Assembly (NCBI GenBank): GCA_963665115.1
Contig: OY762007.1
Coordinates: 1,440,001 to 1,504,000 of the forward strand
DNA length: 64,000 nt
DNA from: an uncultured Rivularia sp.
GTDB taxonomy: Bacteria; Cyanobacteriota; Cyanobacteriia; Cyanobacteriales; Nostocaceae
Direction of reading: 5' to 3'
The translations under genes were made by a program, and so were the position numbers. Below are positions 1-64,000 of this stretch, one piece after another; positions within the stretch are counted from its first letter, which is position 1, and each line of letters opens with the position of its first letter. Under the pieces are notes generated by a model. That model was given only the letters and a program-made list of their open reading frames with translations. It did not search any database and had not been told where the DNA came from.

Positions 1-385
1 CACCATCGAAGTGGGAGCAGTTGCCAATGGTTTATTGGATGCAAAATTATTTCAAGAAACCGAGAATTTAGTTCACGCTATTTTAGATTATCTCGAAGCC
101 GAGAACAAAGGACAACCGTTATCAACTCCCCCCAGTTTTACTAAATATTCTGCCATCGGAACAGTTGATTTTCCCAGAAATGAGCAAGGAGAAATCCAAG
201 CTATGATTCACCCCCAATTGCAATTTCAAGATTACCAACCTTTACATCCCGGCAATCCAATATTTATTACCTTTGATGGAGAAGAAATTTTTTATCAAGG
301 AAATGAAACGGTATATCCGGTATTTATCAATGAAGCAGCATATTACGAAAAAGGAACTGCTATGTGTTTGACAGTGAGCAATTAG
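1..385 (+). CDS. Aspartoacylase (succinylglutamate desuccinylase/aspartoacylase family), C-terminal part; gene begins before the window
   Basis: IEVGAVANG..., VDFPRNEQGEIQAMIHPQLQFQDY and YPVFINEAAYYEKG match aspartoacylase C-terminal motifs. Confidence 0.85.
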   Translation, partial: TIEVGAVANGLLDAKLFQETENLVHAILDYLEAENKGQPLSTPPSFTKYSAIGTVDFPRNEQGEIQAMIHPQLQFQDYQPLHPGNPIFITFDGEEIFYQGNETVYPVFINEAAYYEKGTAMCLTVSN

Positions 386-475
386 GAGTTAGGAGTTAAG
401 AGTTAGGAATTAAGAGTTAGTTTCACCTTGTCCCCCCATCTCCCTCTCTCCCCATCTCCCCATCTCCCCCTCTCC
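383..475. repeat. STRR-type short tandem repeats (TTAGGAG/TTAAGAG, then CCCATCT-like units)
   Basis: ttaggagttaggagttaagagttaggaattaagagttag, followed by ccccatctccc units. Confidence 0.75.
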
Positions 476-480
476 ATTAA

Positions 481-515
481 TAAAAAGCGGGTTAAATAAT
501 CAACCCGCTTTTTAA
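481..515. terminator. Bidirectional intrinsic terminator
   Basis: AAAAAGCGGGTT-N9-AACCCGCTTTTT perfect stem with A/T tails, between convergent genes. Confidence 0.85.
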
Positions 516-532
516 TCATCTGAAATTTAAGT

Positions 533-748
533 TTAAGCAGCAGGAGCGCCTAATTTAGGACCAGTTTCGGCTCCAACAACTCCATCTACCGTTACATTGT
601 TATCCTTTTGAAATGCTTTGACTGCATTTTCGGTAGCTTCGTCGAAGTTTCCATCAACGTTAAGTTGATATCCTTTTGCAGATAAGTCCTTTTGTAAGCG
701 TTCTACTTCCGAACCATTCATTCCACGACTTAAAGTTTGTGGTGCCAT
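533..748 (-). CDS. Stand-alone peptidoglycan-binding domain protein (PG_binding_1)
   Basis: LSRGMNGSEVERLQKDL...VDGNFDEATENAVKAFQKDNNVTVDGVVGAET; AGGAG RBS upstream. Confidence 0.9.
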   Translation of the reverse strand: MAPQTLSRGMNGSEVERLQKDLSAKGYQLNVDGNFDEATENAVKAFQKDNNVTVDGVVGAETGPKLGAPAA

Positions 749-973
749 TTTTAAATTCTCCTTTTTTAATTAATTGATAGTTAACTGTTTGGGGTTAACT
801 TGCTGTCTTATTAAATATGTAGGGATGGGGTTATTTGGTTTATGCAATTTTGAAATCAATTATCAGTGAGCAGTTAGCAGTGAGCAATTTAAAATAATCT
901 ATTCTCCCCCCTCTTCCCCCTCTCCCATCATTTATAATTCCACTAACACTTTCATCATGGAGATACAGGTAAA

Positions 974-1270
974 ATGACCGATCAATCGAATGCATTTGTG
1001 CAAATCAATGAAGACGATAGTGCATTTGTCACTACCGATAAAGGAACTGCATATGTTTCTGATGAAATGAATGTTGTTTTGGAAGAGGTGATGCTCGAAG
1101 TGGTAAATTCTGCTAAATCTATTCAATCTCTCGATCCAGAAATTAGTCAAGTTGAAGCTCATAGCATTTTAGTAAAAGTGATGTCCAATTTTTTTGCCAA
1201 ACTTGAAGATGATACGCAAGCTAAAACCGAAATATTAAATTTAATTCAAGAATTTAAGAATAATCGTTAA
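974..1270 (+). CDS. Hypothetical acidic protein, 98 aa
   Basis: Clean ORF with plausible composition; no family recognised. Confidence 0.6.
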   Translation: MTDQSNAFVQINEDDSAFVTTDKGTAYVSDEMNVVLEEVMLEVVNSAKSIQSLDPEISQVEAHSILVKVMSNFFAKLEDDTQAKTEILNLIQEFKNNR

Positions 1271-1344
1271 TCAACATAAATTTGTTTTATGGGGGATATT
1301 ATTCTTCCCTATTTAGACTCGCGACGATTAAACTAAATAATAAT

Positions 1345-2172
1345 ATGAGTATAAATTTAAAGGATGATCCAAGAAGCACGGAAGAAATAATTCAACTAGC
1401 TTCTAATGAAGAAAATGAGCATATTTACTGGGATTATGTTTCTATTTTAAATTTCCGTGGTAGTGATAAAGAATTTATAGCCGCGTCAATATTATGTGAA
1501 AGTCAAAGTGCAAAAGAAAGAAGTTTAGGAGTTCGTATATTATCACAATTAGGAATACCGGAAAGAACTTTTCTCGTTCAATCTGGAGATATTCTTTTAA
1601 AGTTATTATTGACTGAAGAAAATAACAGTGTTTTGGCTTCGATAGGATTTGCATTCGGACATTTACATGATTCCAGAGGTATTTTACCTTTAATAAAATT
1701 GAAAAATCATCACGATGCCGATGTGCGGATGGGTGTTGTTTCTGGTTTAAGCCAACAAGAGGATGAATTAGCAATTCAAGCATTAATTGATTTATCCAGC
1801 GATGAAGAAGAAGATATCAGAAATTGGGCAACTTTTGGTTTGGGTTCCCAGATAGAAGCCGATACATCAGCTATTCGAGATGCTTTGTTTGCTCGGGTAA
1901 TTTCAGAAACAGCAGATTCGGATACTATCGCTGAAATTCGTGGTGAAGCATTAGTAGGTTTAGCAATTAGAAAAGATCGACGGGTAATTGATCCGTTAAT
2001 TTCAGAGCTTGAAAACCGGCGTGTTGGTATATTAACCGTTGAAGCAGCCAAAGAAATCGGAGATGCAAGACTTTATCAAGCTTTAATTAATTTACAGGAA
2101 TGGTGGGATATGAATATTGAGTTACTGCAAGAGGCAATATCTAGTTGTAATCCTAAAATCGGTTTAAATTAA
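1345..2172 (+). CDS. HEAT-repeat (PBS lyase HEAT-like) protein
   Basis: Repeated HEAT units (DADVRMGVVSGL, EEDIRNWATFGLGS, EIRGEALVGLA); likely ATG at 1345 (MSINLKDDPR). Confidence 0.8.
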   Translation: MSINLKDDPRSTEEIIQLASNEENEHIYWDYVSILNFRGSDKEFIAASILCESQSAKERSLGVRILSQLGIPERTFLVQSGDILLKLLLTEENNSVLASIGFAFGHLHDSRGILPLIKLKNHHDADVRMGVVSGLSQQEDELAIQALIDLSSDEEEDIRNWATFGLGSQIEADTSAIRDALFARVISETADSDTIAEIRGEALVGLAIRKDRRVIDPLISELENRRVGILTVEAAKEIGDARLYQALINLQEWWDMNIELLQEAISSCNPKIGLN

Positions 2173-2312
2173 TTTTCCACGGCAACTTTGCTTCATTCTT
2201 GAAATCGAAACGGCATTTATCTGCTTATCAATTAAAACCTCTATATTCTAAGCTTATTGTAAAATCCGATAAATTAAAGCTGTAATCAACCAACAATCAT
2301 TTTTAAATTTTC

Positions 2313-2673
2313 ATGGAATTTCAAGACATCAGTTTAATTAGCGGATACCACGCTCACGTTTATTTTGATGAATCCACGTGCGAACAAGCAACGGTTTTAT
2401 GTGAGGAAGCAGGAAAGCAATTTTCAGTACAAGTAGGTAGAGTACATCGTAAGAATGTAGGCCCCTCATCCCTGTTGGAGTTGTCAGCTGGCTTTTGATA
2501 AAAATCAATATGCCGATTTAATGACTTGGCTGGCTTTGAATAGAAAAGGTTTAACAATTTTAATTCATCCACTCACCGGAGATGATTTAATCGATCATAC
2601 CGATTACGCTTCTTGGATGGGAGAGCAGCAGGTTTTGAATCTTGATTTTTTACGTGGTTTACAAAAGTCGTAG
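2313..2673 (+). CDS. DOPA 4,5-dioxygenase family protein; +1 frameshift in C-run at ~2462-2465
   Basis: GYHAHVYFD...VGP; removing one C continues as HPCWSCQLAF...WLALNRKGLTILIHPLTGDDLIDHTDYASWMG to TAG at 2673. Confidence 0.85.
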
Positions 2674-2678
2674 AAATT

Positions 2679-2885
2679 AGGGAGAGGGGGAGATTGGGGG
2701 GATGGGGGGATGGGGAGATGGGGAGATGGTGAATCCACTCTCGTGCGCGGGTTCCCCGCGTTGAGAGAAGTGGTGAACCCGTTCACGCGGAGCGTGCGGC
2801 TCAGGGGGAGATGGGGGGGGGACAAGGAGACAAGGAGACAAGGGAAAATAACTCGCTACTCCAATGCCCAATTACCAATTACTTA
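2679..2885. repeat. STRR tract (GGGGAGAT, GACAAGGA, CCAATTA units) with an embedded GC-rich small dispersed repeat
   Basis: Tandem heptamer/octamer units flank a hairpin element (cgcgggttccccgcg...aacccg...aggg) related to the one at 59765-59846. Confidence 0.7.
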
Positions 2886-3534
2886 TTACCGGATATTTCA
2901 ATGTAGATAACATCTGTTTCATTTGCTCTCTTCCAGATGCAAAGACTTTTGCAACAGATGGTTTCTCCGACAACCTTTTAAAATAAGCTGTCAAATTCTT
3001 TAAATGTTGGTAATCGTAAACAATTCGTAGATAAGAAAGAGTAGGGGCAGCGCTGCAATCGGAAGCAGTAAACGCATCCCCTACCAACCAATTACGACTT
3101 GCTAGTTTTTCATCAAGTAAATTACAAGCTGACTCTAATAATCCCTTGGCTTTGATAACTTCCTTACTACCTCTTTCGTTGGGCGATCGCTGACTATCCT
3201 TAAATAATGCTTCTCTTCCCCCATTAACGTAAACATCAATAATCCGTTCGAGCATTCGCATTTCTAAATTTGCGTTAATATCCTTGGGAATTAAGGGAAT
3301 TTGGTTTTGATAGCTGTCGAGATATTCAATTATGATGCTTGCTTCTAAAAGTATTTCCCCATCATCCGTTATTAGAGTCGGGATTTTACCAAAGCGATTT
3401 ATCTGTAAGTATTCATTTCTCGATTCTGCATCAAATAAGTTTATTTCAATAGGGGTAAATTCTAACTCTTTTTCGTTCATAGCGATTAATACCCGTTGGG
3501 AATAGGAAGAAGCTGGTGCGTAATAGAGTTTCAT
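2872..3534 (-). CDS. Glutathione S-transferase family protein
   Basis: MKLYYAPASSYSQRV, GKIPTL, LLEASIIIEYLD, WLVGDAFTASD GST motifs. Confidence 0.92.
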   Translation of the reverse strand: MKLYYAPASSYSQRVLIAMNEKELEFTPIEINLFDAESRNEYLQINRFGKIPTLITDDGEILLEASIIIEYLDSYQNQIPLIPKDINANLEMRMLERIIDVYVNGGREALFKDSQRSPNERGSKEVIKAKGLLESACNLLDEKLASRNWLVGDAFTASDCSAAPTLSYLRIVYDYQHLKNLTAYFKRLSEKPSVAKVFASGREQMKQMLSTLKYPVISNW

Positions 3535-3548
3535 TATGATTATTTTCC

Positions 3549-3719
3549 TTAATTTTTAACTACTCTTGGATTAATTAACCGCAGAGGGCGCTGAGGGCGC
3601 TGAGGAAGAGGGGGAGAGAGAGAGGAAGATTTAATAATTAATTTTTAACTACTCTTGGATTAATTAACCGCAGAGGGCGCTGAGGGCGCGGAGGAAGAAG
3701 GGGAGAGAGAGGAGGAAGA
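3549..3719. repeat. Tandem ~81-bp direct repeat (period 89) of a dispersed CCGCAGAG-type element
   Basis: ttaatttttaactactcttggattaattaaccgcagagggcgctgagggcgc... at 3549 and 3638; related copies near 27545, 30725, 32290, 36447, 63020. Confidence 0.85.
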
Positions 3720-3735
3720 AATAATTTTTAACTGG

Positions 3736-6700
3736 TTACTGGTTACTGTTCACTGAAAAAAAGTTATCGTAAAAATCAAACATTTGTGAAACGGCTTCGG
3801 GGATAACTTCGCAGTTATGAGAACGTTTTGCTAAAATTCCGAATTGATTTGATATTGTTGAAGCTGCAATTTCTGGATTAGGAATATATTCGGGTGTGGG
3901 AATATCAAAGGATGGCCCTGCTGTTTTTCCGCGTTTACCCGAAGGTAGGGTCATTAATAGTTCTCCCAAGGGACGCATCATTCCTGTCATAATATCTATG
4001 CTGGCGTTCATTAGTTTGGAGCGTCTTAAGCTTCCTTGGGGATTTGAACCGAAGTGTTGAACCATTAATTGCATCATCAGGAAGTAACTTTGGTTGAATA
4101 TTTCCATCACTGTTCTGGTTTGGGGAACGGTAACAACGTTGGAATTATGGTCTTGATGATTCAAGCTGGGATTACGAACAGATGGGTATGAAGGATTCCA
4201 AGTTCTTTTTTCTCCTTTTTTAGATTGATTAATTTGTTCTAAAGAAAGAGCGTCTGCTAAATTGCGGAATTTTTGATAATGGGATTTTGCAAATGTTTCT
4301 GTTTCAATTTCGCTTCCTTCTCCATGTTCTACAATTACGTCTACTGCAAATAAGGCGCTTTTAACGTCATACACCTGCATTTGATAATCTGGATGTTGTT
4401 TATTCAAGTTGTCTCGCATGAATAAACGGTGTTCTCCACCAACTTTGTTTTTATCAACTGTAAATAAGTCGGGAATATTTTGTAATCCATCGCGGATTTG
4501 ACCGTACAATTCGCTTAAGGAACCATATGTATGTAACTGTTCCGATATCGGAATAGTTTCGTTTACAAGGTCTTCGTTAAGAAAATCGGGCATTTCCAAC
4601 CGCATAAAATACTGTAGTGATAAAGCATTTAATGGTTCTAAAGCAAAGTCAATATCTATGGGGAATTTGGCGTTGAGTTGTTTGAAATCGGGAACTGCTG
4701 GATAAAATGGTTCGGCGATCGCCATCAATATATTGTTAACTAAAAGAAAATGAATCATTTCTTCGCGGGCAATTTCCATTAATACTCCCCGCATTCCATA
4801 ATTATCAACTTCTTTGTTATCACCACAAGCTAAATGTAATTGTTCTTGCGTCCATAATCCCCGACGAACGTATTCTTCCCCAGTGACGTAGTTGGGAACC
4901 GAATATCCGGCGTAGATATATTGCAGCATCACGGCAACTTCTAATTCTGCTGCTTGTTTTAATGCTGTGATTAATTCTTCTTTGGTTTTAATTTGATATT
5001 TAGTTTGCTCTGGTTGTTTCTGTTCCGATGGCGGAATATAACCAATTTGCTGTTGATTTTGCAGAAATTTGAGTAAAAGTTGTGATTTAGCTTCGGACAT
5101 ATCTCTTGTGGGGGGCATATAGTAAGTTTTGCTTTTATTTTTGGGGTCGGACATCTGCCACATTAAGCGAGCGTAGGTAGCAACTTTGCATTTATCTGCC
5201 AAGCTAAAAACTTCGGCTTTCATAAACGAGAAGCTGGCTTCGTAGAAAGATAATATATGTTCGTAAATTAAATTAAAATCAACATCTTGTTGCGGAATTT
5301 TATCTAAGTGCCAATCATCACCCATGACTCTTACAGCTAAGAAGCCGGAACTGTTCCAAAATCCCAGTTTATTATCGTTGTCGTAAGCAATTTCCGCTTC
5401 ATCTAAGTTATCGTAGCCACAAGCAATCTCGTTTAAGGAATTAGAAATTAATATTTTGCAAGTTCCGGCTTTGGCTCCTTTTAAAGTAAACCAACCTCTT
5501 CCTTGTTTATTGGTGGAAATTTCGCAACTTGAATTAAATTCTCCTTTATCTAAAAGTTTTCCAGGTTTTAAGCCAACGATTTGAATTTCTGAGCTATGAG
5601 GATAATGAAAAGTTTTATCTGTATTATTACTATCCCTTTCAAATTGATATCGTAATTGAGGAAAAGCTCTAGGATTATAAAATTGATTTACATATATTGA
5701 CTGTACCGATGTCGGAACACCTCTAACAAAAGAGCGCACTTCTAATTCAACAGCGTTATCTTCTCCTTTATCAAGGTTGGGAAATTCGACAAATAAACAA
5801 GCGTCATCAACTTGAAGATTAATTTCCTTCTCTTTTACTAAAACTCTTCTTTCACCATCAACGGTTCCGATAATACACAAACCTTGATTTTCAACGTCAG
5901 AACGTAAATCTTGCCAATTTTTAGAGGGGTAAAAAGGAATATCTACCAAACCGCTAGTTAACTGATGAGCTTGCTTGTTGTATGCTTCTGAAGGGATTTT
6001 TCCGATTAATCTATGACTGTTAACGGTACGAATTTCTAAATCACCTAAATTCAACTTTGAAAAAATCTTGTGAAATCCAGCTTTAGATTCAGGCGATCGC
6101 CCTACATTAGGAATCGCTGTAATCATATTTAAGCTTATCCCCTGAGAATTTAACTTCAACGTCAGATTCCCGATTGCTTTATATTCCGATTCGGGAATTA
6201 ATAACCTTCCACTGGGATAAGTTTTCAATTCCGAAAGACACCATAAACCAATAGTTCCATGTAATTCCCAGAAACTTGGTGCATCAGGTTGAACTGGTGC
6301 AGACATATTGCTGATACTAAACTGCACCACCAAACCCAAAACGTCTTCTCGCTGCATCGCTTCCTTTAACAAAGCAACCGTGGGAGAAATATTTACCTCA
6401 TCATTCCAGAGAAAATCTTCAGCATCCTTGGAAATAGCAAACTGATAAACAGCAGCTTTGCCAAACTCATCATTTAAAATATGGTCTGGTAAATCGCGAA
6501 TATAATCAAAATCTTGCCAGCGAGCTAACTGATAACCTTGTATCGGGGCAGTTACCATATAAGGAACTTGATTGGAATCACCCAACCTACCAAAAGCTAA
6601 CTGACCTAACATAATCGTATTAGTCCAATTAGAAGCCGGGGTCGCATTCAAATATCCTGGCACGATTGACGCTGGTTTTTACATACTCGTTATAATGACC

Positions 6701-7054
6701 CCAAAAATCAACGCTTCTGCCAATAACCGGGTCATTTAAATTAACTTTGCCAAACTCTGTTTGAGTACTAGTAATTTTGGCATCAATTGAAAAATGACCG
6801 TTACCACCGAAATTCCAACCCATTGCTTTACTAAAAGGGCCATTTTCATCTAATTTCCCTTCAGCATTAAATTTTGGGCCTTGATTATAAAGATATTCGT
6901 GATATTCCGAAGCCGAATGATTTTCTTTATAAGGAAGACCATTCATATAACAGGTATTGTCGCTGATGTCGATTAAACCGTTTTTATATCCCGTAGGGGC
7001 ATGAATGCGGGCTAAACCTTGGAAATGTAAGCGAGGGAAATCTAAAACGCTCAT
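3736..7054 (-). CDS. VioB/RebD/StaD-family (indole-pyruvate imine dimer / chromopyrrolate synthase-like) enzyme with C-terminal ferritin-like domain; +1 frameshift at ~6638-6641
   Basis: N-terminus MSVLDFPRLHFQG...WGHYNEYVKTSVNRAR matches VioB; YYMPPTRDMS, AAELEVAVMLQYIYAGYS, IAREEMIH and EHGEG...SHY ferritin-like motifs; deleting one C joins the 141-aa and 975-aa ORFs (ECDPASNWTN). Confidence 0.88.
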
Positions 7055-7170
7055 GTTAATTGATTATCTATATATATAGCAATTTCAACTTGTCCTATAT
7101 TTATATAGAGGTGAGCGGAGGGGGATTATGCAATTCTTTATGTCAAAGGTGAAGTTTGAATGATTTGTAT

Positions 7171-7206
7171 TTTTTACTTCTAAAATCCCCTCAAGGGGAC
7201 TAAAAA
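7171..7206 (+). CRISPR. Solitary degenerate CRISPR repeat upstream of cas6
   Basis: TTTTTACTTCTAAAATCCCCTCAAGGGGACTAAAAA vs array repeat GTTTTAATTCCTTTACCCCTCACGGGGATGGAAAC; same orientation, CCCC-N4-GGGG hairpin intact. Confidence 0.6.
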
Positions 7207-7255
7207 ATATAATATATAAAATATCAAGTATCAAATCAGTAAATCAAATGTTGCT

Positions 7256-8371
7256 ATGCTCCGACGTACTCGCAAGAAGTCAAGTGCTTCTTCATCTAAC
7301 TTAAAATGGTCGTCAAAAACTGAGTTAGTTGGCTTAGAATTTGAGTTATCGCCAGAAAAAGATGGTTATCTTTTCCCACAGTACACTATTGGACTCCATG
7401 CTTGGTTTTTGGATCAAGTACGGCAAGTGGACGCAGAATTTTCTACTTATCTCCATAATGGAGAGTCAGAAAAACCTTTTACCGTCTCTGCTTTCAATGG
7501 AGAAATGATTAGTAGCGGTAGACAAATTCAAGTATTTGCGAATAATAAATATCGCTGGTATCTCACTGCTTTATCTCAACCACTACAGCAATGGATGGCA
7601 GAATGGGTAAAAAAAATGCCTTCTACGATTGATTTACGGACTGTAAGTTTTAAAATTAATGCTTGTAATATTGTTCATGCTCCCACAACTTATGCTCAGT
7701 TGTTAAAGTCGGAAGATAATAAAAATATCACTTTAAAATTTATCAGCCCTACTAGTTTTCGTCGCAAAGGACATCATTTTCCCCTACCATTACCTACGAA
7801 TATTTTTCATAGCTATCTGCGACGCTGGAATAATTTTTCTGGGATTACTTTTGAGCAAGATGATTTTTTGGCTTGGGTGGATGAATGTGTATTGGTAAAT
7901 CGCTGTCAAATCTCAACCGATAAAGTATTGGCAGGTAAAAAAGGAGCGGTGACGGGATTCACTGGTGCAATTGAATTGAGTTTAACTAGAGAAGCAGCCA
8001 AACAACCACAATATCAACAATTATTCTACGCTCTAGGAAAACTCGCACCCTATTGCGGAACCGGACATAAAACCACCTTTGGATTGGGGCAAACCCGGTT
8101 AGGATGGACATCAAAAGTTGTACAAGATATACCCGAAGTAGAAAACCTACTAGCTAAACGCATCGAAGATTTAACAGAAACTTTCAAAGCACAACGCAAG
8201 CGCACCGGGGGAAACAGAGCTAGCGAAATTGCTTCAAAATGGGCGACAATTTTAGCAAGACGAGAAATGGGAGATTCTTTACAAGCAATTGCCCAAGATT
8301 TAGAGATGCCTTACGAAACCGTGAAAACTTATGCTAAGTTAGCGCGACGGGAGTTGAAAAAGCTGGAGTAG
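7256..8371 (+). CDS. cas6: CRISPR endoribonuclease Cas6 with C-terminal helical/HTH extension
   Basis: LHNGESEKPFTVS, KFISPTSFRRKG, G-rich loop YCGTGHKTTFGLG; ~85-aa tail containing GDSLQAIAQDLEMPYETVKTY (HTH-like). Confidence 0.93.
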   Translation: MLRRTRKKSSASSSNLKWSSKTELVGLEFELSPEKDGYLFPQYTIGLHAWFLDQVRQVDAEFSTYLHNGESEKPFTVSAFNGEMISSGRQIQVFANNKYRWYLTALSQPLQQWMAEWVKKMPSTIDLRTVSFKINACNIVHAPTTYAQLLKSEDNKNITLKFISPTSFRRKGHHFPLPLPTNIFHSYLRRWNNFSGITFEQDDFLAWVDECVLVNRCQISTDKVLAGKKGAVTGFTGAIELSLTREAAKQPQYQQLFYALGKLAPYCGTGHKTTFGLGQTRLGWTSKVVQDIPEVENLLAKRIEDLTETFKAQRKRTGGNRASEIASKWATILARREMGDSLQAIAQDLEMPYETVKTYAKLARRELKKLE

Positions 8372-8397
8372 TTTTGTATACTTTGTTTTATTGAAAT

Positions 8398-8668
8398 CCG
8401 AACCTTGAAAAATGAATATTAAGTTTCCTGGTGAAAGCGAATGTGTTTATGTTTGCTGTTCACACGCAAGTTTTTAGCGGAGGTATGGCGATGTTTGAAA
8501 CGCTTATTCTTCCGTTACCCCCCGCTAATTGCCTGCTATATGGTGCTTTGAAGATGGTGCTTGGGTTAGTTTTTATCGATAATTTTGGTTTGTTGGTAGT
8601 TAAGTTACACCCCCCCGCTAAAATGGCACCTTGGAATCCAGTTATAGTAAGGGTTCTGGAATGGTAGG
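8398..8668 (+). promoter_or_regulatory. CRISPR leader 1
   Basis: Directly precedes the first repeat; strongly similar to the reverse complement of 20144-20412. Confidence 0.85.
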
Positions 8669-9210
8669 GTTTTAATTCCTTTACCCCTCACGGGGATGGA
8701 AACACCTGTTAAGGTCTGACTATTTGTATTATACGCAATATGTTTTAATTCTTTAACCCCTCACGGGGATGGAAACTTTTTTGCAAAGATATCTCTTAAG
8801 ATTATCTCCAATATTAGTTTTAATTCCTTTACCCCTCACGGGGATGGAAACGTACCCGAACGTCAACATTGAAGTCAGAGTAGTAAAAAGTTTTAATTCC
8901 TTTACCCCTCACGGGGATGGAAACGTGCTAAGATTAGGATCACGAACGTAGGTTTTTTTGTTTTAATTCCTTTACCCCTCACGGGGATGGAAACAAGAAA
9001 ACCCTCTCTGAACTTCCCTCTGGAAATTTCTGAGTTTTAATTCCTTTACCCCTCACGGGGATGGAAACCTTCCGTGATATCATTTAGCTTCTGAGTCAGT
9101 CTGGTTTTAATTCCTTTACCCCTCACGGGGATGGAAACGCTAGCTCACCAAACAAAACTGACATTTCAGCTTTATGTTTTAATTTCTTAACCCCTCACGG
9201 GGATTGAAAG
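8669..9210 (+). CRISPR. CRISPR array 1: 8 repeats / 7 spacers, repeat GTTTTAATTCCTTTACCCCTCACGGGGATGGAAAC (35 nt)
   Basis: Repeats start at 8669, 8742, 8817, 8890, 8960, 9034, 9104 and 9176 (last one degenerate); spacers 35-40 nt. Confidence 0.98.
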
Positions 9211-9318
9211 AAATAAAAAATATTAACTTTAAAATAGGATAAAAAGAAAATGAATATTAAAGAGTCTATCAGCCGTATTAATATAAAGTGATTAGTACGA
9301 TGGATTATAAAATATCTT

Positions 9319-10128
9319 ATGGATTTACTAACTTCAATTGATATATCTCACGTTTGGGATATAGTTATCGCTCAAACTCCAACCCCAACTCCAACACCTT
9401 CACCAACATTAAATCCTGCGAAAGCTGCGAATGAAATTGAATTACTCAAAAGTCAATTAGAGTTTTTAAAAGCAACTAACGGACAATTAGGTCAAAGCTT
9501 CACTCGATTTGTTAGTGCGATGCAGTTTACTTTAGTTGCATTTGGTTTTTTGGGTGCATTTTTAACTTATATTTTTGGTAAAAATTTAGAAGACGCAAAG
9601 AAAGTTGCTAGCCAGACAATTCAACAAGAAATTGATAGCCATATTGCTGGTTTAGTACAAAAAGAAGTTAGAAATGTAAAACGAACGTTATCACGCGAAC
9701 GAGTTATTAGTTCAACTGTAGTAGATTATTATCTACCATCACCAGAAGGAGAAACAAATGAATATAAGTTACTGCAAGCAAGAGAATTCCAAGATGTAAT
9801 GTTTTGGAATAACATCAATCTTCCCCAGAGATTTACTGGTGATGTATGTGTTTTAGATTTAGAAAATTCAATTGACTCTAATAATCAAAAGTTTTCTCAA
9901 TTACCACAAGATAAACGAGAAGAAACTGCTAAACAAATTTTTGATGGATTTATTAAAATGTTGCCGTCAACCAAGACGATAGTGATTTATGTTGCTCCAC
10001 CAGCACTGAGAGCAATTAATAGTGAAAGATTTAAGGGTATATATTATGCACCTGCAAATACACCAATTACTTTAGTGGGTATGGTGGCTGATGCTGCTTA
10101 TGTAGCAAACGGACAAATTGCTCCGTAA
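9319..10128 (+). CDS. CRISPR-associated single-pass membrane protein with C-terminal alpha/beta domain (candidate type III effector)
   Basis: PT-rich linker, coiled coil, TM segment (FTLVAFGFLGAFLTYIFG), helical stalk, then DVCVLDL / TIVIYV / YYAPANTPITL strands; lies between array 1 and the end of the cas operon. Confidence 0.65.
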   Translation: MDLLTSIDISHVWDIVIAQTPTPTPTPSPTLNPAKAANEIELLKSQLEFLKATNGQLGQSFTRFVSAMQFTLVAFGFLGAFLTYIFGKNLEDAKKVASQTIQQEIDSHIAGLVQKEVRNVKRTLSRERVISSTVVDYYLPSPEGETNEYKLLQAREFQDVMFWNNINLPQRFTGDVCVLDLENSIDSNNQKFSQLPQDKREETAKQIFDGFIKMLPSTKTIVIYVAPPALRAINSERFKGIYYAPANTPITLVGMVADAAYVANGQIAP

Positions 10129-10163
10129 AATTTGCCTTTAACTTTTGACTTTTTTCCCGGCTA

Positions 10164-10820
10164 TTACTTATGTCTTATATATTTTACTTTTTTCGGAACT
10201 CCATTTTCAGTTTCAGTTATTTTGACGATTACTTGTTGTCCGAGTTCAAGTAATTGAGATTTTTTCGGTTCTTTAACAGTTTTTGTAAAAGTATTAAACA
10301 TTTTATAGGTAACTTTATTCCCACTTTTATTAGTAATCTCGGCTTCTATTTCATCATCAAGTTTTAAATCTTGAGATTTAGCGGCTGTTTGAATTTCTAG
10401 TTTACGATTTAATGCTGATAATTCTTCAAAATCTTCTAAAGGAGTAACTTTAAAGTAGTTAAATAAACGAAATGTCCAACCCAATATTTCTAATATTTGA
10501 TCGGGATTTGATTGGAATTCGATGAGATGCTGATTGCAAGCTTTATGGATACTACGATAGTAACTGGGTGTTTTTTCGCTATGTTTAATGCTTTGGCTGT
10601 TATCAACTAATGCTTTTAAATATTTAAAAAAACTTGTACCAGCTTCAGATTTATTCCGATTTATCGCAGCACGTAAATAAGCTACAATTTTTCCTAATTC
10701 AGAGCGAATTCCATCTTTATTCGCTTCAATATTTTGCTGTTCTTGAACTAGTATTTTCGCAATTTCGTGAGCAGTATTCCACATTTTATCTTCTGAGCAA
10801 GATCCTTTGACTTCCACCAT
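10164..10820 (-). CDS. Last gene of cas operon: Cas11/Cmr5-like helical domain plus putative OB/S1-like C-terminal domain
   Basis: 15 bp after the preceding RAMP; helical N-domain ending ILEILGWTFRLF; beta-rich basic tail (IEAEITNKSGNKVTYK...LGQQVIVKI). Confidence 0.55.
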   Translation of the reverse strand: MVEVKGSCSEDKMWNTAHEIAKILVQEQQNIEANKDGIRSELGKIVAYLRAAINRNKSEAGTSFFKYLKALVDNSQSIKHSEKTPSYYRSIHKACNQHLIEFQSNPDQILEILGWTFRLFNYFKVTPLEDFEELSALNRKLEIQTAAKSQDLKLDDEIEAEITNKSGNKVTYKMFNTFTKTVKEPKKSQLLELGQQVIVKITETENGVPKKVKYIRHK

Positions 10821-10835
10821 TTATTTTCCTCTAAT

Positions 10836-11918
10836 TTAGTTGTTAATTCTTAGTATTGCTGTTAATTCCTGTAGCTGCTGAGTTTGTATTAATGGTCTGT
10901 TACCCGGTTTAATCGGTTTTTTTAATTGATTATTATTTGTTGTTACTGGGGTTTGAGGTTTAGCGGATTGGATAGCATCTAATATAAACTGTTTTAATGT
11001 ATTTTCTTCTAAAACCGAATTGTTTGGATTATAGGATAAGTAACGATTAATTTCTAACTGTTCTATTTTAACTATATCAATTTTCATAGTTCCCATTCCT
11101 ACAGCTTTACCGCTACCAATTTTTAATCCCAGTCGGTTTTCTGGATCTTGTCCGAGAGCAATTAATAATGCTCCTAATTGCATTTTTGTTAGGTTGCTAT
11201 AATTCACATAAGTTGTAAATCTTTTTCCTAATTCTGCTTGTTGAATACGAATTGTAGGTGTGACTTCTTCATCTTCTTGGTAGGAATGAGGATAAAACTT
11301 TCTACCGCGAATTTTGTTATTGTTATCGTAATAAATTTTTTCCTGAGTTTCACGATTTTCAGCTTTAGGTTTAGGAGAAAATAAAGCAGGAATCAATCCT
11401 GTATCGAAACCTGATTTATCGTTATCGGGGTCATATTTCGCATCATAAAAATGTACTAATCCCAGCCAATTCATTGCTCCAAATATGACGCAAGCCGGAC
11501 AAAGTTCTGATGTATCTTTACATTCACTGTAATTATTAGGAATCTCTTCTCTTCTGGCATCAGTTTTGCACAAACAACTTCTTGTAATTGCTTCATAAAT
11601 TGAACGTACAACCCCCTTGAGCGAACTACCGGGAATAATAAGTCTGTGGTTTTGCTGTACGGAAGATTGAATTAAGCTTAATTTAGCGACATATCTTGCT
11701 GAAACAGTATCTATTTGCTGTGCTAAATCGCTACCCATGACGGTAATACCTGAATTTACGGATACAGGTGAAACAACTGTTAAATTCAAATATAATTTAC
11801 CGCTAAAACGTTTATTAGTTAGTTGATATTTATTGTGACCAAACTTTTGATTACCTTGAATGTTTATTCTGTCAGGTGCTGTTTGAGGAAGAGAAATAAA
11901 ATTATAGTTACTAGGCAT
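10836..11918 (-). CDS. Type III-D Cas7-family RAMP (Csm5-like)
   Basis: IIPGSSLKGVVRSIYEAIT, Cys cluster CLC...CPACVIFG, RGRKFYPH, G-loop KIGSGKAVGMG. Confidence 0.88.
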   Translation of the reverse strand: MPSNYNFISLPQTAPDRINIQGNQKFGHNKYQLTNKRFSGKLYLNLTVVSPVSVNSGITVMGSDLAQQIDTVSARYVAKLSLIQSSVQQNHRLIIPGSSLKGVVRSIYEAITRSCLCKTDARREEIPNNYSECKDTSELCPACVIFGAMNWLGLVHFYDAKYDPDNDKSGFDTGLIPALFSPKPKAENRETQEKIYYDNNNKIRGRKFYPHSYQEDEEVTPTIRIQQAELGKRFTTYVNYSNLTKMQLGALLIALGQDPENRLGLKIGSGKAVGMGTMKIDIVKIEQLEINRYLSYNPNNSVLEENTLKQFILDAIQSAKPQTPVTTNNNQLKKPIKPGNRPLIQTQQLQELTAILRINN

Positions 11919-11953
11919 ATTTTTTGAGATTTTTTTAAATTAAAGTTCACAAA

Positions 11954-12418
11954 TTACTTGTTTATAGTTAGAGCGACAAAATGCACTGTTGAAGTTTGAA
12001 CATCTTGAAAATAACGCTGAGCTAAAGATATTTTTTTCGGCTCTATATTATCTTGAGATTCATTTTTGTAAGTAAACCCTTGAGGGAATTTAGTTTCATC
12101 AATATCATAAAAATATGCATTGCGATCGCAAGTTTTCCAATGTTTACCAATAGAGTTAAATTCTAATTCCTTATTTGGCTGATTTTGACTGAGCAACAAC
12201 ACTTGATACCCGCTACTATTTTTTTTCCAGCGTAACTCTAATTCCACGTTAAACATTTGCCCTTCTGCACTAATAAATTCGGGTGGTAAATAAGTTAAAA
12301 TACCACTAACCTTGTGTTTCCAACGCAGAAAATAATAACTGGGTTGCCGATAACAATCTTTGAGTAATGTTTGTAATTTTTCAGAAGATGAAACTTGTTT
12401 ACAACCAACAAAAGTCAT
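11954..12418 (-). CDS. csx19: Type III-D signature protein Csx19
   Basis: ~154 aa, EGQMFNVELELRWKK motif, position between Cas7 genes. Confidence 0.7.
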   Translation of the reverse strand: MTFVGCKQVSSSEKLQTLLKDCYRQPSYYFLRWKHKVSGILTYLPPEFISAEGQMFNVELELRWKKNSSGYQVLLLSQNQPNKELEFNSIGKHWKTCDRNAYFYDIDETKFPQGFTYKNESQDNIEPKKISLAQRYFQDVQTSTVHFVALTINK

Positions 12419-13386
12419 GCACTAACTCCCTGTGGTAAGATATCACGCCATTGACGAACAGCACGCTCAAATAAATCTGGGACACCCCTTTCACTATCAC
12501 CTTCCCAAATAAGCTGTACTCCAAAACCATAAGACATTTCTTCTGCTGTAATTATTGAGTCCTGTTTATCATCAATCGGAAATCCATACAGGTTTTCTTC
12601 TTGTAAAAATTCTCCTGCTCCTAATAAAAACGTTTTTGGCCAATTTAATTCTTTCCCAATGGCGTAGATTTTATCATCTCGCAACTCACAACCAGGATAT
12701 TGCACTACTGCTGAGTGAAGTTGTAGTTTGACTGTACCCATACCGCGAGATTTGGCAAAACCAATACCAAACCAACCGTCATTTAAGTCACGCAATACTA
12801 AACCAATTAAACCCAACTGTGCTAAAGAGAAATTTTTCAGGTGAATTTTTGTGCGAAAATCTCCAGATGTACAAACTTCGTAGTTAAATAATGCACCCCT
12901 GACAGCAGAGCCAAATACTCTATCGATCGCGACTCCATTACGTTCTTCAATTTTCAATGGTTGGGATGGATTGGGATAAGCATCTTCGATACGAAGCCGA
13001 CTAGCTATGATAGTACTGCCAAATAATTGGTCGGTAAACGAAGATTTTTTGTAGATTTCATGGGGAAGTAACTTCTTTTTTAATTCTTCTTGATTTCTAA
13101 TATTTTGCTTATCTAATGGATTACTAGCCCAAATAGTTGTACTATTTTCTGATGGTGGTTTATCATCACCTACAGTTCTGACAATGCGTTCGGCATGAGC
13201 GCGAATTGCCCCTTTAAGCGAACTTCCTGGTAAAAAAATCGAACGTCCACCAGCATGATAAGTTTCCACAAATTCCATATCAGGTTTAGTTGGGTTTGCA
13301 CCTTCTTTTCCCGACTTAATTAAAATTGGCCCATCGGGAATTATGCTGAGTTCAATAGTGCATTGGTTAACTAATCGCTTATGCAT
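12415..13386 (-). CDS. csm3: Cas7-family RAMP (Csm3 group)
   Basis: FLPGSSLKGAIRAHAERI, ERNGVAIDR, GIGFAKSRGMG. Confidence 0.88.
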   Translation of the reverse strand: MHKRLVNQCTIELSIIPDGPILIKSGKEGANPTKPDMEFVETYHAGGRSIFLPGSSLKGAIRAHAERIVRTVGDDKPPSENSTTIWASNPLDKQNIRNQEELKKKLLPHEIYKKSSFTDQLFGSTIIASRLRIEDAYPNPSQPLKIEERNGVAIDRVFGSAVRGALFNYEVCTSGDFRTKIHLKNFSLAQLGLIGLVLRDLNDGWFGIGFAKSRGMGTVKLQLHSAVVQYPGCELRDDKIYAIGKELNWPKTFLLGAGEFLQEENLYGFPIDDKQDSIITAEEMSYGFGVQLIWEGDSERGVPDLFERAVRQWRDILPQGVSA

Positions 13387-13388
13387 GA

Positions 13389-14255
13389 CTAATTTTCTCC
13401 GCTTGTGGTATTAGCTATAGATTTTTCTGGAATTAAACACCTCAAGTACCAAAGTAGAGCTTCAGTCCATTTCTTCTTGAAATCATTAATTTCTTCTCCT
13501 CGATACTGATATTCATCCATATTTCCTGCAACTTGATTTTGCATATATGTTAATAACTTTCCAGAATCACCTTCTGCATCAAACCACTGCATTTGGTCAA
13601 TTTCCAAACGCACAACTCCTAAACCACGAGAACGCCCACCTCCGAGCGGTATCTGTTCGCTTTCAAACTGATGTAAACCAATCGCCAACAAACCTAGTTC
13701 CCACTTTTCGGCATTTTCTACTACTACTTTCATATCAAAACTAGTACCAGAAGGAACTACCTGAAAATCATATAGTTTTCCATCTGCTGCTGTTTCAGTA
13801 TCCCTATCAATTGCAACACCATCTCGTTCTTGATATTGTCCAAACCATGTATCGGCAACTACGGTTAAATCCCGCACTTGAAATTTACTAGCAAACCAAG
13901 GAGAACCGAATAAACGAGAAATTGAATCAGTTTGCTCTAATAATTGATCTGTTAAAACAGCATCATCTTGATAATCTTCCTTTAACTTTTTTATTGCTTG
14001 GTTACGAGCTTGACTGGTAAAATTAGCTGGATCTTCTGCTAAATTGATATTAATCCCCCGCAAAAAACTTTCAAGACGCGATCGCAATGCACCTTTGAAG
14101 CTGGCACCAGGAATTAATGGTCTATCTAATGCATCTTTTATTACAGGTAAATCGGCTCCAATTGGTTCGGTAGAACGACCGGAACTAATACGTAATGCGG
14201 TGACTGTAGAAAGTTTTCCAGTTATTTCTAAACGATTTTTAAACACATCAAACAT
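13389..14255 (-). CDS. csm3: Cas7-family RAMP (Csm3/Csx7 backbone subunit)
   Basis: IGADLPV (putative catalytic Asp), LIPGASFKGALRS, RDGVAIDRDT, LGGGRSRGLG. Confidence 0.9.
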   Translation of the reverse strand: MFDVFKNRLEITGKLSTVTALRISSGRSTEPIGADLPVIKDALDRPLIPGASFKGALRSRLESFLRGININLAEDPANFTSQARNQAIKKLKEDYQDDAVLTDQLLEQTDSISRLFGSPWFASKFQVRDLTVVADTWFGQYQERDGVAIDRDTETAADGKLYDFQVVPSGTSFDMKVVVENAEKWELGLLAIGLHQFESEQIPLGGGRSRGLGVVRLEIDQMQWFDAEGDSGKLLTYMQNQVAGNMDEYQYRGEEINDFKKKWTEALLWYLRCLIPEKSIANTTSGEN

Positions 14256-14260
14256 AATTA

Positions 14261-14758
14261 TTATCCGGTTTGATTATTTTCTTCAACATTTTGTAAGTCA
14301 ATACGAGCGTCTATAATAGATGAATCTTTTTCTGTTTTTATTTTGTTGAGATACGTTAAATAGCGAGAACCATAACCAATATAACGACGAATTAACTGTA
14401 TCCAAATATATTTAAAATCCGCACCGGGGTTATCCGTTTCTATTTGTTTAGCTTTAACTTTGATAGAAACATCTATATCCTGAATGATTCGAGCAGCAAG
14501 AGAATCTTTACCTCTTCCCCATTTTTCATCCCTACCAACTTGATAACAAATAAAATTTTTAATCACTTCTGCGCTATCAGTTGTGTCAGCAACGCGGAGT
14601 AAATTATTAAACTGCGATTCCTCTAATTTTTTATTCCCAGATTTAGTATATTTACAATTATCTAAAGCGGTTTCTATTGCAATCACTAAATCATCTTCTG
14701 ATTGACGAATTGCTTGCTGTACTTTTAGCGCAATCTTTGGATCTAATATTTGAGTCAT
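14261..14758 (-). CDS. csm2: Small subunit Cas11 (Csm2-like)
   Basis: All-helical, SQFNNLL...IKNFICYQVGR motif; canonical III-D position after csx10. Confidence 0.78.
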   Translation of the reverse strand: MTQILDPKIALKVQQAIRQSEDDLVIAIETALDNCKYTKSGNKKLEESQFNNLLRVADTTDSAEVIKNFICYQVGRDEKWGRGKDSLAARIIQDIDVSIKVKAKQIETDNPGADFKYIWIQLIRRYIGYGSRYLTYLNKIKTEKDSSIIDARIDLQNVEENNQTG

Positions 14759-16032
14759 TTAGCCTCCTCTCGAAAAACTTGATGAAATTCATTACAAACT
14801 TCCACCTGTCCAAAACCTTCACAAGTGCGATCGCCTATTCCCGTTTTTGATAAATTTTCTAATGCTAAATACCATTTTTCTGGTTGCTTTGTACTAAATA
14901 AGTATACAGAACCTTTATTAGTAACTAATTCCACGTCTTTCATCAATCCCCAAGCGGAATTCCATCCACTACGGTAGTCATAGCTACTGTAAGCAACGTG
15001 CATTTCCAGCGATGAATCGTCAACATTGGTAAAATCTTTGAGCATACACTTTGAAATAACCGTAGTTCGCTGCCAGTTTTCGCTTAAAATAGCATCAGAT
15101 TGTAAATCGATAGTGAAATAAGTTTTACCTGTTAATAAATCATTTTCACATTTACCGAAAATAGACCAAAGTCCCCATCTAGTTTGCAACGTTTGATTAA
15201 ATTCTTCAATTCGATTTTGAATTCTTTTGATTGATGTTTCTTGTCTGCTAACTTCAATTTTGACTTTACCTAAACCCCTAGAAACAGAACCACCTATGCG
15301 AAAGTTATTTTTATTTCTTTGAATAAAATCTTGCAACTTTCCAGCTAAAGATTCATCAGAAACCCGCACAAAACCGCGAAAAACAAAATTATTCCATTCA
15401 TCCGTTTTAGTACTTTTCAAAAAAGACTCATTTAAAACTTGAATGCTGTAAAGAATTTCTTCTTCCGAAGTTGCACGACGGCGATTAATTCCCACCCGCG
15501 TTAAAAAACGGCTACTTGCATCATGACTGTAATAATGACTATCTACTAAGCTATAAAAACTACCGTAAGTTTCCACCTGGGGGTTTGTTCCTTGGGCGAT
15601 CGCTCTTGGATCGCTCGACTCAAAAGGTTGATTATAAGCTGCTGCACAAAAAGCATCAATAAGAGTATCAAAAACTCCATGTCCATTGCTACACTTAAAA
15701 CCCGGATTGGTTTTGGAACTAACAGCAGTTGCTGGTAAAACCTTGATTTGACTACTGACAGCTATCGATTCATCATTGATTTTCCTCACTGCTGGATAAG
15801 CATTGCCAAAAATAGCCGGACTTTCATCTAAAAATAAACTTTGAAAATCACCTCCATTTTCCGCTAGATTTGCAGAATATCGACCGGATAAATGTAAAAT
15901 TTGAGAGGCGATCGCACCCCGCAAAACCGAACCAGAAATATAGTTTTCTACCTCGCTAACGGAAGTACCGGGTTTTAGTTTTCCTAGTGCCAGGGGAGAT
16001 AAAGCTGTAATAGTTAATTCCAGTTGCGTCAT
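14755..16032 (-). CDS. csx10: Csx10 RAMP (type III-D)
   Basis: YISGSVLRGAIA, RVGINRRRATSEE, IGGSVSRGLG and a second G-loop GIGDRTCEGFG; likely start MTQLEL at 16032, overlapping the upstream stop (ATGA). Confidence 0.88.
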   Translation of the reverse strand: MTQLELTITALSPLALGKLKPGTSVSEVENYISGSVLRGAIASQILHLSGRYSANLAENGGDFQSLFLDESPAIFGNAYPAVRKINDESIAVSSQIKVLPATAVSSKTNPGFKCSNGHGVFDTLIDAFCAAAYNQPFESSDPRAIAQGTNPQVETYGSFYSLVDSHYYSHDASSRFLTRVGINRRRATSEEEILYSIQVLNESFLKSTKTDEWNNFVFRGFVRVSDESLAGKLQDFIQRNKNNFRIGGSVSRGLGKVKIEVSRQETSIKRIQNRIEEFNQTLQTRWGLWSIFGKCENDLLTGKTYFTIDLQSDAILSENWQRTTVISKCMLKDFTNVDDSSLEMHVAYSSYDYRSGWNSAWGLMKDVELVTNKGSVYLFSTKQPEKWYLALENLSKTGIGDRTCEGFGQVEVCNEFHQVFREEAK

Positions 16033-16742
16033 GGCTTTACCTCTGGTAATAAACTTAACCAAGCCTCATCGTTTTTCGTAATTTTTGGTAATCCTTTCCA
16101 GCGCAACCAACCCAACCCCGCAGACTTGCTACCACCCAGAGCATGAATATGATGTAAAGCTGCAATTATCAAAGGTTTAGCATAATTTGGGCAGTCTGGT
16201 TGTAGATGAATTTCTCCTTTAAAACTTAGTTGAGCATTTGCGGGAGAAGTTTCTAATAAATATAATTTTTTCTCATCTGCGGTACGTCTTCTGCGGTTAA
16301 TTGTCACCCCCGGACGCAATACTTCTGGTAAATCTACTGAGGCAAAATCACAAATTAGGTCATCAACAATAATTCGTGAAGGTAAAATCGGATTGCCAAA
16401 TATCTGAGAAACCAAACAGTGATATCCTCGATAGCCAGAAACTTGATAAGCTGTTCTAAACTGACTAGAAACTTCCGTTTCTTGAGGGCAAAGTGATTTA
16501 GCTGTGGGTGCAGAAAAGATTTGCCATCCCAAACAACGCGCCAATTTCTCGCATTCATGACGCAATCTGCCTTTAAGTTGAGAAGCTGGAATCAATAGTT
16601 GCCCTTGTGCATTACGCACAATAGGTTTGTCAGCTAAAGAACCACTCGATCCACCTGCACCTACACACAATGCACTATCAATTACAGCATTGAGAATAAT
16701 AGTATCAGTTTCTATTGAAGTAAGGTTATCCAAATCAATCAT
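16029..16742 (-). CDS. csm3: Cas7-family RAMP (Csm3 group)
   Basis: GSLADKPIV, LIPASQLKGRLRH, RPGVTINRRR, LGGSKSAGLG. Confidence 0.9.
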   Translation of the reverse strand: MIDLDNLTSIETDTIILNAVIDSALCVGAGGSSGSLADKPIVRNAQGQLLIPASQLKGRLRHECEKLARCLGWQIFSAPTAKSLCPQETEVSSQFRTAYQVSGYRGYHCLVSQIFGNPILPSRIIVDDLICDFASVDLPEVLRPGVTINRRRRTADEKKLYLLETSPANAQLSFKGEIHLQPDCPNYAKPLIIAALHHIHALGGSKSAGLGWLRWKGLPKITKNDEAWLSLLPEVKP

Positions 16743-19108
16743 TAATTTACCTCCCGTGGAGATGATTCCTCTGCAATAAATTCATCTGCTTCTTCTGGAA
16801 TAAATGGATATAAATCAACTAATTCTCGCCAAATCGTTTCGTAGGTCATTTTCGATTTTTCTGCTTCTTGTGATTCTTCTTGTAAAGACATCCAAGGTGC
16901 TAAATTTCCATGATTAGATGATTCTTTTGGTTGACACCAAGCTAATTCAAATCTTTCCTGTAATTCTTGTCTAGCCAATTCGTTTGTTAAACGAACGCGA
17001 AAATAGCGATAATTAAGGATAGCTGTACGCTTACCTTTTTCCAGTAAACTGCGAATTTGATAAAGTTGCGAACGAGGAAATTTAGCTTTTTTAAAAGCAT
17101 GAGCAGTTTCCAAAAGTCCTCCTAATTCATGTAGAGTATAGGGAGAAGCATAAAGCTTTAATTTGGATTGTCCATCTTTATTCTTAATTAATCCCTGCTC
17201 CCGAAATTCCTTGATATTAGAAGAAATCATCGTTACAGCTTTCATTACTAAAAAATCTACAGTTCCACTATAATATTGATGGTCTTTCTTCAATTCTTTA
17301 GCATATTTTTTCGCAGATTTTAATAATTGACTAACTAATTTATCTGCATAGTATATCGGTGTATCTTGCGCTGTAATTAAAACCCCAGTTGACATACTCA
17401 ACAGACATTTAGAAGCTGGGATATTATCTGTAATGTAACGATGTGTAAATGAATTATATTTCTCTTCTTTTAATGAATAATTTCGAGTTTGTAGTAATAA
17501 CCTTTCAAATTCATCGCCAATCATCTTAGCAATTTCTAAAGCCTTGTCAGCCGGTACAACTAAGAGTACATCATCACCACCAATAGTAATAATTTCAAAA
17601 GGATGAATTAAAACGGATTCTTTTTTCCTTCTGCTAGATTTAGCATCAGGTGTATATTTAGAAGGATGTAAATAACTTGCTAAAGCTTTGTAAACAGATT
17701 TCTCGGTAGCATTAAAAATATCTTGACTAAAAAGTCGATAGCTCTGGGATGTTTTAATCTTTTGACGAATATAGCCACCCATATTATTACCATCAGCATA
17801 GATATAAGCAACAAATCCTGATGGATTACTTGAGGAAGCAATTTCTCTTAAAGAGCGTGCTTCTTCTACTTTGTCTTTCTCACTAACACCAACAGAGCTA
17901 TAATATCGATTTGCTAATTCTTGGTTCCCTTCTTCTTCAAGAAACTTCTTAAACTTATCTACCCAACTAGGAATCCAAATATCACCAGGTTTCCATTCCA
18001 AACCAGCATTGTTATACCATGCATGAGAACTTTCCCGTTTAGCAACCTCTCCTACTAAACGTTTTCGCGCTAAAGGCTCCGATAAAAAGCGAGTATTTGG
18101 CAACTCTGCCGTCATGATTGCACAACGGCGATCGCTTTCATCTCGTCGTAGATAAGGATGAGTTTCAAACATCGGTGGGTAGCAACGACTGGGACGATTT
18201 TCAACAGAATTACCGTTCTGACGAGGAGTGAATTCGTTATTTTCAACAGAATTACCATTCCGACGACGGGTGAATTCGTTAGCCAATTTTCCCACCAATT
18301 CATTAAAATTCTTACGGTTGTGAAACCTTTGCAAAGGATTGCTAACTTCCGACTGCTCGAAATAACTTTTAACTATGGGATTTTCTTGATTTTTCTCATA
18401 CTTATCAAACCAAAAAGTATCTTCAATATTGTCTTGCAATAATCCAAATCGAAATTCCAACAACCGGAAAGTATCGCCAACCGCACAGGAATTTGCTGTT
18501 AAAGTTTCATCGGTATAGCGTTTTTCAATTGCATTCGCCAAATCATCAACAAAAGCTGCCGGACAAAATGCGAGAATATTACCACCTGTAGAGTAGACGA
18601 TCAATTCCGGAATTAAAGCTTGTCTTAGATTTAGATTAGGAAAATTTCTATCCAACCACTGCTCAATTGTAATTGACTTCTGACCTTCACCAAAAAAAGC
18701 AGGTAAATCAACCAAATTTATTCTATCGAGAAGCGCAGAAGCACCGCGTATATCATGGAGTTTAGCAGCTTCAAACACATATTGTTTAATCTTTGTCGCA
18801 CCACCATAAACCAAACCGATAGGTGTATCTTCATCCCAAAGATTTGGATATTTATCTTTTAATTGTAAAAGTGTCTGAGGTTGATATTCTTCACCAATAT
18901 CATAAAGTTGCTCTGCCAGCTTTACAAAACGTTGCACCTCATCAGGTAAAACCTGCTTTTCACCCTCACTTGCGCTTGTAGGAGCTAATAATACCTGTCG
19001 CATTTTCTTCAATTCACTGAGTTCATCCTGAACCAAAGTGTGCTTTTTGCCCCAAGCGAGACACCAAGCAAAAGCAGTGATTGTGCGCGTGCGAGAGTCG
19101 TTTGTCAT
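16742..19108 (-). CDS. cas10: Cas10 (type III-D large subunit), cyclase palm intact, no HD domain evident
   Basis: IKQYVFEAAKLHDIRGASALL, YADGNNMG, IITIGGDDVLL; only ~95 aa before palm 1, with no HD motif there. Confidence 0.95.
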   Translation of the reverse strand: MTNDSRTRTITAFAWCLAWGKKHTLVQDELSELKKMRQVLLAPTSASEGEKQVLPDEVQRFVKLAEQLYDIGEEYQPQTLLQLKDKYPNLWDEDTPIGLVYGGATKIKQYVFEAAKLHDIRGASALLDRINLVDLPAFFGEGQKSITIEQWLDRNFPNLNLRQALIPELIVYSTGGNILAFCPAAFVDDLANAIEKRYTDETLTANSCAVGDTFRLLEFRFGLLQDNIEDTFWFDKYEKNQENPIVKSYFEQSEVSNPLQRFHNRKNFNELVGKLANEFTRRRNGNSVENNEFTPRQNGNSVENRPSRCYPPMFETHPYLRRDESDRRCAIMTAELPNTRFLSEPLARKRLVGEVAKRESSHAWYNNAGLEWKPGDIWIPSWVDKFKKFLEEEGNQELANRYYSSVGVSEKDKVEEARSLREIASSSNPSGFVAYIYADGNNMGGYIRQKIKTSQSYRLFSQDIFNATEKSVYKALASYLHPSKYTPDAKSSRRKKESVLIHPFEIITIGGDDVLLVVPADKALEIAKMIGDEFERLLLQTRNYSLKEEKYNSFTHRYITDNIPASKCLLSMSTGVLITAQDTPIYYADKLVSQLLKSAKKYAKELKKDHQYYSGTVDFLVMKAVTMISSNIKEFREQGLIKNKDGQSKLKLYASPYTLHELGGLLETAHAFKKAKFPRSQLYQIRSLLEKGKRTAILNYRYFRVRLTNELARQELQERFELAWCQPKESSNHGNLAPWMSLQEESQEAEKSKMTYETIWRELVDLYPFIPEEADEFIAEESSPREVN

Positions 19109-19318
19109 CCAGTTATATTAGGAATTTTACTGATTTTATGTAACGCGATGCCAGATGACTTTCCGCCAATAGGCATTCGTTAGATGTGATATTTATATCA
19201 TTACTAGTTTCCGAATTCAAGAAAAAATTTCCGTATTTTTCAATTATGAAGTCGCAAATAGGCTTTTTATCGGAAGAATACGTTTAGTGGTTAGTTGTTA
19301 CTTTTCTCAGAAGAACTA

Positions 19319-20143
19319 GTTTTCATCCCCGTGAGGGGTTAAAGAATTAAAACTAATGCTCGATCAAGGTGGAACAGCTTCTGTTGCTGAGTTTCCATCC
19401 CCGTGAGGGGCTAAGGAATTAAAACCATGTCTGCTTTCCCCGGAGCGAAAGATGCTGGACAGTTTCCATCCCCGTGAGGGGTTAAAGAATTAAAACCAGA
19501 TTTGTAAGAATACATCAAAATAGCGAGGGAAAAGTTTCCATCCCCGTGAGGGGTTAAAGAATTAAAATAAAGAGTTGGAGGAATAGGAATTATCCTTGCT
19601 TCAGTTTCCATCCCCGTGAGGGGTTAAAGAATTAAAACCTTTTCTCCGGCTCTTGCTGGTAGCAATGGGATTAAGTTTCCATCCCCGTGAGGGGTTAAAG
19701 AATTAAAACACCTAGTGGAAAATATGGCAGTGGAACTCGCTAATTTGTTTCCATCCCCGTGAGGGGTTAAAGAATTAAAACGACTTGATTGACTTTCGCC
19801 CCATCGCTTGCAAGATGTTTCCATCCCCGTGAGGGGTTAAAGAATTAAAACACGAATATCTGGAACTGGAGCACACGTTGTGCATTCAGTGGTTTCCATC
19901 CCCGTGAGGGGTTAAAGAATTAAAACCAGTTTATTTTAGATATTTTTTCTGGATGTGGTAAAGATTGTTTCCATCCCCGTGAGGGGTTAAAGAATTAAAA
20001 CCGTTGATTGGGATTGCGATAAGAATGGAACTTTCTCGTTTCCATCCCCGTGAGGGGTTAAAGAATTAAAACAAGTTACAAGTAATAAATTCGCTATATT
20101 TGCGGATCGTTTCCATCCCCGTGAGGGGTTAAAGAATTAAAAC
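19319..20143 (-). CRISPR. CRISPR array 2: 12 repeats / 11 spacers, repeat GTTTTAATTCTTTAACCCCTCACGGGGATGGAAAC
   Basis: Reverse-complement repeats start at 19319, 19391, 19462, 19534, 19604, 19675, 19747, 19817, 19892, 19967, 20038 and 20109. Confidence 0.98.
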
Positions 20144-20412
20144 CCTACCTATTTAGAACCCTTACTATAACTGGATTCCAAGGTGCCATTTTAGCGGGGG
20201 GTCTAATTTAACTACCAATAAACCGAAGTTATCGATAAAAACTAACCCAAACACCAGCTTCAAAGCACCATGCAATAGTCAATTAGCGGGGGGTAACGGA
20301 AGAATCATTGTTATGGCGATCGCCCTACCCCCGCTAAAATCTTACGTATACTCTGTCAAAACAAACACTGCTGTTTTGAATTGGAAACGTATAATTAAGT
20401 TGTCAAGGTTCT
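20144..20412 (-). promoter_or_regulatory. CRISPR leader 2
   Basis: Inverted homolog of leader 1 (e.g. CCGCTAAAATGGCACCTTGGAATCCAGTTATAGTAAGGGTTCT is shared). Confidence 0.85.
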
Positions 20413-20515
20413 GTAATTTCCTTGATAGAGTATAACAAAAAACTCTAAAATTTTTACAGCAAAATAACAAATTTAAGATTATATTTTTTTACCATACCCA
20501 ATGCCCCATGCCACA

Positions 20516-20659
20516 TCTTTTGGTATGGGTTTGCAGTTGCTTAGGGGAGATAATTTCCGCGCTCGTCTTGATTGGGGTATTCCTTTAGTATCGGTAAATT
20601 CAAGGAAGAGGACATGCCAAGAAAACGGTATTTATTTTACGTTGCAGTACAATCCTTAT
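20516..20659 (+). pseudogene. C-terminal remnant of a TpsB (ShlB/FhaC) transporter
   Basis: SFGMGLQL...RARLDWGIPLV...QENGIYFTLQYNP aligns with the C-terminus of the intact TpsB at 46551-48275 (SLGLGLQW...RADYGIPLV...QENGFNFSVRYQPF). Confidence 0.75.
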
Positions 20660-20731
20660 TTGTTAAAGTTATTGGCATATCAGATGTTGACAGTTCTACC
20701 GTTAGTCGCATAACCACTGAAAGTAGAGATA

Positions 20732-20986
20732 GAAACCAGCGATGGTGATTCCGGGGATATCAAAATTGCCACACCAGAATTAACTATAAAAGATGGTGCA
20801 AATATTGCAGTTAATAGCCTAAGCAGAGGAATTGGTGGGAATATTGAACTAGAAACAGATGCTTTAAACCTTGATAATGGCTTGATAGATGCGACAACTC
20901 GCAGCACTACAGGTGGCAATATTAATGTTGAAGCAGATGATATTCTTACCATGCGTCGAGATAGTCAAATATCCACCCCGGAATAA
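20732..20986 (+). pseudogene. Internal remnant of a TpsA/filamentous-haemagglutinin-like gene
   Basis: Translates to GDSGDIKIATPELTIKDGANIAVNS...LNLDNGLIDATTRSTTGGNINVEADDILTMRRDSQIST, like the late repeats of the TpsA genes in this window; no start. Confidence 0.75.
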
Positions 20987-21126
20987 TAATACTAATCGCA
21001 GAAATAATTTTATCACTACTTTAGCCTGTCAAGAGCGTTAGAATCAACGTTCAGCAAACAAAAGGTAAAAAATTATATCTTGTAGATTCTCAACAAATTT
21101 AGCTTAATACAATATTTTGAGAATGT

Positions 21127-21219
21127 TAGGACTTACGCAGCAATCACGGAAAATATAGTGTTCCAGACATTCTAGATCCCCTTAGCCCCCCTTTTTTAGG
21201 GGGGCTTGCGTGAGTCCTG
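21127..21219. mobile_element. ~93-bp MITE-like element with terminal inverted repeats and apparent 5-bp target duplication
   Basis: AGGACTTACGCA (21128-21139) ... TGCGTGAGTCCT (21207-21218); AATGT on both flanks; internal AGCCCCCCT...AGGGGGGCT hairpin. Confidence 0.65.
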
Positions 21220-21403
21220 AATGTATTAAGAATTAAGCATTGCTATTGACAATATACACTCGCCCTGAATTAAAAATCCAGTTAAAGTTGACTTGGTGGA
21301 GCACTAGTTTGTCAAGCATAAAAATGCAAATAATTATGCATTAACTAGCTGGACTTAGGAATTAAAAAATTAGCATAATACAAATATTGTCGCAAAGCGG
21401 TTA

Positions 21404-21595
21404 AAGAAGATGTTTTAAAAGTATTCGGCGGTTAAAACCGCTACTACATAGGCTAAGTCCACCTCCGTGGACTAATTGTTTTTAACCCACGTTCACCGAG
21501 TGTGCCCTAAAAGGGCATAGTAAGGCTCAGCGTGCCCGGAGGGTATATTAAATTGCCAGATGAATTATTAAATTACACTTTTAAAACATTCTCTA
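21404..21595. mobile_element. MITE-like element with nested palindromes
   Basis: ATGTTTTAAAAGT ... ACTTTTAAAACAT terminal inverted repeats; internal AGTCCAC..GTGGACT and TGCCCT..AGGGCA hairpins. Confidence 0.55.
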
Positions 21596-21833
21596 AAGAG
21601 TATCGCTTACCGACAGAATTATTATTTACTTATTAAGTAAGTCATCTGGCTGCAAACTTACTAGTACGAGGTAAATAGAGCAACCATCTGAAATAGATGA
21701 AAGCTTTATAATATAAGTCTTTTTATTTTTGCCTTTTTACAACCAAATTGTGAATAATAATTCGATATTAATCAACTAATAAATCATATTTTTATTGATG
21801 TCCATTCTCATATAATGACAATAAAATAAATCC

Positions 21834-23336
21834 ATGAAAACTGACGTAAAAAGCCAAAATTATTCATCATTAAAATCCCATAAAAACTATAGCCACAAAA
21901 ATAAAAATCGTTTTCTATTCTGGCTATTGGGGTGTGCTTTTTTGGGTGGAACATTCTATGCAGTACAACATTTTGTGGTTGCGAATATTCCTCGAACCCA
22001 AAGTAAATTATTGACTGCTCCAGTCAGAAAGCAAAATCTAAACATTACGGTGTCGGCTAACGGCACTATTCAACCAGAGCGCACGGTGAATTTAAGTCCA
22101 AAAAATGCTGGTATTTTAAAAGAGTTATTAGTAAACGAAGGTGATTTAGTCAAGCAAGGGCAAATTATTGCTTATATGGATGATTTAAACCTACAAGGTG
22201 AACTGATTCAGTCAAAAGCAAAATTAGCTTCAGCAGAGGCGAATTTACAAAAATTGAAATCGGGAAATCGTCCTGAAGATATTATTCAAGCACAAGCACA
22301 ATTAGAAGAAAGCCAAGCAAATCTGACCAAATTAATTGCAGGGAATCGTCGTGAAGAAATCACTCAAGCCGAAGCGCGTTTAAAACAAGCAGACTTAGCT
22401 TTTAAGCAAGCAAAGGAGGAATTTCAGCGCTACGAACGATTATTTAAAGTTGGCGCAATATCCCGCCAAAATTTCAGCGATTATCAAACAAAGCGGGATA
22501 CAAGTATGTTGCAATTACAAGAATCTCAACAAGCTTTAGCATTAAAAAAATCGGGTACGCGAAGGGAAGATATTCAACAAGCACAAGCAAGAGTTAAACA
22601 GTTACAACAAGCTTTCAAATTAAGTCAAGTGGGAGCGCGAAAAGAAGATATTGCACAAGCACGAGCTGAAGTTAACTCTGCACAAGGTTCTTTAAAGACT
22701 ATTCAAGCCAGAATTGATGATACAGTAATCCGCGCACCATTTAATGGCTTGATAGCAAAAATATACGCGGAGCCTGGTTCTTTTGTCACACCAACAACTT
22801 CTGGAAGTGTTGTTTCTTCAGCGCTTTCATCTTCGATTTTATCATTAACATCAAAAAATCAAGTAGTGGCTAATGTCGCTGAATCGAGTATCTCAAAAAT
22901 TAAGATTGGTCAAAAAGTTAAAATCTTGGTAGATGCTTATCCAGAAAAAGTTTTTGAGGGGAAAGTATCGCAAATTGCAGCGAAGGCAACTATTGAGCAA
23001 AATGTGACTAGTTTTGAAGTCAAAATAGCGATTGTTTCTGAGGAAGAACAATTATTAAAATCTGGAATGAATGTAAGTGCGGAATTTCAAGTTGGTCAAT
23101 TAGAAAATACTTTGGTTGTCCCGACTGTTGCTATTATACGTCAACAAAATCAAAGCGGTGTATATATTGTTGACGCAGATAATAAACCACAATTTATCCC
23201 AGTGAAAACTGGCGTTACTGTTAAAAGTAAAACTCAGATACTTTCTGGAATAACTTCTGATAAACAAGTTTTAATTAGTTCTCCACCAGGAATGAAAACT
23301 AATTCACCACAAGGTATTTTTCCTCCTGCTCCATAA
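21834..23336 (+). CDS. Membrane fusion protein / periplasmic adaptor (MacA/HlyD family)
   Basis: N-terminal TM, SANGTIQPERTVNLSPK, VNEGDLVKQGQ lipoyl half, long coiled coil, IRAPFNG. Confidence 0.93.
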   Translation: MKTDVKSQNYSSLKSHKNYSHKNKNRFLFWLLGCAFLGGTFYAVQHFVVANIPRTQSKLLTAPVRKQNLNITVSANGTIQPERTVNLSPKNAGILKELLVNEGDLVKQGQIIAYMDDLNLQGELIQSKAKLASAEANLQKLKSGNRPEDIIQAQAQLEESQANLTKLIAGNRREEITQAEARLKQADLAFKQAKEEFQRYERLFKVGAISRQNFSDYQTKRDTSMLQLQESQQALALKKSGTRREDIQQAQARVKQLQQAFKLSQVGARKEDIAQARAEVNSAQGSLKTIQARIDDTVIRAPFNGLIAKIYAEPGSFVTPTTSGSVVSSALSSSILSLTSKNQVVANVAESSISKIKIGQKVKILVDAYPEKVFEGKVSQIAAKATIEQNVTSFEVKIAIVSEEEQLLKSGMNVSAEFQVGQLENTLVVPTVAIIRQQNQSGVYIVDADNKPQFIPVKTGVTVKSKTQILSGITSDKQVLISSPPGMKTNSPQGIFPPAP

Positions 23337-23427
23337 AATGTACGGAAATAATTACCTAAATAATTCAATAGTTAAGAGCAGAAATAAAATTGCGAACATC
23401 AAATATATAAATTTAGGAAGATAGTAA

Positions 23428-24693
23428 ATGGCTTTTAATTCAAAAAAACCCCAAGTTTCGATTTATTATGTAGATATTTTTTCAATGGCAGTAGAAGTGC
23501 TGTGGAGTAATAAATTACGCACGGGGCTAACTATGTTAGGGATGATTATTGGTATTTCTTCTGTTATTGGTATTACTTCTATAGGACAAGGTGTGCAGAA
23601 AGCAACGGAAGAAGAAATTAAGTCATTAGGCACAAATGTATTACAGATATTCCCCGGTGACGCAGCTAGAGGAAATGTGAGTCAAGGATTGGGTTCGACA
23701 AGTACTTTAACTTGGGAAGATGCGAAGGAAATTGCTGCACAAGCGCCATCAGCAGAAGTTGTTTCTGCTTATTTACAACATCAAGGACAAGTGGTTTATG
23801 AAGAAAAAAACACTTCTACAACTATTTATGGTGCAGATTTAAATTATTCCGAAGCTAGAAATACTTATCCACAAATAGGAAGATATTTTAATCAAGAAGA
23901 ATTGAATGCTAGTAAGCAGGTAGCGGTGTTAGCTCCTACTGTTAAGCGTAATCTATTTGGGAATAAAAATGACGTTGTTGGTAAAACAATTAGGATTCAG
24001 GGTGAAGCTTATGAAGTGATTGGAATTATGGAAGCAAAGGGTTCCCAAGGTCCTATAGATAGAGATGATGGAGTATATATTCCACTCACAACTATGTCAG
24101 CACGAATTGTGGGTAACAATGCTTTATCTGGTATTTCAGTTAATACTATTTTTGTCAAATCGAGGAATCAAGAACAGCTTCTTGCTGCTCAATTTCAAAT
24201 TCAAAATTTGTTACGGATTCGTCATAATATCTACCCACCTCAAGGTGATGATTTCCGAATAACAAATCAAGCTGATATTATCAAAACTTTTACAAATATA
24301 GTTGGTTTATTGACTGTTATGGTGGTTGCAATCGCCGGAATCTCTTTGGTGGTTGGTGGGATTGGAATTGCCAACATTATGTTAGTGTCGGTGGTGGAAA
24401 GAACGCGGGAAATTGGGATTCGTAAAGCTGTTGGAGCAAAGAATTCTGCGATTTTAAATCAATTCTTGGCTGAGGCGATTATTATTTCTAGTTTGGGAGG
24501 TGTAATTGGCATGGGAGGAGGTATTTTAATTGCCTTTGGTGCGGCAACTGTTTTTAATATTCCTTTGGTTATTTCGGTTTATTCAATTGCTGTTGGTTCT
24601 GGACTTTCCTTTAGTGTTGGTTTATTAGCTGGAGTAATCCCCGCACGTAATGCTGCTAAGTTAGACCCAATAACGGCTTTGCGTAGCGATTAA
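23428..24693 (+). CDS. MacB/FtsX-family ABC permease
   Basis: NKLRTGLTMLGMIIGI, GGIGIANIMLVSVVERTREIGIRKAVGA, PARNAAKLDPITALR. Confidence 0.95.
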   Translation: MAFNSKKPQVSIYYVDIFSMAVEVLWSNKLRTGLTMLGMIIGISSVIGITSIGQGVQKATEEEIKSLGTNVLQIFPGDAARGNVSQGLGSTSTLTWEDAKEIAAQAPSAEVVSAYLQHQGQVVYEEKNTSTTIYGADLNYSEARNTYPQIGRYFNQEELNASKQVAVLAPTVKRNLFGNKNDVVGKTIRIQGEAYEVIGIMEAKGSQGPIDRDDGVYIPLTTMSARIVGNNALSGISVNTIFVKSRNQEQLLAAQFQIQNLLRIRHNIYPPQGDDFRITNQADIIKTFTNIVGLLTVMVVAIAGISLVVGGIGIANIMLVSVVERTREIGIRKAVGAKNSAILNQFLAEAIIISSLGGVIGMGGGILIAFGAATVFNIPLVISVYSIAVGSGLSFSVGLLAGVIPARNAAKLDPITALRSD

Positions 24694-24933
24694 AAATACC
24701 CGCAGCCTAGAAGGCTAGGGCTAATATTACAAAGCCCACCTGCGTGGGCTAAATTCAGCGCATTATTATAAAGTATGTTAACTACACTTTTACATTTAAT
24801 TTTTGATAATAACTGAAAATAGTCTAACGTATCATCAATGTAATCATAATTTACGACAAATATTGATATTGAATTTACCGATTTACTTAAACATATTTAC
24901 TCAAAGTTTGTAATCTTTTTTTTTGCAAAAATT

Positions 24934-25593
24934 ATGATTTATCTAGAATCTATTTCAAAAAACTATCGTTTAGGAGAAGTGGAGATTGCTGTACTCAAAG
25001 GCATTAACTTGTCTATAAAAGAAGGGGAATATATCGCTATCATGGGTGCATCTGGTTCTGGCAAATCTACTTTAATGAATATTCTTGGTTGCTTGGATCG
25101 TCCAACAGCGGGAGAATATATTTTTGAAGATAGAAATTTAAGTAGTTTTGATGATGATGAGTTAGCATATATCCGCAATCAACGGATAGGTTTTATATTT
25201 CAACAATTTAATTTATTACCCCGCTCAACTGCAATAGAAAATGTGATGTTGCCAATGATTTATGCTAATGTTCCGCAGCAAAAACGCCGCGAATATGCAG
25301 AACAAGCATTAGTAAAAGTCGGATTGGCAGAACGCATATTTAACCGTCCAAATCAACTCTCTGGGGGACAACAGCAAAGAGTGGCGATCGCACGAGCATT
25401 AGTTAATCAACCAGCTTTAGTTTTAGCGGATGAACCCACGGGTGCATTAGATAGTCAAACATCCCAAGAAGTAATGGATTTGCTATCAGAATTAAATCAA
25501 CAGGGAATCACAATTGCTATCGTAACTCACGAACAAGAGATTGCCGCTCAAACAAAGCGAATTATTAAAGTTCAAGATGGTTTGATTATCTAA
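24934..25593 (+). CDS. MacB/LolD-family ABC ATP-binding protein
   Basis: GASGSGKST, LSGGQQQRVAIARAL, LADEPTGALD, VTHE. Confidence 0.95.
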   Translation: MIYLESISKNYRLGEVEIAVLKGINLSIKEGEYIAIMGASGSGKSTLMNILGCLDRPTAGEYIFEDRNLSSFDDDELAYIRNQRIGFIFQQFNLLPRSTAIENVMLPMIYANVPQQKRREYAEQALVKVGLAERIFNRPNQLSGGQQQRVAIARALVNQPALVLADEPTGALDSQTSQEVMDLLSELNQQGITIAIVTHEQEIAAQTKRIIKVQDGLII

Positions 25594-25622
25594 AATTAAT
25601 GTATTGAATCACCGAAAATCTT

Positions 25623-25650
25623 GTAGAGACGTAGCAGTGCTACGTCTCTA
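25623..25650. repeat. GTAG-type REP-like palindrome
   Basis: GTAGAGACGTAGCAGTGCTACGTCTCTA; related copies at ~62707 and ~63141. Confidence 0.75.
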
Positions 25651-25664
25651 ATAGTGTGAAAGCA

Positions 25665-27480
25665 TCACTTCATATTATGATTTACCAAGGTCATATCAGT
25701 CTTAATATTATTTGCCAATTGTAGGGAATAGAGATTTGCATATACTCTGTTTTGACTGATTAATTCTCTATGGGTACCCTCTTCGACAATTTGTCCTTGC
25801 TGAATAACTAGTATCCTATCTACACTGGTGACAGTAGATAACCGATGAGCAATAATAAAGCTGGTACGTCCTTTGAGCAAATTCGCTATAGCTTGTTGAA
25901 CTAACTGCTCTGTTTGGCTGTCGATGTTACTCGTTGCTTCGTCTAAAATCAAGATTCGCGGGTTTACCAAAACTGCACGGGCTATACTGATTAACTGTTG
26001 TTGTCCTTTACTCAGATTTATTCCACGTTCTCCTAATTGAGTATCGTAACCTTGGGGTAAGGTCAAGATAAAGTCATGAATATTTGCAATCTTTGCAGCC
26101 ATTTCAATTTCTGTTGCTGTTGCTTGGGGATTTCCGAAAGCAATATTTTCGGCAATGCTACAGCTAAAAATCACGGTTTCTTGGGAGACTATACCAATTT
26201 GACGACGTAAACTTGCTTGAGTGACTTTTCTAATATCTATTCCATCAATTTTGATTGCACCATCTGTAACATCATAGAAGCGAGAAAGTAAACTGATTAT
26301 GGTCGTTTTCCCTGCACCTGTTGCTCCAACTAATGCAATTGATTGTCCCTGGTTGAGCATGAAAGTTCACTTTATCTATAACTTTTTGACTGGGTTTATA
26401 CTCGAAAGACACTTGCTCGAACTCTACTTTACCCTGAATTGATGGCATTGTAATTGCATCTGTAGCATCTTGAAGTTTGACTGGTTGATCTAAAAGTAAA
26501 AAAATTCTTTCTAATCCGGCTAATGCAGATTGTGCTTGAGTATAGAAGTGGCTGATAATTTGGATGGGTTGAAAAAATTGCTGCACGTAAATTACAAATG
26601 CGGTGACTGCTCCTACTGTCATGACATTTGTGTAAGCTAGAAATCCTCCACAGGCTAATACAATAGCAAGAGCAAGTGTATTTAGAAAATCGATTGTTGG
26701 TAAAAAAGCAGAAGTAATTGCTGTAGCTTGAATATTCGCATTGCGGTTATTTGCGTTAAGTTGACGAAATTCTTGAAAGCTCAGTTGTATGCGGTTAAAT
26801 CCTTGAACTTCCTGAATATTGCTAATATCTTCTTCCACTTTGCTAGAAAGTTGAGAAATTGTTTGTCTGGTGACTCGAAATTTTTCCCTAGCTAAACGTG
26901 CAAAAAATGCTGTTGCTAATAACATTATAGGTATCATTAAGTTTGTGAATAAACCTAATTTTAAGTTGATGGAAAGCATAACTATTGCGCTTGTCAATAA
27001 GCCAAAAAAGCTGCCAATAACTTGTGGTAATATAGGGCTGAGTAACTGATTTAATGTATTGATATCGCTCAGTAATCGACTCATTAAATCACCAGCTTTA
27101 CTGTTATCGAAAAAGCTGAGAGGTAATGCTTGTAATTTGTTCATAATATCTTGCCGTAATTGAGCGAGTATACGCTGCATGATTACACCAACACGAGCAA
27201 TCAAAATACGACTACATATAAATCCAATTAAATACAATATTGCCAGCAGCAATAACATCCAAGCGAGTCCAGATAAGTTGTTTTTAATAACTAAGTTATC
27301 TATTGACCAACCAAAAATAAAAGGTGGAATTGCTTGGGTAATAGAGCTAACAAGAATTAAACCAAAAATTAACGGAATCTCTTTCAAATATGGATGGAAG
27401 TATTTAGCAAAACGATGGATAACAGGTAATGATTGATTTACCTTAGAAGTCGATTTAACAAAAATGTGAGATTTATTCAT
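25665..27480 (-). CDS. ABC exporter subunit (TMD-NBD) carrying the catalytic Glu/His of a heterodimer; +1 frameshift at ~26346-26349
   Basis: TMD followed by GATGAGKTT, LSKGQ, LILDEATS, IAHR; deleting one base gives HAQPGQSIALVG. Confidence 0.9.
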
Positions 27481-27640
27481 GAGTTAAAATATCCTATGAA
27501 CACGTTTACTTATCACTACATTAAAACTCTCTAATTACCAATTCTTCTCTAACTCTTTCCTCTGCGGTTTTTTAAATTAATAATCTTCTCCTAAAAGGAA
27601 GCAAAATATCTGTTAAATGAGAAGTATTTATTTCCCTCGA

Positions 27641-29362
27641 TTAAAAACCTGAATATTGCATTGCGGTGAGTTTATCTTTTACAACTAATTCCCCTTCATC
27701 AATAATAAATATTTTGTCGGCTTGACTAATTGTATTGTTGATACGTTGGGTGAGATAAATTAAGGTATATTCACGCTGTTGCTTGAGAATATTTAAAGAG
27801 TTCTGAATTAATGCTCCTGTCTTGGCATCAACCGCAGACAAACTATCATCTACAATCAATATTTTATAGTCGTTTAGTAAAACACGAGCGATAGCAATTC
27901 TTTGTCTTTGTCCCCCCGATAAACCAATTCCTCTTTCTCCAATCACAGTATCGTAACCATCCGATTGGGTAATAATAAAATCGTGGATTTGAGCAAATTT
28001 AGCTGCTTCAATTACTTTTGATAAAGGAGCATCTGGCATTCCATAAGCGATATTTTCACGGATAGTTCCAGAAAATAAATTAGCGTCTTGAGAAATAAAA
28101 CCGATGTGAGAGCGTAAATCAATTAAATTTAAACAGCGAACGTCATACCCATCAATCCTTACCGTTCCATTGGTTGCATCGTAAAAGCGTGGTATCAATT
28201 TAGCAATTGTACTTTTACCTGCTCCCGTCATACCTAGAATTGCGACTGTTTCTCCTGGCTGAATTTCAAATGAAATATTTTTGAGAGTATTTTCTTGCAC
28301 TTCAGAATAGCAAAAATTAACATTCTCAAAAGAAATTTTACCTTTACATCTATTCAAACTAATTGCATTTGTAGATTCTTTAATTTCAACCACAGTATCT
28401 ATTACTTGATAAACCCTAGTGACTGATGCTGCGGCTTGAGCAACCGATGAAAAAGCTAAACTAATTTGAAGAATTGGTTGAACCATGAATAATAGATATG
28501 AATTAAATGCAATCAATTTACCAATCGAAAATTCACTGCGAATTACTTCAAAACCTCCAAATCCAAAAATCGCCACTCCCAGCAAATTAGTTAATAAAAA
28601 GATGACAGGAAAAGTATCTCTAAGGACATAAATTGTTTTGATGCTTGTGGAAAGGAATTCCTGGTTGAACGCAGCATAACGTTTTATTTCTGTTTCTTCC
28701 CGTACAAAAGCTTTGATTGCACGCACTCCCAGTAAATTTTCTTTTAAAACTGTATTTAGCTCATCTAATTGTATCTGCACCTTATTAAATAATGGAGCAT
28801 TTTTATGAAAAAAACCGCCCAGCAATATCAATGACATTGGTATAACTAACAATGCTATTAAAGCTAACTTCCAATTCATTAATAGTAAGATGATTGCGCT
28901 GCTCAATAACATAATCGCAGCACCGAAAATTTGTAATAGTGTTGTAGCAATGAAAATGCGAATTTGTTCGATATCATTACTAATACGGGTAAGTAATTGG
29001 GATGTAGAGGTACGTTCTTGATAAGCTAAATCGAGATTTTGAGTTTTGTGAAAAAACTGATTTCTCAAGTCATAAGCAACACCTTGAGATACCGTCTCAC
29101 TCAAAAAACTTTGACCAAAATTGAATAATCCCCTTACTAAAGCCAGTAAAAGCATTAATCCCCCACAAGTCAGAATCACTCGTAAGTCATTTTCTTTTAT
29201 ACCCGCATCAATACCCCAGCCAATCAGTTGAGGAGTCAAAATATTCGCAACACTCAGCATTAACAAACTGGCGATCGCACCGAATACCATTCTGGGGTAT
29301 TTCTGCAACATTGCTACAACTCGTTTGAGTGATTCGATTGGTATATCTGGTTTCTGTTTCAT
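27641..29362 (-). CDS. ABC exporter subunit (TMD-NBD) with degenerate Walker B/H-loop, heterodimer partner
   Basis: GMTGAGKST, LSGGQRQR, Walker B IVDDSLS (E to D) and TQR (H to Q), as in TM287/288-type heterodimers. Confidence 0.9.
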   Translation of the reverse strand: MKQKPDIPIESLKRVVAMLQKYPRMVFGAIASLLMLSVANILTPQLIGWGIDAGIKENDLRVILTCGGLMLLLALVRGLFNFGQSFLSETVSQGVAYDLRNQFFHKTQNLDLAYQERTSTSQLLTRISNDIEQIRIFIATTLLQIFGAAIMLLSSAIILLLMNWKLALIALLVIPMSLILLGGFFHKNAPLFNKVQIQLDELNTVLKENLLGVRAIKAFVREETEIKRYAAFNQEFLSTSIKTIYVLRDTFPVIFLLTNLLGVAIFGFGGFEVIRSEFSIGKLIAFNSYLLFMVQPILQISLAFSSVAQAAASVTRVYQVIDTVVEIKESTNAISLNRCKGKISFENVNFCYSEVQENTLKNISFEIQPGETVAILGMTGAGKSTIAKLIPRFYDATNGTVRIDGYDVRCLNLIDLRSHIGFISQDANLFSGTIRENIAYGMPDAPLSKVIEAAKFAQIHDFIITQSDGYDTVIGERGIGLSGGQRQRIAIARVLLNDYKILIVDDSLSAVDAKTGALIQNSLNILKQQREYTLIYLTQRINNTISQADKIFIIDEGELVVKDKLTAMQYSGF

Positions 29363-29472
29363 AATTTCTCCTGACTATAGTTTAAGTTGACTAACTAAAT
29401 CGCATTACAATTTTTAATTACCAAGCCAACTTCTTACACTTAAAAACCCGGTTTCTTTTGGTGAAAGCATTA

Positions 29473-30663
29473 TTATCTCGTTTTCAAATCAGCAAGAAAC
29501 CGGGTTTCTTTGGCTTGTTGAGAATGGTGTAAGATATCAGATAAACCAACTTTTTCTTTGTGGATTGATGTTTGACTTATTTTGTTAGATGCTTGCTTTA
29601 CTTCATTCGCAGTTAATAGCGCAGTCAGTGCATCGATAACATAGTTGCTTTCCGCAAAACTATCGGTAGCTTCTTCTTTAAAAAAGCGTTGCACCTTTTG
29701 CAATTCGGAAACTAAAGAATCTCTATCTCCTTGGATTACCAACTGTGCTAAGCGGTTATTAGTGTTTGCAAATCTAGCAATCGCGTTTCGTCTTTCTTCT
29801 GTTGTTAGGATGATATCGACAATCATTGGTGCAGACTGAGCAATTAAACGGCTAATAATGCCAATTTCTTGTCTATAAACGGGAGTAGAAAAATCTAAGC
29901 TTCTATCTATTTTGACAGCTTCTTCTGATAAAAAAGTACCTAAACTCAAGGTTGTAAAGTGGCGAATTGCTTGAACGATTACCATTATCTGGTCGTGTTC
30001 TTCCGATGTTGAAAAAATTAATTTACCACCTTCATTTTTAATCAAATCTAAAAACCATTGGAAACTTTCTTGCATCCGACCCGGACATACGATAATTTTT
30101 TGAGATAAGAAGGATTCAACCCCAGGAGCAAACATTGGATGTAAGCCAATTACAGCCCCGCTATGATGGGAAAGCATAGCTTGCAAAACCGGAGATTTAA
30201 TACTAGTTATATCGGCTAAAGCTGTTGTGGGAGAAAGATATTGAGAGGCTTTTTTAATTACTTCTAAAGTACAATCAATGGGAACGCAAATTAAAACTAA
30301 ATCTACTTGACTGAGTAAATATTCAGCTTTATCCCAATCGTCATTATCTAGGATATTAACATCATGTCCGGCAGTAAGTAATTGTTGAGAAAAAAAGCGT
30401 CCCATTGCGCCTTTTCCACCAATTACAGTTACCCGTCGCGGTTTTGTTAGGCTTAAAGTTGCTTTTTTACGAGCAAGAGCAGCGGTACAACCTACAACTA
30501 TATTTTGCCAAATTAAATTAGGAACACCAGCCTGTTGAAGCATTATTTGATAATTATGTAATGTTGTTTCTAAATCAAAGGTAGATGATTCATTTAAAGC
30601 CGCGATTCTTTTACCTAATAGCTGAATTATTTCTCGGTCAATTTGTCTAAGTTCTTGTTGCAT
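29473..30663 (-). CDS. tyrA: Chorismate mutase-like / prephenate dehydrogenase TyrA
   Basis: LRQIDREIIQLLGKR CM-like N-terminus; VIGGKGAMG, ADITSIK, GLHPMF, EEHDQIMVIVQAIRHF. Confidence 0.9.
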   Translation of the reverse strand: MQQELRQIDREIIQLLGKRIAALNESSTFDLETTLHNYQIMLQQAGVPNLIWQNIVVGCTAALARKKATLSLTKPRRVTVIGGKGAMGRFFSQQLLTAGHDVNILDNDDWDKAEYLLSQVDLVLICVPIDCTLEVIKKASQYLSPTTALADITSIKSPVLQAMLSHHSGAVIGLHPMFAPGVESFLSQKIIVCPGRMQESFQWFLDLIKNEGGKLIFSTSEEHDQIMVIVQAIRHFTTLSLGTFLSEEAVKIDRSLDFSTPVYRQEIGIISRLIAQSAPMIVDIILTTEERRNAIARFANTNNRLAQLVIQGDRDSLVSELQKVQRFFKEEATDSFAESNYVIDALTALLTANEVKQASNKISQTSIHKEKVGLSDILHHSQQAKETRFLADLKTR

Positions 30664-30901
30664 TTTATCAATTACCTAGTGATATTTATTATGAGTTATT
30701 CGCTAGCAGAAGATTTATAACAATAAACCGCAGAGAGCGCAGCGAAAAGTATGGTCTTGGGGGTTTCCCCCATGAAAAACTTTTCAAGACAGAGGAAGAA
30801 GTTTAAGAGAGATGGCTGTAAAAATCTTTTTTCTCTCCCCCTCTTCCTCCTCTCAATAAAATTCGTTAATCTTCTATTACTACAAAAGTAATTATTGACG
30901 T

Positions 30902-31498
30902 TTAAGAAACATCTTCAATTTCAGTTTGGACGGTTTCTTCAAATTTTACGGGTCCCATAGTAATAGGAAAGTTCCAGTAGGGATGAACGGATATTAACGC
31001 TTGATTTGGAACGTTTTTTGGTTGAGCTACGGAGTTGTTAAAGGTATTCTGTGGATATCGAAAACGAACTGATAATGCATATTTTGATTTGCGAGCAACT
31101 TTTGGTACAAAAAGAATAAACTCATCATCTTGGGGAGAGTCTGAAGAAAGATTGGGAGAAGCTTTGACTAATTCCGGACGGAGTAAACTTACAATAGTTC
31201 GAGCTTCATCATGAGTTGTTCTTTCAGGACTTTGGAAACCATGTTCGGAAATTTCATCTTCAATATTGAGGTTATATTCTGGAACGGAAGCATAATATTC
31301 ACTCAACATATCGGGACGAATTGGCGCTCCTCCTTTAATTGAATCATCAAAGATAAAATAGCCATTTACTTTATCACCGTTGAAATTAAATTTGTGTAGA
31401 GCAGCGTGGGCTGGGAGGTTAATCATAATTCCCTGAATCAAAAAGATTGCGACACCTAAAAATAATACAAATGTGATTTTTTGCCAGATTTTCATCAT
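30902..31498 (-). CDS. Secreted hypothetical protein, paralog A
   Basis: Signal peptide ending PAHA; ALHKFNFNGDKVNGYFIFDDS similar to the neighbouring gene. Confidence 0.75.
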   Translation of the reverse strand: MMKIWQKITFVLFLGVAIFLIQGIMINLPAHAALHKFNFNGDKVNGYFIFDDSIKGGAPIRPDMLSEYYASVPEYNLNIEDEISEHGFQSPERTTHDEARTIVSLLRPELVKASPNLSSDSPQDDEFILFVPKVARKSKYALSVRFRYPQNTFNNSVAQPKNVPNQALISVHPYWNFPITMGPVKFEETVQTEIEDVS

Positions 31499-31594
31499 TC
31501 TTTCTCCTATTAGTTAAAAATTAGATTCGTATCAATTATTGATAATCAAAGATACTTAGAGGGGAATTATTAATCTTGAATTCCCCTGAAATAA

Positions 31595-32200
31595 TTAATC
31601 GGAAATCTTTTCAATCTTAGTTTTCACTTGTCCCTTAAATAATGCTTTACCCAATGTTCTGGGGAAGTTTACTTTGGGAAATATTTCAACTTCAGCAGTA
31701 CTTGGAAAACTAGTTGGTAACTCAGTTGAACCATGAAACGTTTCTACTGGATACTTAAAATAACTTACCAAGGAATATTTCGACTTTGGCTGTCTTTCAA
31801 AACTGCGTACTTGTAATAGGAAAAGGTCCTTTGGTTCAAAATCTTGACGCTTCTCTTCTTTTCCGTATGCTTTATCGTGTTCTGCTTTGATTTTTGCTAG
31901 GGTTTTATCTTCTTTACGTGCTAACATCACTACCGCATTACTAACTGTTCCGTCGAAAACTCCTTTTTCACCTAAATCAATTTTGTAATCCCTTCCTCCA
32001 CCATAATATTGAGTCATATAAGGTGACTTTGTTTCACCTTTAGCAGAGTCATCATAAATCATGTAACCATCCACTCCTTCACCATTGAAAGTGAACTTGT
32101 ACATAGCAGCTTGAGCGGGAGTCGTGTTAAATGTTCCTTGAACTAGTAACACTGCAAAACTAATCGCAACCACAATAAATAATCTTTTCCAAAAAGCCAT
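31595..32200 (-). CDS. Secreted hypothetical protein, paralog B
   Basis: Signal peptide ending PAQA; AMYKFTFNGEGVDGYMIYDDS; shares SKY.L...F.YP and NFP...G...F...V.T.IE with paralog A. Confidence 0.75.
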   Translation of the reverse strand: MAFWKRLFIVVAISFAVLLVQGTFNTTPAQAAMYKFTFNGEGVDGYMIYDDSAKGETKSPYMTQYYGGGRDYKIDLGEKGVFDGTVSNAVVMLARKEDKTLAKIKAEHDKAYGKEEKRQDFEPKDLFLLQVRSFERQPKSKYSLVSYFKYPVETFHGSTELPTSFPSTAEVEIFPKVNFPRTLGKALFKGQVKTKIEKISD

Positions 32201-32504
32201 TTTCTTTATCTCCTGTAATCTTTTAATGATGGTGTGATGATATTTACTGACGTTTTATGCTCTGAAATAAAACATCTCTCTTTACCTCTTTCCTTCGCGC
32301 TCTCCGCGCTCTCTGCGGTTATTTAAAGTTTGTAGTAAGTGCTTTAGCGCTCCGAATTTCATACTACGAACCCATCAAAATTAATGTGGTATTGACAGTG
32401 GTATTTTTCATTAGTTCTGAGGGATTAATTATTGTTTATACATGAGGGTTTTAGCCCTAAATATTTGGCGCTAAAGCGCAACTACGAACTAATAATGAAA
32501 TAAA

Positions 32505-33257
32505 CTACTTACTTGTGCCTTCTAATTTTTTTAGATTGAGAATTTTTTCACTAGGCGACAATTCTTTTAGAGGTAAAATGTTATATTCCTCTTTAATATC
32601 TGCAAGAGGTCGATTCCACATCTCTTCCCAACGAATAGCCCAAAGAGGACGAGCAGCACGTCCGCGCTGCCAGCCTTCAAATAGCGCTTCTAAGGCTAAA
32701 TCTAGTTGCTTTGTTTCCACGGTTGCAAAGTGCAGAACCAACGCAGTCATCAAAAACGTTTGGTAAACTGTTGCTCCTTGACCGTGATAAAAACCTTGAA
32801 GCGCTAATTCTCCCAGCGTATCGGCATTGTAACCAGTAACAACGTGCCAGATATCATGAGTTTGCATCTTACGCAGTTTGATATAGCTTGCGTCATCGGG
32901 GGATTCAAAAGCGGTATAGTCATAAGCGGGAATACCGTTTGCAATCATGTGATGATAATAAACATAGCCCAAACTACCCGGAGGACATTGATTTTTGAGG
33001 TCTTCTAATCTATACTCAGGTCCAAAATAGCGTTGCTCAATCATCTCTGCCATTCCGGGACTAAGACGCAATTGCTCAACGTATTCGCAAGTTTGTATTT
33101 CTTCCAAATGTCTTGTAACTTCTTCGAGCTTGAAATAATCTTGCAGTTCTGAATCGTTAGGATTTGCTGCTATAGATAAAAAAGCTCTGATAAAATTGGG
33201 GTCGTTGAGTAGAGATTGCGAATTGGGTAGGATACTAATTTTCTCTGTTATCTGCAT
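32505..33257 (-). CDS. Coq4-family protein
   Basis: PPGSLGYVY and the metal-binding HDIWH-x11-E motif (THDIWHVVTGYNADTLGE); C-terminal RWEEMWNRPLADIKEEYNI. Confidence 0.85.
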   Translation of the reverse strand: MQITEKISILPNSQSLLNDPNFIRAFLSIAANPNDSELQDYFKLEEVTRHLEEIQTCEYVEQLRLSPGMAEMIEQRYFGPEYRLEDLKNQCPPGSLGYVYYHHMIANGIPAYDYTAFESPDDASYIKLRKMQTHDIWHVVTGYNADTLGELALQGFYHGQGATVYQTFLMTALVLHFATVETKQLDLALEALFEGWQRGRAARPLWAIRWEEMWNRPLADIKEEYNILPLKELSPSEKILNLKKLEGTSK

Positions 33258-33301
33258 AAAAACTCCTTTGAAGATACGAGTAGATGTGAATTGGAATTAA
33301 C

Positions 33302-33344
33302 GGTGACTGGGAAAAATTAGAAATTACTTTTGTACCCAGTCACC
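33302..33344. other. Intergenic stem-loop
   Basis: GGTGACTGGG...CCCAGTCACC perfect 10-bp inverted repeat. Confidence 0.6.
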
Positions 33345-33364
33345 AAAAATATCTAAAAATATGC

Positions 33365-34492
33365 TTAATGAGTCAGAAGAATCCTTTCCTGGGGTTGGGA
33401 AAAGCTCACTCCAGGAGCAGGGGCTGGTCCTAATGCAACATCACCCCAGCGCATTACGCTTGCACCGGCATTTGATGAGGAACCCATTGTATAAACAAGA
33501 ACTAAATCATTTTCTCGAATCTTACGGGATTCAGCGGCGTGATAAAGGTTCGCAATCGGAAATGTCGGCCCAATATTTGCATACAGGGGATTGAGGTTAA
33601 TTGTGCGGTCTGGGTCTATTCCTAATGCACGAGTACAAACTCTGGAATACCAAGCGCTGGGAGTGTTGAAGGCAAAAAAGTCAATTTCATCTAAGCTGAC
33701 ATCAGCAGCCGCAATCGCGCCATGACAGCACAACCGAATAAACTTGACTGTGGTTTCGTTAAACATTTTGCTTGCCCCTTTACCACCACGGATGAACATT
33801 TTAATGTTGCCTTGCTCGTCAGTGGTGAATTCGTTGTAAAAGGCACCGCAGGTAGCAGCGGTATTCGCAATTTTACTACCCAACACTCCCTGGTTTTCTT
33901 TTAAACTACCAACTACAAACGCTCCCGCACCATCACCCGATAAAAATGCCAGGGTATCATTTTCGTCAGTATAGCGAGAGTAAGTAGTTGAAACCACTAC
34001 CAAAACATTGCGGTATTCTCCCGTTCTGACCAGGGAGCAAGCAGTCTGGAGCGAAACTAACGCCGAAGTGCAGGTTGATTCTATATTCCATGCCGCATTT
34101 TGCAACCCTAATTTACCCGCGAGGAAAGCAGCATTCCCTGGTGTAACTTGTTCGGGAAACAGGGAAGTAACCAACATCAAATCAACATCTTCGGGTGCCA
34201 GCTTTGCCGCTTCGAGTGCATCCATCGCCGCGCGGTATTCTAGAGAAAGCGAGGTTTCATCCTCAGCTACCACCCGCCTTTCTACCGTACCGCGAAACGG
34301 GTCTGACATATAGGGTGCTAGTTCTTGCGACCAGATATCTGTGGAGCCGTCGGGTGCAAATAATCTTGCTAAAGTCTTCTTTTCGGCTACAGCCACCATC
34401 TCCGGATAATTCTCTCGATAATAATCGTTAGTGCGGATGATGCTGGGAAAATTAACGGCGATCGCCCGAATGCCAACTGGTTGTAAGTTCAT
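33365..34492 (-). CDS. FabH/KAS III-like enzyme, furanolide synthase (CybF-like)
   Basis: NIESTCTSAL catalytic Cys, GDGAGAFVV, FNTP replacing the usual His, YANIG; cluster context. Confidence 0.85.
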   Translation of the reverse strand: MNLQPVGIRAIAVNFPSIIRTNDYYRENYPEMVAVAEKKTLARLFAPDGSTDIWSQELAPYMSDPFRGTVERRVVAEDETSLSLEYRAAMDALEAAKLAPEDVDLMLVTSLFPEQVTPGNAAFLAGKLGLQNAAWNIESTCTSALVSLQTACSLVRTGEYRNVLVVVSTTYSRYTDENDTLAFLSGDGAGAFVVGSLKENQGVLGSKIANTAATCGAFYNEFTTDEQGNIKMFIRGGKGASKMFNETTVKFIRLCCHGAIAAADVSLDEIDFFAFNTPSAWYSRVCTRALGIDPDRTINLNPLYANIGPTFPIANLYHAAESRKIRENDLVLVYTMGSSSNAGASVMRWGDVALGPAPAPGVSFSQPQERILLTH

Positions 34493-34581
34493 GATTTTTC
34501 TCCTTTAAATTTAATAGCTATCGGTAAATGAGGTATTGATCCAAACGGTTTAAGTCCCCCACCATGCGCCGCGATAACTGT

Positions 34582-36345
34582 TCACTGTTCGCTGTTAGCT
34601 GAAATAGCTCCTTGTTGGATGAGGCTGCGAATTCTAGCACCAATGGGAGCGGGTTGTGTGGGGTCTAAATTAATGTCAATTACAAAGGGAACTGTGGCAG
34701 CAAGGGCTGTTATTAAGGCTGCTTCGAGTTCCGACTCTCGGTCAACGCGGATACCGTCTGCACCCATTCCCCGCGCTAACTGAACAAAATTTGTACTCGG
34801 TATTTCAGTATCCACCCCTGTAAATCCTTGTAAATTCATACCTTGGGCGCACATATTGTAGCGTCCGTCATTAAGTACAATCCACACGGCAGGAATTTTG
34901 AATCGAACTGCGGTACTGACTTCGCTATTCATCAACATTGCACCGTCTCCCACAATGGCAACAGCTTTACCATTCCTTCCCCAAGCCGCTCCGACTACTC
35001 CGGTAACGGCATGACCCATTGCTCCCACACCAGTACTAATTCGGTAGCGCCCCGGTTGTTTAAAGCACAGTCGATTAGTTGCCCAAGCAAAGGAATTTCC
35101 GGCTTCAGCCAAGATTACAGCATCGCTACCATCAACGATAACCTGTTGAATTGTATCCATTAAAACTTCCGGTCTGACTAAACCATTATGGGAAGAAATC
35201 TGTTTTTGCTCTGGATGGGGCAGTGTTGGTAAATTTCCAGGACGTAGGGGAAAGTGAGATAATAGAGATTTCAGAAAAGCTTTGACTTCCGATTGAATTG
35301 AGAAAATTGATGCTTCCGGGTAAGCAACTCCAGGTACTTCCGGGTCAATATCTACATGGATAAACCCACCAGCAGGTACCATTTGCGGATTCCAGAACGA
35401 AGTTGGTTCTCCCAAACGGGTTCCCAAAACCAGGATGCGATGGGGTTGCTGCTCCTGCATATATGCGAGAACAGAACTATGACCGCTAAACCCAGTCACA
35501 CCGACAAATTGCGGATGATTTTCGGGAAAAACGCCTTTAGCACGGGGAGAACACATCACCGCAGCCCCAGTACGCTCCGCTAATTCGCGAATTTCCGCAG
35601 CTGCACCTCTAGCACCGAAACCAACCCAAATTGCAAAGGGTTCCTGAGAAAGTAAGCGCACGCATTCAACAGTTGTATGTTCGCTAGGGGCTAATTCCCC
35701 ACAAGTAAACCCAGTTTGGTACTTTACCGCGCATGGTGTAGTTTGAATTGGAGTCGGAATACTGATATGGGCAACAAAACCCCCCGGTTGGGATAAACCT
35801 CGTGCCAATCGTCGGGAAATTTCCGGGATTTCATCTCCATTCTCCACAATCGTAGCGTAGTTAAATAATGCTCCAGGGGTAAACAAACCCGAAATCGGCA
35901 TAGTATGAGCGCTTGTTTCTTGACAAGCCCAACGTCCGCGATTTCCCGTTGCAGTTGCCGCAGAGATTAGAATTACCTTGGCACCTTCTCCCCTAGCAGC
36001 CAACAATCCAGTCAGTACATTAGTGATACCCGGACCCGTAGTAACGAATACTACCACCGGACGATTGCTAGCAAAGTAAGCTTCACAAGCTGCAAAAGCT
36101 GCTCCCGACTCGTGGCGAAAATGGAGAACTTGAATATTGCTGCGGTTGAGCGCTGCCCAAAGTGGTCCAATACCACCTCCAGAAACACCGAATGCAGATT
36201 CCACCCCCATATCTTCCAACATTTTGACCGCAGTTTCTCCAACTGTCAGTTGAGTTGGTGTTAATTGGGTGATTTGTTCATTTCCAGGTGGGGAGAAAAT
36301 TGAAGATGTAGATGATTTTGTAATTTGATACGATTTGGTATTCAT
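34582..36345 (-). CDS. ThDP-dependent acyloin synthase (CybE/ScyA-related)
   Basis: RHESGAAFAA, TTGPGITN, ThDP motif GDGAMLM...VLND. Confidence 0.88.
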   Translation of the reverse strand: MNTKSYQITKSSTSSIFSPPGNEQITQLTPTQLTVGETAVKMLEDMGVESAFGVSGGGIGPLWAALNRSNIQVLHFRHESGAAFAACEAYFASNRPVVVFVTTGPGITNVLTGLLAARGEGAKVILISAATATGNRGRWACQETSAHTMPISGLFTPGALFNYATIVENGDEIPEISRRLARGLSQPGGFVAHISIPTPIQTTPCAVKYQTGFTCGELAPSEHTTVECVRLLSQEPFAIWVGFGARGAAAEIRELAERTGAAVMCSPRAKGVFPENHPQFVGVTGFSGHSSVLAYMQEQQPHRILVLGTRLGEPTSFWNPQMVPAGGFIHVDIDPEVPGVAYPEASIFSIQSEVKAFLKSLLSHFPLRPGNLPTLPHPEQKQISSHNGLVRPEVLMDTIQQVIVDGSDAVILAEAGNSFAWATNRLCFKQPGRYRISTGVGAMGHAVTGVVGAAWGRNGKAVAIVGDGAMLMNSEVSTAVRFKIPAVWIVLNDGRYNMCAQGMNLQGFTGVDTEIPSTNFVQLARGMGADGIRVDRESELEAALITALAATVPFVIDINLDPTQPAPIGARIRSLIQQGAISANSEQ

Positions 36346-36354
36346 GTTTTTAAT

Positions 36355-36405
36355 TAGTAATTGGGGATTGGGGATTGGTAATTGGTAATTGGTAATTGGT
36401 AATTG
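36355..36405. repeat. STRR heptamer repeat (TTGGGGA/TTGGTAA)
   Basis: ttggggattgggattggtaattggtaattggtaattggtaatt. Confidence 0.8.
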
Positions 36406-36487
36406 TTACTCACTTCTGGCTTTAAGCCGACCTATTTTTCTCTATCTCTCCAACTCTTTCCTCTGCGGTTTTTTTAATCAGTAATCA

Positions 36488-38038
36488 TCAGAGCGGAAGC
36501 AGTAATTGGGAATTGGTAATCGCACATTCTTGCTGGCGCAAAAATCTTTTCATCACCTTCCCCGTCGGATTTTTTGGTAGTGAATTAACAAATTGAATTT
36601 TTTGGGGAATTTTATATGCTGCCATTCTTTGATTGCAAAACTGAATTATTTCTAATTCGCTAATTTGACTGTTGGCTTTGCAGACAATATTGGCTTTAAC
36701 TATTTCCCCTTTAATCGCATCGGGAACTCCATAAATTGCAACTTCTGCAACTGCATGATGTTGGTAAATTACATTTTCTACTTCTGTAGGATATACTTTA
36801 AACCCAGAAACATTAACCATATCTTTTAAACGGTCGGCAATGTAGAAAAAGCCTTCTTCATCCATACGACCAATATCACCACTATGCAGCCAGCCATTTT
36901 TAATTACTTCTTGAGTTTCTTCAAGACGCTTCCAATAACCGAGCATGACATTGGGACCTTTAATAATTATCTCCCCCAATTCTCCCGGTGATACCTGATT
37001 TCCATCACTATCAACAACTTGCATTTGGACATTTTCGATAGGCATTCCAATGGAACCAAACTTATATTTTAAATTGTGGTTATAGCTAGCGCAGGGTGAT
37101 GCTTCTGTTAAACCGTATCCTTCATGAATCACTTTTTTATACTTTTCTTGCCACATACGAGCAATTTCTACGGGCATGGGAGCGGCAGCGCTAAAATAAT
37201 AACGCAAGCTGCTAAAGTTATATTTAGAAGTGTCTTGATTCAGCAATCGGATAAATACAGTTGGTACTCCAAAAAACATTGTTACCTGATATTTATCAAT
37301 GCTTTCTAAAGCTACTTCTAATTCAAATCTTCTTTGTAAAATGATAGTCGCACAAACATTTAATCCAGCGTTGAAAATTGCATTTTGACCGAAGCAATGA
37401 AACAAAGGTACATATAGCAGCAATCTATCATGTTGATTCATCCCAGAACAGCGATTGTGTGCGGAGATATTAGAAATAATATTACCGTGGGAAAGAGTTG
37501 CACCTTTAGGAAAACCCGTAGTTCCAGAAGTATAGACAATACTAGCAGGAGAATCCCATTCCATCTCTACAGCGCGAGCTATGGGAGAAGCATTTTCAAT
37601 CAAAGCTGTAAATTCGATATCTTTATCTTTCTCTACCGTACCCTCAGCAATCAAAATATGCTGTAAATGAGGTAAATCGCTATCAACTAAGTGCAAACGT
37701 CCCGATGCTGTGGTCACAATTGCTTTAGCAGTACAATCATTCAGAACATAACTAACCTCAGCCGACTTAAACATTACATTCAGGGAAACTGCAATCGCGC
37801 CAATTTTCAAAATTCCTAAATAGGCAATAGCAAACTCCGGTATATTTGGCAAGAACAAAGCAACGCGATCGCCTTTTTCAATCCCCAATCCCCGCAATGC
37901 ATTAGCTGTACGATTAACTAATTGGTCAAAATGCTTGTAGGTATAAAACTTATCTTCGTAAATTATTGCGGTCTTGTTGGGAAATAGCCGATGACCGCGT
38001 TCGACATGATGTGCGATATTCATAATTTTAAAGGTCAA
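36488..38038 (-). CDS. Acyl/aryl-CoA ligase (4-coumarate-CoA ligase / CybC-like)
   Basis: YTSGTTGFPKG, EGYGLTE, HSGDIG, DRLKDMV, PKNPTGK; true start may be MNIAHH at 38023. Confidence 0.92.
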   Translation of the reverse strand: MTFKIMNIAHHVERGHRLFPNKTAIIYEDKFYTYKHFDQLVNRTANALRGLGIEKGDRVALFLPNIPEFAIAYLGILKIGAIAVSLNVMFKSAEVSYVLNDCTAKAIVTTASGRLHLVDSDLPHLQHILIAEGTVEKDKDIEFTALIENASPIARAVEMEWDSPASIVYTSGTTGFPKGATLSHGNIISNISAHNRCSGMNQHDRLLLYVPLFHCFGQNAIFNAGLNVCATIILQRRFELEVALESIDKYQVTMFFGVPTVFIRLLNQDTSKYNFSSLRYYFSAAAPMPVEIARMWQEKYKKVIHEGYGLTEASPCASYNHNLKYKFGSIGMPIENVQMQVVDSDGNQVSPGELGEIIIKGPNVMLGYWKRLEETQEVIKNGWLHSGDIGRMDEEGFFYIADRLKDMVNVSGFKVYPTEVENVIYQHHAVAEVAIYGVPDAIKGEIVKANIVCKANSQISELEIIQFCNQRMAAYKIPQKIQFVNSLPKNPTGKVMKRFLRQQECAITNSQLLLPL

Positions 38039-38048
38039 AGGTTGAAGG

Positions 38049-39765
38049 TTAAAGGTTAACTGATTTCAAAGCGGATAAAACTTCTGAGATTGCAGTAACA
38101 ATTTGTCCGCCACGAGTAACATCGTCAGCAATTTTACTAATATGAGAATCTAAACCTTGCTCGTTGTCATCCCATATATAAGGACGTTCTTTACTTGGTG
38201 GTCTGCCAACAACATTCCGAACTGCCATGTATAAATCTTGAGTAGCGGGTGATAAAGTTGCACGAGCATCATAATGTCCCGCAACTGCATAGGTACGCAA
38301 ATCCACCGATTGCACCCCAAACATCAAAGCTAAAGCGATATATTGTTGAAAAATCTCTACACTGGTTCGCGCTAAATTAGCTGAAGCAAACCCCTGACTA
38401 TTAATATTCTGGTTGTATTGTTCTGCATGGGTAGGAAATCTGTCAGCAATAGAATTTCCATAGAAGGTTAACAAAGGCATAATCGAATTACCAGTAATTT
38501 GCAATCCCTTTAAACCCATATTCACAGTACGCTGTTGATTTCCAACTAGGGACGGAGACAATCCATTATTAAACTCCGGAGCCACTAAATAAGCGATTTG
38601 TACATCTAAATGTTTGGCTAACATTCCAATGTGATAGCGCAATCTATCCATTCCCACACCAATGTACTGTCCCAGAAAATTGCCCCCATGATAACTAGCT
38701 TGATTTTCTACATCAATTAACGGGTTATCGGTGACAGAATTTATTTCTATCTCCACCTGTTTGGCAATATCTTCGATACCGTCTACAATCGGTCCCATAT
38801 ACTGTGCCAGACAGCGTAATGAATAACGATCCTGAATGGGATTTTTACCTCGATAATTGTGGGAACCATCTAACTCATCGCGAATTAACCCAGAAACCTG
38901 CCAACAATTCCAGCATTTGGGAAGCAGCCCAAACTTGCCCGGAATGGGGTTTTAGTTTATGAATATATTCGTGAAAAGATTGATTAGTACCTTCCAAACC
39001 TTGAATTGTTAAAGCATGGGTTCCGACGCTCAAAGCTAATAAAATTCTCGTATCTTGGACGCAATTAGCCGCAATTCCAGTCATTACAGAAGTCCCATTC
39101 ATCATTGCTAATCCTTCCTTGGGAAGTAATTGCAACGGCTCTAAACCCAGCTTTTGCAGTGCTGTTGGTGCATCCATTTCTTCACCGTCAAAATCTACGA
39201 TGTAGCTGGAATTTAAACCAATTAATGCTCCAGAAATATACGCTAAAGGTGTTAAATCCCCACTAGCACCAATCGAACCAAATTCGGGTACATGAGGAGT
39301 AACACCAGCATTTAAGAATATCAGCATCCGCTTGATGAGTTCCAGACGAATACCCGATGCACCAGCAACGTGAGAGTTAGCACGTAACAGCATCGCAGCC
39401 CGAACATCAGCTAGAGGTAACTTGTTTCCCGCACCCACCTTGTGATAGCACATCAAATTATTTTGTAGTAAAGTCGCAGATTCCGGCGAAATTACCACAT
39501 TTGCCATCCCACCAAAACCAGTAGTCACCCCATAAATTGGCTCCCCCGATTCAACAGCATCGCGGATAAAATCGCAGGATGCTTGAACATTGGCTAATTT
39601 TTCCAGATTTTCAGTTAAACGTACCCGTACTCCATAACGCGCTACACTTACCACTTCCTCAATCGTAAGTTGGCGATCGCCAACAATTACCGCAGCATCC
39701 GAATTATTTAAAAAAGTAAACTGTTTTGAGGAGACATTGTTTTGAGTTAAGCGAGTTGCATCCAT
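38049..39765 (-). CDS. MIO-dependent aromatic amino acid ammonia-lyase, probably tyrosine ammonia-lyase (CybB-like); +1 frameshift at ~38894-38896
   Basis: GSIGASGDL (ASG/MIO), IYGVTTGFG, close to cyanobacterial PALs; YH at the selectivity positions (LMCYHKVG) instead of PAL FL; removing one base restores GSGLIRDELDG...QDRYSLRC and joins both ORFs. Confidence 0.88.
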
Positions 39766-39798
39766 GTTGTTGACCTAATATTTTTTACAAGAGAGGTT

Positions 39799-40914
39799 TT
39801 AGCGTAAACAAAGACCAGATACTTCTGAATCTATAGATAGTTGTTTGGAAGTAATGCAGGGCTGATGCTGTTCCCAGCGACCGAAAAATTGACTCAAATG
39901 ACTTATTTCCCGCATTAATTGGGCAAAACTAGCAAAATCAAGTGACTGAGGACCATCTGAAAGCGCTTTTTGAGGATTGGGGTGAACTTCCACCATCAAA
40001 GAATCGCAACCAGCCGCAATAGCAGCCTTTGCCATTGGACTAACCAGTTCAGATTTACCAGTAGCGTGACTGGGATCAACGACAATTGGCAGGTGAGTTA
40101 GATTGCGTAAAACAGGAATTGCAGATATATCTAAAGTATTGCGAGTATACTTCCTGTCGCAAGTTCTAATTCCCCGTTCGCAGAGAATCACATTGGGATT
40201 TCCCGCTGCCAAGATATATTCTGCTGACATCAGCCATTCCTCAATCGTGGCTGATAAACCTCGCTTCAGCAACACCGGCTTATTAGTTGCACCGATTTTT
40301 TTCAAAAGTGAAAAATTTTGCATATTGCGGGCACCAACTTGGAGTATATCTGCAACCGATGCGATCGCCGATAATTCAGAACCATCCATCACTTCAGTAA
40401 TAATTCCCAAACCAGAAACTGACCTAGCAGTTGCCAACCATTCCAAAGCAGTCTCTCCATGTCCTTGGAAAGCATAAGGAGAAGTTCTGGGTTTGTAAGC
40501 ACCTCCCCGGAGAAACTTTGCACCTGCGGCTTTAACTTGCAGCGCAGTTTCCACAATCATCTCTTCGCTTTCCACAGAGCAGGGACCAGCAATTACAACT
40601 AGAGGATGATTTTGACCGAAAGTAACATTCCCAGAAGGAGTCGAAACTTTAATATTACTGGGTTCACCATAGCGAAACTCCAAACTAGCTCGTTTGAAAG
40701 GCTTATTTATCCGCAGCACCTGCTCAATATAAGGACTTAAATTTTGCACCTGTTGTAAATCGATTTCCGCCGTATCACCAACCAAACCAATAGCTACTTT
40801 ATTTTTCCCTCTAGATACTTCTGGTAAAATATTCCAGCGTCGAAGTTCCGTACATAATAATTTAATTTCTTCTTGAGGACAACCAGATTTAACGACGATA
40901 ATCATTGTTTTCAC
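39799..40914 (-). CDS. aroF: DAHP synthase type I-beta with N-terminal regulatory domain (CybA-like)
   Basis: IAGPCSVES, RGGAYKPRTSPY, QVGARNMQNF, CERGIRT, VDPSHATG, EVHPNP. Confidence 0.95.
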   Translation of the reverse strand: MKTMIIVVKSGCPQEEIKLLCTELRRWNILPEVSRGKNKVAIGLVGDTAEIDLQQVQNLSPYIEQVLRINKPFKRASLEFRYGEPSNIKVSTPSGNVTFGQNHPLVVIAGPCSVESEEMIVETALQVKAAGAKFLRGGAYKPRTSPYAFQGHGETALEWLATARSVSGLGIITEVMDGSELSAIASVADILQVGARNMQNFSLLKKIGATNKPVLLKRGLSATIEEWLMSAEYILAAGNPNVILCERGIRTCDRKYTRNTLDISAIPVLRNLTHLPIVVDPSHATGKSELVSPMAKAAIAAGCDSLMVEVHPNPQKALSDGPQSLDFASFAQLMREISHLSQFFGRWEQHQPCITSKQLSIDSEVSGLCLR

Positions 40915-41234
40915 CTTCCCCTTAAATCTATAATTTGCTATTTACTTGTAAAAACTTGAATTTGTGTAATTACTGAGTTGAAAAATCAGCGGAATAATTG
41001 GCGCTCAGTAATATTGCTGTTGTCGATAATTTACACATTAAATCGGATTCAAATGTTACGCATCAGCCTTTTATGCTTATTGAAGTGCAGTATTAATACC
41101 TGGTGGATGCATGAATGTGAATGGGGAATTGCAGAAAAGTGCATTGTATTTTTTATTCGTCAAGATTTAATCCATTTCTTAAATAAAACGCTAATATCAT
41201 TGGATACTCTATAATCAATATAAATACGTAGTCT

Positions 41235-44200
41235 ATGACCGTAAATAAGTATGTAAAATTAGCATTAGTGGGATTTTTCAGTTGTTTGAGTACAAGCTTG
41301 ATCGCGTCTAAAACCCTGGCACAGCAAAGTAATATCATCCCCGACAATACTTTAGGTGGAGAAAATTCTCGTCTAAATTCCAATGTCGAGATTAACGGAA
41401 TAAATGCAGACAAAATTGATGGTGGAGCAAGACGCAATAGTAATTTATTTCACAGCTTCAGCGAGTTTAATATTAACAACACTCAAGCGGTTTATTTTGC
41501 TAATCCCGATGGTGTACAGAATATATTGAGCAGGGTAACTGGTGGGAATCAATCAAATATTTTCGGTACCTTGGGAGTTGATGGTGCAGCGAATTTGTTT
41601 TTGATTAATCCTAACGGAATTGTATTTGGAGAAAATGCGAGTTTAGATTTAAAAGGTTCTTTTGTTGGAACAACTGCTTCGGGGTTACAGTTTGGTGAAC
41701 AAGGTAGTTTCAGCGCTACAAATCCAGAAATACCAGGTTCATTAACCGTCAATCCTTCGGCTTTGTTTTTCAATCAAGTAGAAGCGAGTGGGGGAATAAT
41801 TAATAAGTCTCAAGCACCAGCAGGAATCAATCCTTATGGATTTGAAACTACAGGATTAAGAGTACCCGATGGTAAAAGTTTGTTGCTTGTAGGAGGTGAG
41901 ATTAATTTTGATGGAGGTCGATTAAGAGCTTATGGGGGGAATATTGAATTAGCTGCTGTAACTGTTCCGGGAACGGTAGGATTAAATATTTCTGGTGATA
42001 ATTTTAGTTTAAATATTCCTGAAGATGTTGAGAGAGGATATATTTCTTTAACAAATGAATCTTATTTAAGTGTTATTGGTGCTGGTGGGGGAAATTTTAC
42101 GATTAACGCTCGTAATTTAGAAATTTCCGATTCAATTATATTTGCTGGAGTTGTTGGAAACTCGGATAATCCCGACGTACAAGCTGGAGATGTGAACCTT
42201 AATGCTACGGGTTCAATTGAACTCAAAAATAATGTTTTGATTGATAACAGTGTTAATAGTCAAGGTAATGCTGGAAATATAAATATTAATGCTAATTCAC
42301 TTTTTATAAGTGAAGGTTCTGCAATAAGTAATGACACCTTCGGAATCGGAGATGCTGGTAATATAAACATAAATACTCGTGAGAATATTTCCTTACAGGG
42401 TAGTGGTAATCTACCTTGGTTTAATAATAGTAACGATGATATTCAATTAACTGCAATCTCTAGTATGGTATTACCGGAAGCTACAGGTAATGCAGGTAAT
42501 ATTCAATTAACTACTGGAACTCTTTCTCTTACGGATGGAGCTTATATTTATAGCGATACTACTGGGAAAGGTAACGCAGGCAATATTACTATCAATGCCC
42601 GCGATACTGTTAGTTTTGATAATGTTAGTAGCGTTACTAGCAACGTCTTTATTGGGGTAGTGGGTAAAGGGGGAGATATTCGGGTGACAACCGGAAACCT
42701 TAGCTTAACTAATGGAAGTAGTCTATCGACATCAATGTTAGGAGAAGGAAATGCAGGTAATCTCTTTATCGAAGTTAGCAATAATGTGAAATTGGATGGC
42801 GTTTTGAGGAATCCAAATGCTTCTTCTTCAAGTGGTAATGTATTCGATGGAATTATTGCATCCAGTCGTATTACAAGCGATTTACTAAGTGGTGTGGGTA
42901 AAGCTGGAGATATTCAAATAACAACAAAATCGCTTTCCGTAAGCAATTTTGCAGAAATATCTGCTGGTACGAGCGGACAGGGAAATGCAGGTAATATTAC
43001 TATAAATGCTAGCGATAAAGTTACTTTTAGCGACTTAGGAAGGGCTGGCAGCGCGGCTACATCTACTGCTGTAGGAAATGGTGGTGACATCCGTATTAAA
43101 ACAGGTGAATTACTATTAAAAAATGGTGGTTTGCTGCAAACTTTTAATGGTAAAGCAGGAAATTCGGGTAATATTTTTTTAGATGTTCGGGACACGATTA
43201 CTTTTGAGGGTGTAGCTATTAATGGTATGGAAAGTGGTGCCCAAACTGTTGCAGATAATGGTAATGCGGGAAATATTGAAGTAAAAACTGGCTCGCTATT
43301 TTTAACAGATGGCAGCAGCATGGCTACCACATTAGTAGGAGAAGAAAATTCTGACAACTTTAGTGCTGGTAAGATCGCAATCAATGCCCGCGATACTGTC
43401 AAGATAGATGGTAAATATAGTGGATTACTTACTCACCTATCTAACGGTAAAGGCAAAGGTGGAGATATTGAAATTGCAACGAAGTCACTTTCTGTAATTA
43501 ACGGTGCTTACTTATTCGCCATAACAAGTGGGGAAGGGGATGCGGGTAATATCATAATTAGTGCTAGCGATACCGTTACTTTTGACAAGGAAAGCTTTGC
43601 TTTTACCTCAGTAAATACAAATGCTATTGGTAATGGTGGGAATATCGAAATTACAGCAGGTTCGCTTTTTATTACTAATAATAGTAAAATTTCTGCTGAT
43701 ACCGTTGGTCAGGGAAACGCAGGTAAAATTCAAGTAGATGCTGCTGACCTAATTTCTTTATCTAATTCTGGCTCTATACTCAGCACTGTAAATCAAGGAG
43801 CAGAAGGAAAAGGTGGTGAAATTAAATTAAATACTTTCAGTGTAGATTTAAATAATGGTGGTCGAATTTCTGCTACTACTTATGGTACGGGAGACGCAGG
43901 AAATATTAAAATTAACGCTCGCGACTTGGTGTCTTTATCTAACACTGGCTTAATTGACAGCAATGTTTATGCTGGAGCAGAAGGAAAAGGTGGTTTGATT
44001 GATATCAATACTCAAGCTCTAACATTAACTAATAGTTCTTTTATAGGTGCTGCTGTAGTTAATGAATCTAATAATCTTCCTGGTGGTAAAGGAAACGGAG
44101 GAGATATTAATATCAATGCTTCCGAATCAGTTAACCTTTCAAATAGTGGTATATACAGTTCAACACGAACAGGTGCTTCCGGTGATGCAGGTAATATAAC

Positions 44201-45242
44201 CGTAACCACAGGCAACTTTAGGATTACAGATGATGGGATTATATCAGCAGAAACCTCTAATGATGGTAATGCTGGAAGCATCACTTTTAATGCTAATACT
44301 TTTGAAGCAGTTAACGGCGGACGAGTTTTAACAAGTACCTTCAGTAGCGGTAAAGCTGGTAATATCAACCTGAATATAAAAGGTAAAATTATTCTTTCTG
44401 GAAGCGAACAAGGTTTCACTGGTTTAGTTGCTGGTACTTCTGCCGAATCAACCGGCAAAGGAGGTAGTATATTTATCGACCCACGATTAGTAATTATAGA
44501 AAATGGTGCGGGGATATCAGTTGAAAGTAATGGTAGCAAAGATGCAGGGGATATTACTTTACAAGCAGGAACTCTTCAATTAGATAACGGTTTTATCACT
44601 GCCCAAACAGCAAGCACCCAAGGTGGAAATATTGATTTACAAATAAGTGATTTATTACTGTTACGGAACAAAAGCCAAATCACCACAACCGCAGGAACCG
44701 CTCAAGCTGGGGGAGATGGAGGTAATATCAATATAAATTCTAAATTTATCGTCGCACCACAAAACGAAAACAGCGATATCACTGCAAATGCTTTTAGCGG
44801 TAATGGTGGACAAGTCAATATTAATAGTAGCGGTATTTTCGGTATTGAAACTCAACAAAGCTTAACTAATAAAAGCGATATTACCGCAAGTTCAGAAGAA
44901 GCTATTTCAGGTGAAACTAATATTAATACAGACGATACCAGTTCAATTCAAAACAGTTTTACCGAACTACCTCCAACCATTGATACCAATGCGATAATTG
45001 CTAATAGTTGTATAGCACAAAGTAATAAGCGACAAGAAAACTCTTTTACGATTACAGGTGCTGGTGCTTTATCACCAAATCGTCCCGGTAATGTTTTTGT
45101 TTCTAACTATACGACTGGTGAAGTTAGAACTATTGAAAGTAAAAATCAAAGTTGGAAAAAAGGAGATCCAATTATTGAACCCCAAGGATTGTATCGGTTG
45201 AATAATGGAGAGTTGTTATTGAGTCGGGAATGTTCTAATTAA
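41235..45242 (+). CDS. TpsA / filamentous haemagglutinin-like exoprotein
   Basis: Signal peptide, NLFHSFSEFN and NPNGI TPS domain, G-N-A-G-N-I beta-helix repeats, conserved Cys-containing C-terminal domain. Confidence 0.93.
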   Translation: MTVNKYVKLALVGFFSCLSTSLIASKTLAQQSNIIPDNTLGGENSRLNSNVEINGINADKIDGGARRNSNLFHSFSEFNINNTQAVYFANPDGVQNILSRVTGGNQSNIFGTLGVDGAANLFLINPNGIVFGENASLDLKGSFVGTTASGLQFGEQGSFSATNPEIPGSLTVNPSALFFNQVEASGGIINKSQAPAGINPYGFETTGLRVPDGKSLLLVGGEINFDGGRLRAYGGNIELAAVTVPGTVGLNISGDNFSLNIPEDVERGYISLTNESYLSVIGAGGGNFTINARNLEISDSIIFAGVVGNSDNPDVQAGDVNLNATGSIELKNNVLIDNSVNSQGNAGNININANSLFISEGSAISNDTFGIGDAGNININTRENISLQGSGNLPWFNNSNDDIQLTAISSMVLPEATGNAGNIQLTTGTLSLTDGAYIYSDTTGKGNAGNITINARDTVSFDNVSSVTSNVFIGVVGKGGDIRVTTGNLSLTNGSSLSTSMLGEGNAGNLFIEVSNNVKLDGVLRNPNASSSSGNVFDGIIASSRITSDLLSGVGKAGDIQITTKSLSVSNFAEISAGTSGQGNAGNITINASDKVTFSDLGRAGSAATSTAVGNGGDIRIKTGELLLKNGGLLQTFNGKAGNSGNIFLDVRDTITFEGVAINGMESGAQTVADNGNAGNIEVKTGSLFLTDGSSMATTLVGEENSDNFSAGKIAINARDTVKIDGKYSGLLTHLSNGKGKGGDIEIATKSLSVINGAYLFAITSGEGDAGNIIISASDTVTFDKESFAFTSVNTNAIGNGGNIEITAGSLFITNNSKISADTVGQGNAGKIQVDAADLISLSNSGSILSTVNQGAEGKGGEIKLNTFSVDLNNGGRISATTYGTGDAGNIKINARDLVSLSNTGLIDSNVYAGAEGKGGLIDINTQALTLTNSSFIGAAVVNESNNLPGGKGNGGDININASESVNLSNSGIYSSTRTGASGDAGNITVTTGNFRITDDGIISAETSNDGNAGSITFNANTFEAVNGGRVLTSTFSSGKAGNINLNIKGKIILSGSEQGFTGLVAGTSAESTGKGGSIFIDPRLVIIENGAGISVESNGSKDAGDITLQAGTLQLDNGFITAQTASTQGGNIDLQISDLLLLRNKSQITTTAGTAQAGGDGGNININSKFIVAPQNENSDITANAFSGNGGQVNINSSGIFGIETQQSLTNKSDITASSEEAISGETNINTDDTSSIQNSFTELPPTIDTNAIIANSCIAQSNKRQENSFTITGAGALSPNRPGNVFVSNYTTGEVRTIESKNQSWKKGDPIIEPQGLYRLNNGELLLSRECSN

Positions 45243-45319
45243 AGGTTCGTAGTTGCGCTTAAGCGCCAAACACTTTGTTTATTAACGTACCATTTCAAAT
45301 AACGTGGTGCGTTACGAGA

Positions 45320-45478
45320 TTCTATAACGATAAAGAATGTAGATGTGGAATTTTTTGTATATCTAGTGTTTGGAGTACCCTAAAAAATGCCGGAAATCAT
45401 GGGAAGCAGATTCGTCGGATAGTGGATAACTGTACAAGACATAACATTACAGATGATTCTTGCGAAGAAGAGGGATAA
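45320..45478 (+). pseudogene. 5'-truncated small protein, putative HicA-like toxin remnant
   Basis: YNDKECRCGIFCISSVWST.KNAGNHGKQIRRIVDNC resembles the C-half of small proteins found upstream of the following DNA-binding family; the N-half is replaced by repeat DNA. Confidence 0.5.
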
Positions 45479-45481
45479 CCA

Positions 45482-46010
45482 ATGAAAGAGTATGATTTTA
45501 CTTTAAAGTTTAATCTCCAAAATTCTCAAGCTGACCCCGATATTCATGTTGAGAAGTTATATGAAGGTGGTTGTGACGATGCTTTAATTGGAATTGGGAA
45601 GAAAGGATATATTTCGCTGAATTTTATTCGTGAAGCATCATCGGCTTATGAGGCTATTTCTAGCGCTATTATTGAAGTCAAAAGAGTTATTCCATACGCG
45701 ATTTTAATTGAAGCTACACCCTCCAACGGTTGGTTTAACAGATGCAGCTAAAATCCTTGGATTTACTCGACAAAATATCAGGAAGCTCATCATAACAAAT
45801 GAACCATTTGCTCCAATTCCTGTTTACGAAGGTACACCTTCTATTTGGCATTTGGCAGAAATATTAATATGGTTGAGAGGAGCCAAGAAGTATGCTATTG
45901 ATGATGCGTTAATAGAGGTTGCGAAAATCAATATGAACATTAATATTGCTAATAGTTGGCAAAAAGTAGAGCCAAATCTTCAAGAAAATATTAAATCTTT
46001 GGTTGGTTAA
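45482..46010 (+). CDS. HicB-like fold plus HTH DNA-binding protein (putative antitoxin); +1 frameshift at ~45719-45721
   Basis: YDFTLKF...LYEGGCDDALIG...FIREASSAYEAISSAI, then VGLTDAAKILGFTRQNIRKL (HTH); joined by removing one C. Confidence 0.7.
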
Positions 46011-46208
46011 ATAAGGGATATCCAATTAAAAAAAATATACCACTCCTCTGGGCGCACGTCGGTGCGCTCCTACCAGAAAGAAATAAATACTAAGTATTCT
46101 CTACAGAGGATTTATTTTCATCATAAATTAAAGGTTCGTTCGTAGTTGCGCTGTCTTCGCCAAACACTTTGTTTATTAACGCACCATTTTACTTTGAAAA
46201 TTCAGGAA

Positions 46209-46549
46209 TCGTAGAATCGTAGGTTGGGTTAGACGATGACGATAATTTGGGGTTTAATTACCGAATCTATATAGCGTCGTAACCCAACATCTTGCAACTA
46301 TATCCATAACGGTAGTGTTGGGTTACGACACCATAAGTAAAGATGCTCGTTATTCTCAAGTTTGATTTTGGTGTCTAACCCAACCTACGAACTTGATGGT
46401 GCGTTACGGCATGATTTAATTAGTAATATCCATCGAATTTACGAGCGCCGTAACACACTCTACAAACTAACCCAACCTACTAACTACGAACTACGAATTT
46501 TGGCGCTGTGAGCGTTAGCTTTCTCGCAGAGTAGCGCAACTACGAACTT
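46209..46549. repeat. Cluster of nested REP/REPIN-like palindromes
   Basis: GTAGGTTGGGTTAGACG...CGTAACCCAACA, TGTTGGGTTACGACACC...GGTGTCTAACCCAACCTAC, GGTGCGTTACGGC...GCCGTAACAC, GCGCAACTACGAAC. Confidence 0.75.
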
Positions 46550-46550
46550 A

Positions 46551-48275
46551 TTAAAATGGTTGATATCTGACTGAAAAATTAAAACCATTTTCTTGCAGGG
46601 AATTACCACTATCACCTCTTCCTACTAATGGAATACCGTAGTCTGCACGCAATCCTAAACCTCTTGTAGGTTGCCACTGCAAGCCTAACCCTAAACTAGC
46701 AAGTGTTTGTGGATCGGGATTATCGCCGCGATTATTCCAACCCGTACCGATGTCAAAAAATGGGATTAATTGTAGGGTTTCGACTTCCGATGCCAGGGGA
46801 ATTCTGACTTCCACACCTCCAACTATTCCGCTGTCGGTAACGAGTTGATTTTGACGATAACCACGGACTGTATCTACTCCCCCAATGCTGATTTTTTCTG
46901 CTGAAAGTAAGGAATCACCTGTCAGTTGAGTGTTAACTTTGGCAAGCATCAAAACGCGGGGAGATAATCTTTGTACCCATTGGAATTGTCCCACCCAAGC
47001 GAAAAAACGCCCATCTGTGCCGCTGTCGTTAACCGTAGCATCAAAAGCATCGATGCCAACGCTAAATTGCGATCGCGCTGCTAAAACACTATTAGTATTG
47101 CGCTGTAGCCAATCTTGGGAAAAGCGAATGACGCTGAGTTTTGATTCTCCGTCTTCTGGTCCTTCGGTGAAGGAAAAGGGGATATCATCGAGTATGAAGG
47201 TTTGAGAGCGTCGTAAGTCGAATGCTAAACCCAGAGCAAGTTCGCTGTCTGGTTTATTAACTAAGGGTTGACGCAGGTTAAAGGATAGGGTTTCGGTTTC
47301 GCTACGGATATCTAAGTCGTTAAATTCGTCTTCAATTATTTTGCTATCGCTGTTGCTGAAACGCACACCAACTGTACCATCGAGAGCGTTAATGGGAACG
47401 GAATAATTGATATCGTAAACGTCTAAGCCTTCGGTGATGGAATATTCTGCACTTAATTTATCGGCAAATCCTAATACGTTATCGTGAGCGACAAAAACAC
47501 TTGCTTGTTCGGAACCAACGCTGGGTGATTGATTATTTGCAAATGTAACTCCAGCGTGGAATGCTGGAGCTTCGGTAATTTGTATCTGTAAAATATTGTT
47601 TCCGGGAACGCTACCTGCGGTTAACTCTGCATTGACTCGTTTAATAACGGGATCTATTTGCAATAATTGCAGTGCTTGTTCGAGATGCTGTTGATTTAAA
47701 GGCTTCCCCGCAAGTCTTTGAATTCGGGAGCGTACATATCCTTTACGCAATCTTTGTAAACCTGAAATGGCGATATCTTCAAGTTCACCTTCCACAACTT
47801 GGATTTTGACGATACCGCTGGCAACATTTTGGTTGTTGGGAATAAATGCACCGCTGGTGATGTAGCCGTTGTCAGCATAAAGTTGGGTGATTTGAGAGCG
47901 TAATTGTAATAGCTGCTCAAATGTGATTCTTTTCTGTTCTAATAAAGGCTTTATTAACTGATTGATTTCATCTTCTAAAACAGAGTTTCCTTCAACTTGA
48001 ATTTCTGTGACAGTGAAAGTTTCACCGCTAGGAAAGGTTGTATTTGGAATATTTTGCTGTGGTGGTGATGGAAGTATAGGAACGGTTGGTGTAGGTGGTT
48101 TCGCTGGTAAAGTTGGTGATGGTTGAGGAATAATTTCTTCTATTTTCTCTGGTGTATTAGGAGGAATTGTCACTCCCGATGGAGGTGTTGATTGTGCGAA
48201 TACAGCTACTTGATTGATGCTAATGCAGGAAATGAACGTTAAAAAGAAGTGTTGAAACCGAAAGTAGGAACCCAT
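46551..48275 (-). CDS. TpsB (ShlB/FhaC/HecB) outer-membrane transporter
   Basis: Signal peptide, Pro-rich linker, POTRA (ITQLYADNGYITSGA), VRGY motif (GGVDTVRGYRQN), terminal Phe. Confidence 0.95.
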   Translation of the reverse strand: MGSYFRFQHFFLTFISCISINQVAVFAQSTPPSGVTIPPNTPEKIEEIIPQPSPTLPAKPPTPTVPILPSPPQQNIPNTTFPSGETFTVTEIQVEGNSVLEDEINQLIKPLLEQKRITFEQLLQLRSQITQLYADNGYITSGAFIPNNQNVASGIVKIQVVEGELEDIAISGLQRLRKGYVRSRIQRLAGKPLNQQHLEQALQLLQIDPVIKRVNAELTAGSVPGNNILQIQITEAPAFHAGVTFANNQSPSVGSEQASVFVAHDNVLGFADKLSAEYSITEGLDVYDINYSVPINALDGTVGVRFSNSDSKIIEDEFNDLDIRSETETLSFNLRQPLVNKPDSELALGLAFDLRRSQTFILDDIPFSFTEGPEDGESKLSVIRFSQDWLQRNTNSVLAARSQFSVGIDAFDATVNDSGTDGRFFAWVGQFQWVQRLSPRVLMLAKVNTQLTGDSLLSAEKISIGGVDTVRGYRQNQLVTDSGIVGGVEVRIPLASEVETLQLIPFFDIGTGWNNRGDNPDPQTLASLGLGLQWQPTRGLGLRADYGIPLVGRGDSGNSLQENGFNFSVRYQPF

Positions 48276-48524
48276 TGTTTGTATGTAGTATGTAAGATAA
48301 TTTTGTAAAAGTTATGAAATTTTAGATATTATTACTTAATCAAAATATCATAATGCTTTGGTTAATGATTGCTTCTTTATGCAATCATTAAATTTCCATC
48401 CAATTGCAGTAATACTTAATATTTGTTAATGAAGATACTTGTCTTTTTGCTCGTATTTAATACTACAAAGAATAGATATTTCGCTAGTTTTTACTATCAC
48501 CAAACAAGACACCTTGACAAACAT

Positions 48525-50111
48525 CTATTCAAGAAGGACAAAATTTGAACTAAAGATAAAATCGCGTTCAAAGTTGACGTTAGTAGAGTCTTGCACTATA
48601 GCAATTGCATCATTTCCAAAGAAAATACCAGTATCTTCGGCAGAGCTACCAAGCCAGTTACCAGTTGCTAGAGAATATTGACTAAAATTACCTTGAACCT
48701 GGATGTAATCATACTGCCAGTTAAAGTCAGTAATTACCGCATATTCATCTCCTTGATAGAAGACATTTGAAGATTCTCCCAGAACGAAGGTATCATTTCC
48801 AGTTTCTCCCGTTAAGATATCATATCCAGAACCGCCAACTATAGTATCATTACCACTTCCACCAATCAGCGTGTCACTACCCGCATTATCCACAAGGTAA
48901 TCGTTTCCGGAACCACCATAGAGATAGTTATTAGCTGTATTGCCAATGAGGATATCATTTCCTGCACCCCCCACAGCATTTTCGATAGTGACTCCATAAG
49001 CGATCGCCAAATTATTACTGGCTCTGTTAGAACTTCCATCATCTTGAGGACCAATGTTACTAAAAGTTCCAGAATTGAGATTAATCGTAACAGAAATCCC
49101 TTGATTGCTTGCATTAATAGTATCAATACCACCACCATCCCAAATTGTCTCAACGAAGGCTTGGTTCGCATCCCAATCATATGTAGTATTACCTGCGCGG
49201 GTATTATCGTTAACCCCGTAAAGATGCTGTATTGCAGCAATATCGTAGAGCATAGGTGTCTGAGGATTGGCAACACTACCTGAATGGTCGTTGTATGACA
49301 TTACCGTGTATTGATTGTTATCTAAATCAGAGTATAAATAGGGACCCTCAGCACCACCCCCACCTGCATTATAATTACCTGGATGTTTCAATCCTAATGC
49401 ATGACCGATTTCGTGGATTAAGGTATGAAATCCATAGGAACCATTAGTTTGAGTTAGATTTGAATTATGAATATTATTTAACCAGACATCACCTCCGACT
49501 GAATGATTACTTGGAAGGTAAGCATGAGCGCTACCATGTTCCATATTCGCCGTTCCAAACCGGATAGTTCCCCCTGCCCCAGCATCTGGTACCTCAACAA
49601 AGTTTAGTCCTGAAACTTCGCTGTAAAGTTGCAAAGCTTGTCTTGCTGCTGCTTGTTGAGTTTCATTAAAAGCAATGAATTGATTCCGCTCCTCAGCATT
49701 ACCAGAATAGTAATTTGGAACTCTAGTCATAAAGCTATAGTTTATAGTTTGACTAGTCCAATAGTTTGTTCCTATTAAAGCCTCAATTCCACTGGTATAA
49801 GATGCAGCAGCTTGAGGAATTAAATCTGTATTTGTTTCATCATTGGACATATGGTGGCTGCAGTTGCATAAATGAGTCGTGGTGAGATTATGGTCAACAG
49901 CATTGTGGTACGTAGTAGAATTTGGTAATAAATCATCGAAGGAAGCTGGTTGATTTAGAGTTTCTTGGAATATAGTTGAAGAAAAAGCTTCTTCCGTAAT
50001 TCCCCTGTAACTGAAATAAACTTGATTAGCTAAAGTTTCAAAAAGGGGATTAGATTCATCGGTGACGAAATCGGAATTAGTTTGAGAAATAATTGTTGAA
50101 GTATTTGTCAT
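48525..50111 (-). CDS. Serralysin-like M10 zinc metalloprotease with RTX Ca-binding repeats
   Basis: HEIGHALGLKH, Met-turn TVMSY, DIAAIQHLYG, TIWDGGGIDT, GGSGND repeats. Confidence 0.95.
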   Translation of the reverse strand: MTNTSTIISQTNSDFVTDESNPLFETLANQVYFSYRGITEEAFSSTIFQETLNQPASFDDLLPNSTTYHNAVDHNLTTTHLCNCSHHMSNDETNTDLIPQAAASYTSGIEALIGTNYWTSQTINYSFMTRVPNYYSGNAEERNQFIAFNETQQAAARQALQLYSEVSGLNFVEVPDAGAGGTIRFGTANMEHGSAHAYLPSNHSVGGDVWLNNIHNSNLTQTNGSYGFHTLIHEIGHALGLKHPGNYNAGGGGAEGPYLYSDLDNNQYTVMSYNDHSGSVANPQTPMLYDIAAIQHLYGVNDNTRAGNTTYDWDANQAFVETIWDGGGIDTINASNQGISVTINLNSGTFSNIGPQDDGSSNRASNNLAIAYGVTIENAVGGAGNDILIGNTANNYLYGGSGNDYLVDNAGSDTLIGGSGNDTIVGGSGYDILTGETGNDTFVLGESSNVFYQGDEYAVITDFNWQYDYIQVQGNFSQYSLATGNWLGSSAEDTGIFFGNDAIAIVQDSTNVNFERDFIFSSNFVLLE

Positions 50112-50178
50112 GATTGTTTACCACTATTACAAAGTTTTATTCTCAGACACAACTTATTTAATTTGAATCCTGATAATG

Positions 50179-50268
50179 CTTAGATTAAAGTAAATAAATA
50201 GGTAATGCATTCACCAATCATGCAAAACTGATTGCAATAACTTGCTTGCGATTTTGCAGAAAACTGCA
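50179..50268 (-). promoter_or_regulatory. Conserved promoter block upstream of the M10 protease
   Basis: Near-copy of 51604-51665; -10-like TAATCT on the minus strand; TGCA repeats. Confidence 0.55.
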
Positions 50269-50491
50269 TATGCTATTTTTACCGTGAGTGCAGTGTTGCT
50301 TTTCAAAAGTTATATTCAAGAATGCTAATAGTATTGGCAATTCAGCTAATATTTTCATAGTCTGTACCGTTGCCACTATCATCAAAATTCTGTTGTCGGA
50401 AATTATGCAAAAAAAAAGACGCTGAATAATTGCGTCGTCAAAAAAGACTTTAGGGATGTTTTAAAAATGAAGACTTTTATATGGATTTGCA

Positions 50492-50992
50492 CTAAAGTCT
50501 TTGAATAACCATTCGGCGAATTTGACTATTAGTATTAAGTAGAATTAGGGGAATAGTGACATACACACGTTGCCTTGGCTGAATAGAGCCAGCAGGATTA
50601 ATCTCAACTGGAACAAAACCTAATTCAACACCATTTTTATCGTAGAAGTGTGCGGTATATCCTAGAGGTAAGACAAATTGCTTTGCTTCAACACTAAATT
50701 GGATTGCATCTAGAGGATTATTTTGATTGAACTCATCTTGCGAATTAACTGTAACTTTTTTCGGTCGGGTAATTAAATTAAAGTCATATCCTAGTTCCCC
50801 AATATCTATTTGAAATTTAGCTTGAGCTAAGAGATTTGATTTATCAAAAATATCAGCATTTTCTTTCTGCTGACTTATATTTTGTATTTTATTTTCCTGA
50901 ATTGAATAGTTTTTGACACTAATTGCAGGATAATTGTAAACAATAGTACTAGTTATGGCAATTGTATGACAAAGTAAATTTTTATGAATCAT
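50492..50992 (-). CDS. Hypothetical, probably exported protein
   Basis: N-terminal hydrophobic stretch and beta-rich C-domain; no family recognised. Confidence 0.6.
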   Translation of the reverse strand: MIHKNLLCHTIAITSTIVYNYPAISVKNYSIQENKIQNISQQKENADIFDKSNLLAQAKFQIDIGELGYDFNLITRPKKVTVNSQDEFNQNNPLDAIQFSVEAKQFVLPLGYTAHFYDKNGVELGFVPVEINPAGSIQPRQRVYVTIPLILLNTNSQIRRMVIQRL

Positions 50993-51221
50993 TTGATGAT
51001 TGCCCCTAATTGATTAAAACGATTTAGCAGTGGTTTATTTCTGATTTATTCCACTCGGTTTAATTAATAAATTAGAGGAAAATAATAATAGACACAACAA
51101 ACATTTATGCCTGTTAAGTTGCTGTTTATTGATAAAGTAATTGCATTTTTCGGCAACTTTAGCCGCAACAAACTTAATCTATAACTGATTTGGATGTAAG
51201 AAAGGAATTTTAAACAATTAC

Positions 51222-51246
51222 AAAGCCCGCTGTGGTAGCGAGCTTT
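51222..51246 (-). terminator. Probable intrinsic terminator
   Basis: AAAGCCCGCT-GTGGT-AGCGAGCTTT imperfect stem downstream of the 51293-51544 gene. Confidence 0.5.
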
Positions 51247-51292
51247 ATTATTGGTATTAGCTTAAATGTAATTGTTAACAAAATATTTCTGT

Positions 51293-51544
51293 TTAATTAT
51301 CTGCAAGAAAACACATAGCCTTAAAACGCAAACCCACCAGTTCATCATACAAAGGATTTAACTTACACATAGGAGGGATATGGATTTGCTTGCGTCCAAA
51401 TATGATATTGCGTTCAAAGGGACATTGGGAAGGAATAAGTTTGCACAGAAATTGAGCTAGTTTAGTATTGTGGATTTCGATAGTTTCCAACCACTGGCGA
51501 ATTGGATATAGTAAATCATGCTGTGTTTGGGTAAAGTCAGTCAC
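51293..51544 (-). CDS. Stand-alone 'Mo-dependent nitrogenase C-terminal' domain protein
   Basis: LCKLIPSQCPFER...HIPPMCKLNPLYDELVGLRFKA signature; GTG start with AGGAG RBS. Confidence 0.88.
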   Translation of the reverse strand: MTDFTQTQHDLLYPIRQWLETIEIHNTKLAQFLCKLIPSQCPFERNIIFGRKQIHIPPMCKLNPLYDELVGLRFKAMCFLADN

Positions 51545-51603
51545 GATTGCTCTCCTAAGTAATTTTTATAAATGGTTTGTTGAAGATTGAACTTCTATTA
51601 ATA

Positions 51604-51671
51604 CTTAGATTAAAGGAGAGTAATTGGTAATGCATTCACTAAAGATGCAAAGTTAATTGCAGAAAACTACC
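51604..51671 (-). promoter_or_regulatory. Conserved promoter block upstream of the Mo-nitrogenase-C domain gene
   Basis: CTTAGATTAAAG...GGTAATGCATTCAC..A..ATGCAAA...ATTGCA shared with 50179-50240. Confidence 0.55.
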
Positions 51672-51674
51672 TTG

Positions 51675-54600
51675 TTAACAAGCCCGACTCAAGAGCAATC
51701 GCCCATCAGGTAATTTATATAATCCTTGTGGTTCAATAATGCGATCGCCTTTCTTCCAAGCGCGAGAATTTGGTTGTATATTACCTTCAACACCACGCAC
51801 ATCACCAGTGGAATATTCGGAAATAAATCCATCCCCCGGACTATTGCGTAAACCACCAGAACCTGTAATTTGAAAAGAGTTTTCTTGGCGCTTTGTACTG
51901 CGTGAAATACAGCTATTAGCGATTAAAGCGTTGGTGTCAATTTGATTATCGGGTAAGTCGTCAAGGTTGTTTCGGATGCTGCTATCATCTGGATCGGTGA
52001 GATTGAGAACTCCGGGAACTCCTAATTCGGAACTGGCTGTAATATCGCTTGTTGCATCATTTTGTTGTTGGCGAGGTTCGATACCGAAGATTCCTTGGGA
52101 AAGAATGTTAACGTTTCCACCACTACCGCTGAAAGCATTAGCGGTGATGTCGCTGTTTTCTTGGGGGAGAGCAACGATGAATTTGGAGTTGATGTCAATG
52201 TCGCCACCGTCACCGCCTTTTTCGGCTGTACCGGCGTTTGTGGAGATTTGAGCGCCGCGACGCATGAGGAGTAAGTCGCTTGTGAGGTTGATGTTTCCGC
52301 CGTTGCCAGATGTTGAGTTGGCGTTGAGTTTTCCGCCGTTATCTAAGGTAACTTGAGGTGAGTTGACTTCGATATTACCTGTGTTGCCTGAGCCTATGGA
52401 ATTTACAAACAAGCCGCTGTTAGAACTAATATTTGTATCTTTTGCTGTCACCTTCACATCCCCTGCATCGCCTATTCCAAAAGTTGAGGCAATAAGTTGA
52501 GCGCCATCTCGTAATGAGAAGGAGCCAGAATCAATAGTAATATTACCTCCATTACCAACTGTCCCCCCGCACCTACAGAGCTAAAAATCGCACTGAAAGT
52601 ACCGTTTTTCACACCAGCGATATCAACTGAACCAGTAACTTTCACATTTACATTACCAGCATCTCCTTGTCCTGGTGGCTGGGTATCGGATGCTTCACGA
52701 GTAAGAGTTAACAATTGAGCGCCATCAGCTAGTGAAAGTGTTGCGGCATTAATATCGATATTGCCACCCTTACCCTTACCTCCTGCTTCCACTGTGCTAA
52801 AGATGTTAACGTTACCTGCAAGCGAAACAGCATTTCCGGTATTAAATGTCACATTTCCTGCATTGCCAATTCCATAAGTTGAGGCTTGAAGATAAGCGCC
52901 ATCTCGTAACAAGAAGGAACCAGAATCGATAGTAATACTACCTCCATTTCCTTCTGCTCCCGTATCCACAAAGCTAAAAATCCCACTGAAACTACCGTTT
53001 TTCTCCCCAGCAATATCAACTAATCCAGTAACTTTCACGTTGACACTGCCAGCATCCCCTCTACCTACTGCTTGAGTATTAAATGCACTACGAGTAATAG
53101 TTTGCAATTGAGCACCATCAGTGAGTGAAAGTGTTGCGGCATTAATATCGATATTGCCACCCTTACCCTTACCTCCTGCTTCCACTGTGCTAAAGATGTT
53201 AACGTTACCTGCAAGCGAAACAGCATCGAGTGCATTCACTTTGACATTCCCTGCACTTCCTTGTCCCAAAGTTGAAGCAGCAACTGAAGCGCCATCTCGT
53301 AATGAGAAAGAACCAGAATCAACGGTAATATTACCTCCATTGCCAACTGTTCCCGTACCTACAGAGCTAAAAATCCCACTAGCAAAAACGTCTTTCTTCC
53401 CAGCGATATTAACTGACCCAGTAGCTTTCACATTAACATTGCCAGCATCCCCTTGTCCTGCTAGTTGGTTATCAGATGCACTACGAGTAATAGTTTGTAA
53501 TTGAGCGCCATCAGTGAGTGAAAGCGTCGCAGCATTAATGTCGATATTGCCACCCCGACCCTTACCTCCTACTTCCACTGTGCTAAAGATGCCAGTAGGC
53601 TGACCTGCAAGCGAAACAGCACCGGGTGTATTTACTTTCACATTCCCTGCATCGCCCATTCCAAAAGTTGAAGCTTCAATTCGAGCGCCATCTCGTAATA
53701 AGAAAGAACCAGAATCAACAGTAATATTACCTCCATTGCCAACTGTACCCGTACCTACAGAGCTAAAAATCCCACTGGCAAAAATGCCTTTCTTCCCAGC
53801 AATATTAACTAACCCAGTAACTTTCACATTAACATTGCCAGCATTACCTCTACCTGCTAATTGGTTATCAGACGCACTACGAGTAATAGTTAACAGTTGA
53901 GCACTGTCAGTAAGAGAAAGCGTTGCCGCATTAATATCAATATCACCACCCTGACCGTCACCTCCTGCTTCTACCGTGCTGAGAATGTAAGCATTACTTA
54001 CAAGCGAAACAGCACCTAGTGTATTTACTCTCACATTCCCAGCATCGCCCATTCCACGAGTCGAGGCACCAAGTTGAGCACCATTTCGTAACGATAATGA
54101 ACCAGAATCAACAGTAATATTACCCCCTTTCCCTTTTGTCCCAGAACCTACAAAACTCAAAATTCCACTAGACAATCCATTTTTCACACCAGCAATATCA
54201 ACTAACCCAGTAACTCTCACATTGACATTTCCAGCATTACCTCTACCTGGTGGTTGAGTATCAGATGCACCACGAGTAATAGTTATCAGTTGAGCGCTGT
54301 CAGCAAGAGAAAGCGTTGCTGCATTAATATCGATATTGCCACCTTGTCCCACACCTCCTGCTTCTACTGTGCTGATAATGTTACCATCCATAAGCGAAAT
54401 AGCTTCTGTTGCTGTCACCTTGATATTCCCTGCATTGCCCATTCCACGAGTTGAGGCACTAAGTTCAGTCCCCTCAGTAAGAGAAAGGGTTGCCGTATTG
54501 ATATCAATATTGCCACTTTGACCCTCACCCTCTGCTTCCACTCCGCTATAGATGACAGTAGGATAACCTGCGAGCGAAACAGTTTCTGTTGCTGTCACCT

Positions 54601-55933
54601 TGATATTCCCTGCATTGCCAACTCCAGAAATTGAGGTAGCAAGTCCAGCGCCATCAGTAAGAGAAAGGGTTGACGCGTTAATATCAATATTGCCACCGTC
54701 ACCCACACCACTTGCTTCCACCGTGCTAAGAATAGCAGCATTACCTCTAAGGGAAATAGCATCTTTTGCACTCACCGTCACATTCCCGGCGTTACCTTTG
54801 CCAAAACTTGAGGCACCAAGTACACCGCCTTCTCCTAATAAGAACAAACCAGAGTCAATAGTAATATTACCTCCATTGCCTTGTGAACCGGAGCGTACAA
54901 AATTGCGAACAATACTCCCAGCACCTGCAACATTAATTTCCCCAGTAGCATTAAGTGTGATATCTCCTGCAACAGTTTCAGGTGTCCCCAAACCTCGCCC
55001 AATCCCAGCAAAAAGCTTACTTCCTTGCAAAATATCTAAATTTCGGGAATTGATAGCAATATCACCACCACCATCCGCTTCTACACGTACAAACGCTCGA
55101 TTAGTAAGCGATACATCTGAACGAGTGGCATTTTCAGGAAATCCTAACTTCAAATTATCCCCATCAGAGAGAAGATTGACATTTCCAGGTGCTGCTAATC
55201 CTCCTAATTCAACTCTCCCACCATAAGCATTTAATCTTCCTCTATCCATGCTGACATTACCACCCACCAACAGCAAACTCTTACCATCCGCTACTCGTAA
55301 ACCAAAAGCGTTACCACCTGCTGGATTTGTTCCTGCGGGTGCAATTGAGTCATTTTGAATCGCTGCTTGATTATTAACTGCATTAAAAAACAATGCAGAC
55401 GGGTTAACCGAAAGTAAATTACTTTTTTCAGGTTCCGTTGCACTAAATAATCCTGTCTCTCCCAAGTTAATCCCATTCGCAGTAGTCGCGACAAACGAAC
55501 CACCCACATCTAAACTCGCATTTTCGCCAAATACAATCCCATTGGGATTAATCAAAAAGAAATTCGGCTGAGAATTACCAAAAGTACCTAGAGTACCCAG
55601 AATTTCCGAAGGATTTCTACCCGTCACCCGCGTTAAAATATTCTGTATTTCTGCATTCGGACTGAAAAAATATGTTCCTCTTCCTTCGCTAACGTTGAAT
55701 TCTTGAAAGCTGTGAAATAAATTAATCCCTCGCTGCGCTCCACCAGTGATTGTTTCGATTTTGTCTCTAGAAAATGCTGGAGGTAATCCTTGGAAATTTT
55801 CATCAACTTGAGAAGATTCAGCCCCAAGGGAATTATCCGGAATAATATTACTACTTTGAGCAAAACATGGATTGATGAAAAATGCCTGAAATGAAGCTAT
55901 GCCCAAAAGTCCTAACCAGTAAATACCCTTCAT
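51675..55933 (-). CDS. TpsA / filamentous haemagglutinin-like exoprotein; +1 frameshift in C-run at 52563-52568
   Basis: Signal peptide, TPS domain (NLFHSFQEFN, NPNGI), ~393-bp internal repeats; deleting one C restores GAGTVGNGGNITIDSG and joins the 1158-aa and 260-aa ORFs. Confidence 0.9.
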
Positions 55934-55991
55934 TGTTAATCCCCTCATTATTAAAATCTAAATGTTAAAAAATAATATTTGATCTGAAAAT

Positions 55992-58900
55992 TTAAGAACT
56001 ACATCCCCGACTCAATAAAATTTTTCCATCTGATAATTTATAAACTCCTGTTGGTTCAATAATGCGATCGCCTTTTTTCCAAGCGCGAGAATTTGGTTGT
56101 ATATTACTTTCAACATTACGTACATCACCAGTGGAATATTCGGAAATAAATCCATCCCCCGGACTATTGCGTAAACCACCAGAACCTGTAATTTTAAAAG
56201 AGTTTTCTTGTCGCTTTGTGCTGCGTGAAATACAGCTATTGGCTATTAAAGCGTCTGTATCAATTTGATTTTCGGGTAAGTCGTCAAGGTTGTTTCGGAT
56301 ATTGCTATCATCTGGATCGGTGAGATTGAGAACTCCAGGAACTCCTAAATCAGAACTGGCTGTAATATCGCTTGTTGCATCATTTTGTTGTTGGCGAGGT
56401 TCGATACCGAATATTCCCTGAGAGAGAATGTTAACGTTTCCACCAGTACCGCTGAAAGCATTGGCGGTGATGTCGCTGTTTTCTTGGGGGAGAGCGACGA
56501 TGAATTTGGAGTTGATGTCAATGTTTCCGCCGTCGCCGCCTTTTTTGGCTGTACCTGCGTTTGTGGAGATTTGAGCGCCGCGACGCATGAGGAGTAAGTC
56601 GCTTGTGAGGTTGATGTTTCCGCCATTGCCGGATGCTGAGTTGGCGTTGAGTTTGCCTTGGTTATCTAAGGTAATTTGAGGTGAGTTGACTTCGATATTA
56701 CCTGTATCACCTGAACCGGAAGAACTAACAAACAAGCCACTGTTAGGACCAATATTTCGGACGCGATCGCCTTCTTGAGCTACCAGGTTATTGTAATTAG
56801 GGTAACTTCCATTAACAATCGCCTTCTGTATAACGTTAATTATAATTTTTCCAGCGCTTCCATTGCTCGACGTAGTTGTAATTAATTGTCCTCCTTCGAG
56901 TGCTTCAAAAATACCTGTATTCACTGCAATGTTGCCACCCTTATCATCATTTCTAGTACCCGCATCTATAAGAGCGCCATCTCGTAATGAGAAGGAACTA
57001 GAATCAATAGTAATATTACCTCCGTTCCCTTTTGTTCCCGTATTTACAAGGCTACCAATCCCACTAGGAGCACCGTTTTTTACTCCAGCAATATTAACTG
57101 ACTCAGTAACCTTCACATTCACATTGCCAGCATTCCCTTGTCCTGCTGGTTGGGTATCGGATGCTTCACGAGTAATAGTTAGTAATTGAGCGCCTTCAGT
57201 AAGTGAAAGTGTTGCTGCGTTGATATCAATATCGCCACCTTTACCCACACCTCCTGCTTCCACAGTACTGAAAATACCAGCATTTCCTGCAACAGAAACA
57301 GCATCTGTTGCTGTCACCTTGAAATTTCCTGCATCACCCTGCCCGAAAGTAGAAGCAGCGAGTTGAGCGCCATCTCGCAATGAAAAGGAACGAGAATCAA
57401 TCGTAATATTACCTCCATTTCCTCGCGACCCCTGCTTCCACGGAGCTAAAAATCCCACTTAGAAAACCGTTTTTCTCTCCAGCAATATCAACTAATCCAG
57501 TAACTTTCACATTCACATTGCCAGCATTCCCATTACCCACTGATTGAGTGTCGAATGCATTACGATTAATAGCTAGCAGTTGAGCGCCTTCAGTAAGTGA
57601 CAGCGTTGCCGCATTAATATCTATATTGCCACCCTGTCCCACACTCCCTGCTTCCACTGCACTCAAAATGCTAGCACCTGCAACCGAAATAGTATCTTTT
57701 GCATTGACTATCACATTTCCTGCATCACCCTGCCCAAAAGTAGAAGCAATAAGTTGAGCGCCATCTCGCAATGAAAAGGAACCAGAATCAATAGAAATAT
57801 TACCTCCATTTCCTTGCGACCCTATTTCCACGGAGCTAGAAATGCTACTGAAAAAACCATTTTTCTCTCCAGCAATATCAACTAACCCGGTAACTTTCAC
57901 ATTTACATTGCCAGCATCCCCTCTACCTGCTGGTTGACTATCAGATGCACCACGAGTAATAGTTAGCATTTGAGCGCCCTCAGTGAGTGAAAGCGTTGCC
58001 GCATTAATATCGATATTGCCAGCTTGAGCCTCACCCTCTGCTTCCACTGTACTTAAAATGACAGCATCTACAAGGGAAACAGCGTCTGCTGCTGTCACCT
58101 TGACATTACCAGGATTACCAATTCCTAAAGTGGAAGCAATGAGTTGAGCGCTATCTTCTAATAAGAAGGAATCAGAATCAATAGTAATATTACCTCCTTT
58201 TCCTTGTGAACCTGAGCGTACATTATTGCGAACATTACTCCCAGCACCTGCAACTTTAATTTCCCCAGTAGCATTGAGCGTAATATCTCCCGCAACAGTA
58301 TCAGCAGTCCCTAAACCTTGCCCAATCCCACCAGAAAGCTTACTTCCTTGCAAAATATCTAAATTACGAGTATTGATAACAATATCACCACCACCATCTG
58401 CTTCTACACCTACAAACGCTTGATTGGTCAGCGATACATCTGCACGAGCTACATTTTCAGGAAATCCCAATTTCAAATTATCCCCATCAAAAAGAAAATT
58501 TATATTTCCAGGTGCTGCTAATCCCCCCAACTCAACTCTCCCCCCAGGAGTAGATAACCTCCCACCATCCAAACTGACATCACCACCAACCAACAACAAA
58601 CTCTTAGCATCCAACACCTGCAAACCATTTATCGGGCGATTTGCATCACCATTCAAAGCAATTCCCAATACTGTACTTGTCGCTCTCGAACGATTTATGA
58701 TTCCTGCTTGATTATTAACAGCATTAAAAAACAACGCAGATGGATTCACTGAAAGTAAATTACTTTTTCCTGGTTCCGTTGCGCTAAATAATCCCGTCTC
58801 TCCCAAGTTAATTCCATTCGCAGTAGTCGCGACAAACGAACCACCCACATCTAAACTCGCATTTTCCCCAAAAACAATTCCGTTGGGATTAATCAAAAAG

Positions 58901-59253
58901 AAATTCGGCTGAGAATTACCAAAAGTACCCAAAGTACCCAGAATTTCCGAAGGATTTCTACCCGTCACCCGCGTTAAGATATTTTGTATTTCTGCGTTAG
59001 GACTGAAAAAATATGCTCCTCTCCCTTCGCTAACATTGAATTGTTGAAAGCTGTGAAATAAATTAATACCTCTTTGCGCTCCACCTGTAATTACTTCTAG
59101 AGGTAATCCTGAAAAATTTTCATCAACTTGAGAAGATTCAGCCCCGAGGGAATTATCGGGAATAATATTACTACTTTGAGCAAAACATGGATTGATGAAA
59201 AATGCTTGAAATGAAGCTATACCCAAAAGTCCGAGCCAGTAAATACCCTTCAC
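55992..59253 (-). CDS. TpsA / filamentous haemagglutinin-like exoprotein, tandem paralog; +1 frameshift at ~57429-57432
   Basis: N- and C-termini nearly identical to 51675-55933; deleting one base restores EAGSRGNGGNITID. Confidence 0.9.
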
Positions 59254-59913
59254 TGTTAATTCCTCCCCTGCTCTTAAAATTAATGTTAATTACTAATGGT
59301 TAACACTGACATAAATATTCATAAATGTTTTTTATTTACACGTAAAATAAAATTACCTTGAATCGCTATAGATTTGCAAGCAGCAGTTACATAAAGTTAA
59401 CCAAACTGAATTTTATCTAAAATCAATTATTTCAAACCCCTGTCGGTAAAAGTTGCATAAAACTGCATATTTTCTGTAAAGCTGAGTTATTCATGTCTAT
59501 TTCTGGTAACTTAAAAAAATAAAGCCTAAAAGGTGTTTTAAGAGTCTAATTTAATACTTTTCCTAGCGACTAGAAGTCGCTGCTACACAAACAAAACCCC
59601 TCCTGCTCGGGTTCTAACTTGACTAGTAGTCGTTTGCATTTATTCTGACGGCTTGTATTTTAGTCCTATTTATAGGACTTTTGCTATTAGCTCGGGGTTT
59701 GCAACCCCGAGCGGGTAACGGTTAAAGCTAGTCATATTTAATGAAGTACCAGTCCACGGAGGTGGTGAGAGCAGCCCCGTGCGGAGGTTCCCTCCGTTGA
59801 TCTGACTGCCGTTAGCGCAGCGTCTCCGGAGGAGATACCCGAAGGGACTTCGCTTGTATAGCAGCGGTTTAAACCGCCAGATACTTCTCATCTAAGTTTT
59901 CACTATTTAAATT

Positions 59914-62622
59914 ATGAATACCAAAAAATACCAAAAATTAAATCGCCATCAATTTCTTAAAGTATTATTTTTTGCAACTCTCTTAATCAGTTTATCTTTT
60001 GGACAAGTTGTATCGGCACAAGCTCCAAATGCCAGTTCGTTGGTGAAACAAGGAGTTGAAGACTACAAGGCTAAGAAGTATCGCAATGCGGTAGAACACT
60101 GGAAAGACGCAATCAAAGAGTATCAAAACAATCCCTCTGCTACGGCTGTTGTCAATGAAAATTTGGGACGTGCTTATCAAAAATTAGGAGAAGATAAAGC
60201 GGCAATTCAATCGCTGTCTGCGGCAATTCGGGATTATGGAGCGGCTAAAGATATTAAGCAGGTGGGACGAGTGCAGACAGAACTTGCTCAAGTTTATAGC
60301 AATTTGGGACAACCTCGAAAGGCGATCGCACTTGTGTGTGGCAAAGTCGCAAGTCAAGAAAATCTGCAAGTCAAATGTATGTCGGAAAGTGCCGCAGAAA
60401 TTGCGAATCAATACGATGATGCAGATGGTAAGGTTGCAGCTTTGGGTGTTCTCGGTGATGCATATCGGTTAATCGGAAATTACGATAGAGCAATTTATTA
60501 TTTAGATACAGCAAAACAAGCGGCTCCGACAAATTTTTTAGTTTTAAATAGTTTGGGGAATGCTTACAGAAATCGTGCCCAATTATTAGATTTAAGAGCT
60601 AATTCGGCAAAGCAAATTCGTCTTTCAAATAAAGCAAAAGAATTTAATCAAAAGTCTGAGGCAGATTACAATCAAGCCCGTAATTATTTCCAAGAAAGTA
60701 TCAATTTTGCCCGTCAGCGGAAAGAAAGTTTAGCTGAAATACGGGGATTATTAAATTTAATTCAGTTGGCTTCCCAGGCAAGTCAAATGAAAGTTGTTGA
60801 TGATGCAACTTTTAATAGTTCGTTGGCAGATGCTTTAAAAGCTCTGGAAGATTTACCAGATTCAACAACAAAAGTTTATGGATCAATTGATTTAGCATAT
60901 TTGCAACGCAATCAAAAAAAATCACCTTTAATTGGCTGCACAACTGAGCTTGTTTTACCGGAAAATCAATCTTTGAGTTTGCTGCAAAAGTCAGTGTTAA
61001 CCAGCAATAATTTAAAAGATAATCGCCTACAATCTTATGCTAACGGTGCTTTGGGACATTTCTGGGAATGCCGTCAAAATAACCAGAAGGCATTAACATA
61101 TACCCAAAATGCAATTGTTGCGGCAGACAGTAAGTTGGGTGCAAAAGATAGCTTGTATTTGTGGGAGTGGCAAGCTGGAAGAATTTTGAGCAAGCAGAAT
61201 AAAAATCAAGCTGCGGTTAAATCTTATCAGCGTGCATATGAAACTTTGGAAGATATTCGCCAGGATATTTTAACAGCAAAACGAGACGTACAGTTTGACT
61301 TCCGCGATGTTGTTAAACCACTTTATCGTACATTAGCGCAGTCGCGGTTGGAACTGCTGCAAAGTGGAGCAATTACTCAGAAAGAACGCCCAAATCAATT
61401 ATCGAAAGTAGTAGAAACTATTGATTCTTTGAAATTAGCAGAATTACAGAATTACTTTGGTAATGATTGTGTTTTGAGTGCTTTGAATCCCAAGCAGGTG
61501 GATGAACTTCTGGAGGATAAAAATAATAGTGCGGCGTTTAAAAACACCGTATTTTTAAGTTCGATAATTTTAGATGGTAAAACCGGGATATTATTGCAAT
61601 CAGCCAACCGAGAAACTAAATTTAAGTGGATTGAAGATGTTAATCAAGAAGGTAAAGACAAAATAGTTAGCACGAATAAGCTAGAGCAAAAAATTGCCGA
61701 ATTTCGTGATGGGTTAAAGAAAGGAAGAGAACAAATTAACTACGATACGACAACTGCGGCAGAGCTTTACGATTGGATAATTCGTCCATTTATAAAAGAT
61801 GGGGATATTTCACCCGATAAAGTCAAAACCCTGGTGTTTCTTCAGGATGGATTTTTGCGTAGCGTGCCAATGGCAGCACTTTATGACAGGGAACAAGAAA
61901 AATATTTAGTTGAAACCTACGCTATTGGCACAACTCCAAGTTTACGAATTACCACACCCAAACCACGCCGCAGCAAGCAGAAAGCATTAATTTTGGGTTT
62001 AACAAAATCAGCTACAATCGATGGCAAGAAATTTGAGGGGCTTTCTTGGGTTAACGACGAAGTTAGTGCAGTTAAAGAACAATTTCCCAATCATAGTTAT
62101 TTACAAGACGATAATTTTATTCCCGACAATTTTCGGCAGAAACTCCAAAAAACCACATACCCTATAGTTCATATTGCCAGTCACGCTCAATTTGGTGTGA
62201 TTCCCGAAGACACATTCATAGTCACGGGTAACAACAAAAAAATTACCATCAGCGAATTAGAAAACTCACTGCAAAATCTTAACAGCCCATCCGATAGCGT
62301 CGAACTTCTTGCCCTTACTGCCTGTCAAACCGCAGTTGGTAACGACCGTGCTACGTTAGGATTAGCTGGAGTAGCATTGCAAGTCGGAGTTAAAAGTGCG
62401 ATCGCCTCTTTGTGGAGTGTACAAGATGCATCCACATCCAGACTTGTAAAAGAATTTTATCAAAACTATCGTCAACAAGGAATGAGTGTTTCTCAAGCAT
62501 TGCAAAAAGCTCAAATAAAAATGATTAACGCTAAAAAATTACCTCCATCTGAAGATATGAATATCGCGTATGATAACCCCGCACATTGGGCACCGATGAT
62601 TGTTATCGGTAATTGGCTTTAA
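59914..62622 (+). CDS. Secreted TPR-CHAT (caspase-like) protease
   Basis: Signal peptide, TPR repeats, LYDWIIRP, DGFLRSVPMAAL, catalytic His (HIASHAQF) and Cys (LTACQTA), ASLWSV, HWAPM. Confidence 0.93.
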   Translation: MNTKKYQKLNRHQFLKVLFFATLLISLSFGQVVSAQAPNASSLVKQGVEDYKAKKYRNAVEHWKDAIKEYQNNPSATAVVNENLGRAYQKLGEDKAAIQSLSAAIRDYGAAKDIKQVGRVQTELAQVYSNLGQPRKAIALVCGKVASQENLQVKCMSESAAEIANQYDDADGKVAALGVLGDAYRLIGNYDRAIYYLDTAKQAAPTNFLVLNSLGNAYRNRAQLLDLRANSAKQIRLSNKAKEFNQKSEADYNQARNYFQESINFARQRKESLAEIRGLLNLIQLASQASQMKVVDDATFNSSLADALKALEDLPDSTTKVYGSIDLAYLQRNQKKSPLIGCTTELVLPENQSLSLLQKSVLTSNNLKDNRLQSYANGALGHFWECRQNNQKALTYTQNAIVAADSKLGAKDSLYLWEWQAGRILSKQNKNQAAVKSYQRAYETLEDIRQDILTAKRDVQFDFRDVVKPLYRTLAQSRLELLQSGAITQKERPNQLSKVVETIDSLKLAELQNYFGNDCVLSALNPKQVDELLEDKNNSAAFKNTVFLSSIILDGKTGILLQSANRETKFKWIEDVNQEGKDKIVSTNKLEQKIAEFRDGLKKGREQINYDTTTAAELYDWIIRPFIKDGDISPDKVKTLVFLQDGFLRSVPMAALYDREQEKYLVETYAIGTTPSLRITTPKPRRSKQKALILGLTKSATIDGKKFEGLSWVNDEVSAVKEQFPNHSYLQDDNFIPDNFRQKLQKTTYPIVHIASHAQFGVIPEDTFIVTGNNKKITISELENSLQNLNSPSDSVELLALTACQTAVGNDRATLGLAGVALQVGVKSAIASLWSVQDASTSRLVKEFYQNYRQQGMSVSQALQKAQIKMINAKKLPPSEDMNIAYDNPAHWAPMIVIGNWL

Positions 62623-62674
62623 CAATTATCAATCATCTAGAGATGTTATAACTTCAGCCTAACGCACTATTTGA

Positions 62675-63180
62675 CTAGTAGTCCTTTTCATTAGTTCCGA
62701 TGGGTTGTAGAGACGTTATACATAACGTCTCCCGAAGGTTACGGGAAAAACGAACCCTTCATAATTTATGCAATCGACTACTAGTAGTACTCCGCCACAT
62801 TAATTATGATAGGTTCGTAGTTGCGCTTTAGCGCCAAATATTTAGGGCTAAAACCCTTATGTACAAACAATAATTTATCCATCAAAATTAATGTGGTGGA
62901 AGGGTTCCGGGAGTGCGAGCATCTTGCTCGCTGGTTGTCACGAGGGAGCGAGACGCTCCCACCACATTAATTTTGCGGGGTGAACATCAATTTTATTTGA
63001 AATCGAATAATTCTCTTTATTCTCTTCTTCCGCGCTCTCTGCGGTTTTTTTAACGTTGAAAACCCATCAAAACTAATGAAATGAACTACTAATAGTCGAT
63101 TGTACAAATTCTGAATGGTTTGTTTTCCCGGAAACCGTCGGGAGACGTAGCACTGCTACGTCTCTACAACCCGTCGGAAT
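62675..63180. repeat. Intergenic patchwork of dispersed palindromic repeats
   Basis: GTAGAGACG..CGTCTC; GGTTCGTAGTTGCGCTTTAGCGCC (inverted copy at 32440-32490); GCGAGCATCTTGCTCGC; GGGAGCGAGACGCTCCC. Confidence 0.7.
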
Positions 63181-63195
63181 TAATGGAAAATACCA

Positions 63196-64000
63196 CTACT
63201 TACACTCGCGACTCAAAATTAACTCTCCCGAAGCCAGTTGATAAACTCCTTGAGGTTCAATAATTGGCTCTCCTTTTTTCCACTCAGAAGATTGATTGTC
63301 CTCTGATACATTTCGCACATCGCCAGTGGAATACTTGGAAATAAATCCATCTCCCGGACTGTTGCGTAAAGCACCGGCACCCGTAATTATAAAAGAGTTT
63401 TCTTGTCGCTTCGTGCCACGTGAAATGCAGCTATTAGCAATCAAAGCGTTAGTGTCAATTTGACTGTCGGGTAAGTCTGTCAACTCATCGTCAATAAACG
63501 TAACATCTGGGACTCCGGTAACTGCTCCGTTGACTGTACCGGATGCGTTCACATCAACGCGGCTGTTGTTGTTGAGGGCTTGAAGCGTTGTCGCATTGGC
63601 AGTTGGGGAACTGGGACGATACAGGGGTGTACTAAAGAAACCTTCTGTATTGAAGGTGATATCGCCACCTTTACCATCGCGAGCGAATGAGAGAATATCG
63701 CTGTCGTCAACAGCTACGATGGTATTGGCTGTGAGGTTGATATTTCCTCCTCCACCTGTTCCGTTGAAGACGTTGGTGCGGATATCGCTGTCGTCGAAAA
63801 GGCGGATGTCTTTAGCGGTGATGTTGATAGCACCACCGGAAGATTGTTCGGAGGTGGTTGATATTGTGCTGTTAGTAGCTGTTAAATTATCGCGGACATT
63901 TATAGAAATATTCCCTCTATTTTTGTCGGAACCGACTGATGTAGCTGTTGTGATACTTCCTTTATCAAGCGTGACGGAACTAGCATCAATACTCAAATTT
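63196..64000 (-). CDS. TpsA / filamentous haemagglutinin-like exoprotein, C-terminal part (gene extends beyond the window)
   Basis: IDTNALIANSCISRGTKRQENSF...WKKGEPIIEPQG...LSREC, shared with the other TpsA genes. Confidence 0.9.
   Translation of the reverse strand, partial: NLSIDASSVTLDKGSITTATSVGSDKNRGNISINVRDNLTATNSTISTTSEQSSGGAINITAKDIRLFDDSDIRTNVFNGTGGGGNINLTANTIVAVDDSDILSFARDGKGGDITFNTEGFFSTPLYRPSSPTANATTLQALNNNSRVDVNASGTVNGAVTGVPDVTFIDDELTDLPDSQIDTNALIANSCISRGTKRQENSFIITGAGALRNSPGDGFISKYSTGDVRNVSEDNQSSEWKKGEPIIEPQGVYQLASGELILSRECK

Follow-up and report, generated by a model that had tools for sequence, protein, structure and literature searches.

The cas6 locus and its repeat-like element

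The window, which is the whole 64,000-nt stretch of DNA analysed here, carries a cyanobacterial type III-D CRISPR system. The features that are referred to below are the following, in order of position:

7170..7206, + strand: decayed full-length (37-nt) CRISPR repeat, left over from the terminal repeat of an array that once lay upstream
7186..7199: TCCCC-TCAA-GGGGA, an inverted repeat that forms the conserved core of the element and is the proposed operator, occurring once in the genome and perfect in 101 of 218 orthologous upstream regions
7199..7206, + strand: remnant of the 8-nt repeat tag, ACTAAAAA, a tag that is partly kept among solitary copies
7208..7213, + strand: second -10-like hexamer TATAAT, produced by a short insertion found only in the window and L004 among 12 aligned loci
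7217..7222, + strand: conserved -10-like hexamer TAAAAT, with invariant columns T118, A119, A120, A122 and T123 in 12 aligned relatives
7256..8371, + strand: cas6, encoding a 371-aa protein of the long type III-D clade (Alr1482/Cas6-2a type), above the cut-off of TIGR01877 and with its best fold matches to Thermus Cas6
8138..8365, + strand: C-terminal four-helix domain of Cas6 (aa 295-370), a sigma70-region-4/LuxR-like helix-turn-helix (HTH) and proposed reader of the palindrome
8669..9210, + strand: CRISPR array 1, 8 repeats with the stem A-CCCC-TCAC-GGGG-A
10164..19108, - strand: type III-D effector operon, with cas10, the RAMP genes csx7/csx10 and others
19319..20143, - strand: CRISPR array 2, 12 repeats of the family shared with array 1

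Among the relatives kept, the nearest named relatives of the window Cas6 come from Rivularia and Calothrix records and share 88-89% identity with it. Neither cas1 nor cas2 was detected among the 17 ORFs scanned in positions 1-25000 of the window, and the 269-aa ORF located between array 1 and the effector operon (9319-10128, + strand) had no match in Pfam or NCBIfam. The leaders of the two arrays (8600-8668 and 20144-20215) are near-identical inverted copies lying on either side of the effector operon. The host genome also has one array with a 5-nt loop. On the other side of cas6, a divergent vioB-like gene (3736-7054, - strand) is broken by a frameshift near 6640, which is either a sequencing error or the mark of a pseudogene; both of its pieces match TIGR04492.

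As originally predicted, a repeat-like element lies in sense orientation about 50 nt before the cas6 ATG (7171-7206, + strand), with 49 nt separating the end of its tag from the ATG at 7256. Over its whole length it can also be aligned with the repeat of the local array if a single gap is allowed, sharing 26 of 35 positions with the variant at 8742 and 24 of 35 with the major variant, and it has kept the TCCCC-TCAA-GGGGA hairpin, whose fold is a 5-bp stem around a 4-nt loop. The stem of the solitary element is closed by T/A, whereas the stems of the window arrays are closed by A/A. When compared with the array repeat of the L074 locus, the element matches at 31 of 37 positions, ungapped (counted by eye). 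By these alignments, the window element is closer to the L074-type repeat family, of which the host genome has no array, than to the window's own arrays. The element thus consists of a stem-loop and an 8-nt 3' tag within a unit of 35-37 nt, the tag being degenerate; it has no adjoining repeat and does not belong to a regularly spaced array.

Taken alone, the resemblance between the element and the local repeat is weak. Over its 3' 21 nt the element shares 15 of 21 positions with that repeat (by eye), and three non-array sites of the genome share 17 of 21. The element stayed below threshold in Rfam (CRISPR-DR21, E 0.16), and the 101-nt leader folded no better than its shuffled versions (z -1.0). 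Outside arrays, the motif CCCC-N4-GGGG occurs 22 times in the 8.69-Mb genome; TCCCC-N4-GGGGA was observed once, against about 5 occurrences expected. Among 5266 long ORFs, only one, the window cas6, has the palindrome within 150 nt upstream, and 8 ORFs have it with one mismatch. It is because of this position and of the conservation described below, and not because of its likeness to the local repeat, that the element is not regarded as a chance match.

An intrinsic terminator was considered and rejected: no hairpin followed by a U tract was found on either strand between 6950 and 7400, and the A-run before the stem is not conserved. The hairpin core of the local arrays is also reproduced exactly at two isolated sites, G000:C1:4342586 and G000:C1:6062984, each about 350 nt from a paralogous ORF.

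Conservation and origin of the palindrome

Upstream regions of cas6 orthologues were taken from named genomes (80 kept of 221), metagenomes (80 of 206) and two plasmids, and further from a 401-genome class sample that provided 30 loci and 60 fetched regions of 104 matches. This gave 219 loci whose final 60 nt differ from one another and for which 150 nt or more of upstream sequence is available. The mis-anchored locus L087 was left out, which brought the set to 218 including the window. Counts on 217 rows or fewer omit L107, an 84%-identical relative from which the element is absent.

It had been suggested that a hairpin co-varying with the array would be found upstream of cas6 orthologues. 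Its conservation was confirmed: within 150 nt upstream of cas6, the palindrome was perfect in 101 of the 218 loci, had one mismatch in 22 and two in 16, and was absent in 79. The co-variation was not: of the 19 solitary loci with an array in view, 4 share their loop with that array and 1 shares its tag. Since the loci are kin and partly duplicated across collections, such counts overstate independence and should be read as a pattern, not as independent trials.

The perfect site becomes rarer with distance, from 69 of 123 loci at 50-59% Cas6 identity to 1 of 27 at 40-49%. On a quick tree of 80 proteins, which cannot separate gain of the element from its loss, its presence in 40 rows needs 12 changes, at least 6 of them forced. 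None of 30 short, HTH-less cas6 genes of type I-D has the site, although this control is imperfect as those genes process other repeats and some of them are operon-internal. The site is also missing from the naturally HTH-less members of the clade, of which there are 3, too few to weigh. In 401 genomes, a composite pattern of palindrome, tag and hexamer was matched 14 times; 6 of the matches are at cas6 starts and 8 in arrays, and there is none elsewhere. Viral contigs contained 7 pattern matches. No cas6 flanks any of these, and five are preceded by an A run, as for an opposite-strand terminator.

Every upstream CCCC-N4-GGGG, with the flanks left free, was then set against array repeats, giving 83 solitary copies and 57 array consensus repeats. 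A T precedes the stem in 79 of the 83 solitary copies vs 35 of the 57 array repeats, and an A follows it in all 83 solitary copies. In all 9 cases, several of them close kin, in which the array carries A or G at that position, a T is found in the solitary copy. The spacing of the arms is strict, with a gap of 4 nt in 101 of 217 loci, of 2 nt in 1, and of 3, 5, 6, 7 or 8 nt in none. No alternative GC-rich 5-bp stem was found in the 94 site-less loci. The loop sequence is variable, with 45 kinds in solitary copies vs 6 in arrays, and GNRA loops make up 10 of 83 in the former vs 41 of 57 in the latter; the 5' stalk of the solitary copies is random and their tag is partly kept. From the counts for closing T, gap, loop, stalk and array match, the solitary element is therefore stricter than the RNA substrates of Cas6 in its symmetry and looser otherwise. 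The single mismatches comprise 8 C>T changes in the left arm, 4 G>A changes in the right arm, 3 other stem changes and 7 changes of the closing T; they lean to RNA-compatible changes, but not significantly, and do not discriminate between RNA and DNA.

The neighbourhood of the element is informative about its origin. In 20 of 108 hairpin-bearing loci, an array repeat lies 55-130 nt upstream of it, and some of the terminal copies equal the array repeat while others have already drifted. Between close relatives, similarity collapses upstream of the element. The upstream arrays, this collapse and the 31/37 likeness to the L074 repeat therefore show that the element is the trailer repeat of a former array, left at the cas6 promoter. 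According to this scenario, cas6 would formerly have followed an array whose trailer repeat became part of the promoter. After loss or replacement of that array, selection would have preserved the 14-bp palindrome and let stalk, loop and tag drift.

The palindrome and the cas6 promoter

A scan of positions 6950-7400 with the sigma70 consensus gave no + strand promoter with a canonical -35 box. On the - strand, a sigma70-like match (10/12; 7206-7234) would direct transcription of the vioB-like gene from a start within the palindrome, with 1.7 such matches expected by chance in the region. As listed above, two -10-like hexamers lie between the tag and cas6. A TANNNT hexamer 3-4 nt after the tag is present in 29 of 36 loci vs 10 of 371 internal array repeats, and no conserved hexamer was found upstream of the hairpin in these 36 loci. 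The leaders predicted from the hexamer are mostly 19-27 nt long. Because the -10-like hexamer is downstream of the hairpin, the latter would usually be in the promoter and not in the leader. Among the 83 solitary copies, the hexamer is offset by +4 in 31, +3 in 7, 0 in 8, -1 in 7 and -6 in 8, and 7 have none. Chlorogloeopsis PCC 6912 (L020) has the +4 hexamer. The commonest spacing places the site over the -35 zone, and the distance between palindrome and hexamer varies by more than 10 nt, unlike that of a fixed -35 box.

At the window locus, the start of cas6 is predicted at about 7220-7229, the TAAAAT hexamer giving about 7229; from either hexamer the start would fall beyond 7206. The original prediction was that Cas6 binds or cuts its own mRNA leader, and a transcription start beyond 7206 had been named as counting against it. 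The downstream hexamer and the collapse of upstream similarity place the predicted start beyond that position, so that this RNA mechanism is probably wrong for the window locus. The leader architecture does hold in Fischerella. In the accessible text of Koch et al. (2017; PMC5580265), the cas6 start of Fischerella PCC 7414 and 7521 is given as 89 nt upstream of the ATG, which by this published start puts the palindrome at +45..+58, in the 5' UTR. Among orthologues whose site is perfect, only these two have a mapped start. The two strains are without the +3/+4 hexamer, and in their leader the stem is extended to 10-11 pairs (RNAfold). The Fischerella locus L033 had matches in 7 metatranscriptome runs; in the 4 runs compared with L032, some contigs cross the hairpin, starts and cuts being invisible in contigs.

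Synechocystis offers a different arrangement. A cas6 row is absent from the TSS supplement of Synechocystis 6714. The Synechocystis starts seen in the accessible part of PMC4195498 are 62931 for cas6-2a, which has no perfect site, and 62807 for the III-Dv effector operon. A palindrome copy with two mismatches (L084:8890-8903; pSYSA 62827-62840) is found at -20..-33 of the latter, between the -35 and -10 zones of this upstream effector-operon start, with a shuffle P of about 0.02 that is weak and post hoc.

A candidate operator for Cas6 and the alternatives

The proposed reader of the palindrome is the C-terminal tail of Cas6. The Pfam model Sigma70_r4_2 matched the window Cas6 with an E of 9e-4 and was above cut-off in L032, and the tail itself had weak sigma70 region 4 and LuxR matches in Pfam and NCBIfam. 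Its fold is predicted with confidence (pLDDT 88.8). The fold neighbours of this model include the DNA-binding domains of sigma region 4, DeoR and NarL, with cyclin folds among them, at middling Z-scores (7.3 at best); Foldseek gave no match at E 0.001 and a comparison of the tail sequence with the PDB gave nothing significant. The domain is rare, with 148 representatives at E 0.001. Alr1482 of Anabaena PCC 7120 and Cas6-2a (Slr7068) of Synechocystis PCC 6803 belong to the same clade and have the same 70-aa C-terminal domain as the window Cas6, with residues 23-371 of which Slr7068 aligns at 43%. According to the accessible text of Reimann et al. (2020; 10.1101/2020.04.14.041012), the sigma4-like domain of Alr1482 is conserved in the clade, its function is "elusive" and binding of dsDNA has been suggested; that text names neither a target of the domain nor a repeat-derived site in the cas6 promoter. 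Of 210 proteins, 88 are encoded by genes without the site, and their HTH is just as conserved. No substitute site was found near these site-less genes, and no residue of the recognition helix separates genes with the site from those without; T355, K357, Y359, K361 and R364 are invariant.

The site has the marks of an operator, namely a conserved inverted repeat with a fixed gap and a free gap sequence, next to a gene whose product has an HTH domain. A symmetric, fixed-gap, free-loop site over the -35 zone, together with an orphan HTH, is most simply accounted for by an autorepression operator. We give an even chance to the reading that the core of the element is a DNA operator bound by the C-terminal HTH of Cas6, which would repress the cas6 promoter. 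In its favour are the strict arms and gap beside a free loop and stalk, the lack of co-variation with local arrays, the downstream hexamer, the restriction of the composite pattern to cas6 starts and arrays, the site-less HTH-less genes of type I-D, the fold of the tail and, weakly, the two-mismatch copies of Synechocystis. It is opposed by the Fischerella starts, the equal conservation of the HTH where there is no site, the site-less relative L107, the near absence of the site at 40-49% identity, the lean of the mismatches, the partly kept tag and the middling fold scores. Two Cas6 HTHs, probably in a dimer, would each read one arm of the palindrome, the downstream hexamer would be the working cas6 promoter at the window locus, and binding of the HTHs would repress cas6. 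Arrays with the same T-closed palindrome would titrate Cas6 off the operator and thereby scale cas6 output to array size; since the site is unique in the window genome, the loop there would be one of simple negative feedback. That the element serves cas6 feedback, rather than being there by chance, is the part of the original prediction that probably stands, with DNA in place of RNA as the likelier carrier at this locus.

Such an operator and feedback at the RNA level need not exclude each other. A wider and more tentative proposal is that the cyanobacterial type III-D Cas6 is a two-way reader, whose RNase cuts the repeat hairpin as RNA and whose tail binds the same palindrome as DNA. It would be an autorepressor titratable by genomic arrays and pre-crRNA, through which the cell would count its repeats and adjust Cas6 output accordingly, and in Fischerella the site, moved to the leader, may act on RNA.

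With the palindrome, a Cas6 domain of elusive function has a defined candidate target of 14 bp, and the operator reading may also be relevant to the dampening of the I-D system that has been reported for Alr1482. Should the reading be true, a nuclease that processes crRNA would also act as a transcription factor that needs no guide, and a CRISPR repeat would have taken on the role of a cis-regulatory DNA site. Type III systems would then own a repeat-derived control element that was not seen by the published survey. No description of a repeat-derived operator for Cas6 was found in the literature covered, most subscription journals being outside its scope.

The alternative that survives best, although we consider it unlikely, is feedback through RNA. 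A promoter further upstream, or read-through out of an array or a neighbouring gene, would yield RNA containing the hairpin, and Cas6 would bind it or cut after GGGG, destabilising or uncoupling its own mRNA. The Fischerella leader, with its start at -89 and extended stem, fits this, and so do the sense orientation with the partly kept tag, the same-sense arrays that lead up to the element at 20 of 108 loci, and the 8 C>T vs 4 G>A changes in the arms. In addition, cleavage by Cas6-2a is described in the accessible part of PMC5741207 as dependent on the hairpin and tolerant of non-cognate repeats in long transcripts. RNA-level feedback is plausible, especially in Fischerella and at loci with array read-through. 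It is opposed by the -10-like box, which in most lineages is downstream of the hairpin with none conserved upstream, by solitary copies that keep the closing T more faithfully than real substrates do but vary more in loop and stalk, and by the lack of co-variation with cognate arrays.

The palindrome could also be a part of the promoter read by RNA polymerase or a host factor and not by Cas6, the HTH having another target such as array or leader DNA. The position over the -35 zone in the commonest spacing would suit this, as would the conservation of the HTH in the absence of the site and the occurrence of the same HTH in non-Cas6 proteins. A host regulon would not be expected to have a site that is unique in the genome and a composite that occurs at no non-cas6 gene in 401 genomes, and the distance to the hexamer, varying by more than 10 nt, speaks against a promoter box. 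We hold this explanation to be improbable.

A third possibility is a small RNA of the CreR/CreA or decoy (Racr-like) type, destined for an effector complex. It is suggested by a repeat-like hairpin with an 8-nt tag beside a cas gene, and a decoy or regulatory crRNA-like RNA was part of the original prediction. It did not hold up at the locus, where neither a second repeat nor a target was found. The window locus does not have two repeat-like units flanking a 20-60 nt spacer, as CreR/CreA have; the best matches for a second repeat on either side were 15-18 of 35-37 positions, and no seed match of at least 10 nt was found elsewhere in positions 1-25000 of the window. The would-be spacer is the promoter itself, and no upstream promoter is conserved. 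The element, with 26 of 35 positions and a gap, is not near-identical to its cognate repeat and is much more degenerate than the solitary repeat units described in the accessible published texts. Such an RNA is accordingly very unlikely here.

The window element does share with mini-arrays, solitary repeat units and CreR/CreA a derivation from repeats, a position beside a cas gene and a link to cas autorepression (10.1101/2023.03.03.530964; 10.1101/2023.03.10.532045, as far as accessible). In the same sources, these known elements work as RNA guides: they have a spacer, their target is flanked by a PAM, and they hardly differ from the cognate repeat, whereas the window element has no second repeat, no target and no co-variation. 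As far as the accessible text of Shmakov et al. goes (10.1101/2023.03.03.530964), regulatory mini-arrays were found in type I, and the survey saw no conserved units in type III-D, where the window element lies, type III units being judged degraded. The least probable explanation, a neutral relic of the trailer repeat that is at times regenerated by array gain and loss beside cas6, agrees with that judgement of repeat-like units near type III as degraded and non-functional, with the clear descent from a terminal repeat, and with the absence of the palindrome, even at two mismatches, from 79 of 218 loci, but it is disfavoured because a neutral relic would decay evenly, while here ten arm positions are fixed, and loop and stalk randomised, across proteins about 50-60% identical.

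Autorepression through an inverted repeat is familiar from anti-CRISPR operons, whose Aca autorepressors are HTH dimers on inverted repeats and exert negative feedback on a CRISPR-related promoter; Aca2 also binds an RNA stem-loop. Cas9/tracr-L autorepression is another case of negative feedback on a CRISPR-related promoter. Under the operator reading, the regulator would differ from both in being the crRNA-processing nuclease, and the operator in being a co-opted repeat. Cbp1 likewise binds CRISPR repeat DNA and modulates transcription, but it is, in the accessible part of PMC3315313, a stand-alone archaeal protein that acts on arrays. NCBIfam models Cbp1 as an HTH family, and its profile matched 1 of 38 tail sequences, faintly (E 0.016), which makes Cbp1 at most a functional analogue of the Cas6 tail.

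The tail also occurs outside Cas6. Among the top 68 matches, 32 proteins have at least 160 aa; 22 of these have a Cas6 core, and 7 others fall in a KilA-N or HTH-led family. This rare family, with its N-terminal HTH or KilA-N domain, includes Synechocystis Sll7075 (L084:12999-14039, - strand, pSYSA), whose gene lies beside the CRISPR2 leader. The family was represented by one partial match without the tail in 401 genomes, by none in the second sample (0/401) and by none in viral contigs. The 72-nt leader of sll7075 contains a palindrome copy with two mismatches (shuffle P about 0.04, weak, post hoc and a single case). Sll7075 was named Cas6-2b (PMC3575380, accessible part). It has no match to a Cas6 profile and has only the tail in common with the long Cas6 proteins, at 51% over 70 aa. 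This tail comparison suggests that the Synechocystis 'Cas6-2b' is probably a DNA-binding HTH protein rather than a nuclease.

What the first reader, a model, noticed from the sequence alone, without database searches (positions are those of the whole stretch)
9319..10128. Only candidate effector of an HD-less, cyclase-intact III-D system is an uncharacterised single-TM protein
Seen: Cas10 keeps GGDD but lacks HD, and no CARF/SAVED, Csx1, Csm6, NucC or ring-nuclease gene is in the locus. The one non-core gene between the arrays encodes coiled coil, TM, helical stalk and a small Rossmann/REC-like alpha/beta domain ending YAPANTPITL. Established: type III systems use membrane effectors activated by Cas10 second messengers (Cam1, Csx23, CorA), and TM plus Rossmannoid architectures (Cam2, NARF domain) have been proposed. 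Inference: this is a cOA-gated oligomeric membrane-depolarising effector with a non-CARF sensor.
Basis: partly seen in the sequence, partly recalled or inferred. Interest (0 to 1): 0.75.

Follow-up and report, generated by a model that had tools for sequence, protein, structure and literature searches.

The report
Cam2-type membrane partner of CRISPR III-D
This gene encodes a small membrane protein of an already catalogued but untested family found beside type III CRISPR systems in cyanobacteria; it stands where sister systems carry known alarm-triggered nucleases, so it likely senses the CRISPR alarm molecule and damages the cell membrane.

Summary
The gene is real (269 aa: coiled coil, one membrane helix, helical stalk, receiver-like domain). 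Cas10 keeps GGDD and lacks an HD domain, and the locus has no CARF, SAVED or NucC gene. But the family is catalogued: it matches the PADLOC models Mem_02 (E 5e-93) and C3a55 (E 1e-83) over its full length. It very likely belongs to Cam2 (Hoikkala 2024), a proposed but untested effector. 'Only candidate' holds for the locus, not the genome: a second type III-B locus about 235 kb away encodes CARF-TM, CARF-RelE and Csx3. Added here: the Cas10 proteins of 17 distinct III-D loci carrying this gene group on one side of a well-supported branch, and none of these loci has a CARF gene or Csx3 in cis; 16 of 20 sister loci without the gene carry a CARF effector. The domain keeps an invariant Asp at the phospho-acceptor position but lacks the other receiver catalytic residues. 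Best reading (0.6): a cyclic-oligoadenylate-gated membrane effector, more likely cA3 than cA4. Binding, oligomer and toxicity are untested. The scan reported this family before on other genomes.

The parts
9319..10128 (+). Mem_02/C3a55-family (Cam2-type) single-pass membrane protein, 269 aa
   Evidence: ORF; PADLOC PDLC01156 E 5e-93 and PDLC01054 E 1e-83, residues 1-266; 120 homologs
9430..9504 (+). Conserved heptad-like helix (residues 38-62, ELLKSQLEFL motif), predicted outside the cytoplasm
   Evidence: L43 and Q46 invariant in 86 aligned homologs; helix in model; charge bias and signal peptides in relatives
9508..9576 (+). Single predicted transmembrane helix (about residues 64-86)
   Evidence: Kyte-Doolittle peak 1.86; 111 of 120 homologs have one such peak
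9586..9711 (+). Helical stalk (residues 90-131) ending in conserved R122, R126, E127
   Evidence: model; conservation
9712..10119 (+). Receiver (REC)/flavodoxin-like alpha/beta domain (residues 132-267)
9856..9858 (+). D180, invariant Asp at the position of the REC phospho-acceptor
   Evidence: 93 of 93 diverse homologs; aligned to the REC 'LLD' Asp
7256..8371 (+). cas6 with C-terminal HTH
8669..9210 (+). CRISPR array 1: 8 repeats of 35 nt, last one degenerate, ending 108 bp before the gene
10164..10820 (-). csx21, convergent with the membrane gene (35 bp apart)
   Evidence: PADLOC E 2e-69
10836..16742 (-). Type III-D core genes: cas7-insertion, csx19, two cas7, cas11, csx10, cas7
16742..19108 (-). 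cas10, 788 aa, palm motifs intact (DGN, GGDD), no HD domain
19319..20143 (-). CRISPR array 2: 12 repeats

Best explanation
The gene encodes a single-pass membrane protein of the catalogued type III accessory family Mem_02/C3a55, very likely part of Cam2, and it likely acts as the resident effector of this HD-less type III-D system. Shown: the family, the architecture, the CRISPR linkage and the mutual exclusion with CARF effectors in this Cas10 group. Inferred: when the III-D complex binds target RNA, Cas10 makes cyclic oligoadenylate. The messenger would bind the cytoplasmic receiver-like domains of an oligomer (probably a trimer with cA3, about 55%; cA4 about 30%; other about 15%). The stalk would pass the change to the membrane helices, which an outside coiled coil would hold together. 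The membrane would then leak and the infected cell would stop growing.
For: Full-length match to two models built from type III accessory genes (Shah 2018 Table 2 row for cluster 55, subtypes B and D). Linkage: 9 of 10 true matches in an even sample of 401 genomes lie beside type III operons of subtypes A, B and D; 25 of 31 loci in the seeded set. Replacement: the Cas10s of 18 loci with the gene (17 distinct) fall on one side of a branch with SH-aLRT 99. None has a CARF gene or Csx3 in cis, whereas 16 of 20 sister III-D loci without the gene carry a CARF effector and 13 of 20 carry Csx3. In 5 of 18 such genomes none of five CARF models nor SAVED matched anywhere. cA3 hint: relatives share loci with CHAT-SAVED (L025, L054, L062) or TIR-SAVED (L055). 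Remote kin: the short relative C3a59 hits PADLOC 'Effector, 1TM' PDLC00664 at E 5e-6; 4 of 93 members weakly hit Pfam NARF; Atlas neighbours at 0.86 and 0.84 carry NARF in 30-31% of members (a lead only). Topology puts the sensor domain in the cytoplasm: more K+R after than before the TM in 71 of 93.
Against: No experiment on this family was found in the paper library. The 17 loci are one Cas10 lineage, so the exclusion is about one evolutionary event, not 17, and the tree is a quick one without bootstrap. Palm motifs are the same in both Cas10 groups, so nothing shows a different messenger. This genome has CARF-TM, CARF-RelE and Csx3 in a III-B locus whose cas10 break looks like an assembly error, so signalling in trans could explain the empty III-D locus; 13 of 18 such genomes have a CARF or SAVED match elsewhere. 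6 of 31 seeded loci and 1 of 10 sampled ones have no cas gene nearby. 4 of 20 sister loci have neither this gene nor a CARF gene in the 20 kb fetched. The TM helix is plainly hydrophobic, with no conserved polar face. The five CARF-free genomes are drafts of unreported completeness. The fold match is generic: non-REC flavodoxin-like folds tie with REC.
Confidence: 0.6

Rival explanations
1. The III-D complex signals in trans to the CARF effectors of the III-B locus (Cam1-like and Cami1-like), and the membrane gene is a passenger or a minor helper.
For: CARF-TM (E 1e-119), CARF-RelE (E 1.5e-150) and Csx3-AAA lie at G000 1.684-1.694 Mb. PMC11229360 section 23 reports effector-less loci to be 2.57 times more likely in genomes with several type III loci. 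Palm motifs equal those of CARF-using sister loci.
Against: The gene stays next to csx21 in 18 of 31 seeded loci and recurs beside III-A and III-B operons. Five of 18 genomes have no match to six effector models. The two readings are not exclusive.
Confidence: 0.15
2. It is a non-lethal accessory: a membrane tether or partner for the effector complex, Csx21 or the short relative C3a59, not a ligand-gated disruptor.
For: The Shmakov preprint proposes membrane anchoring for type III membrane proteins without a recognisable soluble domain (passages). C3a59 lies at the other end of the same operon in L005, L019, L022, L023, L029 and L061/L062. The TM helix has no polar face.
Against: An anchor would not be expected to replace CARF genes or to serve three subtypes. 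C3a59 is not found in this genome. The conserved residues include charged and aromatic ones in the soluble part (E127, Y137, R155, D180, Y224, N247).
Confidence: 0.15
3. It is an atypical phospho-receiver: D180 is modified by a kinase or small phosphodonor and links CRISPR to two-component signalling.
For: D180 is invariant (93 of 93) and aligns with the REC phospho-acceptor. One frameshifted copy (L033) lies beside histidine-kinase genes.
Against: The acidic pair after beta1, the Thr/Ser after beta4 and the Lys after beta5 are replaced by YYLP, Y-V and A-N. There is no kinase in this locus, and only 1 of 31 seeded loci showed one next to the gene among the neighbours annotated.
Confidence: 0.07

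Closest known systems
Cam2 (CRISPR-associated membrane protein 2; Hoikkala, Graham and White 2024, PMC11229360; prediction only)
   Different: The supplement lists no Cam2 sequences, so the match is indirect. A second TM-REC family (C3a59) can sit in the same loci and also fits the description. None of the 35 NucC loci listed is cyanobacterial by species name, so their Cam2 set is probably wider than this family.
C3a55 (Shah 2018, PMC6546367, cluster 55, example Nos7107_2836) and PADLOC Mem_02
   Same: [quoted passage not shown]
   Different: The label 'ABC permease' is not supported: one TM, no Pfam or NCBIfam match. The label '2TM' fits only a minority; 11 of 280 members show two hydrophobic peaks, most of them an N-terminal signal-peptide-like segment.
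C3a59 / Pfam NARF (PF20299) / PADLOC 'Effector, 1TM' PDLC00664
   Same: TM helix plus REC-like domain (model and fold search); shared C-terminal Y-x-x-x-N-T-P-I-x-L stretch.
   Different: Sequence link is weak (profile probability 36-43%; P0263 hits C3a59 at E 0.003); our protein has no NARF hit at E 0.1. That PDLC00664 is a CBASS model is recalled, not shown by a call; it matched none of 401 genomes sampled.
Cam1, Csx23, Cap1, CorA (tested membrane effectors of type III systems)
   Same: Membrane helix coupled to a cytoplasmic sensor; the proposed outcome is depolarisation (PMC11229360 passages; PMC12642688 abstract).
   Different: Cam1 and Cap1 use CARF or CARF-like sensors and cA4, and CorA uses SAM-AMP; no model of such families matches this protein, and the sensor here is REC-like.

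Membership tests
Mem_02 / C3a55 | Full-length match to the family HMMs | tested here: met
   E 5e-93 and 1e-83 over residues 1-266
Mem_02 / C3a55 | Encoded beside a type III operon | tested here: met
   35 bp from csx21 of a complete III-D operon
Cam2 | N-terminal transmembrane helical region | tested here: met
Cam2 | C-terminal domain structurally like REC | tested here: met
Cam2 | Type III locus with cyclase-positive Cas10 and no histidine kinase | tested here: met
Cam2 | Match to the authors' Cam2 HMM or listed sequences | tested here: inconclusive
   No Cam2 sheet in the supplement. Indirect support from family members in both cyanobacterial SAVED-CHAT strains, one with an accession two numbers from the SAVED-CHAT protein
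Cam2 | Trimer | not tested
Cam2 | Binds cA3 and disrupts the membrane (predicted by the authors) | not testable with these tools
   Needs experiment
Canonical receiver domain | Phospho-acceptor Asp at the end of beta3 | tested here: met
   D180, 93 of 93
Canonical receiver domain | Acidic pair after beta1, Thr/Ser after beta4, Lys after beta5 (motifs from established knowledge) | tested here: not met
   Replaced by YYLP, Y224-V225 and A246-N247; register rests on a 72%-probability profile alignment
Pfam NARF (PF20299) | Score above the 25-bit cut-off | tested here: not met
   No hit for the query at E 0.1; 4 of 93 relatives hit weakly, best E 0.0013
CARF-TM effectors (Cam1) | CARF domain by HMM | tested here: not met
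   No CARF model hit, while the same library finds the genome's CARF-TM at E 1e-119
CARF-TM effectors (Cam1) | CARF fold by structure | tested here: inconclusive
   No row named CARF among the 50 shown; absence from the list does not exclude it

The most novel reading that the evidence does not exclude
A receiver fold has been repurposed as a cA3 sensor that gates a single-pass, N-out oligomer, with the old phospho-acceptor Asp contacting or even cutting the ring (which would explain why these loci need no Csx3). This genome would then run two separate alarm channels: III-D through cA3 to this protein, and III-B through cA4 to its Cam1- and Cami1-like effectors. The same sensor lineage would be shared with 1TM effectors of other nucleotide-signalling defence systems.
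Probability: 0.25. Interest if true: 0.7.

Novelty: new member of a known kind. Interest (0 to 1): 0.33.

Why it matters
Many cyclase-positive type III loci have no known effector, and Cam2 was named a priority for study in 2024; I found no test of it in the paper library. If the reading holds, the receiver fold joins CARF and SAVED as a cyclic-nucleotide sensor. This locus is a compact test case: intact operon, no HD nuclease, one swappable gene. The comparison with sister loci gives the missing control, because nearly the same III-D machine is paired either with this gene or with CARF nucleases. The gene itself is one more member of a family listed since 2018, so the finding is not surprising to a specialist.

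Tried and rejected
Pfam and NCBIfam gave no meaningful hit for the protein, nor did a sequence search of the PDB with a 93-member profile. Foldseek on the whole model was uninformative, dominated by long helices. No match in the phage collection. No RNA holder was listed, which says nothing on expression. The promoter and terminator scan was at chance level. An apparent CHAT-REC fusion (P0284) looked like domain shuffling but is an in-frame 1,307-bp deletion with 11 bp of microhomology between neighbouring CHAT-SAVED and family genes; rejected as evidence. P0035 carries an XisH-like N-terminal piece and was not followed. Cas10 columns separating the two groups are few and none lies in the palm motifs shown (the R448 column is an alignment effect), so no messenger signature was found; passages of PMC11734703 give determinants for cA6 versus cA3/cA4 only. 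SAVED and NucC searches of this genome were empty; the SAVED model did ring in a positive control later, the NucC model had no positive control. PDLC00664 matched none of 401 genomes, and C3a59 had no real plasmid hit, so I could not show a CBASS context myself. 'NARF' searches of the library found no relevant paper, and a recalled 2020 paper from the Aravind group was not held. One match in the phylum scan (G072, E 2e-6, partial, in a 707-aa frame) was dropped as spurious before counting. L024 and L048 have identical Cas10 and were counted once. The three plasmid hits were not added to the counts.

Full report
Observation. The ORF at 9319-10128 (+) is as described. It starts 108 bp after the last, degenerate repeat of array 1 and ends 35 bp from the stop of the convergent csx21. 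The minus-strand operon is a complete type III-D set: cas10, cas7, csx10, cas11, two cas7, csx19, cas7-insertion, csx21; cas6-HTH lies upstream of array 1. Cas10 has DGN (439) and GGDD (510). It has no HD domain: a weak Pfam HD_5 score (E 0.02) covers residues 25-94, which hold no HD pair, and the only HD lies in the palm region and varies in relatives. Contigs from three runs of one study cover the locus without indels (possibly the assembly's own source).

Family. Pfam and NCBIfam give nothing, but PADLOC gives full-length hits to Mem_02 (E 5e-93) and C3a55 (E 1e-83). [quoted passage not shown] There are 120 homologs in the word-based search (named ones are cyanobacteria) and 130 at the 50% level. 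The family matched 11 of 401 sampled genomes of the phylum, this one included and one match spurious.

Relation to Cam2. Hoikkala 2024 (PMC11229360; abstract, passages, sections 11, 18 and 23, supplement parts 1, 9 and 10 and one supplement search) describes Cam2 as TM plus REC-like domain in 26 loci, next to SAVED-CHAT in 2, predicted to be a cA3-binding trimer and untested. No Cam2 sequences are listed. The three SAVED-CHAT loci are Haliangium, Tolypothrix PCC 7910 (WP_167721486.1) and Calothrix PCC 7716 (438 aa). Both cyanobacteria encode this family, 32% identical to our protein over its length; the Tolypothrix member is WP_167721488.1, two numbers from the SAVED-CHAT accession, which suggests a neighbouring gene. 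In L062 a 438-aa CHAT-SAVED gene is directly followed by a near-identical copy of the Calothrix member. I put membership in Cam2 at about 80%. The doubt is that a shorter TM-REC family, C3a59, sits in the same L062 locus and fits the description too.

Neighbourhoods. Of 31 seeded loci, 18 have the gene next to csx21, 7 more have other cas genes or arrays, and 6 have none within the fetched flanks; 4 of 5 such orphan genomes tested still hold a Cas10 elsewhere. In the even sample, 9 of 10 true matches flank type III operons: 2 III-D, 6 III-B, 1 III-A. Two plasmid records inspected also place the gene at the end of III-B operons (not counted). CHAT-SAVED or TIR-SAVED genes share the locus in L025, L054, L055 and L062.

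Replacement of CARF effectors. Csx10 of this III-D type passed its cut-off in 37 of 401 genomes, and the membrane gene lies beside it in only 3. I fetched 20 of the other loci, picked by hand for a strong Csx10 score and enough flank. Of these, 13 have a CARF-RelE-like gene inside the operon and 3 more have other CARF genes; 13 have Csx3; all 20 have csx21. None of the 18 loci with the membrane gene has a CARF gene or Csx3 in the fetched stretch (only part of the unannotated neighbours was scanned). Those stretches reach only about 1 kb beyond cas10, so I also searched the genomes: every CARF and Csx3 match lies on another contig or far from the III-D cas10. Their Cas10s fall on one side of a branch with SH-aLRT 99 in a quick, midpoint-drawn tree, so this is about one event. 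In G408, G410, G412, G413 and G420 none of five CARF models nor SAVED matched (5 of 18; drafts). The palm motifs do not differ between the groups.

Against 'only candidate'. This genome has a second Cas10 in a III-B locus with CARF-TM, CARF-RelE, Csx3-AAA, cas1, cas2 and WYL. Its cas10 is split in the assembly, but all three runs lack one base at the frame switch, and one at the cmr3 end, so the system is probably intact. If the III-D complex makes cA4, those effectors could respond in trans, as PMC11229360 section 23 suggests for effector-less loci. Homology searches found no other CARF, SAVED or Cas10-type signalling genes in the genome beyond a CARF-TM fragment.

Mechanism and verdict. The most likely working is target RNA, then cyclic oligoadenylate, then binding at the cytoplasmic pseudo-receiver domains of an oligomer, then membrane leak and arrest (0.6). 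Family, architecture, linkage and exclusion are shown; ligand, oligomer and membrane effect are inferred, by analogy with Cam1, Csx23 and Cap1 (PMC12642688, abstract only). Rivals are signalling in trans (0.15), a non-lethal anchor (0.15; idea from bioRxiv 10.1101/270033, passages) and a phospho-receiver (0.07). Library searches found no experimental study of Cam2; subscription papers are mostly not held. Earlier notes of this scan on other genomes reach the same reading; I saw them after the analysis above and count them as no evidence. Verdict: a real gene and a new member of a catalogued, untested family; interest 0.33.

Noticed in passing
G000:C1:1683674-1693747 (L035:11674-19938, L036:755-1747): Second type III system (III-B, short Cas10) with CARF-TM, CARF-RelE and Csx3-AAA. 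The breaks in cas10 and cmr3 appear to be single extra bases in the assembly.
   Followed up: yes
L036:2210-5439: Beside that III-B locus, an operon with a ThiF/E1-like gene (397 aa), a 161-aa gene without a PADLOC hit, a small protein matching a 'CorA-like' model and a NYN nuclease; further on a reverse-transcriptase-like ORF next to cas1 and cas2.
   Followed up: partly
L005, L019, L022:20023-20646, L023:19626-20237, L029:20109-20642, L061, L062: The short TM-receiver-like family C3a59 brackets the same operons from the other end; it is not found in this genome.
   Followed up: partly
L061:8001-8942: In-frame deletion fusing a CHAT domain to the receiver-like domain; either an assembly artefact or a real loss of both neighbouring genes.
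   Followed up: yes
window 10164-10820: Csx21 is present in all 38 III-D loci examined, so it behaves like a core subunit of this subtype; its function is unknown.
   Followed up: partly
G000 around position 1 and 8693003-8693923: A type I-D cas10d runs across the start of the contig, with cas1 at 5887; this III-D locus has no cas1 or cas2 of its own.
   Followed up: no
window 3736-7054: A 975-aa and a 141-aa ORF on the minus strand that overlap and may be one frameshifted gene; it resembles VioB-like ferritin-domain proteins (from recall, not tested).
   Followed up: no
window 20300-21000: Degraded fragment on the plus strand, with stops, resembling a filamentous-haemagglutinin-like cyanobacterial protein (by eye).
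   Followed up: no
L010, L021, L034: Loci that keep cas1, cas2, cas6, arrays and the membrane gene (truncated in L034) but have lost the III-D interference operon.
   Followed up: no
L076, L079, L080, L081: Sister III-D loci with neither the membrane gene nor a CARF gene in 20 kb; three of them carry a conserved 206-215-aa PD-DExK gene inside the operon.
   Followed up: no

Follow-up and report, generated by a model that had tools for sequence, protein, structure and literature searches.

The 64,000-nucleotide stretch of DNA analyzed here (the window) harbors a four-enzyme furanolide core together with its own supply and export genes. The product is probably a gamma-benzylidene butenolide that bears phenol and no halogen, and its export is predicted. 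This reading best explains the observed gene content, gene order, homology, motifs and linkage, from which we infer the chemical steps, the substrates, export and the role of two secreted proteins, S1 and S2. Furanolides are small lactones and include cyanobacterin, a photosystem II inhibitor and algicide, and the nostoclides, which are cell-density signals; in the literature searched, only three cyanobacterial furanolide clusters have been assigned a product. Chemically, the product is probably a further congener within a known class. What stands out is a secreted protein family that marks one branch of these clusters, a branch present in about one in ten sampled family genomes, lichen symbionts included, and this strict link between a furanolide branch and an unannotated family is directly testable. 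Because it has no tailoring enzymes, the subtype in the window represents the simplest entry point, and an intact copy is available in locus L002.

Table 1. Cluster genes and flanking export genes in the window.
Feature	Position	Strand	Evidence or remark
DAHP synthase (CybA/MacA-like; shikimate entry)	39799..40914	-	NF009933, 624 bits (cutoff 486)
MIO ammonia-lyase, CybB-like, predicted tyrosine-specific	38049..39765	-	PF00221 in two pieces
Acid-CoA ligase (CybC-like; predicted 4-coumarate:CoA ligase)	36488..38038	-	PF00501 and PF13193
ThDP acyloin synthase (CybE-like, ScyA-related)	34582..36345	-	NF035927, 994.7 bits (cutoff 1000)
KAS III-fold furanolide synthase (CybF-like)	33365..34492	-	64% identity to CybF in L045
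Coq4-like metal-binding protein	32505..33257	-	PF05019
Secreted protein S1, predicted beta-barrel of PEP-CTERM-linked family	31595..32200	-	AlphaFold pLDDT 86
Secreted protein S2, S1 paralog	30902..31498	-	33% identity to S1
TyrA prephenate dehydrogenase (predicted 4-hydroxyphenylpyruvate supply)	29473..30663	-	NF008400, 286 bits (cutoff 273)
ABC exporter subunit 1	27641..29362	-	73-97% identity to copies in 8 related loci
ABC exporter subunit 2	25665..27480	-	Consensus Walker B, altered signature
MacAB-type adaptor, permease, ATPase	21834..25593	+	Convergent on cluster

Gene arrangement and core enzymes

The genes from the DAHP synthase to TyrA follow one another as listed in Table 1, all on the minus strand between positions 40914 and 29473 and with intergenic gaps of 10-304 bases. 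The co-oriented set of the original prediction is thereby confirmed in strand and order. Its boundaries hold for these named genes, but the unit itself extends beyond 29473 to two co-oriented ABC exporter genes (29362-25665) and, including a convergent MacAB set that faces the cluster, reaches 21834. Both the ABC pair and MacAB co-occur with the cluster in relatives, and macB orthologues (85-98% identity) occupy the same position in 6 related loci; the export genes of the original prediction are present, albeit beyond the range that it gave. ABC exporter subunit 1 has a degenerate Walker B site that reads DD. Since L002 carries the identical gene order with each gene intact, the arrangement is not due to chance. 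Promoter and terminator scans were both at chance level (44 vs 49 and 15 vs 14, respectively).

The four signature genes that define a furanolide cluster, namely those for the lyase, CoA ligase, ThDP enzyme and CybF-type synthase, are clustered in the window, and these four core genes are enough for furanolide formation in E. coli (PMC13288894). For comparison, three reference loci were used: L045 (cyb), L120 (mac-type, with a gene list as in PMC13288894) and L060 (ncl-type, with a lyase near-identical to PDB 2NYF). Identities of the lyase, ligase, ThDP enzyme and synthase amount to 71, 67, 66 and 64% for L045, 72, 68, 62 and 68% for L120, and 70, 66, 64 and 63% for L060, while the three loci among themselves share 68-76% (synthase) and 64-67% (ThDP enzyme). 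The identity to the cyb genes, their shared order and a CybF-type Cys/Asn/Asn arrangement support the furanolide-type core that had been proposed. The latter is formed by C141, N276 and N306, which are invariant among 29 homologues, whereas FabH displays Cys/His/Asn, with Asn276 replacing the His. This FabH-like KAS III enzyme scores below every FabH cutoff and, in a quick tree of 45 rows, is placed in a CybF-like clade apart from FabH (SH-aLRT 100), in line with the original prediction. An assignment to scytonemin or primary-metabolism enzymes (AHAS, FabH) was rejected on the basis of model cutoffs and separate genomic copies.

The ammonia-lyase contains the catalytic Y78, the MIO tripeptide ASG167-169 and the selectivity pair Tyr107-His108, and thus the features of a tyrosine ammonia-lyase as far as these can be read from sequence. 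A His at the second position of this pair conferred TAL activity on an enzyme, and its exchange for Leu turned it into a PAL (PMC8750797). The Tyr-His pair is common to the lyase and CybB, while two solved cyanobacterial PALs have Phe-Leu; tyrosine is therefore the likely substrate, which lends support to the tyrosine-derived input suggested before. The DAHP synthase shares 71% identity with the L045 copy and has two paralogs elsewhere in the genome. In TyrA, CM_2 matches only residues 3-22 (E 0.014), and its chorismate-mutase part is likely degenerate.

The statement that the cluster has no halogenase, methyltransferase or P450 was borne out: tblastn of the window with related-cluster queries (E<=0.05) detected no halogenase, O-methyltransferase, P450, Rieske oxygenase, tyrosinase or multicopper oxidase. 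The halogenase, methyltransferase and Rieske genes of a cyanobacterin cluster proper are accordingly absent from the window. Tailoring in trans was also considered and rejected, as the genome has no close orthologue of the branch P450, methyltransferase, halogenase, oxidase or MFS genes (best 28-34%). The L045 copies of CybI and CybD have no genome match at E<=1e-5, and Rieske matches in the genome reach at most 34% and are unlinked. The genome does encode AroH (58%) and a tyrosinase (45%), both unlinked to the cluster.

Frameshifts in the lyase and exporter genes

Two genes of the unit are split by one extra base each, the lyase at 38894 and ABC exporter subunit 2 at 26347. Read through with an X, the lyase comprises 571 aa with no stop and is 98.9% identical to an intact orthologue; the lyase gene is intact in L001, L002 and G019, and the exporter gene in L002. 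Among contigs from four runs of a single study (X1-X4), the extra base in the lyase, which had been flagged for verification, is missing from X2, X3 and X4 and is found in X1; the extra base in the exporter is absent from X2 and X3. A genuine pseudogene set from which no compound is made would agree with X1, in which both insertions are present at a depth above 200, with the four other genes split or shortened in L001, with several indels in accessory genes of X4 and with L112, a decayed remnant of the same cluster that illustrates that loss does occur. However, 16 of 86 control genes are broken likewise, uvrB and pgk included, and 15 of the 16 breaks are insertions; at this control rate, 2.3 breaks would be expected in the cluster and 2 are seen. 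Moreover, all 5 extra bases tested are missing from X2 and X3, which are otherwise the same among the long contigs listed, and the uvrB extra base is absent even from X1. Real gene loss is consequently considered improbable, and cluster-specific pseudogenization was rejected as the main reading, given that control genes break at the same rate. Because of the broken controls and the two near-identical runs that do not have the base, the extra base in the lyase is probably an artifact of the assembly, and the gene is likely intact in the living strain; an assembly error is likely for the exporter insertion as well. Spurious frameshifts in this assembly amount to approximately one per 6 kb of coding sequence, and other genes that it presents as split should be checked.

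The secreted family and the predicted product

Among 382 family genomes, 189 contain CybF-like genes and 39 contain the branch with the secreted beta-barrel family, the family gene adjoining the synthase in 38. At the level of loci, the S1/S2 family is found in 34/35 branch loci vs 1/45 others, and TyrA in 27/35 vs 6/45. A multicopper oxidase is added in 21 of the 35 branch loci, and the Coq4-like gene, present in 8, represents an optional accessory. In a quick tree whose deeper forks are unresolved, the branch (SH-aLRT 98) contains none of the cyb, mac-type and ncl-type loci, and no product of it is reported in the literature searched. The Coq4-like protein carries the motif H134-D135-x-x-H138-x11-E150, in agreement with the HDxxH(x)11E motif defined for Coq4 (bioRxiv 2023.11.13.566839), and matches Alr8543 (PDB 6E12, E 5e-25). 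S1 and S2 exhibit N-terminal hydrophobic stretches and AxA sites, have no match in Pfam or NCBIfam and are retained together, each as its own subtype, in 7 related loci. A PEP-CTERM tail, i.e. a PEP motif, a membrane helix and a basic tail, is absent from both, while our own pattern identified it in 58 of 77 family members. In Nostoc relatives, the C-terminus is a PEP-CTERM-like tail, with Pfam matches on two copies just under the cutoff, and the family is without the tail where ABC exporters are present. Foldseek searches with the S1 model gave no match at E<=0.001, and its best structural alignments (Foldseek, VIA-align; Z 6.9, rmsd 3.1 over 95 residues) suggest generic barrels only, with no clear relative such as a ligand-binding barrel of the dirigent or lipocalin type. 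The best Atlas score for S1 was 0.86, which serves as a lead only.

By analogy with the CybBCEF route, DAHP synthase and TyrA would provide additional 4-hydroxyphenylpyruvate and tyrosine, the lyase would convert tyrosine to 4-coumarate and the ligase would activate 4-coumarate as coumaroyl-CoA. The ThDP enzyme would couple two 2-keto acids into an acyloin, which the CybF-type enzyme would O-acylate, with ring closure via a Morita-Baylis-Hillman step and a hydride shift. The likely role of the ABC pair and MacAB is export of the product, and that of S1 and S2 its binding outside the cell. At the alpha position, a 4-hydroxybenzyl group is likely. For the beta group, a second hydroxybenzyl is our slightly favored guess, which would make the product a hydroxylated triaryl lactone of the maculalactone type; precyanobacterin, which would result from a branched alkyl group, is a plausible but lesser possibility. 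Hydroxylation of the gamma group is unsure, since Mac prefers phenylpyruvate at this position although 4-hydroxyphenylpyruvate is available. The ThDP enzyme falls just under the cutoff of its ScyA-related model, and its identity to the genome's own ScyA-like gene is 60%. At position 314, Pro is present in the window enzyme as well as in the mac-type enzyme and ScyA, which use aromatic pairs, while CybE and the ncl type have Phe; this hint is a post-hoc pick that compares two enzymes with two. A substrate prediction from the 13 columns that separate aromatic from aliphatic reference enzymes was rejected, as the window enzyme splits them 6:6:1.

Two other readings keep the core enzymes and change the product. 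The same core may make a compound that is already known, either precyanobacterin or a hydroxylated maculalactone previously detected by MS, which we regard as rather unlikely. A tyrosine lyase without tailoring enzymes corresponds to the precyanobacterin input set (PMC12395478), the ThDP enzyme is slightly nearer to CybE than to the mac type, and a natural producer has yielded precyanobacterins I and II (PMC12481558); however, the CybE-type Phe314 and Asp499 are not kept, and TyrA, present in most branch loci and absent from the cyb locus, hints at a higher aromatic demand. The inputs of precyanobacterin are 4-coumarate, a branched keto acid and 4-hydroxyphenylpyruvate; the compound that the original prediction called possibly undescribed would therefore be this known one if a branched aliphatic keto acid is used, a point on which the sequence does not decide. 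Alternatively, the enzymes could give rise to a different scaffold, such as an acyloin ester that stays open or, in analogy to scytonemin, a pigment formed by extracellular oxidative coupling of the lactone. The distinct position of the branch in both the synthase and ThDP trees, its secreted family and its frequent multicopper oxidase are compatible with this proposal, yet it appears improbable in view of catalytic-site motifs that agree with CybF and of a window subtype without an oxidase gene, the nearest one in the genome being 28% identical and unlinked.

At the speculative end, it is hypothesized that the branch finishes or handles its furanolide extracellularly, with S1 and S2 as dedicated furanolide-binding proteins. 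In Nostoc, a surface-anchored form beside the multicopper oxidase would steer radical coupling of the phenolic lactone, similar to plant dirigent proteins with laccase; in the window, the anchor would have been lost, leaving soluble carriers beside the ABC and MacAB exporters. Although we hold this scenario to be a long shot, an extracellular S1/S2 step would, if true, represent new furanolide chemistry and assign a role to a family of cyanobacterial proteins that lacks annotation.

Comparison with known systems

The gene order from the DAHP synthase through the Tyr-His lyase, CoA ligase and ThDP enzyme to the synthase is common to the window and cyb (L045). In contrast to cyb, the window is devoid of a methyltransferase, NAD(P)-binding protein, Rieske oxygenase, halogenase and tyrosinase, and adds the Coq4-like gene, S1, S2, TyrA, the ABC pair and MacAB. 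With the mac cluster of Nodularia sp. NIES-3585, compared via L120, it has in common the four core genes (62-72% identity), a DAHP synthase, a second aromatic-supply gene and the ThDP residues Pro314 and Cys142. For the mac cluster, a DAHP synthase, a chorismate mutase and no halogenase are listed, and the accessory genes had no effect in E. coli (PMC13288894). The mac type differs in its Phe-Leu lyase (cinnamate), AroH, tyrosinase and different secreted proteins, and in its lack of TyrA, the Coq4-like gene and the ABC pair; the cinnamate-forming lyase, AroH and tyrosinase of a maculalactone cluster proper are thus absent from the window. The nostoclide N subcluster ncl of Nostoc punctiforme (PMC9324945), compared via L060, has the four core genes at 63-70% identity, but it contains a phenylalanine lyase, is without DAHP synthase, TyrA and S1/S2, and adjoins a polyketide subcluster.

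Clusters of the same branch were drawn in 2018 for Nostoc 210A and 232 with aroF, tyrA, aroH and unknown genes (Fig. S20b of the supplement), and the available part of that study assigns no product experimentally (PMC5987646). The original description of a non-standard accessory set was hence overstated: DAHP synthase is found in cyb and mac, and tyrA and two unknown genes appear in that figure. These "nostoclide-like" clusters of lichen Nostoc (L024, L021) have a synthase with 84% identity, a Tyr-His lyase and, like the window, two S1/S2-family genes after the synthase, with tyrA in L024. They differ from the window in having genes for a P450, a multicopper oxidase and another PEP-CTERM protein, in S1/S2 proteins that retain the tail and in the absence of the ABC pair.

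The scytonemin pathway involves the acyloin synthase ScyA with its own TyrA and secreted proteins. The genome's ScyA-like gene, related to the ThDP enzyme of the window, likewise has a TyrA paralog approximately 12 kb away. The ThDP enzyme itself scores 924 with the ScyA equivalog model, below its cutoff of 1020, and the lyase, ligase and KAS III enzyme are not scytonemin genes.

Gene content and reading frames of the cluster

ORF calling delineated a run of co-oriented genes faced by a three-gene set, and family scans recovered every member of the series from DAHP synthase to TyrA described in the original prediction (see the table of features). The predicted span of 29473..40914 holds for these genes but not for the end of the cluster, as the run continues through an ABC pair. 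As predicted, no relative of a halogenase, methyltransferase or P450 was detected within the window, nor of a Rieske protein, tyrosinase or oxidase. S1 and S2, the two secreted paralogs, share 33% identity and both have signal-peptide-like starts. In the ABC pair, one Walker B motif is degenerate and the other matches the consensus, as in heterodimeric drug exporters. The closest named relatives are Rivularia records; the complete gene order is intact in locus L002 and, except for an absent DAHP gene, in the congener genome G019. Elsewhere in the window, the VioB-like gene (TIGR04492, 744 bits versus a cutoff of 1250) adjoins no recognised violacein genes; of the best 80 among 186 related loci, 14, in several genera, have a divergent TPS gene upstream of the cluster.

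Features of the window and of related loci
Sequence	Position	Strand	Feature
Window	3736-7054	-	VioB-like iminophenylpyruvate dimer synthase gene, two ORFs
Window	7256-19108		Type III CRISPR-Cas operon, type III-D-like (Cas6, Cas10, Csx7, Csx10)
Window	21834-25593		Three-gene set facing the cluster; MacAB
Window	40914 to 25665	-	Cluster, twelve co-oriented genes
Window		-	DAHP synthase, aromatic ammonia-lyase (two pieces), CoA ligase, ScyA-related ThDP enzyme, KAS III-like enzyme
Window		-	Coq4-like protein
Window	31595..32200	-	S1, no family match
Window	30902..31498	-	S2, no family match
Window		-	TyrA
Window		-	Two ABC exporter subunits, second in two pieces
Window	38894		Surplus base, lyase gene
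Window	26347		Surplus base, second exporter gene
Window	41235-62622		Two-partner secretion region: three TPS-domain genes, ShlB/FhaC pore, serralysin-like protease, CHAT-TPR protein
Window	near 57430		Split TPS gene
L001	11387-18847		Closest relative
L025	3049-4755		Phe-Leu (phenylalanine-type) lyase
L087 (G019)	8287-11184		Second, divergent ThDP + KAS pair
L108	7577, 9399, 10375		Assembly frameshifts
L112	6408-12045		Decayed cluster copy

The lyase and second exporter genes are each broken by one surplus base, and the lyase frameshift, which the original prediction had left to be verified, was examined using control genes and four sequence runs (X1-X4). Of the 237 ORFs in 400 kb of G019, 86 could be aligned adequately; the window genome has frameshifts in 16 of them (14 by +1, one by +2, one by -1), including uvrB and phosphoglycerate kinase. 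When six of the frameshifted genes were checked by tblastn, five produced a pair of matches in separate frames and the sixth a truncated match. This rate predicts 2.3 breaks in the cluster, where two are seen. Genome-wide, coding DNA carries about one frameshift every 6 kb, almost always a single-base insertion in a short run of bases; those tested are absent from X2 and X3. Both of these runs lack the two cluster insertions and are otherwise identical to the window in their listed long contigs, X1 carries both, and the more distant strain X4 lacks the lyase insertion. A 9 kb control stretch around uvrB holds three extra bases, none of them in X2 or X3 and one missing from X1. Since control genes and other window genes (the VioB-like gene and one TPS gene) are similarly broken, the lyase break is not pathway-specific and most probably reflects a consensus error; a genuine insertion-prone lineage may instead lie behind the extra bases, as X1-X4 are all contigs from a single study. 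Corrected as a consensus error, by reading through with X, the lyase comprises 571 aa and is 98.9% identical to the intact L001 copy. L001 itself has split copies of TyrA and of both ABC genes together with a shortened Coq4-like gene, which may reflect decay or assembly error.

Accessory genes and secreted proteins in related loci

A GTDB genome scan returned 186 synthase relatives, the best 80 of which were retained as loci extending at most 10 kb to either side, some of them short. The branch holding the window cluster was set as the 35 of these 80 with a synthase at least 80% identical. Within this set, the S1/S2 family occurs in 34/35 branch loci versus 1/45 others, TyrA in 27 versus 6, AroH in 22 versus 14, P450 in 22 versus 8, multicopper oxidase in 21 versus 0, the Coq4-like gene in 8 versus 1, methyltransferase in 5 versus 2 and halogenase in 1 versus 6. 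The Coq4-like protein keeps its metal motif and is probably dispensable, given its patchy distribution; eukaryotic COQ4 is an oxidative decarboxylase, and action on an acyloin acid would be a guess. Tailoring is richer than in the window in the branch members L031 and L117, each with three P450 genes in tandem, a halogenase and three or four genes of the S1/S2 family; for new chemistry they are the more promising candidates.

The only real puzzle posed by the cluster is its secreted barrels. S1 is modelled with confidence (pLDDT 86) as a barrel-type beta fold, with no specific match among known structures. The S1/S2 profile matched 56 of 382 genomes, and the 39 with strong matches are exactly those with the 39 top synthase scores; because both profiles derive from the branch and there is overlap between the genomes and the 80 loci, this agreement is partly circular, unlike the location of an S1/S2 gene within 7 kb of the synthase in 38 of the 39. 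Among five of the weak matches, four are stand-alone genes and the fifth is a decayed cluster, L112, in which DAHP synthase, synthase and S1/S2 survive as fragments, what is left of TyrA forms a fusion with the first ABC gene, and the second ABC gene is intact. Scored by our own pattern, a PEP-CTERM-like tail is found at the C-terminus of 58 of the 77 family members; it is present in 21/21 multicopper oxidase loci and absent from the window, all eight ABC-pair loci and two loci with in-line MacAB. As tail-less loci mostly belong to a single subclade, their lack of tails represents one or two events, not ten.

Predicted substrates

The window lyase carries Tyr-His at positions 107-108, as does CybB of the cyanobacterin (cyb) cluster, whereas solved Anabaena and Nostoc PALs have Phe-Leu at this selectivity pair. 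CybB is described as deaminating tyrosine (PMC13288894), and in a Phe-His TAL the His-to-Leu change yields a PAL (PMC8750797). The window lyase thus likely uses tyrosine, in agreement with the tyrosine-derived product originally proposed. Tyr-His was found in 49 and Phe-Leu in 16 of 65 lyase rows, and 29 of the 30 branch lyases seen have Tyr-His. The only branch locus with Phe-Leu is L025, suggesting a lyase swap.

TyrA directly produces 4-hydroxyphenylpyruvate; the mutase part of the window TyrA appears degenerate, and an unlinked AroH elsewhere in the genome could serve as chorismate mutase. In the ThDP enzyme, residue 314 falls opposite the Arg in the 'GARFDDR' loop of acetolactate synthase, which has an active-site role; the window, the maculalactone (mac) type and ScyA carry Pro there, and CybE and the nostoclide (ncl) type carry Phe. 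Pro314 is a weak hint to the beta group, because all 13 discriminating columns give the window a count of 6:6:1. According to published work, CybE/F accept only aliphatic beta donors, and mac prefers 4-hydroxyphenylpyruvate at the beta position.

Placement among furanolide clusters

The literature was searched in excerpts (PMC13288894 and its preprint, PMC12395478, PMC9324945, PMC8777810, PMC13500791, PMC12481558, PMC8750797, bioRxiv 2021.06.06.447205, bioRxiv 2023.11.13.566839, PMC5987646 and its supplement 2), in which the cyanobacterial furanolide clusters with assigned products are cyb, ncl and mac. The 210A and 232 clusters drawn in Fig. S20b of PMC5987646 are labelled aroF, PAL, CYP, LC-FACS, ilvB, fabH, unk1-3, aroH, tyrA and sufI, and from strain names and gene content we infer that they are L021 and L024. 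The branch has therefore already been noticed in print; neither a branch product nor the exporter subtype of the window was found in these excerpts. The window cluster is a new representative of a known class and belongs to a common branch for which the literature searched reports no product.

CybF-like genes are common (189/382 family genomes) and are reused in another pathway type in L074, L077, L079 and L080, where they lie beside NRPS modules and a chorismate-binding enzyme, and both lyase and ThDP genes are missing. The divergent L087 pair has no lyase or ligase and altered active-site motifs, its KAS being 48% identical to the window synthase. All CybF-like enzymes share Cys141/Asn276/Asn306, and in a quick tree (38 of 81 synthase rows, L120 and outgroups; all rows in another tree) they cluster separately from FabH, with the window synthase in a supported branch that excludes the cyb, mac-type and ncl-type references. 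L045 is UTEX 2349, whose gene list agrees with that drawn for the cyanobacterin cluster, and a gene-by-gene comparison of the window with this locus gave identities of 71% (DAHP synthase), 71% (lyase), 67% (ligase), 66% (ThDP enzyme) and 64% (synthase). L120 comprises DAHP synthase, the core (lyase, CoA ligase, ThDP enzyme and synthase), AroH, tyrosinase, a secreted protein, an NAD(P)H-binding protein and PcyA, matching the published mac gene list (PMC13288894), and L060, with a lyase nearly identical to the PAL of known structure from N. punctiforme, was taken as the ncl stand-in; the window shares 62-72% identity with both. The assignment of the furanolide core is strong, in line with the original prediction, and the window cluster is a genuine furanolide-type cluster.
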